From NCBI GenBank assembly GCA_041650375.1, contig JBAZLH010000004.1, positions 1-32,000 of the forward strand: a stretch of DNA of 32,000 nt. Reading direction: 5' to 3'. The notes beneath the pieces are model-generated. The model saw nothing but the letters and a program-made list of their open reading frames with translations, did not search any database and had not been told where the DNA came from. Source of the stretch: Minisyncoccota bacterium (lineage in GTDB: Bacteria; Patescibacteriota; Minisyncoccia; Minisyncoccales; Minisyncoccaceae). Made by a program: the position numbers and the translations under genes. Each line of letters starts with the position of its first letter. Positions within the stretch are counted from its first letter, which is position 1. Below, piece after piece: positions 1 to 32,000 of the stretch.

Positions 1-2
1 AG

Positions 3-719
3 GTTGCATCAGGCAATTTTTCCTGTGTAGAAACGCCTCAAGAGAAAAGCAGTATGCTTGAAATAACCAGCCAGAGATTAGTCGATAATAGAATTTACTG
101 CGTTAACGTTAAAAACGAGGGAGCTGCAGGGAGCGTTTATTCTTCTTACGTTTATACGACTCCCGTGAGAGGAAAGCTGGTTTTAGTAAGTTTTGTCTTG
201 CGCTATCCAAATTGTACCAATTACGATGAGGAACAGAGTCTGGCCTGCACGAGCGAAAGAGAGGCTTTTGACCTTGATGCAACGGTGGATCGCATAGTCC
301 AAACCGTCAGGTGGGATTTGGCTTCAGATGAAAACACTTTGGCAAGCCAGCTCTCTAAATGTTTAGTATCGAGTTATTCGGGAGATAAAGAGAAATGCGA
401 CGAGCTCTTGAAACAGATTACTGATTTTGACTCATGCGTTATGGCTGGCTTTTCGATATTAAAATCCAATCCAGCCCAGTGCCAAACAATCGACGGAAGA
501 ACATTTGTTCAGGAGACAAATAGCACTTGGGAGCAGGCGCTGTTAGCCGTCAATAACTGTGGAGTTGAAAAAGTCTTTCAAACACACAGCCGACTCGTAA
601 CTCTGACACTAAAAAATGGCAATAAATTAATTGCCAAGGAACCGCAGATAGATGATATAATTACCGCAATTAGGGCTGTAGAATCAAAATGCGGTAAAAT
701 TCCAATAGGAACAGAGTAG
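3..719 (+). CDS. Hypothetical Cys-rich protein, probably 5'-truncated by the window edge
   Basis: The frame is open from nt 3 with no stop before the ATG at 54, so the start may lie upstream. Multiple Cys, no catalytic motif recognised. Confidence 0.5.
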   Translation, partial: VASGNFSCVETPQEKSSMLEITSQRLVDNRIYCVNVKNEGAAGSVYSSYVYTTPVRGKLVLVSFVLRYPNCTNYDEEQSLACTSEREAFDLDATVDRIVQTVRWDLASDENTLASQLSKCLVSSYSGDKEKCDELLKQITDFDSCVMAGFSILKSNPAQCQTIDGRTFVQETNSTWEQALLAVNNCGVEKVFQTHSRLVTLTLKNGNKLIAKEPQIDDIITAIRAVESKCGKIPIGTE

Positions 720-877
720 TAAGTTATTTTAAGTGTTTCCACAGTCAATCAGGCACCAATTAATTAAATAATTTGGCCGCCGCTTCCATTTCATAAGGCT
801 TCCAGCCTTCCAGAATAATGGTTCTAACGGCGTTCAAGGCTTGCAGCAATAAATAAGCCAACGAAAACCGTTATAAA

Positions 878-1240
878 GTGAGATATTGCGCAGAATGCAA
901 AAGGGTAAAATTATTTAATTTTTGTATTTTTTGTTTTAAAAAAACTATTAATGAATTTGTTTTAAAAGCTGGTACTGGTGATTTTAAGTCTACTTTTAAT
1001 AGAACGTCATTTACTCATAAACGCCCTGGGTTCAAAAAATTTCTAAGCAAGGTAATAACTGGATGGATGCCAACAAAAGGAAAAAATAGCAAAAAATATC
1101 CAGAAGGAGTTTTTGTTCATAGGATTATAGATAGAGTAAAAAATTGGTATGAAGAAAAAATTATTGATATGAAAACTGGCGACATAATAGAATCTAAAAA
1201 AGAACCTCTCTCGCAACATAAATCCAAAAAACGGAATTAA
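878..1240 (+). CDS. Hypothetical small Lys-rich protein with N-terminal Cys cluster (CAEC...CIFC)
   Basis: 120-codon ORF with a GTG start, followed by a hairpin terminator at 1282-1310. No family recognised. Confidence 0.35.
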   Translation: MRYCAECKRVKLFNFCIFCFKKTINEFVLKAGTGDFKSTFNRTSFTHKRPGFKKFLSKVITGWMPTKGKNSKKYPEGVFVHRIIDRVKNWYEEKIIDMKTGDIIESKKEPLSQHKSKKRN

Positions 1241-1281
1241 AATTCTTGATTAGTCTATTTAAAACTTTTAGCCTTCAACAA

Positions 1282-1310
1282 AAACCCCATAAGGGTTTGT
1301 TTTTTTGTTT
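1282..1310 (+). terminator. Rho-independent terminator
   Basis: AAACCC(1282-1287)/GGGTTT(1293-1298) stem followed by a T-run. Confidence 0.6.
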
Positions 1311-1438
1311 AAAATTATAATCTTTTCCGTATATTGACAAAATTGAATTATTATATAATAGTATTATTATCCTGGAAACAAATTCTTTAAAAAAGGAGTT
1401 TCTGGACCAGCACTCTTAACAATTCAAAAGGTGATTAA

Positions 1439-2077
1439 ATGAAAAAGAAAAATGTTGCAACTATCCTGCTTATTGCGATAATCGCGATACTCTTGACCAT
1501 CATTTCACTGGCTGGCTGCTCGGATGTCAAAAACGGAGAACGCGCGCAAATGCTGGACACCCAAGGCACACCAACTGTAACAACGTCTAACGAGCGAGCC
1601 ATATTCATGGGTTATCTCAACCAGGTTAATGACCCGAACAATATCCAATGGATTTATTGTTTCAGTTGGGACGGACATCTACTGTTTAAATCGGCCGTAA
1701 TGGGCAAAACTATTTCAGCCACCAAAAGCAGCGAGCCATACGAAAGAGTAGTGGCTACTTCTGACACCTATAGTTGGGAATATAATGCCGCTCAGAGTTT
1801 TGATGGTTTCATTGCCGGAACTCCACAACTGATGAATCCGTCCGGAATGTTTGGACACGACACACCCGGAGTAATCTGGATGGACCCCCAAGGTAATTAT
1901 TACGAATGGCATGAAGGGCCTTACTTTATTTCAAACGTTCCCTTAAAATTTGAGACTCCGGTATTGTCTTACCAAAACATGGATGTGGAAGTTTACAACC
2001 ATGTTAACCTGATTGAAGAAAAATTGAGGCACGGTGAAAAACTCACTGATGAGGACAAAGCATGGCTAAACAAATAA
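1439..2077 (+). CDS. Hypothetical lipoprotein
   Basis: N-terminal signal peptide ending in the lipobox LAGC. AAAGGTG lies upstream of the ATG. Overlaps the next gene by 16 nt. Confidence 0.7.
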   Translation: MKKKNVATILLIAIIAILLTIISLAGCSDVKNGERAQMLDTQGTPTVTTSNERAIFMGYLNQVNDPNNIQWIYCFSWDGHLLFKSAVMGKTISATKSSEPYERVVATSDTYSWEYNAAQSFDGFIAGTPQLMNPSGMFGHDTPGVIWMDPQGNYYEWHEGPYFISNVPLKFETPVLSYQNMDVEVYNHVNLIEEKLRHGEKLTDEDKAWLNK

Positions 2078-2541
2078 CCTTGATTCTAATTGTTATCGCC
2101 CTAATCGGCGTTACAACGCTATCGTGCGGATGCATGGGGTTCTTCTCCGGATATCCGGAAGCGGGCCAGAAAATCACAAGCGCGGATTATTCAGTCGCCC
2201 AGTATAAATTTTTCATTGAGAAACACAACTCTGTGCGGCAAATGGGCTCACAAATCCTTAACGCAGACGAAAGCGTCGCAGCGTTTGAAAAAATGTACCC
2301 AAGCCCATCAACCTGGGACTGGAAAACCAAGGAAATGTACGATGACCGCATCTTTATCCGCAACGGCTATATCCAACAGTACAACAAGTTTGTCAGCGAT
2401 TACAATTCACGGATGCGCGACCTCACAACCAACCAAATGTGGATGAAGCCCCAAAATTTCCCGAGCGAACTTCAACCTTATGTTCCCGGAAGCATAATCA
2501 CGCTCCAAAACAGCCAAGAGTTAATAACTCCCAAACTGTAA
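2062..2541 (+). CDS. Hypothetical membrane-anchored protein, translationally coupled to the lipoprotein
   Basis: N-terminal hydrophobic helix (ITLILIVIALIGVTTLSCGC). 16-nt overlap with the upstream gene. Confidence 0.6.
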   Translation: MAKQITLILIVIALIGVTTLSCGCMGFFSGYPEAGQKITSADYSVAQYKFFIEKHNSVRQMGSQILNADESVAAFEKMYPSPSTWDWKTKEMYDDRIFIRNGYIQQYNKFVSDYNSRMRDLTTNQMWMKPQNFPSELQPYVPGSIITLQNSQELITPKL

Positions 2542-2696
2542 AACATTTTCCTTTTTTACGATAAATCACTAAACCAAATATAAGCCATCAGATGATGCGC
2601 TTTTTGTTTTATTTAACCATATTGATTTTTTAGTAAATTATGTTATCGTCCCATTAGAGCTTTAGCTCTCTTACAATTAAAAAAGGATGATTTGCG

Positions 2697-3260
2697 ATGA
2701 CGAACGAAGAATCATTAAAAGAAATAGAAGATGAAGTTCGAACAAAAGCGGAAATAACCCGAAAGGCAAGGAAAACCCTTGCAGACGCCCACAGGGAACT
2801 GAGAGAATCCGTCCATGCCTATAAAGACGCAAGGACAAAAATGCAAAAAGATTCCTGGAAAAACAAAGGGTTAGCCCTCTGTTATGATTGCAGTAAATTG
2901 TATCCCCAAGAAGACATTACCTTGTTCTATATTGAACGGCTTGAAAAACGGGGCAGCCATTATAGGGAAAGAATGGTCTTAATCCGAAAGGTTCAGGGTT
3001 GCTGCCGTTTGCACGCAAACAATTTATTAAACCGCGCGAAAGGCGGCGAAGATAAATTCCAATGTTTTGAAGTGAGGCAAGAAGGCGAAGAATTCTTTAT
3101 TGTTAACGGCCTAAAAACAATTCCAATTCCTTTTCCGAAAGAAACTGCGATTCTGATTGAGTGGGATGGCATACCAGAAAGAGAATTTGAATTCGGCAAG
3201 CAAATTCTATTCAATTCTTCCCATAATGAACTAACAATGGGAGAAGAAAGGATATTGTAA
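2697..3260 (+). CDS. Hypothetical protein (charged helical N-terminus, Cys-containing C-terminal part)
   Basis: 187-codon ORF with AAAAAGGA upstream of the ATG. No family recognised. Confidence 0.55.
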   Translation: MTNEESLKEIEDEVRTKAEITRKARKTLADAHRELRESVHAYKDARTKMQKDSWKNKGLALCYDCSKLYPQEDITLFYIERLEKRGSHYRERMVLIRKVQGCCRLHANNLLNRAKGGEDKFQCFEVRQEGEEFFIVNGLKTIPIPFPKETAILIEWDGIPEREFEFGKQILFNSSHNELTMGEERIL

Positions 3261-3309
3261 ATCCGGCGACAAGATAACATCAAATCGCTTTTTTTATTTT
3301 CTAAAACCA

Positions 3310-3338
3310 TTGGCGTTTTTTTATTTTAGGTATATAAT
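3310..3338 (+). promoter_or_regulatory. Sigma70-like promoter TTGGCG-17-TATAAT
   Basis: -35 at 3310-3315 and -10 at 3333-3338, about 30 nt upstream of the MliC-like gene. Confidence 0.45.
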
Positions 3339-3369
3339 TTAAGCAATAATTAATTATATAAAAACATAT

Positions 3370-3786
3370 ATGAAAATTGAATGGAATAAGCCCACTAAAT
3401 ACTCAATGGTGTTGGCTATTATTGTTTACGTGGCGACTTTTTGGTTGGCTTTTTACTTGGGCTTAAGATGGGGAGAAGCCAATGCGATTATTGACCAATT
3501 TTCGTCCCAACAAAACCAGCAACAAGACCAAGACAAAATTATTAACGCCGTAACTTTTTATTGCGATAACAGTAAAAAAATTGACGCGGTTTTTTACAGC
3601 CGAAAAGTCGCCATCTCTTTGAGCGACGGACGAAGCATGGTGCTTCCGCAAACTATTTCCGGTTCGGGCGCGCGCTACGCCAACGCGGATGAATCTTTCG
3701 TCTTTTGGAATAAAGGCGACACAGCTTTTGTTCAAGAAGGCGCTGCGACAACTTACGAAAATTGCGCCCTCCCTCCCGCGAAATAA
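3370..3786 (+). CDS. Membrane-anchored MliC-family (C-type lysozyme inhibitor) domain protein
   Basis: The C-terminal domain matches the E. coli MliC pattern: YxCD...V.F...ISGSGARYA....FVFWNKGDTA.V.....NC. N-terminal TM helix rather than a lipobox. Confidence 0.8.
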   Translation: MKIEWNKPTKYSMVLAIIVYVATFWLAFYLGLRWGEANAIIDQFSSQQNQQQDQDKIINAVTFYCDNSKKIDAVFYSRKVAISLSDGRSMVLPQTISGSGARYANADESFVFWNKGDTAFVQEGAATTYENCALPPAK

Positions 3787-3810
3787 ATATATTATTTTAA
3801 AACTTAAAAT

Positions 3811-3846
3811 CGCTCCGCCAGCTGGCGGATTAGCGGTTTTTTGTTA
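3811..3846 (+). terminator. Rho-independent terminator
   Basis: CCGCC AGCT GGCGG hairpin with flanking CGCT/AGCG pairing, then a T-run. Confidence 0.7.
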
Positions 3847-3856
3847 TTATAAAACC

Positions 3857-4240
3857 ATGGACATAGAAAACTTTGAAGAACTCGTGCGGGAAGGAATAAA
3901 AGCCATTCCCCAAAAATTCTTGGACTTGCTGGACAATGTTGATATTATCGTGGAAGAAAATCCCACGCCCGAACAATTAAAAAAATTAAAAATTAAAAAT
4001 AATTATTTTCTTTTTGGGTTGTACGAAGGAATCCCCAAAACAGAAAGGTGGGGATATGGCCAAGCTTTGCCGGACAAAATAACAATTTTCAAAAATCCGA
4101 TTGAGCAAACCGCCCAAACAAAAGAAGAAATCAAACAACTTATTAAAGACACTGTTTGGCATGAAATCGCGCATCATTTTGGAATGAATGAAGACAGGGT
4201 AAGGAAAGCCGAAACCCGGCGCAAGCGCCCAATCGGATAA
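3857..4240 (+). CDS. Zincin-like metallopeptidase family protein (DUF1025/Zincin_1 type)
   Basis: HEIAHHFG (HExxH) near the C-terminus plus family-typical LFGLYEGIP...PDKITIF. The ATG at 3857 is preferred because the longer ORF from 3689 overlaps the MliC gene and its terminator. Confidence 0.85.
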   Translation: MDIENFEELVREGIKAIPQKFLDLLDNVDIIVEENPTPEQLKKLKIKNNYFLFGLYEGIPKTERWGYGQALPDKITIFKNPIEQTAQTKEEIKQLIKDTVWHEIAHHFGMNEDRVRKAETRRKRPIG

Positions 4241-4262
4241 AATTACCCAGCCGCGCAGACAA

Positions 4263-4291
4263 TTGACAAATGACATAAATTGTATTATTAT
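4263..4291 (+). promoter_or_regulatory. Sigma70-like promoter TTGACA-17-TATTAT
   Basis: -35 at 4263-4268 and -10 at 4286-4291. The ORF-track ATG at 4280 lies inside it. Confidence 0.6.
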
Positions 4292-4303
4292 ACAGAAGGT
4301 ATC

Positions 4304-4597
4304 ATGCCCGACACTACAGCTACTTTAAATTGCGAGAGCAAAGATTCAAAAGCCATCCCAAAAATCAACATAAAGTCACGCACAGTTAAAATCCCGGAAG
4401 ACAAAAAAGTATTGAGCATAATGGAAATACGCAAGTATTTCCACGTAAGCCCAAAAAGAATTCATGGCTGGATAAAGCAAGGATTAAAAACCGCTCCGGC
4501 TGTGCGAGGAATAAGAATTTATCGAAAAACCCTCAAGGAATATCACGATAAAAGCGGTGAATTCATTATCCTCCCCGAGAAACCAAGTATAGAGTAA
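4304..4597 (+). CDS. Helix-turn-helix DNA-binding protein (excisionase/MerR-like HTH)
   Basis: LSIMEIRKYFHVSPKRIHGWIKQG...IRIYRKTLKEY resembles excisionase-family HTH. Start moved to ATG 4304, downstream of the promoter and GAAGG. Confidence 0.55.
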   Translation: MPDTTATLNCESKDSKAIPKINIKSRTVKIPEDKKVLSIMEIRKYFHVSPKRIHGWIKQGLKTAPAVRGIRIYRKTLKEYHDKSGEFIILPEKPSIE

Positions 4598-4624
4598 AAT
4601 CTATGCTTTTTTTTATTTAATGGC

Positions 4625-4652
4625 TTGACAAACATTTTAATAGATATAAAAT
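4625..4652 (+). promoter_or_regulatory. Sigma70-like promoter TTGACA-16-TAAAAT
   Basis: -35 at 4625-4630 and -10 at 4647-4652. No ORF longer than 10 codons follows. Confidence 0.5.
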
Positions 4653-4658
4653 GATTAT

Positions 4659-4812
4659 AGAACCTTTAACAATATAGAATTTTAAATCCCTATAAACCGG
4701 ACCAAACCAATCCAAACAATCCTCCTAACTAATGCGACTATCCGCTTTATAATAGATTTAAAATTCTCCTCTCCCATATCGGTGATATCTCGCATATCAC
4801 CGTTCTTTTTTT
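4659..4812 (+). ncRNA. Candidate ~150-nt small RNA (promoter-to-terminator unit without an ORF)
   Basis: Bounded by the promoter at 4625-4652 and the terminator GGTGATAT-CTCGC-ATATCACC plus T-run (4781-4812). Contains the CU-rich tracts AATCCTCCTAA and TTCTCCTCTCCC. Confidence 0.3.
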
Positions 4813-4949
4813 AACCCGAGTTAAATAGGATTTTAAATTTTTTAAAATCTCAAATTCCAATCAATGATTAAAATTTATTTAACCGGGCAAGTTTGACTTT
4901 TTTTATTTTTACAATTAACATATTCGTTGTATAGGAGAGTGAACAGAAT

Positions 4950-5060
4950 ATGCAAAACAAGGAACTACCTTCGAGAATAGCAAACAAACTCTTACGCCAG
5001 TACCTTCAAGTGTGGTCATACCAGAGAATTCCTCTCTGCCATCTCCAATGGGTTGGATAA
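4950..5060 (+). CDS. Candidate 36-aa small protein (MQNKELPSRIANKLLRQYLQVWSYQRIPLCHLQWVG)
   Basis: AGGAGAG lies 9 nt upstream of the ATG. TTGACT-17-TAACAT lies upstream and a strong terminator immediately downstream. Below the ORF-track size cutoff. Confidence 0.3.
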   Translation: MQNKELPSRIANKLLRQYLQVWSYQRIPLCHLQWVG

Positions 5061-5076
5061 CAGCACAACCCAAACC

Positions 5077-5112
5077 CCGTGTAAACATTTCATTACACGG
5101 TTTTTTTCTTTT
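5077..5112 (+). terminator. Rho-independent terminator
   Basis: CCGTGTAA(5077-5084)/TTACACGG(5093-5100) stem followed by TTTTTTTCTTTTT. Confidence 0.65.
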
Positions 5113-5163
5113 TGAAAAAATATGGTATTATTCAGGTATCTAAATATTAACTATAAAAATTTT

Positions 5164-5913
5164 ATGAGCAAAAAATTAATTATCGGAAATTGGAAATGCA
5201 ATCCGCTGAAAACAAGCGAGGCTTTAAAAATATTCAACGACATTAAATCCTCGGCTGAAAATTCAAAAACATCGGAAACAATTATTTGCCCTCCGAATAT
5301 TTTTTTAAAAGATTTATTGGCGTTAAAAACAAAAATAAAAATCGGGGCGCAAAATTGTTTTTGGGAAAAACAAGGCGCGTACACCGGAGAAGTGTCTGCC
5401 GGAATGCTCAAAAACATGGGGTGTAAATACGTAATTATTGGCCATTCGGAAAGGAGGAAAATAAATAAAGAAACCAACGAAGAAATAAATAAAAAAATAA
5501 TTTCTGTTTTGGAAAATAAATTAATTCCTATTTTCTGTTTTGGAGAAAATAGGGAAGAACGGGAAAATGAAAAAACCTTTGATGTCTTAAAAAATCAAAT
5601 TCAAGAGGGGATTGATAAAATCGCAAAGCCGGATATAGCGAAAATAATTTTCGCCTATGAACCGATTTGGTCAATCGGCAGCGGTAATTTCGCGGCGCCG
5701 GAACAGATAAAAGAAGTCCGTGATTTTATAATCAGATTATTGTCCCAAAAAATAGGCAAAGAAAATATTGGCAAAATAAAAATTATTTACGGGGGGAGTG
5801 TTAACGCGGAAAATACCCCGTCCTATTTCAACCAGGCTCAAATGGACGGCGTATTGGTTGGCGGCATGTCCTTGAAGCCAATTGAATTTTCCAAAATAAT
5901 CAAATCCGCTTAA
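5164..5913 (+). CDS. tpiA: Triosephosphate isomerase
   Basis: GNWKCN, IIGHSERR, AYEPIWSIGSG and YGGSV motifs. Start set at MSKKLIIGNWK (ATG 5164). Confidence 0.95.
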   Translation: MSKKLIIGNWKCNPLKTSEALKIFNDIKSSAENSKTSETIICPPNIFLKDLLALKTKIKIGAQNCFWEKQGAYTGEVSAGMLKNMGCKYVIIGHSERRKINKETNEEINKKIISVLENKLIPIFCFGENREERENEKTFDVLKNQIQEGIDKIAKPDIAKIIFAYEPIWSIGSGNFAAPEQIKEVRDFIIRLLSQKIGKENIGKIKIIYGGSVNAENTPSYFNQAQMDGVLVGGMSLKPIEFSKIIKSA

Positions 5914-5954
5914 CTAAAAAATCCGCTTGGCAGCGGGGTTCATTTTCATTAACA

Positions 5955-5982
5955 AGAGATTTTGTGTGGAATCTCTTTTTTT
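5955..5982 (+). terminator. Rho-independent terminator of tpiA
   Basis: AGAGATT/AATCTCT stem followed by TTTTTT. Confidence 0.7.
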
Positions 5983-6132
5983 GTGAACTTAGTTCACGTA
6001 CTTGCGGTGCTTTTCTTGTTCCATTAAAGAACAAACAAATTCGTAAATTGAAATAATGGGCAACACCTCCTTGTTAAGTTACTACAAAAATAATATTAAC
6101 AGATTTACAAAAAAATACAACCCCTAATTTCC

Positions 6133-6683
6133 TTAAATTAAAACGAGGCATTCTTCCAAAGATAAATTGAAAGAATGCCCCATGGTTACGCGCCGAATAG
6201 TTCGGCTTACTCATTTGGGCAATTTTGTATTGGCTCCAGGTACGATCCGCCTTCGCTGGCTAAGATTTCTGTGAGCAAATACGACTTAACTGAACTCGAA
6301 CGCCCTTCGATACAACACCGCAAAATGCGGTTGAAGATAATGCTTTGGGAAGCATTGAAACCTCTTTTTATTGTTCATTAACGATACGGCTCTACAGAGC
6401 GAGGGCAATGTGATTTAATTTCCTCTGGTAACGGTTGAGTTAGGCAATCACTACGCCCGTAAGCATTGCAAATGAGAGTCTCTTGGACATTTTGACCTTC
6501 CATCAAAGATGGAACAGGCTACCGATTTTATTCGCAATGATGCGGATACTTTGTTAACAGGGCGAAACCCCGCAAACAACAAAGTCCTCAATACCACACT
6601 ACCGCTTGCATGCCGGAAGTGCTTATGACGAAGATACACTCTCCATTCATAACGGAACACTGACCATGTCGGCCGAAGTTACT
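6133..6683 (-). ncRNA. Candidate ~540-nt structured non-coding RNA, class not recognised
   Basis: No credible ORF. More GC-rich by eye than the flanking spacers. Minus-strand promoter at 6690-6718 and minus-strand terminator (GGCATTCTT 6147-6155 / AAGAATGCC 6171-6179, then a U-rich tract). Many local hairpins. Confidence 0.4.
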
Positions 6684-6689
6684 ACTTTC

Positions 6690-6718
6690 TTTATATTATA
6701 TTTATTGCTTTAAGGCAA
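6690..6718 (-). promoter_or_regulatory. Sigma70-like promoter TTGCCT-17-TATAAA
   Basis: -35 at 6713-6718 and -10 at 6690-6695, read on the minus strand, directly after the terminator at 6722-6759. Confidence 0.45.
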
Positions 6719-6721
6719 GCA

Positions 6722-6759
6722 TAAAAAAATAAGAACGCCGGACTTAATAAAATCCGGCG
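6722..6759 (-). terminator. Rho-independent terminator
   Basis: CGCCGGA(6736-6742)/TCCGGCG(6753-6759) stem. On the minus strand it is followed by TTCTTATTTTTTT. Confidence 0.7.
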
Positions 6760-6819
6760 CGATGACTTCCCTCAACTTAACAGCCAATTAATGCATCGCA
6801 ACGCATGGTATAACCTCCC

Positions 6820-6955
6820 GAACAAAAGTTCTATTTTATTTATACTATATTTCCATATAAAAAAATAGGGGCATCTCCTTTTAAGAAAATACCCGTTGTG
6901 TGCCCAATCAGACTACTCACAGTTTTGCGAACCAAAAGGTTCTATTTTATTTATA
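6820..6955. repeat. Two copies of a ~25-nt motif GAAC(C)AAAAG(G)TTCTATTTTATTTATA
   Basis: Copies at 6820-6844 and 6929-6955. The plus strand reads hairpin plus T-rich tail. The minus strand reads a TATAAATAAAAT box followed by a hairpin. Confidence 0.6.
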
Positions 6956-7011
6956 ACTCTTTTTGAAATAAAAAACAATCCACAATTTTAATTGAGCTGT
7001 ACAGTTTTATT

Positions 7012-7971
7012 TTAATTTTTTAAATCTTTGCCGCTATGGAATTGCCTGTGAATATCTCCCAATTTCTTATTCGTGACATGGGTATAGATTTGGGTGGTGG
7101 CAATATTCCTGTGCCCTAAAAATTCTTGAATAATCCTAATATCCACGCCCTGGTTTAGCAAGTCCGTGGCCATGCTGTGCCGTAAAGTATGCGGCGTGGT
7201 AAAATACGGTATATTTGCCAAAGTGGCGTATTTCTTCACGATTCTTTCCATAGAACGAGCCGTTAAACGGCCTCCTGAGCCCATTCTGGTCCGATAATGA
7301 GTAAAGAGAGCTTTGTCCGTGTCAGAGCGGCTTTTAAGGTACTTTTTAAGCCATTCCAGGGCTCGTTCCGAGAAATAAACCGTCCTGGGATGATTGCCTT
7401 TACCTATAACCCCTAATTCCAAATCTTTCTTATTTTCTATGTTTTTAAACTGCTCCAAATTAAGGGCTTCCAGCTCGGCAATCCTTAAACCCGTGGAAAA
7501 AAGCACTTCCAAAATGGCCCGGTCCCGCAGCCCATCCTTGGTTTCAATATTGGGCGCCAAGAGCAGTTTTTGGATTTGCTCCAAGCTTAAAAACTTTACG
7601 GTATTTTCTTTGCGCGCATCTTTAGGTAATTGGATTTTATCCGCGGGCAAAGAAATAATATCTTTATCTGTAAAAAAACTCAAAAGAGACCTCAAGGCTA
7701 TTAAATAATAATTTTGGGTCAGCTTGGATAAAACCTTGTTGGTTTTCGGGTCTTTAAAACGCGCCAGGAACAATCGATAGGCCCAAATGTCCTCCGGGGT
7801 CAATTCATGCGGCAACAAGGCCTCTTTACGGACTGATTTGAGCCATTGGTTAAACTTGTTGAGATAACGCCCATAGTTCTTTTGGGTATTATCAGACAGG
7901 CCTTTTTCAATTTCGCAATAATCCAGGAAATCCGGAATATGCCTTAAAATGGGTTTATCGGATTTGGTCAT
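7012..7971 (-). CDS. Tyrosine site-specific recombinase, XerC/XerD family
   Basis: N-terminal SAM-like domain. Catalytic-domain motifs GLRIAEL, GKGNHPR, HTLRHSMAT and LGHRNIATTQIYTHV (R..HxxR..Y). Confidence 0.9.
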   Translation of the reverse strand: MTKSDKPILRHIPDFLDYCEIEKGLSDNTQKNYGRYLNKFNQWLKSVRKEALLPHELTPEDIWAYRLFLARFKDPKTNKVLSKLTQNYYLIALRSLLSFFTDKDIISLPADKIQLPKDARKENTVKFLSLEQIQKLLLAPNIETKDGLRDRAILEVLFSTGLRIAELEALNLEQFKNIENKKDLELGVIGKGNHPRTVYFSERALEWLKKYLKSRSDTDKALFTHYRTRMGSGGRLTARSMERIVKKYATLANIPYFTTPHTLRHSMATDLLNQGVDIRIIQEFLGHRNIATTQIYTHVTNKKLGDIHRQFHSGKDLKN

Positions 7972-8188
7972 TTTAGAGGTTTAATACAATTATAAATATA
8001 AGCGGGGAATTATATATTTAAAAATATATTTATTTTTTATTTTTATTATTTATTATTTTATTTTACACAAATAAGCACACTCTTTGAAAAAACGAAAAAA
8101 TCAACGGGGGAGGAGTCATTTACGCAGATACGGCACAAACACGCTCTCCAATGTCGCTTAACCTACATTGTCCGACATTTATACTCTA

Positions 8189-8217
8189 ATAATATCCAAG
8201 CCTATAAAGCTTGTCAA
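8189..8217 (-). promoter_or_regulatory. Sigma70-like promoter TTGACA-17-TATTAT
   Basis: -35 at 8212-8217 and -10 at 8189-8194 on the minus strand, about 210 nt upstream of the recombinase ATG. Confidence 0.55.
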
Positions 8218-8300
8218 GCATTCTTCCCTTGCACAATAATGCCTTTCTTTTTAATTGTAAAATAAAAAAAGAAGGAAATAATTGTTTTCTTTTTAAGAAA

Positions 8301-8852
8301 TTAATCATTTCCCTCCTGGATGGCGTCCGCGGTGATGCCAACCTTAGATTTCTCGCATGCGTCTTCCCACGCATGCATCATGGGTTTGTAGTATTCCGGG
8401 TAAGTCCGGAAATTCTCCAAAACGTTTAAGCCTAAGCCAAATTCTCTGGAAGCGACAAGGCGAGTAATCGCCGTGGACATTTCCGCGGGATTATATCTTC
8501 CCCGAAGGCAATTGCACATTTCCTGCGGCCAATCCAGACAATCAATGAACTGGATAGTGTCCCGAACATTGTCTGTCTTTATTTTTTTTCTAAGCACGTG
8601 CATCCTCTTTGCGGCAAGGATAGCCGCTTTATGCGAATTTGTTTCGCTTATGTGTTTTCCCAATCTATTGTATGGGCGGAACCGTCCAATGTCCGGATCC
8701 GGAACTACAACATGGGGATTACACAACGGTGCTAAGTATCGCCTGGCTGTCGGAACGCCGGCAGACAAGCTTCCACCTGAAATATCTATCAATATATTCC
8801 TCCTGTACTTTGGTCCCTCCCTGTCAACAAAGTCGCGCAACTTCTGATTCAA
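8301..8852 (-). CDS. Hypothetical protein, no family recognised
   Basis: 183-codon ORF, more GC-rich by eye than its surroundings. Only a TTG start is available at the 5' end and there is no obvious SD. Minus-strand promoter TTGACC-17-TATATA at 8883-8911. Confidence 0.5.
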   Translation of the reverse strand: MNQKLRDFVDREGPKYRRNILIDISGGSLSAGVPTARRYLAPLCNPHVVVPDPDIGRFRPYNRLGKHISETNSHKAAILAAKRMHVLRKKIKTDNVRDTIQFIDCLDWPQEMCNCLRGRYNPAEMSTAITRLVASREFGLGLNVLENFRTYPEYYKPMMHAWEDACEKSKVGITADAIQEGND

Positions 8853-8915
8853 TATATTCTATTGACAAAGAACGACAATTATTATATATCATATTTTAAA
8901 TTTTCGGTCAATGTG

Positions 8916-8948
8916 GATAACAAAAAGCGGGCAATTTTTACCCGCTTT
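8916..8948 (-). terminator. Rho-independent terminator of the carboxylase operon
   Basis: AAAGCGGG(8924-8931)/CCCGCTTT(8941-8948) stem. The minus strand reads stem then TTTTTGTT. Confidence 0.7.
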
Positions 8949-8971
8949 CAAGCGCATAATTTAGGTTTTTA

Positions 8972-10510
8972 TTATAACGGTATGCTTCCGTGCTTTCTCA
9001 TAATCTTATTTTCCCGTTTCGCGGAAATTGATTCCAAGCATTTAATTAAAACATTTCTGGTCTCGGCCGGATTAATAATTAAATCAACTTGCCCGAGCTT
9101 GGCAGCGCAAAACGGATCCAGTAAATTTTCTTTCAACTCCCCTATTTTTTCTTGCTCGATTTTTTCCGGATCCGGGCTGGCGTCAATTTGTTTTTTAAAA
9201 ATAATTTTTACCGCTTGTTCCGGCCCCATTACCGCGATTTGCGCTTCCGGCCAAGCAATCACTTTATCATAGCCAAGCTTGCGGGACGCCAAAGCGATAT
9301 ACGCTCCCCCAAAGGCTTTTCTTAGGATAACGCTAATCTTGGGAACCGAGGCTTCGGCATAGGCGTATAAAACCTTGGCGCCGTGCCTGATAATTCCCTG
9401 GTGTTCCTGGTTGGCGCCGGGCAAATATCCGGGAGTATCAACCAAGTTTATTATTGGTAAATTAAAAGCGTCGCAAAATCTGACAAAACGCGCAATCTTA
9501 TCCGAAGAATCAATGTCCAAAACTCCGGCAGAAGACTTGGCTTGGTTGGCCACCACTCCAACAACTTTTCCGGACAATCTGGCAAATCCCACTACCGCGT
9601 TGGCGGCAAAGCCGGCCTGAATTTCAAAAAAAGAATTCTCATCAAAAATCTCATTGATTACGGCTTTAATGTCATAACTCTTATTAAAATCTTCGGGAAC
9701 TATTTCCAATAACTTTTCATTTTTGTCCGCCCTGGCCGCGGCCGGTTTGGCGGGCATGTCTTCCAAATTGTTTTGAGGCAAATAAGAAAGCAATTGTTTT
9801 ACTCCAATAAAACAATCTTTTTCATTTTCGTAAACAAAATGCGCGCACCCGCTTTTGCTTCCGTGTACTGCGGCTCCGCCCAAATTTTCAAAATCAACAT
9901 CCTCGCCCGTTACTTTCTTAATCACTTCCGGCCCGGTAATATACATCTGGGATATTTTATCAACCATGAAAATAAAATCTGAAAGTCCGGGAGCGTAACA
10001 AGCTCCGCCCGCGGACGGGCCGACAATCACGCTTATCTGGGGCACCACGCCGGAAGACTTGACCATATTTTTAAATATGGAAGCGTAGCCGTCCAGGCTG
10101 GCAATCCCCTCCTGGATCCTGGCTCCGCCCGAATCCATAATGCCGATAATCGGGCATCCGTTCTTTTCCGCCAATTCAATTGTTTCCGCTATTTTCTGCC
10201 CGTGCATTTCACCCAAAGACCCGCCCATTTTGCTAAAGTCTTGGCTTAAAACATACACCAAGCGATTATTTATTTTACCGAATCCGGTAATCACGGAATC
10301 CCCCACGAACTTTTTTTTGCCCAATTCTTCTTCACTGAACCGGCTCTCAATAAAACCTCCCAATTCCACAAAGCTGCCCGCATCCAAAAGCAAATCAATT
10401 CTTTCTCTGGCGGTAAGCTTGCCTTTTTGGCGCTGTTTTTCCTCCAGTTCGGAATCTTTAAGCCCGGCCAATTTCTCATTTAATTTTTTTATGCCTTTTT
10501 CAAAATTCAT
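8972..10510 (-). CDS. Acyl-CoA carboxylase carboxyltransferase subunit (fused alpha/beta, PccB/AccD5/MmdA type)
   Basis: 512 aa with the typical LTARERIDLLLD, GGSLGEMHGQKI, DSGGARIQEG, GPSAGGACY and VIAWPEAQIAVMGPE regions. Confidence 0.9.
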   Translation of the reverse strand: MNFEKGIKKLNEKLAGLKDSELEEKQRQKGKLTARERIDLLLDAGSFVELGGFIESRFSEEELGKKKFVGDSVITGFGKINNRLVYVLSQDFSKMGGSLGEMHGQKIAETIELAEKNGCPIIGIMDSGGARIQEGIASLDGYASIFKNMVKSSGVVPQISVIVGPSAGGACYAPGLSDFIFMVDKISQMYITGPEVIKKVTGEDVDFENLGGAAVHGSKSGCAHFVYENEKDCFIGVKQLLSYLPQNNLEDMPAKPAAARADKNEKLLEIVPEDFNKSYDIKAVINEIFDENSFFEIQAGFAANAVVGFARLSGKVVGVVANQAKSSAGVLDIDSSDKIARFVRFCDAFNLPIINLVDTPGYLPGANQEHQGIIRHGAKVLYAYAEASVPKISVILRKAFGGAYIALASRKLGYDKVIAWPEAQIAVMGPEQAVKIIFKKQIDASPDPEKIEQEKIGELKENLLDPFCAAKLGQVDLIINPAETRNVLIKCLESISAKRENKIMRKHGSIPL

Positions 10511-10543
10511 AAATCTTAAATGTTTATTTTTTTAATTTATATT

Positions 10544-11095
10544 TTATTGGTTATTCTGATTAATTATTTCTAATTGATTTTTTAATTCCGAAAGGATTTT
10601 TTCCAAAATTTCGTTATTATCAATTTCTTTAAATAATACTTGCCGCAATGAAACGGAAATATCTTTTAAGTCATTTGGAAATTCTTTTATGTTCGTATCC
10701 AGCCCCACGCCGATTATGGAAACCAAGGTTTTATCTCCCATAATTACATTCTCGGTTAAAACGCCACAAACTTTTTTGCCATCCAATAAAATGTCATTTG
10801 GCAATTTTATTAACGGCTCCAAATTGAAATCGTCTTTTATGATTTTACTGATAACGAAAGCGGCTAAAATAGTAATGGTTTGCAAATCCGCGATGCTGCT
10901 CTTGGGCAAAATTACGGAAAAATACAATCCGCCTTCGGGAGAAAACCAAGCCTCCCCTTTTCGGCCGTGCCCATTGCTCTGTTGGCGCGCCAAAACAACC
11001 GTCCACGGCGATTCATTTTGAATTGCCAATTCTTTGGCCTTTTCACTGGTGGAAGGAATATCCTCAAATTCAATTATTTTAAATTTAGGCTCCAT
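10544..11095 (-). CDS. birA: Biotin-protein ligase, catalytic domain only
   Basis: GHGRKGEAWFSPEGGLYFS matches the GRGRxGRxWxSPxGxLYxS signature. At 183 aa it has no HTH and no obvious C-terminal BPL_C domain. Confidence 0.8.
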   Translation of the reverse strand: MEPKFKIIEFEDIPSTSEKAKELAIQNESPWTVVLARQQSNGHGRKGEAWFSPEGGLYFSVILPKSSIADLQTITILAAFVISKIIKDDFNLEPLIKLPNDILLDGKKVCGVLTENVIMGDKTLVSIIGVGLDTNIKEFPNDLKDISVSLRQVLFKEIDNNEILEKILSELKNQLEIINQNNQ

Positions 11096-11100
11096 AAATA

Positions 11101-11490
11101 TTATTCTAAAATTATAAGCAAATCCCCTTCCCTGACGGCTTGGCCCTTCTTGACCAATATTTCTTTTACCTTGCCTTGCGTTTCCGCCAAAATTTCATTT
11201 TCCATTTTCATGGCTGATAAGGTTAAAAGTTTTTGCGCCACTTTTATTAGGCTATTCGGCTCAATTGAAATTTCGGAAATTACGCCAGACAAAGGCGCTT
11301 TTATTTGTTTAGAATTTTTGGGCGCGATTGAGGCCGGCTTAACGAAACCGCTATTTTCTTTTTGCGCCTTTCCATTGCCGTTCGCGTCAAAAACATATTC
11401 GTTGCCGTCAATATTAACAACCACCGTGTCCGCCAAATCTTCCACGCTTACGTTATATTCCCTGCCTTTAATTTTTATTTTTAAATTCAT
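11101..11490 (-). CDS. accB: Biotin carboxyl carrier protein
   Basis: C-terminal biotinyl domain with LSAMKMENEI (AMKM biotinylation motif). Confidence 0.85.
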   Translation of the reverse strand: MNLKIKIKGREYNVSVEDLADTVVVNIDGNEYVFDANGNGKAQKENSGFVKPASIAPKNSKQIKAPLSGVISEISIEPNSLIKVAQKLLTLSAMKMENEILAETQGKVKEILVKKGQAVREGDLLIILE

Positions 11491-11492
11491 AC

Positions 11493-13031
11493 CTATCTCA
11501 TCATTTTAATCCTGTTTCCCGCAACCCATTTTGACGCCCCGGAAACATTATTTTGATTTTTATTTTTAACGCTTTTATACACCTGAAAAACCGCTTCGGC
11601 CAATTCCGGCTCGCTGATGTCGTGAACTAATTTTTCTTCAAAGTGCTTATGCGACCCGACCGAGCACATTATTTCTTTAAGTATTTCGCTCTCTTCTATA
11701 AAATTGGAATTATAATTTCCGGACAAAAAATCTTTATGTCTCAAAAGAATTTTAAAAAACGGAATCGTGGTGGAAACACCCTCAATGATTATTTCGTCCA
11801 GCGCCCGTTTCAGTTTGCTAATTGCCTCGTTCCGTGTTTTGCCGTGCGCGATAATCTTGGCTATCAAAGAATCAAAATACGGATAAATTTCCTGGCCTTC
11901 GTGCAAAAAACTGTGCACGAATATTCCCTGCCCGCCCGCCGGAACATATTTTTTAATCACCCCGGGCGTTGGCAAAAAATTCTTGGACGGGTCCTCGGAA
12001 TTGATTCTGGCTTCAATCGCCCAGCCGTTAAAATGGACTTCTTTTTGCGAAAAAGAAATTTGCTCGCCCCGGGCGATTCTAATTTGCTGCTCCACGATAT
12101 CTATTCCGGTAATAGCTTCCGTAACCGGATGCTCAACCTGAATTCTCGGATTAACTTCCATAAAATAATAATTGCCTTCCGTGTCCATTAAAAATTCCAC
12201 GGTGGCGGCTCCCTGATACCTCACTTCTTCGCAAATTTTTACAGCCCAACGCCCCATTTCTTCCCTTTGCTTATCCGTTAAAAAAGAAGACGGGCTCTCT
12301 TCCAGCAATTTTTGGAAGCGGCGCTGGATTGTGCAATCCCTCTCGCCCAAATGAACCGCCTTGCGCCCGTCGCCCAAAACCTGGAACTCAATATGCCTGG
12401 ATTCGGGCAAATATTTTTCCAAAAAGAAATCCAAATCCGTGAACCCGGCCGACATTTGTTTTTGGATTCCGGAAGTGATTGTTAAAAAGTCCGTGCCGCT
12501 GATGTCATGGTCGATTACGCGAATACCCATACCGCCTCCGCCCCTTTGGGCCTTAAAGATAAATGGCGGTTTGATTTTTCGCGCGCTCATAAATAAATCT
12601 TTGGTGGTTCTAATCGGACGGTCGCTGGCGGGCAAAGTCGGCACACCAACTTTCTTCGCCACTTTCTTGGCTTCAACTTTATCTTCAAATCTTCGAAGAG
12701 TTTTATAATGGGGCCCGATAAATTTTATTTTATTTTTCGCACACAAAAGGGCGAACTTCCAATTTTCCGCCAAAAAACCATAGCCCGGGTGAATCGCGTC
12801 CGCTTCCGCCCGCTTGGCTATTTCAATTATTTTTTGCTTATCCAAATATCCGGAAGACCCTTCTTTTTCCAAAAAATAAAATTCGTCCGCCAAATTGGCT
12901 TCCAAAAAATCTTTTTCTTGTCCAACCATGGGGCAAAGAGCCACGGTTTTAATACCCATCTCTTTGCAGGTTCGGATAATCCTGATGGCGATTTCTCCCC
13001 GATTGGCGATTAAAATCTTTTTAATTTTCAT
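11493..13031 (-). CDS. accC: Biotin carboxylase
   Basis: KILIANRGEIAIRIIR N-terminus, ATP-grasp region (GGGGMGIRV) and EVNPRIQVEHPVTE. Carries a C-terminal extension of about 60 aa. Confidence 0.92.
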   Translation of the reverse strand: MKIKKILIANRGEIAIRIIRTCKEMGIKTVALCPMVGQEKDFLEANLADEFYFLEKEGSSGYLDKQKIIEIAKRAEADAIHPGYGFLAENWKFALLCAKNKIKFIGPHYKTLRRFEDKVEAKKVAKKVGVPTLPASDRPIRTTKDLFMSARKIKPPFIFKAQRGGGGMGIRVIDHDISGTDFLTITSGIQKQMSAGFTDLDFFLEKYLPESRHIEFQVLGDGRKAVHLGERDCTIQRRFQKLLEESPSSFLTDKQREEMGRWAVKICEEVRYQGAATVEFLMDTEGNYYFMEVNPRIQVEHPVTEAITGIDIVEQQIRIARGEQISFSQKEVHFNGWAIEARINSEDPSKNFLPTPGVIKKYVPAGGQGIFVHSFLHEGQEIYPYFDSLIAKIIAHGKTRNEAISKLKRALDEIIIEGVSTTIPFFKILLRHKDFLSGNYNSNFIEESEILKEIMCSVGSHKHFEEKLVHDISEPELAEAVFQVYKSVKNKNQNNVSGASKWVAGNRIKMMR

Positions 13032-13680
13032 ACACTAATTTTTTAATTTCTTCCATTAACTTGCCGGTAATCTCGGCGCAAAAATTTTTATACTCTTCCG
13101 AATCAACGTTAATTTGTTTCGCTTTTTGAAAATACTCAACAAAGCTGAGCGGCTTGCCTATTCTCAATTCAATATTCTTTTTTATTTTCGGTTTTTCTCC
13201 CGGAGGAAAAGTTTCAAACGCCCCGACAATGCCCATGGGCAAAATCGGCACGCCGGTGCGTAAATACAGCTTGGCAACCCCCCATTTCCCTTCCATCACC
13301 TCACCCGTGCGCGTTCGGGTGCCTTCCGGATAAATTATCAAATCGTAGCCGTTTTTCAAATATTCAACCGCTTTTTCAAACGCCAACTTTTTGGATTCAT
13401 TGTCATTTCTGTTTACCGGAATAACCTCGGCGTAGGCGTATAAAAAAGTCCTCAAAAATTTAAAACCCTTATTCTCCCTGTCCACTTGCCCGATATAGGT
13501 AAATCGCCTCGGCACGCACACGTATCCGGAAAGAACAATATCCAAATAACTTTGGTGGTTGCTGGCTAAAATAAAATTGCCTAAAGGAATATTTTCTCTG
13601 CCTTTTAATTTTTTTATGAACACTCCGGAAACGATGGGAGCTAAAAATATTTTTGAAAAAATGGAAACGAATCTGTTCAT
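13021..13680 (-). CDS. plsC: 1-acyl-sn-glycerol-3-phosphate acyltransferase family
   Basis: NHQSYLD (HX4D) and IYPEGTRTRTG motifs. 11-nt overlap with accC. Confidence 0.85.
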   Translation of the reverse strand: MNRFVSIFSKIFLAPIVSGVFIKKLKGRENIPLGNFILASNHQSYLDIVLSGYVCVPRRFTYIGQVDRENKGFKFLRTFLYAYAEVIPVNRNDNESKKLAFEKAVEYLKNGYDLIIYPEGTRTRTGEVMEGKWGVAKLYLRTGVPILPMGIVGAFETFPPGEKPKIKKNIELRIGKPLSFVEYFQKAKQINVDSEEYKNFCAEITGKLMEEIKKLVYEN

Positions 13681-13684
13681 ATTT

Positions 13685-14626
13685 TTATTTTAACAAATTT
13701 TTTCCGTTTTCCAGCAATTCGGACGCGCCCAATACCAATTCATCCATTATTTCTTGGCAAGTCTTTATTTTATTGATTCCGCCCGCGCAAATTCCGCAAA
13801 GCATCGGAGTCAAGTCGGAATTAGCCGAACCTTTGTTGCCCGCAAACCTTTCCGAATTAACTTCTTCGGGAAACGGATTTTTTTCTTCCATCTTCTTAAT
13901 GGTTTCGGTCAATTTATTTTTCAAGGCGCGAATCGGATGGCCGGTAAAGCGCGCCACCACGGTTACGTCTTCATCGGTCGCGTTAATAATCGCGTTCTTA
14001 TAGTTTTCGTGGATTTGGCATTCCGCGCTCGCCATAAACCTGGTTCCGATCTGGACGCCATCCGCGCCCAACATTAATGCCGCGGCAAAAGTATGCGCGT
14101 CGTAAATTCCGCCCGCGGCGATAATCGGAATGGTTTTAATAACCTGGCTGGTTTGCGGCACCAAACAAAAAGTGGAATTTTCTCCAATATGCCCACCCGA
14201 TTCCATTCCTTCCACCACCACCGCGTCAATTCCGTTTTGTTCCATCTTCTGCGCCAAACGCACAAACGGAACTACGGCGATAACTTTAATGCCCGCTTTT
14301 TTCAAATAAGGCAAAATCGGCAAAGGATTTCCTCCGCCCGTAAAAACAATCGGAACTTTTTGTTTAATAATCACCTTTACCAATTCGGCGACATTGGGAT
14401 TTTGCATTAAAAGATTTACCCCAAACGGCTTATCGGTCAATGTTTTGGTTTTTTTGATTTCTTCTTCAAGCCAAGCAGGCGAAGCAAAGCCGGAACCGAT
14501 AACGCCAACTCCGCCCGCGTTGCTGACGGCCGCCACCAATACGGATTCGGATACGCCGGCCATGCCGCCCTGGATTATCGGATGTTTTATATTTAAAAGT
14601 TTTACCAGTTTATTATTCTCAAACAT
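13685..14626 (-). CDS. fabK: Enoyl-ACP reductase II / nitronate monooxygenase family flavoprotein
   Basis: HPIIQGGMAGVS, FGVNL and GADGVQIGTRF. Start set at MFENNKLVKLL (14626) to avoid a 50-nt overlap with the upstream gene. Confidence 0.8.
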   Translation of the reverse strand: MFENNKLVKLLNIKHPIIQGGMAGVSESVLVAAVSNAGGVGVIGSGFASPAWLEEEIKKTKTLTDKPFGVNLLMQNPNVAELVKVIIKQKVPIVFTGGGNPLPILPYLKKAGIKVIAVVPFVRLAQKMEQNGIDAVVVEGMESGGHIGENSTFCLVPQTSQVIKTIPIIAAGGIYDAHTFAAALMLGADGVQIGTRFMASAECQIHENYKNAIINATDEDVTVVARFTGHPIRALKNKLTETIKKMEEKNPFPEEVNSERFAGNKGSANSDLTPMLCGICAGGINKIKTCQEIMDELVLGASELLENGKNLLK

Positions 14627-14645
14627 TTTTTTATAATTAAATATA

Positions 14646-16157
14646 TTATGCTTTTCTAATAAGCGGCTCTTTGGCAAGAATATTGTTGGCCTCATCCACC
14701 AATTCTTTTAACAGCTCTTTAACGCTAATGATTTTTTCTATCCGCCAAGCGTTGCTGCCGGCAAAAACCAGACCATTGTCCAAATCGCCTTTTCTGGCAT
14801 TTTCCAAGGCTTTTAAGATGCAATAACTTTTATCGCAAACCGGACCGATGCAACCAATACATTCCGTTAAGTTAACCTTGGGGGCCGTGTTGTTTAAAAC
14901 TTTTTCCACGAATTTGGTTTTTATGGCGCGCCCGGGCAAACCAACCGGCGAATGCACAATCACAATATCTTCCGCCTTGGCGTTAATATACGCTTGTTTG
15001 AATTTTATATCCGCGTCACATTCATTGGTGGCCACGAATCTAGTCGCCATTTGCACTCCCGCGGCGCCAGCTTTTAACATTTCCACAATATCCTTGCCGC
15101 TAAAAACTCCGCCCGCGGCAATCAAAGGAATTTTCACTGTTTGAACGGCTTCTTTAATAATATCAATTGTTTTCCTGAATTCATGCCCTTCCGGAAAACC
15201 CAAATGTCCGCCCGCGTCGCAACCTTCAATAATCACGGCCGCGGCTCCGGCTTTTTCAGCTTTCTCGGCCACTCGCGCGGACGATGCCATGGCAAAAACA
15301 GGAATATCGTATTTGCCCGCGATTTCAAAAATATCTTCGCGGAAACCCGCCCCTTGGATAATCAAATTGATTCCTTCTTCGGCCGCGGCTTTAACTAATT
15401 CTTTGAAATGCCCGACCACTCCCATAATATTTATCCCAATGATTCCGCTTTCGCCCGCGATTTCCCGGGCCTGCCTGATTTCATCTTTTACTTCTTGCGG
15501 ATTATTCATTCCGGAAATCGCCACAATGCCAATCGCTCCTTCTTTGGCAACATTACCGGCTAAATTATGCAACGAAACTCTCACCGCCATCCCCCCTTGA
15601 ATAATGGGAATCCTGGCTAAAATATTCCTGACTTTAAGTGCCGGCAAATTAGAAATTTTTACTTCCGCAACGGCCGGATTTATTGTATTTTTTGATTCAG
15701 CCAATTTTTCTTGCATTTCTTTTTTTGTGACTACGGCCACGCTAAACCTGACTTCGCATTTTCTTTTATCGTTTACATAGGCTTCGCCCAAAAAATTCGC
15801 AATTCTCTCAGCATACATTCCCAGCATTTTTACCCGGTATTCAATTTTGTCTCCCGGCCAAATCGGCTCGTAAAAAAACGCGCTCCTGACTTGGTAAGCC
15901 AACAAGTGCTTGTCCGCGCTTTGCTCGCCTAATTTTTCGCGCAAAAGCAAAGTCCCGGTTTGGGCTATGCCCTCCACCACCAACACCCCCGGCATTATAG
16001 GAAAATCAACAAAGTGCCCTTTAAAAAAAGGGTCTTCAACGGAAGTGTATTTATAGCCGACAATATTATCGCCTTCTATTTTTTCAATCTCATCAACCCA
16101 TAAAAATGGTTCTTGATAAGGAATCTTTTCCTTGATTTGTTCTTTTGAATACAGCAT
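14646..16157 (-). CDS. Fusion protein: N-terminal FabZ-like hot-dog dehydratase plus C-terminal FabK/NMO-family TIM-barrel flavoprotein
   Basis: The first ~145 aa carry PFFKGHFVDFPIMPGVLVVEGIAQTG (FabZ signature). Residues ~170-503 carry IPIIQGGMAVRVS...GAAGVQMATRF. A CX2CX4CX4C cluster is encoded at 14820-14861. Confidence 0.8.
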   Translation of the reverse strand: MLYSKEQIKEKIPYQEPFLWVDEIEKIEGDNIVGYKYTSVEDPFFKGHFVDFPIMPGVLVVEGIAQTGTLLLREKLGEQSADKHLLAYQVRSAFFYEPIWPGDKIEYRVKMLGMYAERIANFLGEAYVNDKRKCEVRFSVAVVTKKEMQEKLAESKNTINPAVAEVKISNLPALKVRNILARIPIIQGGMAVRVSLHNLAGNVAKEGAIGIVAISGMNNPQEVKDEIRQAREIAGESGIIGINIMGVVGHFKELVKAAAEEGINLIIQGAGFREDIFEIAGKYDIPVFAMASSARVAEKAEKAGAAAVIIEGCDAGGHLGFPEGHEFRKTIDIIKEAVQTVKIPLIAAGGVFSGKDIVEMLKAGAAGVQMATRFVATNECDADIKFKQAYINAKAEDIVIVHSPVGLPGRAIKTKFVEKVLNNTAPKVNLTECIGCIGPVCDKSYCILKALENARKGDLDNGLVFAGSNAWRIEKIISVKELLKELVDEANNILAKEPLIRKA

Positions 16158-16198
16158 AGTAACTTTTTATATTGATTTAAAATATGTTTATCGGATGC

Positions 16199-16286
16199 CT
16201 ATCGCAGGTAAATTTGCATGGTTCGCCTCGATTTATCGAGGCGAAAATTTACCGAGATAGAGCCCGCTTTCGCGCTGGCGAAAGCG
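16199..16286. repeat. Two GC-rich palindromic hairpins inside the operon's only large intergenic gap
   Basis: Nested hairpin at 16199-16260 (CTATC..GGTAAATTT..TCGCCTCGA-TTTA-TCGAGGCGA..AAATTTACC..GATAG) and hairpin at 16265-16286 (CGCTTTCGC-GCTG-GCGAAAGCG). No U-tract follows on either strand. Confidence 0.55.
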
Positions 16287-16357
16287 AGGCGTCAGACGAA
16301 TAAATATATCTTAAATCAAAATTTGAAAACAATTAATCTGAATGATTTAAATATATC

Positions 16358-17098
16358 TTATAGTGATAATCCGCCGTCAATATTAATTACAGCTCCGGTA
16401 ATAAAACCGGCTTCGTTGGAAGCAATGAACGCGATTATGTTCGCAACTTCTTCCGGCTTTCCAAATCTGCCCAAGGCGGTTAATTGTTTTACCGTGGCTT
16501 TCATTTGCTCCGGAATCGCTTCCGCCATTTTTGTTTCAATAAATCCGGGCGCAATTGCGTTTGCCCTCACTCCCACGCGGCCGACTTCCTTGGCCAATGA
16601 TTTGGTAAAGGCGATTATGCCGGCTTTGCTGGCCGCGTAATTGGCCTGGCCAAAATTACCGCGTTGCCCAACGATTGAAGCCATGCTAACGATATTGCCC
16701 TGAACTGGAACAAGCAAAGGTAAGGCCGCTTTGCTGCAATTAAACACGCCGGTTAAGTTTACGTCAATCACTTTTTGCCACTCTTCCACAGTCATTTTCG
16801 CCAAGGTCCTGTCTTTGGTAATGCCAGCGTTATTAACCAACACGTCCAAGCGCCCCATTTTAATTTGGATATCAGCAATCATTTTTTCCACGCTTTCCAT
16901 ATTGGAAACATCGGCGCAAAAATATTCGGCTTGGCCCCCCGTAGCTTCTATTTCCACCTTAACGGCTTTCAAATTTTCTTCTTGTTGGACAATATCGTTC
17001 AAAGCCACTTTGGCGTTCAGGGAAGCGAATTTTAAAGCAATCGCTTTGCCGATTCCTTGCGAAGCACCGGTAATTAAAACAACTTTTTCTTTAAACAT
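16358..17098 (-). CDS. fabG: 3-oxoacyl-(ACP/CoA) reductase, SDR family
   Basis: TGASQGIGKAIA (TGxxxGIG), NNAGI and YAASKAG (YxxxK). FabG-like length of 246 aa. Confidence 0.9.
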   Translation of the reverse strand: MFKEKVVLITGASQGIGKAIALKFASLNAKVALNDIVQQEENLKAVKVEIEATGGQAEYFCADVSNMESVEKMIADIQIKMGRLDVLVNNAGITKDRTLAKMTVEEWQKVIDVNLTGVFNCSKAALPLLVPVQGNIVSMASIVGQRGNFGQANYAASKAGIIAFTKSLAKEVGRVGVRANAIAPGFIETKMAEAIPEQMKATVKQLTALGRFGKPEEVANIIAFIASNEAGFITGAVINIDGGLSL

Positions 17099-17106
17099 AT
17101 TTATTT

Positions 17107-18168
17107 TTATATTTTATTAATATTTAATTTTATTTCTTTTATTGCCCTGCCCGCAATCGGTATTTCTTCTAAATTAATTTGGGCGATAATTTCCGGCAAT
17201 TCTTTTTGCGATACGATTTCGTTTAAGACCCTGTCCAGGTTAATAAAATTCCGGCTCGCCAAAATTATTCCCAAAAAAGCGATAAACCCGTCGCTGGTTT
17301 GGATGTATTCGGCTTCTCCCAAAGAAACTAAATTGGGCAAAGCTTTTTCCAATTCCTTGGCAATATCTTTTTCCGAATTCAAATATTTCAGGCCCAAATA
17401 ATTTTCTTTTTTTAAAACGCGGAAGACGTTTTCCGTTGCCGCAACGTTTCCGGCTTTAAGCATTCCCAAATTAAGGACTATGTCGGCGCCAACAATTTCC
17501 TCCACGATTTCCAAGTTGCCCTGTTTCACAAAATTTGACTTGGATAAATCAATCGGCGTAATTTTATTTTTTAAGCAAACATCCAAAAGCCCGGACCGAG
17601 ACGCCATGGCTTCCACAGAAAGCTCGGTAAAAGATTGGGTAGCAATTTTTATGTTTTCCAATTTTATTTTTTTGCTGAAAAGAAAAGATAAAACGCTTGT
17701 CAAAAACTCCGGTGAAGTGTTTTCCCGGAAATAAGGCTGATTGGCGGAAATTAAGGTCGGCAAAATTAAAATTTTGGAATTTTCATTTAAATCAATTCCT
17801 CCAATCAATTCCAATGCTTTTTCAATCGCGTCCGCGTAATCATATTTTATCCGCCAAATTCCGACTGCATTCCTATCTGCGTTGCTTTCAAAAACCAATT
17901 TATCGCCCTCTTTAACTTCTTCCACGGTTTTATGCGCCCACTTGTTTTTATTCTCATCTTCAACCACGCAAGCGAAATATGGGACTATTGGATGTTTGAT
18001 TGTGGGAATAAAAACCTTGGAAACAGCGATTACTTTATTTTGGCCGGAAGCCATTTTTTTTAATTCGATATTGCAAAAAGGGCACTCGCTTAACGGGTAC
18101 TGCCAAATTCTTTCGCATTTTGAACATTTATAAAAAGGCATAAGGATATAATTAATTATTTCTTTCAA
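17107..18168 (-). CDS. Fusion protein: N-terminal DUF35-type zinc ribbon plus OB fold, C-terminal DUF362-like domain
   Basis: CSKC...CPFC ribbon, then an OB-like segment (VIAVSKVFIP...YFACVVEDE...EGDKLVF). The C-terminal ~230 aa resemble DUF362 (KILILPTL....TSPEFLTSV...ADIVLNLGMLK). 17-nt overlap with the thiolase gene. Confidence 0.6.
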   Translation of the reverse strand: MKEIINYILMPFYKCSKCERIWQYPLSECPFCNIELKKMASGQNKVIAVSKVFIPTIKHPIVPYFACVVEDENKNKWAHKTVEEVKEGDKLVFESNADRNAVGIWRIKYDYADAIEKALELIGGIDLNENSKILILPTLISANQPYFRENTSPEFLTSVLSFLFSKKIKLENIKIATQSFTELSVEAMASRSGLLDVCLKNKITPIDLSKSNFVKQGNLEIVEEIVGADIVLNLGMLKAGNVAATENVFRVLKKENYLGLKYLNSEKDIAKELEKALPNLVSLGEAEYIQTSDGFIAFLGIILASRNFINLDRVLNEIVSQKELPEIIAQINLEEIPIAGRAIKEIKLNINKI

Positions 18169-19282
18169 AAATATGGACTGTAACCGAACCGCCGGCGCCG
18201 CCGATGTTGTGGGTTAGGCCGTATTTGGGCAATGGATTTGTTTGCCTTTCCGGTTCGCATCGGCCTCTCAGCTGATTGGTAATTTCGTAAATTTGCGCGA
18301 GCCCGGTTACGGAAATAGGATGGCCTTTGGCTTTCAAGCCGCCGGAAGGATTAATGGGCATTACCCCGCCTAAATTTATTTTGCCTGACTTAATCAGTTC
18401 CGCGCCTTTGCCCTCATTTGCAAAACCCAAATCCTCGTATGAAATCAATTCCACGGACGTAAAAGCGTCGTGGACTTCCGCCACGTTAATATCTGCAACC
18501 GCTATGCCGGCTTGTTTAAAAGCTTTTTGCGCCGCCAATCGGGTGGCTTTAAAATGAGTAATATCCTCCCGGCCAAAAGTTAAAATATAGTCAGTGGCAA
18601 AACCCGAACCGACAATCTTTACATCTGTTTCTTCTTGGGTAATAACAATGGCCGCTCCCCCGTTCACAGACAAAGAACAGTCCATTAAACGGAAAGGTGA
18701 AGAAACAATTGGAGAATTTTTAACTTTTTCCAAATCCACGGGTTTTTTATAAAAATAAGCTTTTGGGTTTAACGCCGCGTTAGTATGGTTTTTAAAAGCG
18801 ATTAGAGATAAGTCATCCATGCTCGCCCCGTATTTTTTCATATATTGCTGCCAAACCAAAGCGTTTTGGGTAGGAAAAAGCATCCCCTCGGTTTGCTCGG
18901 TCATTTTTTCCGCGGCTGAAAGGATCCAATCCGTGGTTGTTTCGCTTTTGTTGTCCGCGAATTTTTCCGAAGCTAAAACCAGAATATTTTTATATTGCTG
19001 CAATTGTAATGCCGTCCAAAAAGCCACTCCGCCGCCGCCGCAAACAGATGTAACCTCTATAATCGGGACATTGGTTTTAAATAAATCCGAGAGAAAAGAT
19101 ACTTTGTGCGTTTGGTGCTCCCCGCCCGCCGGGCTAGACATGCTCGCAAAAACAATCGCGTCTATGTCCGCGATTGTCATATTTCCGTCTTTTAACGCGT
19201 CCAGAGCCGCCTCGTAAGCGAATTGCCACCAAGGTTTCGTGGAATAATCAAACTTAGTCATCCCTACTCCTTTGATATACAT
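18152..19282 (-). CDS. Thiolase-like protein of the SCP-x / archaeal acetoacetyl-CoA thiolase type
   Basis: N-terminal YIKGVGMTKF, candidate nucleophile VTSVCGGGG, VHDAFT, NPSGGLKAKGHPISVTG and C-terminal NIGGAGGS. Confidence 0.85.
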   Translation of the reverse strand: MYIKGVGMTKFDYSTKPWWQFAYEAALDALKDGNMTIADIDAIVFASMSSPAGGEHQTHKVSFLSDLFKTNVPIIEVTSVCGGGGVAFWTALQLQQYKNILVLASEKFADNKSETTTDWILSAAEKMTEQTEGMLFPTQNALVWQQYMKKYGASMDDLSLIAFKNHTNAALNPKAYFYKKPVDLEKVKNSPIVSSPFRLMDCSLSVNGGAAIVITQEETDVKIVGSGFATDYILTFGREDITHFKATRLAAQKAFKQAGIAVADINVAEVHDAFTSVELISYEDLGFANEGKGAELIKSGKINLGGVMPINPSGGLKAKGHPISVTGLAQIYEITNQLRGRCEPERQTNPLPKYGLTHNIGGAGGSVTVHIFERNN

Positions 19283-19347
19283 ATATTAAAAATATTAAGC
19301 GAAGTATTTAAAAAAGCTCTTTTAATTTGTTCAGAGCCCTTACAAAT

Positions 19348-19376
19348 ATTTTACCTGGCAAAAGAGCGCCTGGCAA
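19348..19376 (-). promoter_or_regulatory. Sigma70-like promoter TTGCCA-17-TAAAAT of the thiolase operon
   Basis: -35 at 19371-19376 and -10 at 19348-19353 on the minus strand. The direct repeat CCTGGCAA x2 (19354-19361, 19369-19376) overlaps the -35 and the spacer. Confidence 0.5.
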
Positions 19377-19395
19377 GGAGTTTATCCCCATTTTT

Positions 19396-19427
19396 TATAA
19401 AAAAACATTGGACTGTTTTGTCCAATG
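19396..19427 (-). terminator. Rho-independent terminator of uppS
   Basis: CATTGGAC(19406-19413)/GTCCAATG(19420-19427) stem. The minus strand follows it with TTTTTTTAT. Confidence 0.75.
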
Positions 19428-19436
19428 CTATTTCTA

Positions 19437-20135
19437 TCAAGCACCTTTGCGGCGCTGGCGTTCAGCGTAATCCATCACGCTTTTTTCAAGCTCCTTGGGA
19501 GTAAACGCGGGAAAATAGGTTTTAGTGAAATACAGCTGAGCATAAGCCGCATCCCACATCATAAAGCCGGCCGACAAGTGCGGGTCGCCTTCCGTGCCAG
19601 TTCGAATAATCAAATCAACACCGGGCAAATCCCTGGTCCAAAGATTTTCCTTGATTGTTTTTTCATCGACTTTCTTGGATTGTTTTTGGATTGTTTTAAC
19701 GCATTCAATCATTTCATCTGTGCCGTTATAAGCCAAAAGAAAGGTTAAATGGTTTTTATCATAACCTTTTGTGCTATCTATGGATTTTTGAATAACTTGC
19801 TTAAGCTTTTCCGGGAATAATTCTCTCCATCTTCCCAAAACTTCCACTTTTACTTTATTCTTATGGATGCGTTCATCCGCAATAAGTTTTAAAAACTGCC
19901 TCTCTATAATGCCATAGATGTAATCGATTTCTTTTTTTTGCCTTTTTAAAACATTATCCAAAGAAAGCCCCCAAAAAGTAAGATAAGGTATTTTCAGTTC
20001 CAAAACTTTCTCCAATATTTTTTCAAAAGCATCGGATCCTTTCTCGTGCCCAAGCATAACTGCCACCCCGTTTTTTTTAGCCCAACGGCGGTTGCCGTCC
20101 GGAATCAGGGCGATGTGTTGAGGAAAATTTTTCAT
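19437..20135 (-). CDS. uppS: Undecaprenyl (isoprenyl) diphosphate synthase
   Basis: HIALIPDGNRRWAK, FSLDN-like WGLSLDNV and IRTGTEGDPHLSAGFMMW motifs. Confidence 0.92.
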   Translation of the reverse strand: MKNFPQHIALIPDGNRRWAKKNGVAVMLGHEKGSDAFEKILEKVLELKIPYLTFWGLSLDNVLKRQKKEIDYIYGIIERQFLKLIADERIHKNKVKVEVLGRWRELFPEKLKQVIQKSIDSTKGYDKNHLTFLLAYNGTDEMIECVKTIQKQSKKVDEKTIKENLWTRDLPGVDLIIRTGTEGDPHLSAGFMMWDAAYAQLYFTKTYFPAFTPKELEKSVMDYAERQRRKGA

Positions 20136-20136
20136 C

Positions 20137-20289
20137 TTAATTTTTTTCTATCTTTATTTCCGGCTTCGTGTCGTTTTTAGCGCTCCAATAACCTAAAGAA
20201 AAAGACAGCAATGAAACCAAAATAACCGCCAAAACCAAGGCTATTTCCGCCTGGTTTCTTTTGACAAAATCCGTTATTTTTGTTAACAT
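20137..20289 (-). CDS. Candidate 50-aa single-pass membrane protein
   Basis: ATG at 20289, hydrophobic core IALVLAVILVSLLSFSLGYW. Its stop lies 1 nt before the uppS ATG. Below the ORF-track cutoff, weak SD. Confidence 0.35.
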   Translation of the reverse strand: MLTKITDFVKRNQAEIALVLAVILVSLLSFSLGYWSAKNDTKPEIKIEKN

Positions 20290-20353
20290 TACTCTGTTAA
20301 TAATTAATAACTAACCGGTTTATATATCACCATTAAACCAGTAAAAATAGAAA

Positions 20354-20632
20354 ATGTCAAAAACTAAAGCCGCGGGGACGAGCCGTTTAGGCAGAGACTC
20401 GCAACCAAAATACTTGGGCGTAAAACTTTATGCCGGTGAAAAAGCCAAAATCGGCTCAATCATCATTAGGCAAAGAGGCAGCAAGTTTATTGCCGGCGCA
20501 AACGCCAGAAAAGGCAAAGACGACACTGTTTACGCAATAAAAGAAGGAGTTGTTTCTTTCTCCACCAAACAAAAAAAATGCTTTGACGGCTCATCCAAGA
20601 CAATCAAAGTTGTCAGCGTAAAAGCAAAGTAA
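20354..20632 (+). CDS. rpmA: 50S ribosomal protein L27
   Basis: KAAGTSRLGRDSQPKYLGVKLYAGE...IIIRQRGSKF matches the L27 signature. Confidence 0.92.
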   Translation: MSKTKAAGTSRLGRDSQPKYLGVKLYAGEKAKIGSIIIRQRGSKFIAGANARKGKDDTVYAIKEGVVSFSTKQKKCFDGSSKTIKVVSVKAK

Positions 20633-20637
20633 CTTAA

Positions 20638-20673
20638 AACACCCTGAGCTTAGTCGAAGGGTGTTTTTTGTTT
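20638..20673. terminator. Terminator between the convergent rpmA and pyrG genes
   Basis: AACACCCT(20638-20645)/AGGGTGTT(20658-20665) stem with a T-run on the plus strand and a shorter T-tract on the minus strand. Confidence 0.7.
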
Positions 20674-22297
20674 ACTTTTTATTTGCCGCCACTCTAATAA
20701 ACTCTTTAAACAAAGGGTGCGGATTAAGCGGCCGCGACTTGAATTCCGGATGGAATTGGGTGGCTGCGAAAAATGGATGGTTTTTTAATTCCACTATTTC
20801 CACCAAATCCTTTGCTGTATTAACGCCCGCGACAATTAAGCCCTTCTTTACCAATAACTCGCGGTAATCATTGTTCAACTCATAACGGTGCCTGTGCCTT
20901 TCGGCGATATTTTTGGCTTTATACGCTTTGGCGCTAATCGTGCCCGGCTTTAGTTCGCAATCCCAGGTTCCCAACCGCATCGTGGCTCCGTATTTTTTGT
21001 TTTTCATTAAATCAATCTGCTCTTTCATTAAATCAATAACCGGATTTTTGGCTTTGGCGTCAAATTCCGTGGAAGTGGCGCCTTTTATGCCGCAAACATT
21101 CCTGGCGAATTCAATGGTCGCCAACTGCATTCCCAGACAAAGGCCCAGAAATGGAATTTTATTCTTACGCAAATATTCAATAACTTTTATCTTGCCCTCA
21201 ACGCCGCGAATGCCGAATCCGCCGGGCACGATAATGCCGTCAAATGATTTTAATTTTTGGAATTCTTTCCCGTCTTTGCTTTCAAATTTTTGCGCGGACA
21301 GCCATTGGATATCCGGAGTTTTATTATTGGCCCAGCAAGCGTGTTTCACGGCCTCAATCACGGAGATATAAGAATCCATTAACGAAAATTCTCCGGTCTC
21401 AAAATATTTGCCGACAATGCCTATTTTCACAGGAGGATTATTTTTTCTGATTTTGTTTATCAATTGTTCCCATTCTTTTCCGTTTTTCTTTTTATTTCTC
21501 GCCCCAACTTTTTTTAAAATCCTGTCACCCAGGCCGTCTTTCTCAAAATTAATCGGTATGGCGTAAATAGAATCAACATCGGGCGCGGAAATAACATCTT
21601 TGGGGTCAAGATTGCAAAATACGGATATCTTCTTTTTTCGCGGAGCGTCCAAAGGCACCGAAGCCCTGCCTAAAATAAAATCCGGCTGGATTCCCGCTTC
21701 ATTTAGCAAGCGGCAAGCGGTTTGCGTTGGCTTGGTTTTCATTTCACCGATTATTTTTAAAGTCGGCAAATAAGACACCAAAAAGAATAAAACTTTCTTC
21801 GGCGTTTGAAGCTTCATCATTCTGGCGGCTTCCAAAAACAAAAGATTTTGATATTCTCCGACCGTTCCCCCAATTTCTATCAACACAAAATCCGCCCTGG
21901 TTTTAACTCCAACTTTTTTTATGCGCTCAATAACTTCATTGGGAATATCCGGGACCACTTCCACGCACTTGCCTTTAAAGTCCAAGTTTCTTTCTTTGGC
22001 AATCACGGATTGGTAAACCCTGCCAGTAGTTACGTAATTTTCCGTGGATAAATTTTCGTTTAAAAATCTTTCGTAATTGCCCACGTCTTGGTCGCATTCC
22101 GTGCCGTCATCGGTCACAAAAACCTCGCCATGCTCGGTCGGATTCATGGTACCCGCGTCAATGTTGATATATGGGTCTATTTTCAACGCAGTAACTTTAA
22201 ATCCCCTGTTTTGGAGTATTTTGCCGATGGAAGCGGTAGCCGCTCCCTTACCCACGCTGCTCATCACTCCTCCGGCCACAAAAATATAATAAGGCAT
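20672..22297 (-). CDS. pyrG: CTP synthase
   Basis: YIFVAGGVMSSVGKG N-terminus and a glutamine amidotransferase domain (GLCLGMQ, HRHRYE). The ATG at 22297 is preferred over the upstream TTG at 22315; the start is uncertain by 6 codons. Confidence 0.93.
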   Translation of the reverse strand: MPYYIFVAGGVMSSVGKGAATASIGKILQNRGFKVTALKIDPYINIDAGTMNPTEHGEVFVTDDGTECDQDVGNYERFLNENLSTENYVTTGRVYQSVIAKERNLDFKGKCVEVVPDIPNEVIERIKKVGVKTRADFVLIEIGGTVGEYQNLLFLEAARMMKLQTPKKVLFFLVSYLPTLKIIGEMKTKPTQTACRLLNEAGIQPDFILGRASVPLDAPRKKKISVFCNLDPKDVISAPDVDSIYAIPINFEKDGLGDRILKKVGARNKKKNGKEWEQLINKIRKNNPPVKIGIVGKYFETGEFSLMDSYISVIEAVKHACWANNKTPDIQWLSAQKFESKDGKEFQKLKSFDGIIVPGGFGIRGVEGKIKVIEYLRKNKIPFLGLCLGMQLATIEFARNVCGIKGATSTEFDAKAKNPVIDLMKEQIDLMKNKKYGATMRLGTWDCELKPGTISAKAYKAKNIAERHRHRYELNNDYRELLVKKGLIVAGVNTAKDLVEIVELKNHPFFAATQFHPEFKSRPLNPHPLFKEFIRVAANKK

Positions 22298-22326
22298 AGT
22301 CTTTGTATTTATCAAAAAAGAGGATG

Positions 22327-22779
22327 CTACTCCTCTTCTTTTTCAATAATTATTACTTTTATTTCCGCTTCCAAGTTGTGGTCCAAAACCACGTTAACTT
22401 CAAATTCTCCCAATTCTTTTATCGGGGACTCTATTTCAATTTGGTTTTTTGTTATTTCAAATCCCTGCGCTTTAAGGGCGTCCGCTATTTTTTGCTTAGT
22501 CACGGATTCGTAAACTTGGCCCTCCTTACCGACTTTTACCGGAATCAATATTTCCCGCCCGTCCAATTTCGCGACAATAGCTTCAAATATTTTTAAATTC
22601 TCTTCGGCTTTTTGCTCTTCCAACTTCAATTGGTTTTCCAACATTGCGGTATTTTCTTCAGTCGCCGGAACGGCTAATTTTTTGGGAATAAGAAAATTTC
22701 TGGCGTAACCGATGGATACCTCTTTTATTTCGTTCTTCTTGCCCGTGCCGTCAACGTTTTTCAATAATATTACTTTCAT
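22327..22779 (-). CDS. rplI: 50S ribosomal protein L9
   Basis: MKVILLKNV...G...[18 protein letters not shown]-terminal signature, 150 aa. Confidence 0.9.
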
Positions 22780-22796
22780 TTGACTAAATGAATTTA

Positions 22797-23996
22797 CTAT
22801 TTAATTATTTTATCCAATTGTTCTAATCCTTTCTTAAGCTGGGTGTCATTGCCTTTTTCCGAATCAGCCTGAGTTAGCGCGACTTCAATGGTCGGTTTGA
22901 TGCCAGTGCCTTGAATCAATTCCCCGCTTGGAGTAAACCATTTCGCGACAGTCACTTTTAAGGATGAACCGTCGTCCAAATCAATCACTTTCTGCACCAA
23001 GCCCTTACCGAAGGTCTTTTCCCCAATTATATCAATATGCCTGTCGTCCCTCAAGGCGCCCGATAAAATCTCGGCCGCGGACGCAGTTCCTTCGTTTACC
23101 AAGATAACCGTGGGTATATTTTCCAAAACCGCGTCACCGGTTGATTTATGGATTGTTTTTTGGTTGTTTTTATCTTGTTCCACTAAAATAATATCGTCTT
23201 TTTTCAAAAACCAACTCGCGATTTGGTCGGTTTGGTCCAATAATCCGCCCGGATTATTCCTTAAATCCAATACCATTCCGCTAACGTTTTGAGCCAGCAT
23301 TTCGTTGGCGATTTTTTTAAAATCAATAAAAACATTATCGGAAAAATGATAAATGGTCAGTACTCCGACTTTTTTGCCGGCCGGAGTTTGTTTTACAGTT
23401 AAATCAACTGAAGGCATAATTATCTCGTCGCGGATAATATCAAATGATTTCACGTCGTTATTTTTTCCCCTCAAAACATCAACTTTAACCTTTGTGCCTT
23501 TCGGCCCCTTGATGAGCCCGACAACTTCGTCAATGCTCAAATCCGAAACCGGCTTATCGTCAACTTCAAAAATAGTGTCTCCGGCTAAAATTCCAGCGCG
23601 ATCGGCCGGAGTGCCTTTAATCGGCGCGACTACTTTTATCTTGCCGTCTTTAACGTCAATTTGAACCCCGATGCCGCTGAATTTTCCGGAAATATCATCC
23701 CGAAAAGCTTTTGATTCGTCGGGCGTAAAAAATACGGTATACGGGTCGCCAATGGATTTAACCATTCCGGCAATAGCTCCGTAAGTTAATTCTTGCCTGT
23801 CTATTTTTTGCGGGTCAACATAATTATTAACGGTTGCGTCTAAAACATTTTTCATTAAACCCAAATCCATTCCTTCAAAAACCGCCTGGATGGTGGCTGA
23901 CTCTTTTTGGCTCAAATAATTACTAAAATAAAATCCGAAAAAAAATGCAATTCCGATTAGGGCCGCGCAAATAGTATTTTTTGTGATAATCTGCAT
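22797..23996 (-). CDS. S41 family C-terminal processing peptidase
   Basis: N-terminal TM helix, PDZ region, GTASAAEI (Ser) and GEKTFGKG (Lys) catalytic motifs. Start set at MQIITKN (23996). The 69-codon upstream extension covers a structured spacer. Confidence 0.88.
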
Positions 23997-24223
23997 AAAT
24001 TTATAGGTTAAGAATACCACGAACGCTTGGCTTTTGCCAAGTATTAAAAATTCCAATTCGCGGAGAGCGAATGCCCAGTGGTCATTCCACTGAATTGACC
24101 CAGTAGGCCGAAGGTCCTCATAAGCGAAGCGAAGTGGGATTACATTAATGATTAAATATATTTTACTAAATGAGGTGGCGGATAAGTAAAATCCGACGTA
24201 CATCGATTAATACGCTTTATGTT

Positions 24224-25498
24224 TTATTCTTCCCCAATGAGATAATTCCATTTATAACCAATTATTTTTAGTTCTTTATATTCCCCGATTTTTCCTTTTG
24301 AAATTGCCACGGCGCGGCCGTCTAGGGTTCGGCCCAAATAGCCATCCTCGTTTTTTTTCACAATTAGCGCCCTTTGTTTTGTTTTTAAAAATTCCTTATT
24401 TCTTTTTAGATTATAATCCTTAAAAATATTGTTTAAAATCCTGGAACGCTCTTTCTTTATCCTGTCGGGATAATCCTTCAACGCGTAATCCGCGGTTCCT
24501 TTTCTTTTAGAAAACTTAAAAACATGCAAAACATCCGGTCGGGCTTTTTTTATCAACTCAACTGTTTTTTGGAAATCCTCCTCGGTTTCCGCGGGATGCC
24601 CAACGATAATGTCGGTTGCCAAAACTCCGCTTGGAAAAATTTTCCTGAATTTTTCCGCCAAAACAATAAAATCAGCGGCCCTATTCCCTCTTTTCATTTT
24701 TTTTAAAACCGCGTCACTACCCGATTGCGCCGGAATATGCAAAAATTTATAAAATTTATCTGATTCCATTATTTCCAATAAATCCTTAAAAATAATTTTG
24801 GCATGCGTTGGATTCATCATTCCCAGCTTTATTTTAAAATCGCCCGGAAGCGCGGCTATGCCCCCTAATAATTCCGGCAATAATAATTTACGCTGTTTTT
24901 TGTCAAAACCGAAAACCGCCAAATCCTGGGAAGTTAATTGGATTTCCTTAAACCCTGACTCTATTTTTAATTTAATTTCTTTAAGAATGTCTTTAGTTCC
25001 AAAAGAATTTAATTTTTTCCTGGCCAACTTGGTGGCGCAATAACTGCAATCCCCCAAGCACCCTTCCGCGATCGCCGTTATCGCAACAACATTTTTTGGA
25101 TCTGGCCTTGTTTGTTTTAATAGCTTGGCTTTATTGATTTCTTTTCCTTTAAGGACAACCAATTTATTTCCTTTTTGTATTTCTTTTATGGCTTTGATTA
25201 CTAAACCGACATTTTGCGCTCCCAAGACAGCATCCGCGCTCGCCTCGCACTCGGTTTGGACTACAGCCGGCAAACAACCGGTTAGAATTATTTTTTTGCC
25301 GGTTTTTTTAAATTCATTGGCTTGTTTTAAAATTTTCCTTTGAGTTTTTTCAACCACGGCGCAAGTATTTATAATTATAAAATCAGCCCCCTTTTCTTGG
25401 GACTCTTTAAAGCCGTTGGACAATAATAATGTTCTCATTATCTCCGAATCAGTCTGGTTTAGCTTGCAGCCATAAGTTATTAAGCAAAACTTATTCAT
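24224..25498 (-). CDS. Radical-SAM methylthiotransferase, MiaB/MtaB/RimO family
   Basis: N-terminal UPF0004-type YGCKLNQTDSE, radical-SAM CLGDCSYC (CxxxCxxC) and a C-terminal TRAM-like segment. Confidence 0.85.
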   Translation of the reverse strand: MNKFCLITYGCKLNQTDSEIMRTLLLSNGFKESQEKGADFIIINTCAVVEKTQRKILKQANEFKKTGKKIILTGCLPAVVQTECEASADAVLGAQNVGLVIKAIKEIQKGNKLVVLKGKEINKAKLLKQTRPDPKNVVAITAIAEGCLGDCSYCATKLARKKLNSFGTKDILKEIKLKIESGFKEIQLTSQDLAVFGFDKKQRKLLLPELLGGIAALPGDFKIKLGMMNPTHAKIIFKDLLEIMESDKFYKFLHIPAQSGSDAVLKKMKRGNRAADFIVLAEKFRKIFPSGVLATDIIVGHPAETEEDFQKTVELIKKARPDVLHVFKFSKRKGTADYALKDYPDRIKKERSRILNNIFKDYNLKRNKEFLKTKQRALIVKKNEDGYLGRTLDGRAVAISKGKIGEYKELKIIGYKWNYLIGEE

Positions 25499-25499
25499 A

Positions 25500-25573
25500 T
25501 GGAGCGAGATACCGGAATCGAACCGGCGTCTTCTGCTTGGGAAGCAGATGTTCTACCACTAGACCAATCTCGC
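25500..25573 (-). tRNA. tRNA-Gly(CCC), CCA encoded
   Basis: Hand-folded cloverleaf: 7-bp acceptor stem, anticodon loop TTCCCAA, T-loop TTCGATT, terminal TCCA. Confidence 0.92.
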
Positions 25574-25785
25574 GTATAATAAATCCTACCCTATTCCGGA
25601 TTGTTTTTCAACAAAACAAAAACCGGAAAATAAATTACCGGCGTTTTAAAAACAATGTGCAAATTAAGGTACTTTTATAGATGTGGGGTTGGAAGACCAA
25701 CAGGGGAAATGTTTCATTAACTGCCACACCTACAGAAGGTTTGGAAACTCCGACATAAGTGAAAACTCCAAACGCTTCGATTTAA

Positions 25786-25814
25786 TTTATAAGCCCAAAA
25801 TCATTTTTTGTCAA
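25786..25814 (-). promoter_or_regulatory. Sigma70-like promoter TTGACA-17-TATAAA
   Basis: -35 at 25809-25814 and -10 at 25786-25791 on the minus strand, about 200 nt upstream of tRNA-Gly. Confidence 0.5.
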
Positions 25815-25842
25815 CAAAAAACCCGCAAAGAATACTTTGGGG
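25815..25842 (-). terminator. Probable rho-independent terminator
   Basis: CCCGCAAAG/CTTTGGGG stem with one mismatch. The minus strand follows it with TTTTTTG. Confidence 0.5.
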
Positions 25843-26157
25843 CTTGCGTAAAAGGTGCAAAAAACAAAGAGCTGTTATAGGTGGCAGGAATGGAACTCCT
25901 ACGATGCTACCCCTCCATTCCCACCGCGATGATCTTATGCAAACGACATTTTAGTGGCTATGCCGTTCGTTGGTTCGATTCGCAGAGATTGGGCTGAACT
26001 CAGGTGACGATAATCCCAAACTCTACAATAATACTTATACCACAAAATAAATATTTTGCAAGCCCCCCCGGTTCGAGTCTCTTCAAACACGCTTCGCGGT
26101 ACTTCCACGCAAACAGGACTCGCTTTCAAAAAATTTTATTAAAATTTTTTGGAACGA

Positions 26158-26177
26158 AGTGCCCCAAACAGGACTCG
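26158..26177. repeat. Exact 20-nt direct repeat of the tRNA-Lys 3' end (partner at 26346-26365)
   Basis: AGTGCCCCAAACAGGACTCG occurs at 26158-26177 and at 26346-26365. A 13-nt partial copy, CAAACAGGACTCG, lies at 26110-26122. Confidence 0.9.
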
Positions 26178-26291
26178 GCTTCAGTAACTTTTGCTTTGCA
26201 AAAGTTCTTCAGCCCGGCCTCGCTCGCCATTCGTCCGCCAACTCTGGCGGACTTCATATTGGCGAGCTCCGGCTTCTCGTCCTGTTTGGGG
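26162..26291. repeat. 130-nt branched hairpin closed by a 13-bp inverted repeat derived from the tRNA-Lys 3' end
   Basis: CCCCAAACAGGAC(26162-26174) pairs with GTCCTGTTTGGGG(26279-26291). Inner arms are AACTTTTGC/GCAAAAGTT, CTCGCCA/TGGCGAG and GTCCGCCA/TGGCGGAC. Confidence 0.7.
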
Positions 26292-26305
26292 TGTGCTTTA
26301 TCATT

Positions 26306-26341
26306 AAATAAAAAGAGGGTATGAATACCCTCTTTTTATTT
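26306..26341. terminator. Bidirectional rho-independent terminator
   Basis: 12-bp stem AAAAAGAGGGTA/TACCCTCTTTTT (26310-26321 / 26326-26337) with A/T runs on both sides, immediately 3' of tRNA-Lys. Confidence 0.8.
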
Positions 26342-26347
26342 AAATAG

Positions 26348-26420
26348 TGCCCCAAACAGGACTCGAACCTGTGACCTTCAACTTAAAAGGTTGTTGCTCT
26401 ACCAACTGAGCTATTGGGGC
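26348..26420 (-). tRNA. tRNA-Lys(UUU), CCA not encoded
   Basis: Hand-folded cloverleaf: GCCCCAA/TTGGGGC acceptor stem, anticodon loop CTTTTAA, T-arm ACAGG-TTCGAGT-CCTGT, discriminator A. Confidence 0.92.
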
Positions 26421-26435
26421 TGGCAAGAAGAATTA

Positions 26436-27545
26436 CTATAATCCTTCTTTTTTTAATTCTTCAAGCAAGTCTTTTTGCTTTTTCGTCAATTTTTGCGGTG
26501 TTTCAATATTCAATTGAACATACATATTTCCGCGGCCGATTCCAGAAAAATGCGGAATGCCGCGATGGGAAACCTTTAGAACGTCTCCGGAAACCGTAGC
26601 CGGAGAAACTTTTAAAACCAATTTCTCCCCCTCTAATGTCGGGATTTTTATTTTATCTCCCAGAGCCGCTTGCGAGAAAGAAATAAGCTGGTTTAAATAT
26701 AAATCATCTCCCTTTCTCTCAAATAAAGCGTGCGGTTTTACGAAAATCCTGATATACAGGTCTCCGTCTTCGCCGCCCCGCCTGCCGGCGTCACCTTTAC
26801 GTTTTACCTTAATTATTTGCTCATTGTCAACACCGGCCGGAATTTTAATCATTATTTTCTCTTCTTTTTTCAACCGGCCTTCGCCATGGCAAACATTACA
26901 AGGCGTTTCCGGCTTGGAACCCTCGCCTTTGCATTCCGGACAAATCGCCACCTGGGTAAAAGTTCCGAAAACAGTCTTTCTCATTTGTTGCACCCTACCC
27001 GTGCCGCGGCAAGTAAAACATTCTTTTATTTGTGTATTTGGCTCAGCGCCCGTGCCAACGCAACGCGAACATTTTATGTTTTTTAAAATGCTTATTTCTT
27101 TATCTTGCTCTTTTAAAATTGATTCCAATGGCAACTCCAATTCCACCTCAATATCGCTGCCTCTTTTTATGTCTTTGTCTTGGCGGGTGTTTTGGTTAAA
27201 GCCGCCGCTAAATCCGCTGCCGAACATATCAAAAATATCCTCAATGTCCCCAAAATTTCCCATAATGTCTTCCCAGCTGACGTTTCCACCGTTAAATCCC
27301 TGAAAACCGCTGGCGTTGCCGCGGGCATTGTTAAAATTAACATTACTCCCGAATTGGTCGTATTGGGCCCTTTTTTCCTTATCAGACAAAATCTGATAAG
27401 CTTCATTTATCTCTTTAAACTTTTCCTCGTTTCCGCCTTTTTTATCCGGATGGAATTGATGGGCCAATTTATAATAAGCCTTCTTAATTTCGTCCGCGCT
27501 GGAAGTTTTGGAAACGCCCAATATTTTATAATAATCTTTTTGCAT
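26436..27545 (-). CDS. dnaJ: Molecular chaperone DnaJ
   Basis: J domain (YYKILGV...HPDK), G/F-rich linker and four CxxCxGxG zinc-finger repeats. Confidence 0.93.
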   Translation of the reverse strand: MQKDYYKILGVSKTSSADEIKKAYYKLAHQFHPDKKGGNEEKFKEINEAYQILSDKEKRAQYDQFGSNVNFNNARGNASGFQGFNGGNVSWEDIMGNFGDIEDIFDMFGSGFSGGFNQNTRQDKDIKRGSDIEVELELPLESILKEQDKEISILKNIKCSRCVGTGAEPNTQIKECFTCRGTGRVQQMRKTVFGTFTQVAICPECKGEGSKPETPCNVCHGEGRLKKEEKIMIKIPAGVDNEQIIKVKRKGDAGRRGGEDGDLYIRIFVKPHALFERKGDDLYLNQLISFSQAALGDKIKIPTLEGEKLVLKVSPATVSGDVLKVSHRGIPHFSGIGRGNMYVQLNIETPQKLTKKQKDLLEELKKEGL

Positions 27546-27595
27546 TTAAAATATAAATGGCAAAACCATATGATTTTGCCATTCGGAAATTTTGA

Positions 27596-29512
27596 TTAAT
27601 TGCCTTTATCTTCTTCCGTCTCGGCTTCCGGCGGTTCTTTTTTTTCATTCGCTTCCGGATTCGGTTCAACGGGCTGTTCCGGTTGTTGTTTGTAAACCTG
27701 TTCCCCTATTTTTTGGATAGCGGTAGACAATTCGCCGGACTTAGCTTTGATTTCGTCCATATTATCACTATCTTTAACTTTTTTCAAATCATTTATCTTG
27801 CCCTCAACTTCGGTTTTTAATTCAGCCGTAATCTTGCCTTCAGCGTCCTTAAGGGCTTTTTCCGAAGTGTAGATTAAGTTATCCGCCATATTCCTGGCTT
27901 CAATCAATTCTTTATTCTTTTGGTCCGCAACCGCGTTCACTTCCGCTTCTTTTGTCATTCTCTCAATCTCTTCCTTGGATAAGCCGATTGAACCCTGGAC
28001 TTTAATGGACTGGGTTTTGCCCGTGGCTTTATCGGTCGCCACCACGGTTAATATGCCGCTGGCGTCAATATCGAATTTTACTTCCACTTGCGGCAAGCCT
28101 CGCGGCGCCGGAGCGATTCCATCCAAAATAAACCTGCCCAGGGAACGGTTATCTTTTGCCATCGGCCTTTCGCCTTGAAGCACGTTAATTTCCACCGACG
28201 TTTGATTGTCCGCGGCCGTGGAAAAAACTTGCGCGCCGGAAGTCGGAACCGTGGTGTTTTTCGCGATCATAATCGTATCCACTCCGCCAAATGTTTCGAT
28301 TCCAAGCGACAACGGCAATACATCCAAAAGCAAGACGCTTTTAATGTCTCCTTCCGGCGTGCGGCCTTCTTCTTTGGCAGTTAATATTTCCGCCTGAATC
28401 GCGGCGCCCACGGCCACAACCTCTTCCGGATTAATGGATTTATTCGGCTCTTTGCCAAAAAAATCTTTAACCATTTGGCGGACCAACGGAATCAAAGTTG
28501 TGCCTCCCACTAAAACAATCTCGTTAATTTCGCTTTTGTTAAGCTTGATTTCATCAATCGTTTGCCTGACTTTCTCAACAGACCTTTCCACCAAGTCCTT
28601 GGTCATGCCCTCAAATTGGGCTCTGGTTATTTTATATTCCAAATGTTTCGGCCCGTCGGCGTTGGAGGTTATAAACGGCAAATTAATATTTGTCTCCAAG
28701 GCGCTGGATAATTCCGTTTTGGCTTTTTCCGCCGCTTCCCTTAAGCGCTGCAAAGCCAAAGTGTCCTTGCTTAAATCAATTCCTTCGCTTTTCTTAAACT
28801 CATCCAAAAGCCAATTAATGATTCTTTGGTCAAAATCATTGCCGCCCAAATGCGCTTCTCCGCCAGTTGCCAAAACTTCCACCACTTCCGGTGAAACATC
28901 CAAAATCGTGACATCAAACGTGCCGCCGCCAAAATCATAAACCAATATTTTCTGCGCTTCTTTTTTTCCAAAGCCGTAAGCTAAAGCCGCGGCTGTTGGT
29001 TCGTTGATTACACGGAGCACGTTAAAACCCGCGATTTCACCCGCGGCCACCGTGGCTTTTCTTTGCGAATCGTCAAAATTGGCCGGGCAAGTAATCACCA
29101 CGTTTTTAATGTCTTCTCCCAATTTTTCTTTGGCATCGGCTTTCACTTTTTGCAAAATCATGGAAGAAATTTCAATCGGCGTATACCATTTATCTCCCAT
29201 TTTAACTTCTACTCCGCCATCGCTTCTTTCCTTTGTTTCGTAAGGCAAAAGCTTTAATTCTTTTTGCACTTCCGGATCAGAAAACCTTCGGCCGATAAAC
29301 CTTTTTACTCCAGAAATAGTGTTTTGCGGATTGGTAATGGCCTGCCTTTGCGCCAAAATCCCAACCACTCTTTCCCCGCCCTTGGTATAAGCCACGACTG
29401 ACGGAGTTAAAATAGACCCTTCCCTGTTTTCCAAGGCTTTCGGGTCACCATTGATTATTGATGCTGACTTGGTAATAGCTGTACCCAAATCAATTCCTAA
29501 AATTTTTGCCAT
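27596..29512 (-). CDS. dnaK: Molecular chaperone DnaK (Hsp70)
   Basis: ILGIDLGT, DFGGGTFDV and VLVGGTTLIP signatures, 638 aa. Confidence 0.97.
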   Translation of the reverse strand: MAKILGIDLGTAITKSASIINGDPKALENREGSILTPSVVAYTKGGERVVGILAQRQAITNPQNTISGVKRFIGRRFSDPEVQKELKLLPYETKERSDGGVEVKMGDKWYTPIEISSMILQKVKADAKEKLGEDIKNVVITCPANFDDSQRKATVAAGEIAGFNVLRVINEPTAAALAYGFGKKEAQKILVYDFGGGTFDVTILDVSPEVVEVLATGGEAHLGGNDFDQRIINWLLDEFKKSEGIDLSKDTLALQRLREAAEKAKTELSSALETNINLPFITSNADGPKHLEYKITRAQFEGMTKDLVERSVEKVRQTIDEIKLNKSEINEIVLVGGTTLIPLVRQMVKDFFGKEPNKSINPEEVVAVGAAIQAEILTAKEEGRTPEGDIKSVLLLDVLPLSLGIETFGGVDTIMIAKNTTVPTSGAQVFSTAADNQTSVEINVLQGERPMAKDNRSLGRFILDGIAPAPRGLPQVEVKFDIDASGILTVVATDKATGKTQSIKVQGSIGLSKEEIERMTKEAEVNAVADQKNKELIEARNMADNLIYTSEKALKDAEGKITAELKTEVEGKINDLKKVKDSDNMDEIKAKSGELSTAIQKIGEQVYKQQPEQPVEPNPEANEKKEPPEAETEEDKGN

Positions 29513-29541
29513 ATATATTTTTTATCTCTTTATAATAAAGG

Positions 29542-29661
29542 TATTTGAATTATCTTGATTGGACATATATCGGAAGAAAATTTTAGTAAAAATTTTCTGA
29601 GATAAAGCGTAATTTTCCTGCAGAAAAATTAACGCGGTGAACAATCAAGATAATTCAAATA
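29542..29661. promoter_or_regulatory. 120-nt three-way-junction element in the predicted dnaK 5' UTR
   Basis: Perfect 20-bp inverted repeat TATTTGAATTATCTTGATTG(29542-29561)/CAATCAAGATAATTCAAATA(29642-29661). It encloses hairpins at 29575-29598 and 29607-29635. Confidence 0.5.
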
Positions 29662-29673
29662 GCCTATAAGTTT

Positions 29674-29702
29674 ATTTTATTGGATTAGCACTCTAATGTC
29701 AA
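29674..29702 (-). promoter_or_regulatory. Sigma70-like promoter TTGACA-17-TAAAAT for dnaK-dnaJ
   Basis: The -35 (29697-29702) lies in the CIRCE spacer. The -10 is at 29674-29679 on the minus strand. Confidence 0.55.
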
Positions 29703-29711
29703 GATTGCTAA
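29685..29711. promoter_or_regulatory. CIRCE (HrcA operator) inverted repeat
   Basis: TTAGCACTC-N9-GATTGCTAA against the consensus TTAGCACTC-N9-GAGTGCTAA (one mismatch). Located between grpE and dnaK. Confidence 0.75.
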
Positions 29712-29717
29712 CAACGG

Positions 29718-30236
29718 CTACTTGGATATTTTTACTTTAGCCGGCCTGATTATTTTATTTCTAAAGCGATAACCCTTTTCCACTTCCTCAACAACCAATT
29801 CCGGCTCTTTGTCTTTTTGAGCATCCACAACTTCAACCACTTCGTCTAAGCTAGGATCAAATCTTTTATTTAACCGCTCAAGTTTTTCTAATCCTTCGTC
29901 GTTTAAAACTTGCTCCAATTGGTTTTTTATCATTAACAATCCTTTAATATTTTGGTCTTGTTTTTTGTCCGGCGCTATGGCATTTTCCGCCCGGTTTAAA
30001 TTATCAACAATCGGCAGTATTTCCAAAATAAAATCTTGCTTTATGTTTTCTATTATATTTCCCAGCCGTTCAAATTCTTTATTTTTATAATTTATGAAAT
30101 CCGCTTTTTCCCTTTGCCAGCCATTAAAATAGTCTTGTTTTTCTTTTTCGGTTTTGTCCAATAAATCTTTCAAGTCGCTAATCAGGTCTTCGTCGGAAAT
30201 AATTTCTTCTTCTTTGTCTTTATCTTCTTTCGCCAT
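29718..30236 (-). CDS. grpE: Nucleotide exchange factor GrpE
   Basis: Acidic, coiled N-terminus, C-terminal FDPSLDEVVEVV...GYRFRNKIIRPAKV pattern, and its position in the hrcA-grpE-dnaK cluster. Confidence 0.88.
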   Translation of the reverse strand: MAKEDKDKEEEIISDEDLISDLKDLLDKTEKEKQDYFNGWQREKADFINYKNKEFERLGNIIENIKQDFILEILPIVDNLNRAENAIAPDKKQDQNIKGLLMIKNQLEQVLNDEGLEKLERLNKRFDPSLDEVVEVVDAQKDKEPELVVEEVEKGYRFRNKIIRPAKVKISK

Positions 30237-30237
30237 A

Positions 30238-30939
30238 TTACAATAAATCTTTTAAAACTTTATTAATAGAATGGATTAAATTGATATTCTTGGTGTAATC
30301 CATCCGTTTCGGCCCCAAGATGGAAACAAAGGCTTTTTCCTTATCTGAGATTGAACAAGTTGAACAAATCAAGCTTAAATTATCAGCCTTAGGAATCGGT
30401 ATTTCGTGGCCGATATAAATGTTCACTCCGCTGGATTCAATATTTTTTATTTTTTCTTCAAAATTATCCAAAAAATTCAAAAGGTTGAAAGCGAAATTAT
30501 TTTCCAAAAATTCCGGCTCGCGGGCGATTTCATCCCAGCCTTCTTTCCAGGAAACATCATTATTCACGAAATGGATAATCGCCAAGCCGGACGAAGCGCC
30601 GGCTAAAAATTTAGCCAAATTGCCCGCCAGTTTAAACTGGTCGTCGATTTGTTTGTTTAAGATTTCATTCAGCTCCGCTTCAATGCTTCTCTCTTCTTTA
30701 GGCTCAACGAAAGTGTCCACAAAAAAACGGTAAGCCCTGTCCGTGGGAATGCGGCCAGCGGAAGTGTGCGGCTGCTCCAAAAATCCGCCTTTGATTAAAA
30801 GCTGCATCTCAATCCTAATCGCGGACGGGCACAGCCCGAAATCGTACTTTTTCGCTAAAAACTCCGAACTGATAGGCTCGGCTGTTTTAATGTATTCCTT
30901 AATTAAGGCTTTTAATATTTCGTTTTGTCGCTCGGTCAT
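30238..30939 (-). CDS. hrcA: Heat-inducible transcription repressor HrcA (short form)
   Basis: N-terminal winged-helix ERQNEILKALIKEYIKTAEPISSEFLAKK....SAIRIEM..L...GFLEQPHTSAGRIPTDRAYRFFVD. 233 aa, shorter than the ~340 aa I recall as typical. Confidence 0.85.
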   Translation of the reverse strand: MTERQNEILKALIKEYIKTAEPISSEFLAKKYDFGLCPSAIRIEMQLLIKGGFLEQPHTSAGRIPTDRAYRFFVDTFVEPKEERSIEAELNEILNKQIDDQFKLAGNLAKFLAGASSGLAIIHFVNNDVSWKEGWDEIAREPEFLENNFAFNLLNFLDNFEEKIKNIESSGVNIYIGHEIPIPKADNLSLICSTCSISDKEKAFVSILGPKRMDYTKNINLIHSINKVLKDLL

Positions 30940-30946
30940 TGGTGAA

Positions 30947-30974
30947 ATTATAGCACGAATATTTTATCAGTCAA
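30947..30974 (-). promoter_or_regulatory. Sigma70-like promoter TTGACT-16-TATAAT placed for a leaderless hrcA mRNA
   Basis: -35 at 30969-30974 and -10 at 30947-30952. Only 7 nt separate the -10 from the hrcA ATG (30939). Confidence 0.55.
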
Positions 30975-31001
30975 CATACCCAAGTGCCATACATAAATTT
31001 A

Positions 31002-32000
31002 TTAAGGGTGATTATAGCGAAAAATAACAATTCCTGAACCACCTTTAAAATTACCGCTTCCGCCGCCGCCAAGCCCATCAATTCCCGCGCTATGACTACC
31101 GCCACCACCAGCTCCAGCAGCTCCATATATTGTTTGCAATTCAGAAGCTCCGCCGCCGCCGCCGGCATAGTATGTTGCGGCTCCCGTAATACTTGATTGT
31201 TGTCCGGAGCCACCAGCCCCTGAAACTCCCGCGGTAGCCGTTCCCCCAATCGCTCCCGCACCCCCGCCGCCTCCGCCCGGATAAGGGCTATTCCTATGAT
31301 TACCCCCGCCCGCATAACCTTGCATGGAAGTTCCCCCGCCACCAGATCTAAGAGTCACACCATCATTTCCCGCTCCACCACCGGAACCACCCCCCACTCC
31401 GTTGGTTCCTTGTCCGCCACCGCCGCCACCTCCGACCGACGTAATCGATCCAAACACGGAGTTACCACCGCTTGATGCCGGAGTAAATTGGCTTGATCCT
31501 GCTGCTCCACCGGCACCAACTGTTATTGATAAGACATTTCCCGTAGAAACTGTTAAGGGTGATTCTGCCGAACCGCCGCCACCCGAAGTTTCTCCCACTA
31601 TTGAACTTCGATATCCGCCGCCTCCGCCACCGCCTCCCAAAATATGCCCGCCACCGCCTCCGCCAACAACTAAATATCGAATTGATGTTATCCCATCCGA
31701 AACAGTAAAATTAGTTTGTCCCGCCCCTGAAACATAGATACACCTACACGCTTCTTCGGTTGAGTTAATGGTTATTGACGCGCAAGTTACCTGTGCATTA
31801 GACGCCGCGGCGCAAGTGCTAGTAAACGGGGCCACTGTCGCAAAACCGGAAAGCGAATCGTATTTATATGCAAAACCGCTGCTCAAGGTTGCTTGAAGCA
31901 CAAACTTGGGAGTGGCTGTGTATGTGTAAGTATAATATGTTCCAGTTGGGTCAATTGGTATGCTTGGCAAGTAAGACTGGATGTTTGCGTAGAAACCGGT
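31002..32000 (-). CDS. Glycine-rich repeat protein with a pilin-like upstream segment, 5'-truncated by the window edge
   Basis: The frame stays open to nt 32000. Repeated GGGGG tracts (IRYLVVGGGGGG...GGSGIVIFRY) are typical of glycine-rich-domain proteins. The preceding PIDPTGTYYTYTYTATPKFVLQATL resembles pilin/pseudopilin C-terminal segments. Confidence 0.8.
   Translation of the reverse strand, partial: TGFYANIQSYLPSIPIDPTGTYYTYTYTATPKFVLQATLSSGFAYKYDSLSGFATVAPFTSTCAAASNAQVTCASITINSTEEACRCIYVSGAGQTNFTVSDGITSIRYLVVGGGGGGHILGGGGGGGGYRSSIVGETSGGGGSAESPLTVSTGNVLSITVGAGGAAGSSQFTPASSGGNSVFGSITSVGGGGGGGQGTNGVGGGSGGGAGNDGVTLRSGGGGTSMQGYAGGGNHRNSPYPGGGGGGAGAIGGTATAGVSGAGGSGQQSSITGAATYYAGGGGGASELQTIYGAAGAGGGGSHSAGIDGLGGGGSGNFKGGSGIVIFRYNHP

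What the first reader, a model, noticed from the sequence alone, without database searches (positions are those of the whole stretch)
6133..6718. Candidate ~540-nt structured RNA with its own promoter and terminator, not matching the housekeeping RNA classes I could test
No plausible ORF is present; the two ORFs of 68-69 aa are R/C/H-rich and lie on opposite strands. The region is visibly more GC-rich than the flanking spacers. On the minus strand it is bounded by TTGCCT-17-TATAAA and by a 9-bp-stem terminator. It is full of local helices, given here in plus-strand coordinates: 6192-6206 GCCGAA/TTCGGC, 6296-6310 TCGAA/TTCGA, 6317-6331 ACCGC/GCGGT, 6339-6356 AATGCT/AGCATT, 6498-6514 TTCCATC/GATGGAA and 6549-6584 CTTTGTT/AACAAAG. 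I looked for the RNase P motifs GAGGAAAGUCC and GGCUUA, a tmRNA tRNA-like end with a tag ORF, an SRP GGAA-tetraloop domain IV and a paired group II domain V. None is present in a correct arrangement. It could be a divergent RNase P or tmRNA, or a large ncRNA of unknown class. It sits directly downstream of a tyrosine recombinase.
Basis: partly seen in the sequence, partly recalled or inferred. Interest (0 to 1): 0.68.

Follow-up and report, generated by a model that had tools for sequence, protein, structure and literature searches.

The report
Structured small transcript carrying micro-ORFs
The flagged stretch is probably a real, self-contained ~545-base transcript, but it looks less like a new housekeeping RNA than like a fast-evolving, folded small messenger that hides the ribosome-binding site of a tiny hydrophobic peptide gene.

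Summary
The sequence features are real. On the minus strand there is TTGCCT-17-TATAAA (6718-6690), a transcript of about 545 nt (about 6685 to 6140), a 17-bp terminator, all six named helices, raised GC and no long ORF. No Rfam family, tRNA/tmRNA finder, Pfam model or protein database explains it. It is not RNase P, tmRNA, SRP, 6S, OLE, ROOL, GOLLD, HEARO, raiA or an intron.

The window comes from a CPR bacterium (Minisyncoccales). The feature lies in a hypervariable spacer (45-2657 nt) between convergent xer and tpiA. In relatives this spacer holds tandem short transcription units. Each has a similar promoter, a terminator and Shine-Dalgarno-led ORFs of 8-21 hydrophobic codons.

The only clear orthologue is L186 (nhmmer E=9e-12). 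It shares a structured leader, a hairpin that pairs the Shine-Dalgarno of a 16-codon ORF (window: MSKRLSFAMLTGVVIA), and a 3' hairpin. Eight base pairs change on both sides and stay paired. The window copy adds a 58-nt insertion and a unique 200-nt tail.

Best reading (about 0.5): a structure-gated micro-ORF mRNA or dual-function RNA. A purely noncoding RNA remains possible (about 0.25). This is a new family of a known general kind, of moderate interest.

The parts
6713..6718 (-). -35 box TTGCCT of the transcript (called W below)
   Evidence: Read directly from the sequence. TTGnnn sits at the same distance in the units of L003, L006 and L010.
6690..6695 (-). -10 box TATAAA, 17 nt downstream of the -35 box and part of the conserved TATAAAGAA(A/G) box
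   Evidence: The consensus scan missed it because it requires T at the sixth position of the -10 hexamer.
6662..6685 (-). Inferred 5' end GUAGUAACUU plus the first hairpin GGCC-GACAU-GGUC
   Evidence: The same 10-mer begins the neighbouring small-protein mRNA at 6085-6076 (repeat D3). The hairpin changes on both sides in L010, L006u1 and L186u3 (GAUCC/GGAUC, UAGCCC/GGGUUA, UAACUC/GAGUUA). The transcription start is inferred, not measured.
6588..6650 (-). ORF-L, MNGECIFVISTSGMQAVVWY*, inside a ~58-nt insertion that the orthologues lack. IFVI at residues 6-9 is the same as in the ErmC leader peptide.
   Evidence: It has no Shine-Dalgarno, and its AUG is predicted paired with P about 1.0. Translation is doubtful.
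6533..6589 (-). Conserved leader core: GAGG, a 9-bp helix ACUUUGUUG/UAACAAAGU enclosing a small hairpin, then hairpin CGCA-UCAU-UGCG
   Evidence: Homologous to L186:4263-4320. nhmmer E=9e-12 for W nt 79-347. Pairs are kept through one-sided and two-sided changes.
6496..6518 (-). Hairpin CCUGUUCCAUC-UUU-GAUGGAAGG, which pairs the Shine-Dalgarno GGAAGG (6501-6496)
   Evidence: Four pairs change on both sides against L186u3 (CCGUUUGGC/GCCAAAGG). The Shine-Dalgarno is paired with P about 0.91 in W and 0.67-1.0 in six related units.
6440..6490 (-). sORF-A, 16 codons, MSKRLSFAMLTGVVIA*
   Evidence: The same position and length occur in L186u3 (MKKISVVLAVEGCALA), L186u2 (MTKRLSLVLLEGSEDA) and L006u2 (MSCDLIVLCEVGSASA). 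L010 has 17 aa (MTCRSTIIVALVGCALA). Translation is inferred.
6382..6400 (-). 3' module: hairpin GCUC-UGUA-GAGC followed by CGUAUCG
   Evidence: The stem changes on both sides: GUCC/GGAC in L186u3, GCUCC/GGAGC in L006u2, GCAC/GUGC in type-2 units. Each is followed by GGUACCG / CGUACAG.
6260..6366 (-). Species-specific 3' extension holding Shine-Dalgarno AAGAGG and sORF-B (31 codons, MLPKALSSTAFCGVVSKGVRVQLSRICSQKS*)
   Evidence: No nucleotide homologue in any fetched locus. No Pfam or NCBIfam hit.
6140..6183 (-). Intrinsic terminator: 17-bp stem GGGGCAUUC.../...GAAUGCCUC plus a U tract
   Evidence: Terminators with the same GGCAUUC stem close the units of L186, L010, L006 and L004.
6723..6832 (-). 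Neighbouring unit B: 5' hairpin GAAC-UUUU-GUUC, Shine-Dalgarno GGGAGG, ORF MRCDALIGC* (6806-6777), terminator
   Evidence: The architecture matches L186u4 (MVVALAML) and L004 (MVALL).
6859..6943 (-). Neighbouring unit A: the same kind of 5' hairpin, no ORF found, own terminator
5989..6072 (-). Last unit of the array: perfect Shine-Dalgarno AAGGAGGUG plus a conserved small basic protein, read from an AUU codon (IISIYEFVCSLMEQEKHRKYVN*)
   Evidence: The region is conserved in 20 or more loci. Peptides are listed. The AUU start is inferred.

Best explanation
The interval is one transcription unit, called W here (minus strand, about 6685 to 6140). It is the largest of four tandem units that fill the spacer between a XerC/D-like recombinase gene and the convergent tpiA gene in a Minisyncoccales (CPR) genome.

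I read W as a structured small mRNA, possibly with an RNA function as well.
- Its conserved core (6589-6382) is a folded leader.
- The last hairpin of the leader base-pairs the Shine-Dalgarno of a 16-codon ORF. That ORF encodes a hydrophobic peptide resembling a signal peptide (MSKRLSFAMLTGVVIA).
- A conserved short hairpin follows the ORF.
- Translation would therefore be off in the folded RNA. It would need the hairpin to be opened by temperature, processing, a partner RNA or a passing ribosome.
- The window copy has two lineage-specific additions: a 58-nt insertion (ORF-L) and a 200-nt tail with a second Shine-Dalgarno-led 31-codon ORF.

Shown: the promoter, terminator and helices; one orthologue with compensatory changes; a recurrent Shine-Dalgarno/AUG/16-codon arrangement; and predicted pairing of the Shine-Dalgarno.

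Inferred: transcription, translation, the gating mechanism and what the peptide does.
For: - No known RNA family or protein explains the region.
- The promoter box TATAAAGAA(A/G) and the GGCAUUC-type terminators recur at homologous units in relatives.
- W nt 79-347 matches L186:4246-4505 with nhmmer E=9e-12. A model built from the pair finds only these two.
- RNAalifold on W and L186u3 gives 41 pairs. None is broken and 8 are compensatory, 4 of them in the Shine-Dalgarno hairpin. Slid controls give 0-1.
- The Shine-Dalgarno is predicted paired with P=0.91 in W and 0.67-1.0 in six related units, against 0.58-0.63 averaged over each whole RNA.
- Shine-Dalgarno + AUG + 16 codons + stop sits at the same place in W, L186u3, L186u2 and L006u2, and with 17 codons in L010. 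Every peptide is polar or basic at the start, then hydrophobic, with Gly at position 12-13 and a terminal Ala.
- 57 distinct xer-tpiA spacers were examined. Most carry Shine-Dalgarno-led ORFs of 8-21 hydrophobic codons, for example MKKLGIMVIAIAMLVVGFAMA.
- In the better-sampled sister family ('type 2'), the micro-ORFs behave as coding sequence. sORF2 lengths are 54, 60, 63 and 66 nt, all multiples of three. Differences by codon position are 30/24/103.
Against: - There is only one orthologue of the core, so covariation rests on two sequences. The structure tested was also derived from those two sequences.
- The peptide is poorly conserved, with about 3 of 16 residues identical between W and L186u3. 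The leader is better conserved than the ORF. That pattern also fits an RNA whose 'Shine-Dalgarno' and 'AUG' are purely structural.
- Sixteen residues is short for a membrane-spanning peptide.
- GGAAGG is an imperfect Shine-Dalgarno. Most ordinary genes in the window show none at all, so it is uncertain how much this organism uses them.
- Folding energy is only modestly below shuffles and is not strand-specific.
- No expression data were available.
- Nothing identifies the signal that would open the hairpin.
Confidence: 0.5

Rival explanations
1. W is a genuinely noncoding, structured RNA (a lineage-specific sRNA or large ncRNA). On this view the purine-rich 'Shine-Dalgarno' and the AUG are helix and loop residues, and the short ORFs are incidental.
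For: - Helices are conserved with compensatory changes while the putative peptide is not.
- Parts of the leader are invariant between W and L186u3 (for example CAAAGUAUCCGCAUCA), whereas the ORF has diverged.
- Ordinary genes in the window mostly lack a Shine-Dalgarno.
- GC is raised, as is typical of structured RNA in AT-rich genomes.
Against: - The AUG, the 16-codon length and the stop are kept across five units that otherwise share little sequence.
- All the peptides have the same pattern of a charged start followed by a hydrophobic run.
- The related type-2 micro-ORFs show third-position bias and only in-frame length changes.
- Conservation is far narrower than for any known large ncRNA class, and no Rfam hit was found.
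Confidence: 0.25
2. W is the toxin mRNA of a type I toxin-antitoxin-like module. It would be a stable, folded, translationally inert mRNA for a small hydrophobic membrane peptide, kept silent by a small RNA.
For: - The peptide is small, hydrophobic and starts with charged residues. The Shine-Dalgarno is sequestered in a highly folded mRNA. The units occur in tandem, vary in copy number and evolve fast at a chromosomal hot spot.
- The neighbouring unit A has no ORF and could be an sRNA.
- From general knowledge, ibs/sib, ldr/rdl, hok/sok and aapA/isoA share these traits.
Against: - No antisense promoter or terminator was found opposite W or opposite the units of L186 and L008.
- No extended complementarity links units A or B to W. 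The best inverted repeat is 12 nt at 83%, and the duplex energy z-score is only -2.0.
- Peptides of 8-17 residues are shorter than known type I toxins.
Confidence: 0.1
3. W is a drug- or stress-sensing attenuator of the erm-leader type. A ribosome arrested on ORF-L (IFVI at codons 6-9, as in ErmCL) would remodel the RNA and expose the Shine-Dalgarno of sORF-A.
For: - ORF-L reads M-N-G-E-C-I-F-V-I-S-T. The stalled ErmCL peptide is MGIFSIFVI, with Ile9 in the P site (PMC5915450, PMC5499644). That Ser-Thr follows in ErmCL is from memory.
- M....IFVI occurs twice among 35,417 Met positions in the six-frame translations of all fetched loci. IFVIST occurs once, and that one is W.
- Type-2 units keep an 8-9-codon ORF ending in [VI]-A-[LF]-[VI], close to the ErmAL1 motif IAVV (from memory), upstream of a second ORF with a masked Shine-Dalgarno.
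Against: - ORF-L has no Shine-Dalgarno, and its AUG is predicted paired with P about 1.0.
- Freeing the footprint of a ribosome stalled at codon 9 leaves the sORF-A Shine-Dalgarno paired (0.41-1.0 per base).
- ORF-L lies in an insertion absent from L186u3, L010 and L006u1.
- No resistance gene lies downstream.
Confidence: 0.05
4. W is largely non-functional: a transcribed by-product of duplication, insertion and decay in a recombination-prone spacer.
For: - Spacer length ranges from 45 to 2657 nt among relatives.
- The closest species carry a different unit at this place.
- The 58-nt insertion and the 200-nt tail have no homologue anywhere searched.
- No protein homologues exist.
Against: - The promoter and a strong terminator are intact.
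- The core is conserved with compensatory pair changes at 87% Xer identity.
- GC is raised relative to the neutral flanks.
Confidence: 0.1
5. W is a divergent RNase P RNA, tmRNA, SRP RNA, 6S RNA or a known large ncRNA or intron.
For: Only its size, its independent promoter and terminator, and its helices.
Against: - No Rfam hit at gathering score, or at E<=10, on either strand.
- No hit in the orthologous spacer or in 13 related loci.
- ARAGORN finds no tmRNA.
- The element is absent from most relatives.
Confidence: 0.01

Closest known systems
Type I toxin mRNAs (ibs/sib, ldr/rdl, hok/sok, Helicobacter aapA/isoA). These traits are taken from general knowledge.
   Same: Both are independently transcribed, strongly folded mRNAs of 150-550 nt. 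The Shine-Dalgarno of a tiny hydrophobic ORF is base-paired. Units occur in tandem, vary in copy number and evolve fast.
   Different: No antisense or partner antitoxin RNA was detected. The peptides are shorter, at 8-21 aa. There is no sequence similarity and toxicity is untested.
Dual-function RNAs with an embedded small ORF (S. aureus RNAIII/hld, SgrS/SgrT, SR1/SR1P). General knowledge.
   Same: W is about 0.5 kb with many hairpins, its own promoter and terminator, and a short ORF inside an otherwise structured RNA. The non-ORF part is better conserved than the peptide.
   Different: No target-pairing function is known or predicted for W. There is no homology, and W is confined to a few CPR species.
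Leader-peptide translational attenuators of erm genes (ErmCL, ErmAL1)
   Same: A short upstream ORF carries IFVI at codons 6-9 (W), or [VI]A[LV]V (type-2 units), ahead of an ORF whose Shine-Dalgarno is masked (PMC5915450, PMC5499644).
   Different: ORF-L lacks an accessible start. Simulated stalling does not free the downstream Shine-Dalgarno. The downstream 'gene' is only a 16-codon ORF, and ORF-L is not conserved.
Large bacterial ncRNAs (ROOL, GOLLD, OLE, HEARO, raiA)
   Same: Size, richness in helices, raised GC in an AT-rich genome and absence of a long ORF.
   Different: No covariance-model match. Conservation is limited to two species. The core carries a Shine-Dalgarno-led ORF.

Membership tests
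Bacterial RNase P RNA (Rfam RNaseP_bact_a/b) | Covariance-model match covering the P4 strands and the conserved CR-I to CR-V regions | tested here: not met
   No hit at gathering score over the window. No hit at E<=10 on 5850-7050, both strands.
tmRNA | tRNA-like 5'/3' end pairing with a T arm and a tag reading frame | tested here: not met
   ARAGORN finds only tRNA-Gly and tRNA-Lys. No Rfam tmRNA family hit.
SRP RNA, 6S RNA, OLE, ROOL, GOLLD, HEARO, raiA, group I/II introns | Match to the family covariance model | tested here: not met
   on the window, on the orthologous spacer in L186, and on 13 related loci.
Housekeeping RNA of any kind | Present in all close relatives | tested here: not met
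   Species with Xer 87-89% identical carry a different ~290-nt unit at this place. L007 has a 45-nt spacer. A model of the W core finds only W and L186 in 0.74 Mb of related loci.
Protein-coding gene or pseudogene | Homology of any frame to known proteins or domains | tested here: not met
   Six-frame Pfam scan found nothing. The 68-aa ORF has no homologue among 5.8e9 proteins. The single hit of the 69-aa ORF is a weak per-repeat match (27 bits) inflated by about 25 tandem repeats in the target.
xer-tpiA spacer units, type 1 (defined here) | Position and orientation downstream of xer; TATAAAGAA promoter box; homologous leader; Shine-Dalgarno hairpin; 16-17-codon ORF; 3' hairpin followed by (G/C)GUAyCG; GGCAUUC-type terminator | tested here: met
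   (E=9e-12).
Type I toxin-antitoxin | Small hydrophobic toxin ORF on a folded mRNA with a sequestered Shine-Dalgarno | tested here: inconclusive
   The Shine-Dalgarno is paired with P=0.91 and the peptide is hydrophobic. At 16 aa it is shorter than known toxins.
Type I toxin-antitoxin | Antisense or partially complementary antitoxin sRNA | tested here: not met
   No antisense promoter or terminator. No significant complementarity to the neighbouring units.
Type I toxin-antitoxin | Toxicity of the peptide | not testable with these tools
   Needs expression experiments.
erm-type arrest-leader attenuator | Arrest motif at the right distance from the start codon | tested here: met
   IFVI sits at residues 6-9 of ORF-L, as in ErmCL MGIFSIFVI. 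The motif is rare by chance.
erm-type arrest-leader attenuator | Translatable leader, with stalling that unmasks the downstream Shine-Dalgarno | tested here: not met
   The leader has no Shine-Dalgarno and its AUG is paired with P about 1.0. The downstream Shine-Dalgarno stays paired when the stalled-ribosome footprint is forced open.
Integron cassette array | IntI-type integrase facing away from promoterless cassettes bounded by attC sites | tested here: not met
   The recombinase scores best as XerD/XerC and is co-oriented with the units. Each unit has its own promoter and intrinsic terminator. No repeated recombination-site motif lies between units.

The most novel reading that the evidence does not exclude
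W and its relatives may form an undescribed, CPR-specific class of riboregulated micro-peptide units. They are fixed at the xer-adjacent point where genes converge, which looks like a replication terminus. They would encode ORFs that consist of a signal peptide and little else. Their Shine-Dalgarno sequences are near-perfect but structurally masked, in a genome whose ordinary genes largely lack a Shine-Dalgarno. Such units could act as sensors or effectors of translational, secretory or host-contact state. Alternatively, W's conserved core could be a new structured ncRNA fold.
Probability: 0.15. Interest if true: 0.65.

Novelty: new variant of a known kind. Interest (0 to 1): 0.4.

Why it matters
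If the reading holds, CPR/Patescibacteria genomes keep a dedicated and rapidly diversifying locus of micro-peptide genes under RNA-structure control. These genomes are tiny, and most of their 'intergenic' DNA is left unannotated.

Gene callers and Rfam both miss this locus. In a group of obligate episymbionts it would be a candidate source of membrane-active or signalling peptides.

There is also a practical lesson. Long, GC-rich, helix-rich spacers in such genomes should be screened for Shine-Dalgarno-led micro-ORFs before they are filed as new ncRNA classes.

W itself is confined to two sampled species, so on its own it has limited reach.

Tried and rejected
- **Rfam.** Gathering and E<=10 scans of the window, of L186 and of 13 relatives gave nothing relevant.
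- **Alternative genetic code.** Stops of all three kinds occur in every frame.
- **Decayed protein gene.** The six-frame Pfam scan was empty. The 68-aa ORF has no homologue. The E=5.7e-24 hit of the 69-aa ORF is an artefact of a tandem-repeat protein.
- **Phage similarity.** No blastn match was found. Fifty exact 16-mer matches in viral contigs were all chance, since nhmmer finds nothing in them.
- **Sequence searches with W.** Against 160 or more related loci only L186/L187 match. Local alignments without the promoter are not significant.
- **Covariance model of the W/L186 leader.** No further members were found.
- **Paralogues of W in the window.** None.
- **Antitoxin-type partner RNA.** No antisense signals and no convincing duplex with units A or B.
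- **erm-like coupling of ORF-L to sORF-A.** Not supported by constrained folding.
- **Integron-like cassettes.** Rejected because the units have promoters and terminators, lack attC-like repeats and sit beside a Xer-type enzyme.
- **Family searches with the micro-peptides.** Pfam and NCBIfam found nothing.
- **Literature.** Searches for CPR ncRNAs or small proteins at this locus found nothing relevant.
Full report
**1. The observation**

The interval 6133-6718 lies in a 1098-nt spacer. On one side is a tyrosine recombinase gene (7012-7971, minus strand; Phage_integrase plus SAM-like domains). Its best NCBIfam matches are XerD/XerC, below the curated cut-offs. On the other side is the convergent tpiA gene (5122-5913, plus strand).

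- No ORF of 70 aa or more is present.
- Every frame carries TAA, TAG and TGA stops, so recoding does not rescue an ORF.
- GC is 0.43-0.445 inside the interval and 0.31-0.35 outside it.
- On the minus strand I read TTGCCT (6718-6713), 17 nt, then TATAAA (6695-6690).
- The terminator has a 17-bp stem (6183-6143), not 9 bp.
- The minus-strand RNA folds 3.7 sd below dinucleotide shuffles with the terminator and 2.3 sd below without it.
- The plus strand does about as well. Energy alone is therefore weak evidence and does not choose the strand.

**2. What it is not**

- Rfam 15 gives only two tRNAs in the window. On the 1.2-kb region it gives nothing but noise at E<=10.
- ARAGORN finds no tmRNA.
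- The six-frame translations hit no Pfam family.
- The 68-aa ORF has no relative among 5.8 billion proteins.
- The 69-aa ORF hit one 1630-aa protein at E=5.7e-24. That protein is a tandem repeat of about 61 aa. Each repeat matches at only 27 bits and 30% identity, so the score is an artefact of summing over repeats.
- Phage genomes and viral contigs hold nothing related.

**3. Source and context**

- The recombinase is 75-89% identical to more than 100 proteins named as Paceibacterota or Minisyncoccales. The window therefore comes from a CPR/Patescibacteria genome.
- I fetched 80 GTDB loci, 80 metagenome loci and 27 further contigs anchored on this protein.
- The arrangement xer, spacer, convergent tpiA is conserved. 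The spacer ranges from 45 to 2657 nt in 57 distinct versions.
- In the window, genes on the left run rightward and genes on the right run leftward. The AT skew changes sign at the spacer. This is a convergence point and looks like a replication terminus.

**4. The spacer is an array of short transcription units**

All of the signals below lie on the xer strand. Nothing comparable lies on the opposite strand.

In the window, on the minus strand, the order is:
- unit A (6943-6859: hairpin, no ORF found, terminator);
- unit B (6832-6723: hairpin GAAC-UUUU-GUUC, GGGAGG, ORF MRCDALIGC*, terminator);
- W, the finding itself;
- a last unit with a perfect AAGGAGGUG and a small basic protein.

Relatives show the same design with different numbers and kinds of units. 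The promoter box TATAAAGAA(A/G) heads units in L001, L003, L004, L006 (twice) and L010. W and the last unit both start with GUAGUAACUU.

**5. Homologues of W**

- W itself occurs only in two identical contigs.
- The closest species (Xer 87-89% identical) carry an unrelated ~290-nt unit behind the same promoter.
- One contig, L186 (Xer 87% identical), has a 1474-nt spacer with four units plus the small-protein gene. Its third unit matches W nt 79-347 at E=9e-12.
- L186u3 in turn matches L010 (E=1e-7), and L010 matches L006u1 (E about 1e-3).
- I call these units type 1.
- Compared with them, W carries a ~58-nt insertion after the first hairpin and a ~200-nt extension before the terminator. The extension has no homologue anywhere I searched.
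- A covariance model of the shared leader finds only W and L186 in 0.74 Mb of related loci.

**6. Structure**

RNAalifold on W and L186u3 predicts 41 pairs in eight helices. None is broken, 9 change on one side and 8 change on both sides. With the 3' partners slid by 1-3 columns, 0-1 pairs change on both sides and only 39-48% of cells pair. Two sequences are few, and the structure was derived from them, so this is supportive rather than proof.

Four of the eight compensatory pairs fall in one hairpin: CCUGUUCCAUC-UUU-GAUGGAAGG in W and CCGUUUGGC-UUU-GCCAAAGG in L186u3. Its 3' arm is the purine-rich box 6 nt upstream of an AUG. In the thermodynamic ensemble this box is paired with P=0.91 in W and 0.67-1.0 in six related units. 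The averages over the whole RNAs are 0.58-0.63.

**7. Micro-ORFs**

The AUG at 6490 opens a 16-codon ORF, MSKRLSFAMLTGVVIA*.

At the equivalent place:
- L186u3 has MKKISVVLAVEGCALA*.
- L010 has MTCRSTIIVALVGCALA*.
- The type-2 units of L186 and L006 have MTKRLSLVLLEGSEDA* and MSCDLIVLCEVGSASA*.

The length, start, stop, Gly at position 12-13 and terminal Ala are kept. The remaining residues vary but stay hydrophobic after a polar or basic start, like a signal peptide with no mature protein.

The better-sampled type-2 family (13 sequences) gives direct evidence that such ORFs are translated.
- sORF2 (MSPSPGYGAL.PVSAIVVR) has lengths of 54, 60, 63 and 66 nt, always in frame, although one member (L095) carries a premature stop codon at codon 8. 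Differences by codon position are 30/24/103.
- sORF1 (MCCVALVC and variants) keeps [VI]-A-[LF]-[VI] through synonymous codon changes.
- Its Shine-Dalgarno boxes pair with CUCC repeats inside sORF2.

Across the 57 spacers, most carry Shine-Dalgarno-led ORFs of 8-21 hydrophobic codons. In contrast, most ordinary genes of the window have no recognisable Shine-Dalgarno. That cuts both ways. The strong boxes of the units may be special translation signals, or they may not be used as such at all.

**8. Mechanism I commit to**

W is a structure-gated micro-ORF mRNA, possibly with an RNA function of its own. In the folded transcript the leader hairpin occludes the Shine-Dalgarno of sORF-A, so translation requires the hairpin to open.

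- Shown: the sequence signals, one orthologue, compensatory pairs and the recurrent ORF geometry.
- Inferred: transcription, translation, the trigger and the peptide's role.
- I put this at about 0.5.

The main rival is a purely noncoding RNA (0.25). It is favoured by a leader that is better conserved than the peptide.

A type I toxin reading (0.1) shares the architecture but lacks any detectable partner RNA.

An erm-like arrest leader is tempting. ORF-L has IFVI at codons 6-9, as in the stalled ErmCL peptide MGIFSIFVI, and the motif is rare by chance. However:
- ORF-L has no accessible start;
- it is not conserved;
- simulated stalling does not free the downstream Shine-Dalgarno.

I give this reading 0.05.

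**9. Novelty and verdict**

Nothing in Rfam, Pfam, NCBIfam or the papers I could search describes these units. They are a new family within a known general kind: small structured transcripts carrying micro-ORFs.

W itself is a lineage-specific, enlarged member seen in two species. I rate interest as moderate, at 0.4.

Noticed in passing
L186:3462-3478; also L006, L010, L008, L011-L014, L018, L019, L021, L092 and L189, just after the xer stop codon: A strongly conserved motif, (A/T)AAATGTCGCACAATAT(T/C)A, lies 0-60 nt after the xer stop codon in many relatives. It is absent from the window even with 3 mismatches allowed. It could be the Xer target (dif-like) site or an operator. I could not find a convincing dif-type 11-6-11 palindrome in it.
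   Followed up: partly
window 5989-6072 (-); L005, L010, L029, L186 and others: A conserved small basic protein of 22-29 aa closes the array in most relatives (for example IISIYEFVCSLMEQEKHRKYVN and MEANIPKILVCLLLTKIEYRRKMISPVWR). It sits behind a perfect AAGGAGGUG. In the window, in L006 and in the L008 clade the only in-frame start at the right distance is AUU. No Pfam or NCBIfam match was found.
   Followed up: partly
L008:6214-6544, L012:6043-6383, L092:4041-4369 and 10 others (alignments A3 and A4): A 'type-2' unit family has two conserved micro-ORFs (MCCVALVC-like, 8-9 aa; MSPSPGYGAL.PVSAIVVR, 17-21 aa) with coding-type substitution patterns. Both Shine-Dalgarno boxes pair with CUCC repeats inside the second ORF.
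   Followed up: partly
window 1-32000: Genes at 54-5913 are all on the plus strand and genes at 7012-31970 almost all on the minus strand. They converge on the spacer, and the AT skew flips from about +0.13 to about -0.10 there. This fits a replication terminus next to xer.
   Followed up: no
window, upstream regions of 28 long ORFs: Most ordinary genes have A/U-rich upstream regions with no Shine-Dalgarno, whereas the micro-ORF units of the spacer carry near-perfect ones. Some of the start codons used may be mis-assigned.
   Followed up: partly
L003:2790-3140 and L163, L168, L083, L172 (alignment A2): The ~290-nt unit that replaces W in the closest species is almost invariant over its first 130 nt. 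It holds a 8-9-codon ORF (MTIGDGCGN / MVIGDCSN) with an in-frame 3-nt deletion.
   Followed up: partly
window 7972-8971, including ORF 8301-8852 (-): The region between the carboxyltransferase gene and xer is a second variable spacer. Its 183-aa ORF has no Pfam or NCBIfam match, and relatives have differently sized calls there (38-153 aa).
   Followed up: no
L013:748-865: An Rfam LOOT RNA (RF03000, 75.6 bits) lies upstream of xer in one relative. It is unrelated to the finding.
   Followed up: no
window 25500-25573 and 26347-26420 (-): tRNA-Gly(CCC) and tRNA-Lys(UUU) genes.
   Followed up: no
P0122 (1630 aa, from the representative library): A protein made of about 25 tandem repeats of 61 aa gave a spuriously strong phmmer E-value against a 69-aa query, because weak per-repeat scores were summed. 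This is a caution for reading such hits.
   Followed up: yes

What the first reader, a model, noticed from the sequence alone, without database searches (positions are those of the whole stretch)
8972..19376. Ten-gene acyl-chain synthesis operon with a thiolase/DUF35 condensing module and no ACP, FabD or KAS
One promoter (19348-19376) precedes ten minus-strand genes separated by -17 to +33 nt, apart from one 200-nt gap. The order is SCP-x/archaeal-type thiolase, DUF35+DUF362 fusion, FabG, FabZ-FabK-like fusion, FabK, PlsC, AccC, BCCP, BirA and a PccB-type carboxyltransferase. The operon therefore encodes a carboxylase that can make malonyl- or methylmalonyl-CoA, all three reductive-cycle activities and a glycerolipid acyltransferase. 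The canonical type II FAS initiation and carrier parts (acpP, fabD, fabH/F/B) are absent from the operon and from this window. The only candidate condensing enzyme is a thiolase partnered with a DUF35 protein. That pairing is known from the archaeal acetoacetyl-CoA thiolase/HMG-CoA synthase complex and from CoA-dependent beta-oxidation-like enzymes. This suggests an ACP-independent, CoA-thioester-based fatty-acyl elongation pathway feeding PlsC, in a lineage type usually considered unable to make its own lipids.
Basis: partly seen in the sequence, partly recalled or inferred. Interest (0 to 1): 0.82.

Follow-up and report, generated by a model that had tools for sequence, protein, structure and literature searches.

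The report
CPR fatty-acid operon without ACP
A ten-gene operon in an ultra-small (Paceibacteria/CPR) bacterium joins an archaeal-type thiolase and its DUF35 partner to bacterial FabG, FabZ, FabK, PlsC and an acyl-CoA carboxylase, with no carrier protein or normal condensing enzyme nearby, so bacteria thought to steal their lipids may make fatty acids on CoA.

Summary
Ten co-directional genes lie at 8972-19282 behind one promoter-like site, and the domain calls are right.

Three refinements:
- The DUF35 part of gene 2 shows only by fold. Pfam does not detect it.
- The domain fused to FabZ resembles H. pylori FabX (FMN plus a Cys cluster) rather than FabK.
- Gene 2 starts at ATG 18141.

The window comes from a Candidatus Paceibacterota (CPR) genome. 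The same gene order recurs widely. The thiolase sits next to gene 2 in 64 of 70 related loci with room. Genes 3-10 all follow in 37 of 45. The cultured, fully sequenced Minisyncoccus archaeiphilus carries at least the first eight genes in this order, and its authors could not explain them. No ACP-like ORF occurs in 1.18 Mb of these neighbourhoods.

My best reading (about 0.55) is an ACP-independent, acyl-CoA-based fatty-acid synthase feeding a PlsC-type acyltransferase. It would be a hybrid of the archaeal thiolase/DUF35 complex and the bacterial reductive cycle.

Two caveats:
- In one sub-lineage the thiolase-DUF35-FabG trio heads a mevalonate/isoprenoid cluster instead, so the thiolase may also, or only, make acetoacetyl-CoA for isoprenoids.
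- ACP-independent synthesis in Parcubacteria was already floated by Probst et al. in 2020.

Verdict: partly supported; a new variant of a known kind.

The parts
19348..19376 (-). Sigma-70-like promoter candidate, TTGCCA-17-TAAAAT, upstream of the thiolase gene
   Evidence: Best minus-strand consensus match in 8200-19600 (10 of 12). It lies just after the uppS terminator-like hairpin at 19404-19429. It is a consensus match only; the number of sites is not above shuffles.
18152..19282 (-). Archaeal/CPR-type (DUF35-partnered) thiolase, 376 aa; candidate condensing enzyme
   Evidence: Thiolase_C_1 at 138 bits. NF004720 at 335 bits and the M. thermolithotrophicus ACAT model at 267 bits. Best PDB matches are 7YVY and 6ESQ. 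C81, C202, H271, N311 and H321 are invariant in 54 homologues.
17107..18141 (-). DUF35 (Zn-ribbon plus OB fold) fused to a degenerate DUF362/LarA-like domain, 344 aa; probable scaffold partner of the thiolase
   Evidence: AlphaFold model at pLDDT 94. Foldseek matches DUF35 proteins over ~1-100 and LarA-like domains over ~100-344. C6, C9, C20 and C23 are invariant. Pfam DUF362 scores 22.8 bits, below the cut-off of 24.
16358..17098 (-). FabG-type NAD(P)H 3-ketoacyl reductase (SDR), 246 aa
   Evidence: adh_short_C2 at 227 bits. TIGR01830 at 285.7 bits, just under its cut-off of 297.75; acetoacetyl-CoA reductase model at 235.7 bits.
16169..16322 (.). MITE-like hairpin insertion that accounts for the 200-nt FabG/FabZ gap; not part of the pathway
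   Evidence: Folds at -64.9 kcal/mol, z = -7.2. It has 23-nt terminal inverted repeats and a 13-nt direct repeat. Where FabG is directly followed by the FabZ gene in the 12 genome loci, the gap is a few to ~25 nt. The core is absent from 94 loci.
15720..16157 (-). FabZ (3-hydroxyacyl dehydratase, hotdog) domain of gene 4, residues ~1-146
   Evidence: FabA Pfam domain at 72.5 bits. FabZ models at ~103 bits. The catalytic FKGHF His and PGVLVVEGIAQ Glu are conserved.
14646..15656 (-). FabX-like FMN (NMO) domain of gene 4 with an invariant C-x2-C-x4-C-x4-C motif, residues ~168-503
   Evidence: Best PDB match is H. pylori FabX 7E1Q at 182 bits, against ~117 bits for FabK. The four Cys and the AGGH His are invariant in 10 homologues, including the unfused L012 gene. 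FabX cluster ligands come from PMC8626469.
13685..14626 (-). FabK enoyl reductase (FMN, NMO family); the ORF extends to 14695 but the start is probably Met24
   Evidence: TIGR03151 at 339.5 bits. PDB FabK 7L00 at 289 bits, with no FabX among matches at E <= 1e-20. Homologue alignments begin at residue ~24.
13021..13680 (-). PlsC/LPLAT-family glycerolipid acyltransferase, 219 aa
   Evidence: Acyltransferase PF01553 at 89 bits. The HX4D (NHQSYLD) and EGTR motifs and a hydrophobic N-terminus are visible in the sequence.
11493..13031 (-). Biotin carboxylase (AccC), 512 aa
   Evidence: All three biotin-carboxylase domains. NF006367 and NF006406 at ~554 bits.
11101..11490 (-). Biotin carboxyl carrier protein, 129 aa
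   Evidence: Biotin_lipoyl at 56.9 bits. SAMKME biotinylation motif.
10544..11095 (-). Minimal biotin-protein ligase (BirA catalytic domain only), 183 aa
   Evidence: TIGR00121 at 149.7 bits over model positions 2-174 of 235. GHGRKGEAW motif.
8972..10510 (-). PccB/AccD5-type acyl-CoA carboxyltransferase, 512 aa
   Evidence: Carboxyl_trans at 597 bits. PDB 1VRG at 608 bits and S. coelicolor PccB at 565 bits. Ile405 occupies the position of PccB residue 422, as in the D422I chain 1XNW.
19437..20135 (-). UppS (cis-prenyltransferase), directly upstream; a recurrent neighbour but a separate transcription unit
   Evidence: Prenyltransf at 187 bits. It is followed by a terminator-like hairpin. It lies upstream of the thiolase in 22 related loci.

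Best explanation
The operon encodes a self-contained, ACP-independent fatty-acid synthesis and lipid-acylation module that works on CoA thioesters.

What the sequences show:
- BirA can biotinylate the BCCP.
- AccC, BCCP and the PccB-type transferase form an acyl-CoA carboxylase.
- The thiolase is of the archaeal, DUF35-partnered kind with an intact Cys-His-Cys active site.
- Its neighbour is a DUF35 domain fused to a degenerate DUF362 domain.
- FabG, a FabZ domain and FabK supply the three reductive-cycle activities.
- A FabX-like FMN domain with a Cys cluster is fused to FabZ.
- The acyltransferase has the PlsC catalytic motifs.

What I infer:
- The thiolase/DUF35-DUF362 pair forms a complex, as in archaea, and condenses acyl-CoA with a C2 unit again and again.
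- FabG, FabZ and FabK act on acyl-CoA.
- The FabX-like domain takes trans-2-enoyl from the fused FabZ and makes the cis-3 isomer, giving unsaturated acids without oxygen.
- PlsC uses acyl-CoA to acylate lysophosphatidate or glycerol-3-phosphate.

The extender is probably malonyl-CoA, because carboxylase genes accompany the cluster in nearly all loci with room, and a biotin transporter often does too. That would require this thiolase to condense with decarboxylation, which is unprecedented for the clade. If the extender is instead acetyl-CoA, as in Sulfolobus, the role of the carboxylase is unexplained. The same thiolase probably also supplies acetoacetyl-CoA to the mevalonate pathway in lineages that have one.
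For: - Domain assignments for all ten genes.
- DUF35 and LarA-like folds of gene 2.
- Synteny: the thiolase is adjacent to gene 2 in 64 of 70 loci, and genes 3-10 all follow in 37 of 45.
- Strong conservation: median identity is 73% for the thiolase and 66-72% for FabG, FabZ-FabX, FabK, AccC and CT.
- BioY is inserted between gene 2 and FabG in about 35 loci.
- No ACP-like ORF in 1.18 Mb of cluster neighbourhoods, whereas acpP normally sits inside fab clusters.
- No ACP, FabD or KAS in any of the 30 window ORFs scanned.
- Cultured M. archaeiphilus, with a complete genome, carries MNSC_05910-05980 in the same order. Its authors report no complete FAS pathway and call these genes unexplained. 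It grows on an archaeon, which makes isoprenoid ether lipids rather than fatty-acid ester lipids (the lipid point is from established knowledge).
- 675 CPR genomes showed no ACP-making or ACP-using enzymes (PMC7242380).
- Sulfolobus KT/DUF35 binds an SDR reductase and a dehydratase and makes fatty acids on CoA.
- Relatives of gene 2 carry a 3-hydroxyacyl-CoA dehydrogenase in place of DUF362, so DUF35 tends to tether the enzyme that acts next.
- The positively charged ACP-docking helix of FabX, including R164 and T130, is not conserved here.
- The CT has Ile at the PccB-422 position, which from memory of Diacovich et al. 2004 permits acetyl-CoA.
Against: - No biochemical data exist for any of these proteins.
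- I saw only 52 kb of a 154-kb contig of this genome. An ACP, AcpS or KAS elsewhere cannot be excluded here, and some Patescibacteria have acquired acpP (PMC12455944).
- FabG, FabZ and FabK are most similar to ACP-dependent enzymes.
- The thiolase has the ordinary acid/base Cys202 and shows no sign of a decarboxylating active site.
- Iterative long-chain condensation by this thiolase is untested.
- The thiolase-gene 2-FabG trio heads mevalonate/isoprenoid clusters in L033, L035, L051, L054, L075 and L076. HMG-CoA synthase precedes the thiolase in L079.
- Archaeal-type AACT is the known mevalonate thiolase of CPR (PMC6107057).
- No enzyme for the first acylation of glycerol-3-phosphate is in the window.
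Confidence: 0.55

Rival explanations
1. The thiolase and its DUF35 partner are simply the archaeal-type acetoacetyl-CoA thiolase of a mevalonate pathway, feeding HMG-CoA synthase encoded elsewhere. They sit beside lipid genes because both pathways draw on acetyl-CoA. The Fab, Acc and PlsC genes would then not form a complete de novo pathway. At most they would modify, partly cycle or attach fatty acids taken from other cells.
For: - Six related loci have thiolase-gene 2-FabG followed by UbiA, GGR, GGPP synthase, IDI, HMG-CoA synthase, HMG-CoA reductase and a GHMP kinase.
- L079 has HMG-CoA synthase directly upstream of the thiolase, which from memory is the typical archaeal order.
- The thiolases of these loci share all active-site residues with the window's and nest within the same family.
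- The best solved match of known function is the M. thermolithotrophicus thiolase of the ACAT/HMGCS/DUF35 complex.
- CPR AACT and HMGS cluster with archaeal ones (PMC6107057).
- UppS, an isoprenoid enzyme, lies directly upstream in the window.
Against: - The mevalonate-linked loci form one sub-clade nested among Fab-linked ones, which suggests a derived rearrangement.
- No mevalonate gene is in the 32-kb window.
- The held part of the Minisyncoccus annotation table has no HMG-CoA or mevalonate entry. That part runs at least to the cluster, and the file was cut when stored.
- MVA genes are rare in Parcubacteria, while this pair is widespread there.
- Under this reading, four conserved carboxylase genes and three conserved reductive-cycle genes would have no condensing enzyme and no consumer for malonyl-CoA.
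Confidence: 0.17
2. This is ordinary type II fatty-acid synthesis whose ACP, AcpS, FabD and ketoacyl-ACP synthase genes lie elsewhere in the genome or are too divergent to recognise. The thiolase pair has an unrelated role.
For: - FabG, FabZ and FabK score best against ACP-dependent families.
- Only part of this genome could be read.
- An acpP transfer into a Patescibacteria genome has been reported.
- MAGs are incomplete, and small ACP genes are easily missed.
Against: - No ACP-like ORF in 1.18 Mb around 94 related loci and the window.
- The authors of the complete Minisyncoccus genome list only AccC, FabK, FabG, a FabA-like protein and an acyl-CoA synthetase.
- The survey of 675 CPR genomes found no AcpS, no FabD and no ACP-dependent enzymes.
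- No PF00550, fabD, fabH or plsY entry occurs in the held part of the Minisyncoccus table.
- The near-constant position of the thiolase pair at the head of the operon would be a coincidence.
Confidence: 0.12
3. The cluster makes something other than membrane fatty acids. Candidates are short or medium 3-hydroxyacyl units, a storage polyester precursor, or an acylated secondary lipid. Alternatively it only lengthens scavenged short acyl-CoAs by a few cycles before PlsC attaches them to scavenged lysolipids.
For: - The thiolase-gene 2-FabG trio persists without FabZ, FabK or Acc nearby in some loci, so a 3-hydroxyacyl-CoA product may be useful on its own.
- Lysolipids are enriched in CPR-rich samples.
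- A single PlsC-type enzyme, with no PlsB, PlsX or PlsY seen here, suits re-acylation of lysolipids.
- Minisyncoccus has a long-chain acyl-CoA synthetase.
Against: - A full reductive cycle, a carboxylase and a membrane acyltransferase in fixed order is the signature of bulk acyl-chain synthesis.
- A FabX-like unsaturation module is hard to explain for short products.
- No PHA synthase, thioesterase or tailoring gene is in the window or the examined variants.
Confidence: 0.1

Closest known systems
Sulfolobus acidocaldarius archaeal fatty-acid synthase complex (KT/DUF35 Saci_1121/1120, SDR reductase Saci_1104, MaoC dehydratase Saci_1085, MDR enoyl-CoA reductase Saci_1115; bioRxiv 10.1101/2024.07.05.601840)
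   Same: A thiolase with a DUF35 partner as the condensing module. An SDR ketoacyl reductase encoded beside it. No ACP, so CoA thioesters are the presumed carriers. A hotdog-fold dehydratase.
   Different: - The dehydratase is FabZ, not MaoC.
- The enoyl reductase is FMN-dependent FabK, not an MDR enzyme.
- DUF35 is fused to a DUF362 domain.
- An acyl-CoA carboxylase, BirA and often BioY are in the operon, whereas malonyl-CoA use was disproved for one Sulfolobus thiolase (Saci_1114) and judged unlikely for that pathway.
- A FabX-like module and PlsC are included.
- The host is a bacterium.
Archaeal acetoacetyl-CoA thiolase / HMG-CoA synthase / DUF35 complex (M. thermolithotrophicus, PDB 6ESQ/6ET9)
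   Same: The closest solved thiolase of known function (188 bits), with the same Cys/His/Cys positions. The DUF35 chains match the N-terminal domain of gene 2. In variant loci HMG-CoA synthase is in the same cluster.
   Different: No HMG-CoA synthase is in this window. The DUF35 protein carries an extra 240-residue domain. Here the pair heads a Fab/Acc/PlsC operon.
Bacterial type II fatty-acid synthesis (FabG, FabZ, FabK, AccABCD, PlsC)
   Same: The same families for keto-reduction, dehydration, enoyl reduction and 1-acylglycerol-3-phosphate acylation. Biotin-dependent carboxylation supplies the extender.
   Different: No ACP, AcpS, FabD or FabH/F/B in the window, and no ACP-like ORF in 1.18 Mb of related neighbourhoods. 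The carboxylase is the three-part AccC/BCCP/PccB type rather than AccABCD. The candidate condensing enzyme is a thiolase.
Helicobacter pylori FabX (decanoyl-ACP dehydrogenase / trans-2 to cis-3 isomerase with FMN and a [4Fe-4S] cluster; PDB 7E1Q; PMC8626469)
   Same: The best solved match to the C-terminal domain of gene 4 (182 bits). The catalytic His is conserved. Four invariant Cys lie in the same C-terminal subdomain, three of them aligned to cluster ligands C304, C308 and C320.
   Different: It is fused to FabZ (separate genes only in L012). The first ligand, C300, is missing, and a different Cys lies between the other ligands. The ACP-docking helix and R164/T130 are not conserved. The organisms are mostly from anoxic habitats, while H. 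pylori FabX uses O2 as its acceptor.
Other DUF35-thiolase assemblies: BbsAB benzoylsuccinyl-CoA thiolase (7PXP), Ltp2-ChsH2(DUF35) aldolase (6OK1), PhlABC and MucABC acyltransferases (5M3K, 9VBT)
   Same: A thiolase-fold subunit paired with a Zn-ribbon/OB DUF35 subunit. All appear among the fold matches to gene 2 and the sequence matches to the thiolase.
   Different: These are degradative or acyl-shuffling enzymes and score lower than the archaeal biosynthetic thiolases: 163, 113 and 70 bits against 188-211. None sits with Fab or Acc genes.
Actinobacterial/archaeal acyl-CoA carboxylases (S. coelicolor PccB 1XNY, T. maritima 1VRG, M. tuberculosis AccD5)
   Same: The carboxyltransferase scores 565-608 bits against these. 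Biotin carboxylase and BCCP are present.
   Different: Biotin carboxylase and BCCP are separate genes. A minimal biotin ligase is co-transcribed. The specificity residue is Ile rather than the Asp of PccB.

Membership tests
DUF35-partnered (archaeal AACT / SCP-x-type) thiolase | Thiolase_C_1-type C-terminal domain, and best similarity to archaeal ACAT rather than thiolase I/II | tested here: met
   PF22691 at 138 bits against 43 bits for PF02803. NF004720 at 335 bits and NF053570 at 267 bits, against 57 bits for TIGR01930. PDB 7YVY at 211 bits and 6ESQ at 188 bits. It is below the curated cut-offs of every NCBIfam model, so it is not an equivalog of any named enzyme.
DUF35-partnered (archaeal AACT / SCP-x-type) thiolase | Nucleophilic Cys, acid/base Cys in the xDCS motif, and catalytic His residues | tested here: met
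   C81, C202 (aligned to the MHCS motif of 6ESQ), H271 and H321 are invariant in 54 homologues.
DUF35-partnered (archaeal AACT / SCP-x-type) thiolase | Adjacent gene for a DUF35 protein, and a physical complex with it | tested here: inconclusive
   Adjacency is met: 64 of 70 loci. Complex formation cannot be tested with these tools.
DUF35 (PF01796/PF12172) | Four-Cys zinc ribbon followed by an OB fold | tested here: met
   C6, C9, C20 and C23 are invariant. Foldseek probability is 1.00 to BbsA, PhlB, ChsH2-DUF35, 6ESQ_E-G and 3IRB over ~100 residues.
DUF35 (PF01796/PF12172) | Match to the Pfam profile | tested here: not met
   No DUF35 hit at E <= 0.01. Membership rests on fold only.
DUF362 (PF04015) | Pfam gathering score | tested here: not met
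   22.8 bits against a cut-off of 24 for the window protein. Most homologues carry a precomputed PF04015 hit. The fold matches LarA-like domains. The conserved Gly/Pro-rich stretch (IGMQGTGP...GEP) seen in the longer relatives I inspected is not evident here.
Bacterial type II FAS | Acyl carrier protein with its synthase and malonyl transacylase (acpP, acpS, fabD) | tested here: not met
   None among the 30 scanned window ORFs. The best ACP profile hit is E = 0.97 in 1.18 Mb of related loci. The rest of the genome is not testable here. The literature reports absence in CPR.
Bacterial type II FAS | Ketoacyl-ACP synthase (FabH/FabF/FabB) | tested here: not met
   No ketoacyl-synthase domain in the window or in the variant loci examined. 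FabH similarity of the thiolase is only 24.7 bits.
Bacterial type II FAS | FabG, FabZ and an enoyl reductase | tested here: met
   TIGR01830 at 285.7 bits, FabZ models at ~103 bits and TIGR03151 at 339.5 bits. All are slightly or well below the equivalog cut-offs. PDB FabK scores 289 bits.
FabX (NMO-family dehydrogenase/isomerase) | Closer to FabX than to FabK, with the catalytic His conserved | tested here: met
   182 bits against ~117 bits. The His of AGGHLGF is invariant.
FabX (NMO-family dehydrogenase/isomerase) | Four Cys ligands of the [4Fe-4S] cluster (C300, C304, C308, C320) | tested here: inconclusive
   Three align. C300 is absent, and another invariant Cys lies between, giving C-x2-C-x4-C-x4-C. 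Cluster binding is not testable here.
FabX (NMO-family dehydrogenase/isomerase) | ACP-docking residues (basic helix alpha-7, R164, T130) | tested here: not met
   KALKILCKRWSDRYKR is replaced by SSARVAEK--AEKAG. R164 and T130 align with Glu by my own count of the printed alignment, which is approximate.
Archaeal KT/DUF35 fatty-acid synthase complex | KT/DUF35 pair plus an SDR ketoacyl-CoA reductase | tested here: met
   The thiolase, gene 2 and FabG form the most constant core of the cluster.
Archaeal KT/DUF35 fatty-acid synthase complex | MaoC-type dehydratase and MDR enoyl-CoA reductase; malonyl-CoA independence | tested here: not met
   FabZ and FabK are found instead. An acyl-CoA carboxylase is co-operonic. 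The extender unit is not testable here.
Biotin-dependent acyl-CoA carboxylase | Biotin carboxylase, BCCP with an AMKM lysine, carboxyltransferase and a biotin ligase | tested here: met
PlsC / LPLAT acyltransferase | HX4D and EGTR catalytic motifs | tested here: met
   NHQSYLD and YPEGTRT. PF01553 at 89 bits. The acyl donor (CoA or ACP) and the acceptor are not testable here.
Mevalonate pathway entry module (AACT + HMGS) | HMG-CoA synthase and reductase encoded with the thiolase | tested here: not met
   None in the window. They are present in variant loci L033, L035, L054 and L075, and HMGS is upstream in L079.

The most novel reading that the evidence does not exclude
An archaeal-type thiolase, held on a DUF35-DUF362 scaffold, acts as an iterative ketoacyl-CoA synthase that uses malonyl-CoA and decarboxylates it. 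Together with FabG, a FabZ-FabX fusion and FabK it forms a third kind of fatty-acid synthase: ACP-free and part archaeal, part bacterial. This would give many Paceibacteria, including archaea-parasitising Minisyncoccus, autonomous synthesis of saturated and unsaturated membrane acyl chains. The same thiolase would serve as a shared entry point for fatty-acid and isoprenoid lipids, which bears on how the 'lipid divide' arose.
Probability: 0.25. Interest if true: 0.88.

Novelty: new variant of a known kind. Interest (0 to 1): 0.7.

Why it matters
CPR/Patescibacteria make up a large share of bacterial diversity and are generally described as unable to make membrane lipids. That description underpins the view that they are obligate symbionts.

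A conserved operon that could make fatty acids without ACP would overturn it for a large class, the Paceibacteria. It would explain how Minisyncoccus can live on an archaeon that offers no fatty acids. It would also extend the recently shown archaeal thiolase/DUF35 route into Bacteria in a hybrid form.

The open question is now directly testable, because a cultured, fully sequenced carrier exists and the genes are few and defined. If the thiolase really uses malonyl-CoA, that would be new chemistry for the thiolase family. The co-location with mevalonate and prenyl-lipid genes in some lineages touches on the origin of the bacterial/archaeal lipid divide.

Tried and rejected
- **Rest of the genome.** I tried to reach it for acpP, fabD and fabH. 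The look-up of encoding contigs extended the window by only 10 kb on one side, giving a ribosomal operon with no ACP. Two look-ups found no record.
- **Minisyncoccus annotation table.** It is held only in part. The absence of PF00550, fabD, fabH and plsY there and of HMG-CoA or mevalonate entries covers only that part. It runs at least to the cluster, and I did not establish how much of the genome it includes.
- **Literature.** Searches for DUF35 or DUF362 together with CPR terms found no paper linking them. Several broader searches returned only unrelated FAS papers. The PNAS paper on the archaeal thiolase/HMGCS complex is not held. The Minisyncoccus metatranscriptome supplements gave only a thiolase fragment with negligible signal.
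- **Degradative beta-oxidation.** Rejected, because FabG, FabZ and FabK are the biosynthetic, R-specific, reductive types and sit with a carboxylase and PlsC.
- **Biotin genes as a decarboxylase sodium pump.** Rejected, because an ATP-grasp biotin carboxylase is present and no membrane beta subunit is.
- **The OCD/mu-crystallin gene** inserted in some loci. I considered it as an alternative enoyl reductase. It is an archaeal-type alanine dehydrogenase (394.8 bits against a cut-off of 409), so I dropped it.
- **The longer (460-495 aa) relatives of gene 2.** I considered whether they hide a carrier domain. Pfam finds only DUF362 in them, and I saw no ACP-like motif in their C-terminal ~120-170 residues.
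- **The 200-nt gap.** I considered it as a regulatory RNA or an internal terminator. It has the form of a genome-specific inverted-repeat insertion and is absent from all homologous loci.

Full report
**What is there**

The region holds ten co-directional minus-strand ORFs.

| Gene | Coordinates | Assignment and key scores |
|---|---|---|
| 1 | 18152-19282 | Thiolase of the Thiolase_C_1 type |
| 2 | 17107-18168 | 344-353 aa protein with a sub-threshold DUF362 hit |
| 3 | 16358-17098 | FabG-type SDR (TIGR01830, 285.7 bits) |
| 4 | 14646-16157 | FabA/Z hotdog domain fused to an NMO-family FMN domain |
| 5 | 13685-14695 | FabK (TIGR03151, 339.5 bits) |
| 6 | 13021-13680 | PlsC-family acyltransferase |
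| 7 | 11493-13031 | Biotin carboxylase |
| 8 | 11101-11490 | BCCP |
| 9 | 10544-11095 | 183-aa biotin ligase |
| 10 | 8972-10510 | PccB-type carboxyltransferase (597 bits) |

Direct reading adds further detail:
- PlsC has the HX4D and EGTR motifs.
- BCCP has the AMKM biotinylation site.
- BirA has the GHGRKGEAW motif.
- FabZ has its His and Glu.

The only strong promoter-like site on this strand is TTGCCA-17-TAAAAT at 19376-19348. It lies just after a terminator-like hairpin that follows uppS. Promoter-like matches in the region as a whole are no more frequent than in shuffled sequence, so this is consistent with one promoter but does not prove it. The flanking genes show that the host is a bacterium. 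They are L9, CtpA, HrcA-GrpE-DnaK-DnaJ, CTP synthase, UppS, a Xer recombinase and TIM.

**Corrections to the observation**

*Gene 2.* All homologues begin MxFYQC, so gene 2 starts at ATG 18141. It lies 10 nt after the thiolase rather than overlapping it. Pfam does not see DUF35 in it. A high-confidence AlphaFold model (pLDDT 94) shows two domains:
- Residues ~1-100 match DUF35 proteins of thiolase complexes at probability 1.00. These are BbsA, PhlB, MucB, ChsH2-DUF35 and chains E-G of the M. thermolithotrophicus complex.
- Residues ~100-344 match LarA-like domains, which is the fold behind DUF362.

The four zinc-ribbon cysteines are invariant.

*Genes 4 and 5.* FabK probably starts at Met24. 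The FMN domain fused to FabZ is not a second FabK. Its best solved relative is H. pylori FabX at 182 bits, against about 117 bits for FabK. Gene 5 matches FabK at 289 bits, with no FabX among its strong hits. FabX binds a [4Fe-4S] cluster through C300, C304, C308 and C320 (PMC8626469). Here a C-x2-C-x4-C-x4-C motif in the same subdomain is invariant in all ten homologues compared, including one genome where the domain is a separate gene.

**Origin and conservation**

Gene 2's product is identical over 92% of its length (315 aa, a shorter start call) to a protein of a Candidatus Paceibacterota MAG. Its top 120 relatives that carry a name are almost all named Paceibacteria or Parcubacteria. The family is compact: 369 representatives at 50% clustering, of which 53 score below 1e-30.

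I fetched 12 loci from species-representative genomes and 80 from metagenomes and mapped all ten proteins onto them:
- The thiolase lies directly upstream of gene 2 in 64 of 70 loci with room.
- Genes 3-10 are all present downstream, in the same order, in 37 of 45 loci with at least 8.3 kb of room.
- A few loci are the same contig held in two collections; 54 of 61 thiolase sequences are distinct.
- Median identities to the window are 73% for the thiolase, 66-72% for FabG, FabZ-FabX, FabK, AccC and CT, and 49% for gene 2.
- In about 35 loci a BioY biotin transporter sits between gene 2 and FabG.

**Is there a carrier protein or a normal condensing enzyme?**

None is in the window. A profile built from E. 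coli and B. subtilis ACP finds nothing better than E = 0.97 among all ORFs of at least 40 aa in 1.18 Mb of related neighbourhoods. In ordinary bacteria acpP lies inside the fab cluster.

I could not read the rest of this genome. One look-up extended the contig by 10 kb into a ribosomal operon. The published record fills part of this gap:
- Minisyncoccus archaeiphilus, the first cultured member of the phylum, has a complete genome. It carries MNSC_05910-05980 in the same order: thiolase, DUF362 protein with a DUF35 COG hit, FabG, FabA-like, FabK, PlsC, AccC, BCCP. Its authors state that the genome lacks a complete fatty-acid pathway, and that how these genes contribute 'remains unclear'.
- Probst et al. 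examined 675 CPR genomes and found no ACP-producing or ACP-requiring enzymes. They noted that some Parcubacteria have FAS-II homologues but lack AcpS and FabD, and said an ACP-independent route 'cannot be ruled out'.

**What kind of thiolase is it?**

Its solved relatives rank as follows:

| PDB entry | Bits | What it is |
|---|---|---|
| 7YVY | 211 | Deposited as acetyl-CoA acetyltransferase; source organism not established here |
| 6ESQ/6ET9 | 188 | Thiolase of the ACAT/HMGCS/DUF35 complex |
| 4YZO | 164 | Putative acyl-CoA acyltransferase |
| 7PXP (BbsB) | 163 | Degradative benzoylsuccinyl-CoA thiolase |
| 6HSJ | 148 | SCP2-thiolase |
| 5M3K (PhlC) | 70 | Acyltransferase subunit |

NCBIfam gives the same order. 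The thiolase therefore groups with biosynthetic archaeal enzymes rather than degradative ones. Hoshino and Gaucher had already shown that the AACT and HMGS of CPR form a clade with the archaeal enzymes.

C81, C202 (in the xDCS motif aligned with MHCS of 6ESQ), H271 and H321 are invariant. This is the ordinary thiolase set, including the acid/base cysteine that deprotonates acetyl-CoA.

**The complication: a link to the mevalonate pathway**

Six related loci (L033, L035, L051, L054, L075, L076) keep the thiolase-gene 2-FabG trio. They continue with a UbiA-family prenyltransferase, a geranylgeranyl reductase, a short-chain prenyl diphosphate synthase, IDI type 1, HMG-CoA synthase, HMG-CoA reductase and a GHMP kinase. 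Six others have both sets, and in L079 HMG-CoA synthase lies directly upstream of the thiolase.

In a distance tree the four mevalonate-linked thiolases that were complete enough to include form one sub-clade nested among the Fab-linked ones. This looks like a lineage-specific loss or relocation of genes 4-10, not a separate paralogue.

The pair may therefore serve the mevalonate pathway as it does in archaea. Its role as the fatty-acid condensing enzyme remains an inference by elimination. Three points count against a mevalonate-only role:
- MVA genes are rare in Parcubacteria, while this pair is widespread there.
- No mevalonate gene lies in the window, and none appears in the held part of the Minisyncoccus table.
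- Without the thiolase, seven well-conserved genes would have no condensing partner and malonyl-CoA no consumer.

**Most likely mechanism**

- *Shown by sequence:* a complete biotin-dependent acyl-CoA carboxylase with its own ligase; a DUF35-partnered thiolase; FabG, FabZ and FabK; a FabX-like module; and a PlsC-type acyltransferase.
- *Shown elsewhere:* in Sulfolobus, KT/DUF35 binds an SDR reductase and a dehydratase and makes fatty acids on CoA, with an NADPH enoyl-CoA reductase completing the cycle.
- *Inferred here:*
  - The thiolase and gene 2 form the condensing core and tether FabG.
  - The cycle runs on acyl-CoA.
  - The FabZ-FabX fusion passes trans-2-enoyl to an isomerase for oxygen-free unsaturation.
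  - PlsC uses acyl-CoA.

Two observations fit a scaffold role for DUF35:
- Relatives carry a 3-hydroxyacyl-CoA dehydrogenase where this protein has DUF362.
- The DUF362 domain here is truncated, and the Gly/Pro-rich stretch of its longer relatives is not evident in it.

The basic ACP-docking helix of FabX is lost, which is a weak hint of CoA use. The carboxyltransferase has Ile at the position of PccB Asp422. From memory of Diacovich et al. 2004, that allows acetyl-CoA as a substrate.

The weak point is the extender unit. The near-constant carboxylase argues for malonyl-CoA. A decarboxylating thiolase of this clade is unknown, however, and the active site looks conventional.

**Comparison with what is known, and novelty**

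This is not a member of canonical type II FAS, because ACP, FabD and KAS were tested and not found. It is not a copy of the archaeal complex either: it has FabZ and FabK in place of MaoC and MDR enzymes, and it adds a carboxylase, a DUF362 fusion, FabX and PlsC. It works most like the archaeal thiolase/DUF35 synthase, with bacterial enzymes grafted on.

The general idea of ACP-independent synthesis in Parcubacteria dates from 2020, and the gene set was listed as unexplained in 2025. I found no paper that links DUF35 or DUF362 to CPR, or that describes the thiolase-led operon or the FabZ-FabX fusion. I rate it a new variant of a known kind.

**Verdict**

- Confidence in an ACP-independent acyl-CoA fatty-acid module is about 0.55.
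- The rivals are:

| Rival | Confidence |
|---|---|
| Mevalonate-only thiolase | 0.17 |
| Hidden canonical FAS II | 0.12 |
| Another product, or limited elongation of scavenged acyl chains | 0.10 |

- Interest is 0.70. The finding bears on a long-standing question, how CPR bacteria obtain membranes. It is directly testable in a cultured organism whose archaeal host supplies no fatty acids.

Noticed in passing
L035:11784-20097; also L033, L051, L054, L075, L076. Partial sets follow gene 10 in L021, L059, L065 and L092. HMGS lies upstream of the thiolase in L079.: In one Paceibacteria sub-lineage the thiolase-DUF35/DUF362-FabG trio is followed by a different gene set. It comprises a UbiA-family prenyltransferase (weakly like archaeal DGGGP synthase), a geranylgeranyl reductase (passes TIGR02032), an IdsA/GGPP-synthase-like gene, IDI type 1, HMG-CoA synthase, HMG-CoA reductase, a GHMP kinase and a methyltransferase. 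This is a mevalonate plus saturated-prenyl-lipid cluster in a CPR bacterium, sometimes alongside the Fab/Acc genes.
   Followed up: partly
window:16158-16357 (core 16169-16322): The single 200-nt intergenic gap is a highly structured element (-64.9 kcal/mol, z = -7.2). It has 23-nt terminal inverted repeats, GC-rich internal hairpins and a 13-nt direct repeat (TAAATATATCTTA). It looks like a MITE-type insertion specific to this genome: related loci have only short gaps here, and the core is absent from 94 loci.
   Followed up: yes
window:14646-15656; L012:6404-7402: The FabX-like domain carries an invariant C-x2-C-x4-C-x4-C motif. This differs from the C-x3-C-x3-C-x11-C ligand spacing of H. 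pylori FabX. The domain is fused to FabZ in nearly all loci, is a separate gene in L012, and is absent, leaving a stand-alone FabZ, in L092 and apparently L066.
   Followed up: partly
L092:2010-2663, and about 35 other loci (not in the window): A BioY biotin transporter gene is inserted between the DUF35-DUF362 gene and FabG in many relatives, including the mevalonate-type locus L075. This suggests the cluster depends on imported biotin.
   Followed up: partly
window:10544-11095: The biotin ligase is only 183 aa. It covers model positions 2-174 of the 235-position TIGR00121 profile, so it lacks the usual C-terminal domain as well as any repressor domain. tblastn matches in related loci span query residues ~5-180, so the short form looks conserved.
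   Followed up: no
L012:4957-5940; also L011, L052, L058, L087: An OCD/mu-crystallin-family gene, best matching archaeal-type alanine dehydrogenase (394.8 bits against a cut-off of 409), is inserted next to FabG or FabZ in several loci. In L011 a GGR-like flavoprotein also sits between FabG and a stand-alone FabZ, and no thiolase is adjacent.
   Followed up: partly
P0188, P0205, P0223 (representative proteins; no window coordinates): Distant relatives of gene 2 have the same DUF35-like N-terminus fused to a complete 3-hydroxyacyl-CoA dehydrogenase instead of DUF362. Others pair DUF362 with GFO/IDH/MocA oxidoreductase domains.
   Followed up: partly
window:8301-8852 and 7012-7971: Downstream of the operon lies a 183-aa ORF with no family match and no counterpart in related loci, followed by a Xer-type tyrosine recombinase. 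The recombinase is conserved downstream of the cluster in about ten loci (73-86% identity). No terminator-like site follows the last operon gene.
   Followed up: no
window:31002-31970 and L013:8679-9938: A glycine-rich-domain protein (Gly_rich_2, with a weak N-terminal prepilin-type methylation motif in the gene call of the longer contig) lies at the GC-rich end of the window. It accounts for the jump to 53% GC there.
   Followed up: no

Follow-up and report, generated by a model that had tools for sequence, protein, structure and literature searches.

Gene content of the locus and start of the fusion gene

The stretch of DNA analyzed (32,000 nucleotides, referred to as the window) belongs to a bacterium of the CPR/Paceibacteria, whose genome of 702 kb is 97.4% complete. 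The window contains a run of ten genes on the minus strand, and within this run, between the genes for a thiolase and a FabG-type SDR, we identified a gene that encodes a DUF35::DUF362 fusion protein (17107..18141, minus strand; 344 amino acids plus the stop codon). Matches in Pfam, NCBIfam, and the PDB identified the product of the upstream gene (18152..19282, minus strand) as an SCP2/archaeal-type thiolase, which is the presumed docking partner of the fusion protein. The next gene downstream, at a distance of 8 nt from the fusion gene, is that of the FabG-type SDR (16358..17098, minus strand). According to Pfam, it is followed, in the order of transcription, by the genes for a FabZ-FabK fusion, FabK, a PlsC-like acyltransferase, biotin carboxylase, BCCP, biotin ligase, and carboxyltransferase (8972..16157, minus strand). 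The dehydratase is thus of the FabZ (FabA-like) type, the two enoyl reductases are of the FabK/NMO type, and the operon encodes a full acetyl-CoA carboxylase.

The genome contains one thiolase match. Among PDB chains, this thiolase was most similar to 7yvy, followed by 6esq_A (E value of 2.9e-54). It reads HDAF at the site at which SCP2 thiolases have the Cys-bearing HDCF, and the same holds for all 120 of its closest homologues. HDAF is also present in 7yvy, annotated in the PDB as "acetyl-CoA acetyltransferase," and in BbsB, whereas 6esq_A has HDCF. Searches of the genome for an ACP, a ketoacyl-synthase, a KAS-III C-domain, FabD, and an HMGCS C-domain returned no matches. A role in the mevalonate pathway was ruled out on the basis of the missing matches for the HMGCS and KAS-III C-domains.

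The fusion gene is part of a single open frame (17107..18168, minus strand), which corresponds to 353 amino acids if translation begins at an in-frame TTG (18166..18168, minus strand), the start codon assumed in the original prediction. We searched a collection of 5.8 billion proteins and obtained 353 homologous clusters (90% identity) at an E value of ≤0.001; among the matches listed, 95 to 97% of the query was covered and the length was between 338 and 350 amino acids. No N-terminal extension was present in 22 of the 23 homologues aligned, and P0106 alone had a longer one that was only partly alignable. In all but one case, the N terminus of the homologues in the alignments coincided with Met10 of the 353-amino-acid reading, corresponding to the ATG at 18141 (18139-18141). 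Because the homologues begin at this ATG, the protein has 344 amino acids, and its gene is separated by 10 nt from the stop codon of the thiolase gene (18152-18154). The TTG is probably unused, and the homologue N termini ruled out a start at this codon together with the 17-nt overlap with the thiolase gene that had been deduced from it. The public gene call, P0001, has 315 amino acids and begins at Met39 of the TTG frame, so that the zinc ribbon is cut off. The proteins of this family are labelled in databases either as "DUF362 domain-containing" or as hypothetical, with one JGI entry adding "uncharacterized OB-fold protein."

The N-terminal part has the fold of a DUF35 module

An AlphaFold2 model of the fusion protein, generated from 85 sequences, had a pLDDT of 94.5 and a pTM of 0.92, and a Foldseek search against the PDB split it cleanly into a DUF35 part and a LarA-like part. 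The DUF35-like module comprises residues 1 to 88 (17878..18141, minus strand) and consists of a C4 zinc ribbon that is followed by an OB fold. Over the first ~100 columns, Foldseek matched PhlB, MucB, BbsA, the DUF35 parts of ChsH2, Shy, and 6esq, Trf, and 3irb, with E values from 2.5e-4 to 5e-3, TMt values from 0.43 to 0.51, rmsd values from 3.1 to 4.3 Å, and a probability of 1.00 for more than 10 chains. All solved assemblies of a thiolase-like protein with DUF35 were represented among these matches by their DUF35 subunits. The ribbon cysteines C6, C9, C20, and C23 (numbering of the 344-amino-acid protein; 18073-18126) are located in the strings CSKC...CPFC. C6, C9, and C20 show no variation in the 85 sequences, C23 is conserved in at least 90% of them, and across the family all four cysteines, W13, H50, and the pair P54-Y55 reach at least 95%. 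This four-Cys, rubredoxin-like ribbon directly precedes the OB fold and aligns with the ribbons of 6htj and 6esq. The N-terminal lead of ~18 amino acids that is found in canonical DUF35 proteins is missing from the fusion.

The Pfam models PF01796 and PF12172 did not match the fusion protein at an E value of ≤1 or any of the 85 relatives at ≤0.01, and NCBIfam gave no DUF35 match to the fusion protein. Comparison of the family profile with DUF35 chains of the PDB, including 6htj and 6esq, resulted in weak matches (E values of 0.18 to 0.25) in which the ribbon and the start of the OB fold were aligned correctly, and an hhalign comparison with one canonical DUF35 protein was also weak (E value of 0.065). 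Since the Pfam DUF35 models give nothing, the assignment rests on the fold and on weak profile matches. Judged by the predicted structure, the N-terminal part is a DUF35-type ribbon and OB module that is very divergent in sequence. A PF01796 profile search of the whole genome returned nothing at an E value of ≤0.1, so that no canonical DUF35 protein was found in this genome.

The C-terminal part is a reduced domain of the DUF362/LarA clan

Residues 89 to 344 (17110..17877, minus strand) were assigned by Pfam, Foldseek, and alignment to a reduced α/β domain that resembles DUF362 and the N-terminal domain of LarA. Pfam DUF362 (PF04015) matched amino acids 125 to 230 (17452-17769) with an E value of 1e-4 and 22.8 to 22.9 bits, at a gathering cut-off of 24 bits, and the match was limited to positions 2 to 110 of the 200 profile positions; the score was 24.4 bits once neighbouring in-frame pieces were counted. 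PF04015 matches at an E value of ≤0.01 were obtained for 83 of the 85 relatives, the best one being 6.7e-17. The border between both domains had previously been placed at residues 115 to 125. However, in the alignment with stand-alone DUF362 proteins, the strand formed by residues 93 to 97 coincides with their first strand, which moves the border to approximately residues 88 to 92. Over ~260 to 275 columns, Foldseek matched the LarA-like nickel-pincer enzymes 9q3j, 9q3k, and 9eia (E values from 7e-5 to 5e-3, TMq of ~0.42). Foldseek matches to SAM METHYLTRANSFERASES (E values from 0.05 to 0.2, probability below 0.5) were dismissed as a generic Rossmann-like resemblance. LarA harbors its cofactor and active site between two lobes. 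Pfam clan CL0471 contains DUF362 together with DUF2088, the family of the LarA N-domain (PMC11770544). Residues 89 to 344 (~256 amino acids) represent a DUF362/LarA-clan domain. The predicted fusion of a ribbon and OB-fold DUF35 module to a DUF362-like domain, beside a thiolase, was borne out by the Foldseek analysis of the model and by the PF04015 matches of the relatives, the match of the protein itself (22.9 bits) being just below the cut-off.

Stand-alone DUF362 proteins and the DUF35::DUF362 fusions of DPANN archaea described below share the motifs (I/L)(I/L)KPN, T(H/N)P, INxPxxKTH, KN(M/L)xG, a conserved His, and DGxxGxEGxGP, and contain a further region of ~120 amino acids with CxxC..C..C or a 4Fe-4S ferredoxin part. 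As revealed by the alignment and the motif table, the short patescibacterial family to which the fusion protein belongs reads LPT, TSP, KAG, and EN at those sites, does not have the conserved His, and has lost the glycine-rich loop DGxxGxEGxGP by deletion. In the fusion protein, KILILPTL (17752..17775, minus strand) is at the site of the canonical (I/L)(I/L)KPN, with the Lys and Asn lost, and ADIVLNLGMLK(AG) (17455..17487, minus strand) is at the site of INxPxxKTH, with N224 and K229 kept and the Thr-His lost. The string NTSPEF is present as well, so that all four strings on which the original prediction was based, including that of the ribbon, occur in the translation. The second lobe, either with a Cys cluster or a 4Fe-4S ferredoxin part, was not found in the fusion protein, which ends at residue 344. 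Because this lobe is missing, the protein keeps only half of a LarA-type cleft. The genome was also inspected for LarC (PF01969), and none was found. The loss of the motifs, the missing second lobe, and the failure to find LarC ruled out a nickel-pincer enzyme, and the same observations weaken the earlier suggestion that the extra domain binds a cofactor.

The C-terminal domain was conserved to the same degree as the N-terminal one, with mean top-residue frequencies of 0.65 and 0.66, respectively, and the identity of family members to the fusion protein was 55% in the C-terminal domain versus 52% in the DUF35 part. K123, P128, Q169, F171, N224, N238, G331, and R332 are invariant, and K229 and D303 nearly so. 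These conservation data indicate that the DUF362 remnant is not decaying and is still under selection. The conserved polar residues of this domain could form a ligand site and not an interface, which would count against the adaptor role proposed below.

Distribution and evolution of the fusion

A HMMER scan of 1.84 billion representatives revealed three kinds of relatives, namely, short forms of ~340 amino acids, forms of 460 to 495 amino acids with the same N-terminal module, and stand-alone DUF362 proteins. The fusions of 460 to 495 amino acids matched DUF362 strongly, with E values down to 1e-48. We traced these long forms through the protein collection and, where the source was named, they were from DPANN archaea, namely, Diapherotrites, Woesearchaeota, and Nanoarchaeota. 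The DUF362 motifs are retained in these forms, and many of them also have the CxxC..C..C second domain. The model of the DPANN long form P0250 (pLDDT of 90.3) matched both lobes of LarA, malate racemase, and other LarA homologues (E value of 5.6e-9, ~460 columns), as compared to an E value of 7e-5 over ~270 columns for the short form. A search of species-representative genomes with another long form, P0156, retrieved distant DUF362 proteins only.

A maximum-likelihood tree of 53 proteins was generated with a quick IQ-TREE run with SH-aLRT support and rooted on the stand-alone DUF362 proteins. All DUF35-fused forms were in one group (support of 94), in which the short CPR family formed a clade (support of 100) with a long stem of 0.83 changes per column. 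This clade was sister (support of 99) to DPANN "mid" forms of the Woesearchaeota/Nanoarchaeota type. Another patescibacterial lineage (L008 and its relatives) has a short family of its own, which is very divergent. The tree fits a single origin of the fusion, an exchange between DPANN and CPR for which the direction depends on the rooting, and subsequent fast change at the time of motif loss.

The fusion was found in 47 of the 151 genomes of the same order, and 45 of these matches were strong. By comparison, an even sample of 300 other genomes of the phylum (301 with the own genome) yielded 7 matches in total. The architecture, initially considered unusual, is consequently widespread, since it is present in more than 350 protein clusters, in almost one third of the genomes of the order, and in DPANN archaea. 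A high-scoring Thiolase_C_1 match was present in 41 of the 45 genomes with a strong fusion match; in the remaining four, three fusion matches were at contig ends and one was partial. FabZ was detected in 43 and the acetyl-CoA carboxylase carboxyltransferase in 41 of these 45 genomes, and a PP-binding (ACP) match in a single one. Among the other 106 genomes, Thiolase_C_1 (two weak matches, ~1e-20) and FabZ were each found in two and the carboxyltransferase in four; as all these genomes are related, the counts reflect co-inheritance and do not represent an independent statistical test.

The thiolase gene is directly upstream of the fusion gene at the own locus, with the 10-nt gap, and at L001, L008, and the DPANN loci L027, L028, and L029. 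The spacing of these adjacent pairs was +1 nt in L001, L008, and L029, whereas both genes overlap by 4 nt in L027; at L010, the fusion frame begins before the thiolase frame ends. Some Paceibacteria have one or two genes inside the pair, as exemplified by DUF359 and CYTH genes in L003. The similarly tight spacing of adjacent pairs in relatives shows that the close coupling of the thiolase and fusion genes is real. Of the coupling claimed in the original prediction, the association with the thiolase therefore stands, but not the overlap at the own locus. The order of the remaining genes of the operon is the same in L001 and L003, and the order thiolase, fusion, and SDR recurs at the distant patescibacterial locus L008. 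At L027 and L028, the pair is located beside genes for GNAT/aminoglycoside-type acetyltransferases and glycosyltransferases and not beside fatty acid synthesis genes. Since these two DPANN loci are without such neighbors, the pair is not tied to fatty acid synthesis as such.

Comparison with known DUF35 and DUF362 systems

In Sulfolobus acidocaldarius, a DUF35 protein mediates the stable assembly of a ketothiolase, an SDR reductase, and a dehydratase (Schmerling et al., 2024; bioRxiv 10.1101/2024.07.05.601840). The locus described here shares with that complex the pair of thiolase and DUF35 genes (Saci_1121 and Saci_1120 in S. acidocaldarius), an SDR ketoreductase, the failure to find an ACP and, by analogy, a DUF35 protein that would mediate assembly. 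It differs in the fusion of DUF35 to a DUF362-derived domain, in the bacterial host, and in the acetyl-CoA carboxylase encoded in the operon; furthermore, the dehydratase is of the FabZ type and the enoyl reductases are of the FabK type, as opposed to MaoC and MDR enzymes in the archaeon. The thiolase sequence and the DUF35 fold also resemble those of the acetoacetyl-CoA thiolase/HMG-CoA synthase/DUF35 complex of Methanothermococcus thermolithotrophicus (6esq) and its derivatives PhlABC (5m3k) and MucABC (9vbt). In contrast to the 6esq complex, we found no HMGCS- or KAS-III-like third subunit in the genome, and a LarA-like domain is fused instead; the absence of the canonical DUF35 lead and the HDAF of the thiolase are further differences. 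ChsH2 and Shy (6ok1 and 9myr) likewise combine the DUF35 fold with a second domain, in that a MaoC hydratase is fused to a DUF35 docking module and tethered in this way to the thiolase-like aldolases Ltp2 and Sal (PMC11321319, PMC12329534). Both proteins set a precedent for a DUF35 tag by which a fused domain is carried on a partner with the thiolase fold. However, the DUF35 part of these proteins is C-terminal and accompanies an active hydratase of the same pathway, whereas here it is N-terminal and accompanies a motif-poor DUF362 domain.

The C-terminal domain has the fold of DUF362 (PF04015) and of the LarA/DUF2088 racemases, and it is related to DUF362 by transitive sequence homology, as indicated by the PF04015 matches of its relatives and by the tree, which links it to stand-alone DUF362 proteins. 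Unlike these families, it matches the Pfam profile over its first half only, has lost KPN, KTH, DG..GP, and the second lobe or Fe-S part, and is encoded in a genome in which LarC was not found. The DPANN fusions (460 to 490 amino acids) have the same order of domains, are encoded directly after the thiolase gene, and fall into one clade with the protein studied here, but they differ in that their motifs are kept, many have the Cys domain, and the match to LarA extends over both lobes.

Near-complete sets of genes for fatty acid and phospholipid synthesis without ACP machinery have been reported for some Nealsonbacteria, and an ACP-independent route was raised in that study, which is silent on thiolase, DUF35, and DUF362 (Probst et al., 2020; PMC7242380). 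The idea at the operon level is thus partly published (Probst et al., 2020; Schmerling et al., 2024). Our literature search retrieved no paper that describes a DUF35::DUF362 fusion, the DUF362 papers found being concerned with other matters, and none that joins DUF35 with CPR or DPANN, in agreement with the initial notion that the fusion is uncharacterized. The fusion is real and conserved, and it is best regarded as a new variation on the DUF35 adaptor theme rather than as a system of a new kind.

Proposed role of the fusion protein

To our knowledge, all DUF35 modules with a solved structure bind a partner that has the thiolase fold. By analogy with these modules, residues 1 to 88 would dock on the dimer of the thiolase encoded upstream. 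We consider it somewhat probable (approximately 0.55) that the fusion protein is the adaptor subunit in an acyl-chain synthase that works on CoA esters and is driven by the thiolase, with the second domain serving as a noncatalytic platform. The ancestor of this domain may have been a DUF362 (LarA-clan) enzyme with two domains and a Cys-bearing part, the intact form of which persists in the DPANN orthologues, and the CPR lineage would have lost the second lobe and most of the polar motifs that are found throughout the family. What is left could be a repurposed structural platform at the place that an HMG-CoA synthase or KAS-III-like subunit occupies in three-part DUF35 complexes. That the C-terminal domain stands in place of the HMG-CoA synthase partner, as had been suggested, is plausible; searches of the genome returned neither an HMGCS nor a KAS-III-like gene. 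The domain may also recruit FabG and FabZ-FabK, both encoded by neighboring genes, and the resulting channelling would pull the unfavorable condensation forward in a pathway that presumably operates on CoA esters, without a carrier protein.

Under this proposal, the fusion is the hallmark of a conserved set of genes, centered on the thiolase, with which acyl chains could be made without ACP, and DUF362, a large family without an assigned function, gains a fixed partner, the thiolase, and a metabolic setting. The partner position of DUF35, filled elsewhere by a separate HMGCS/KAS-III-like subunit or by a fused MaoC hydratase, would be filled by the C-terminal domain in a third way. The graded natural series from the intact, enzyme-like DPANN form to the stripped CPR form could also reveal how a scaffold arises from an enzyme domain.

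Several other explanations were weighed against the adaptor role. The C-terminal domain may still be a ligand-binding or catalytic one that keeps malonyl- or acyl-CoA at the thiolase by its CoA/3'-phospho-ADP part, or assists a decarboxylative condensation. We regard this explanation as possible, though clearly the less probable one. It agrees with the conservation of the domain, which equals that of the DUF35 part and includes conserved K, Q, N, N, D, and R residues, with the binding of a nucleotide cofactor by the LarA fold (PMC11770544 and knowledge of the family), and with the full acetyl-CoA carboxylase encoded in the operon. The HDAF of the thiolase and its 120 closest homologues would likewise fit a condensation driven by malonyl-CoA, but this motif is shared by 7yvy, an "acetyl-CoA acetyltransferase," and by BbsB. 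Furthermore, the residues that other DUF362 proteins have in common are gone, as is the second lobe and with it half of the LarA cleft, and the beta-oxidation ketothiolase Saci_1114 of S. acidocaldarius did not use malonyl-CoA, the authors of that study having identified no decarboxylating ketothiolase.

It appears unlikely that the pair of thiolase and fusion protein acts outside fatty acid synthesis, either in the supply of acetoacetyl-CoA or in thiolytic breakdown, and that its position in a lipid operon is incidental. Such a role would be in line with the acetyltransferase and glycosyltransferase neighbors at L027 and L028 and with other DUF35 complexes, which carry out acyl transfer, aldol cleavage, or thiolysis. 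However, within the order the pair is co-inherited with FabZ and acetyl-CoA carboxylase and was not found in most genomes without them, the gene order recurs in L001, L003, and L008, and the HMGCS of the mevalonate pathway was not found in the genome. An artefact of assembly or gene calling that joined two genes has a negligible probability. The public call P0001 does differ from the frame used here, but more than 350 protein clusters share the uninterrupted architecture, which recurs in dozens of independent genomes, 47 of them among the 151 of the order, and the structure model is compact and confident; the recurrence ruled out this explanation.

We also considered that the DUF362-derived domain is more than a spacer and takes over the function of ACP in a fatty acid synthase based on CoA. 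As a fixed holder, it would bind the nucleotide end of acyl- and malonyl-CoA noncovalently and offer the thioester to the thiolase, FabG, and FabZ-FabK one after another, with the HDAF thiolase condensing decarboxylatively with malonyl-CoA. This version is improbable. If true, an enzyme of the racemase fold would have been turned into a substrate-handling device.

The genome also contains three PlsY genes, and a related locus harbors genes of the FakA and DegV families; as an observation that speaks against the adaptor role, the scavenging of lipids could therefore suffice.

Thiolase motifs and genomic context of the fusion

At the position where SCP2-type thiolases carry the Cys-bearing HDCF motif, the thiolase encoded directly upstream of the DUF35::DUF362 fusion gene has HDAF (residues 271-274; window 18461-18472, minus strand). 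HDAF was present in 120/120 of its closest homologs and HDGF was found at this position in distant patescibacterial thiolases, while HDCF occurs in the thiolase of the DPANN archaeal locus L027 and in 6esq_A, the thiolase of the archaeal thiolase/HMG-CoA synthase/DUF35 complex. The Cys of the 'DCS' motif (C202) is kept in 119 of these 120 homologs. Judged from sequence, HDAF, this Cys, and the acetyl-CoA carboxylase genes of the operon together hint at malonyl-CoA-driven condensation by the thiolase. However, HDAF is also present in 7yvy, a PDB entry named acetyl-CoA acetyltransferase, and in BbsB.

In the DPANN loci L027 (8377-10277) and L028 (2268-3203), a GNAT or aminoglycoside-type N-acetyltransferase comes after the thiolase-fusion pair, amid glycosyltransferase genes, and L027 has a polysaccharide deacetylase there as well. 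No FAS genes were found near the pair in either locus, and given this setting the intact fusion form of DPANN may serve another acyl-transfer pathway. A third DPANN contig (L029, 1-15455; Woesearchaeota-type) encodes a biotin carboxylase, FabZ, a thiolase, DUF35::DUF362, a second thiolase, a CoA-transferase, a methyltransferase, and an SDR, followed by a separate KAS-III/HMGCS-like gene, a further thiolase with an Asp aligned at the nucleophile position, a canonical 103-aa DUF35, and MaoC. Fused and canonical DUF35 modules thus lie side by side.

Some Paceibacteria (L003, 6890-7995; L004, 465-1555) have two genes between the thiolase and the fusion gene, one for DUF359, read from the opposite strand, and one for a CYTH-domain protein. 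DUF359 is the archaeal-type GTP-dependent dephospho-CoA kinase family.

Gene calls and other lipid genes

The public gene call at the fusion locus (P0001, 315 aa; window 17107-18054, minus strand) begins at Met39 of the rejected 353-aa TTG reading and leaves out the conserved zinc ribbon; its start is probably mis-called. In an ortholog from the same order (L017, G315:C26:8054-9070), two in-frame TAA codons interrupt an otherwise full-length match (E 1.5e-164), which may reflect a pseudogene or sequencing errors.

A 503-aa protein of the window (14646-16157, minus strand) joins FabA-like FabZ to a FabK/NMO-type reductase, and a second, stand-alone FabK comes after it. As FabZ is unfused in L003 (158 aa), this fusion is variable within the order. 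Elsewhere in the window's genome, PlsY (G3P_acyltransf) gave three matches inside 7 kb, two of them adjacent (G000 contig C2, 163761-170455).
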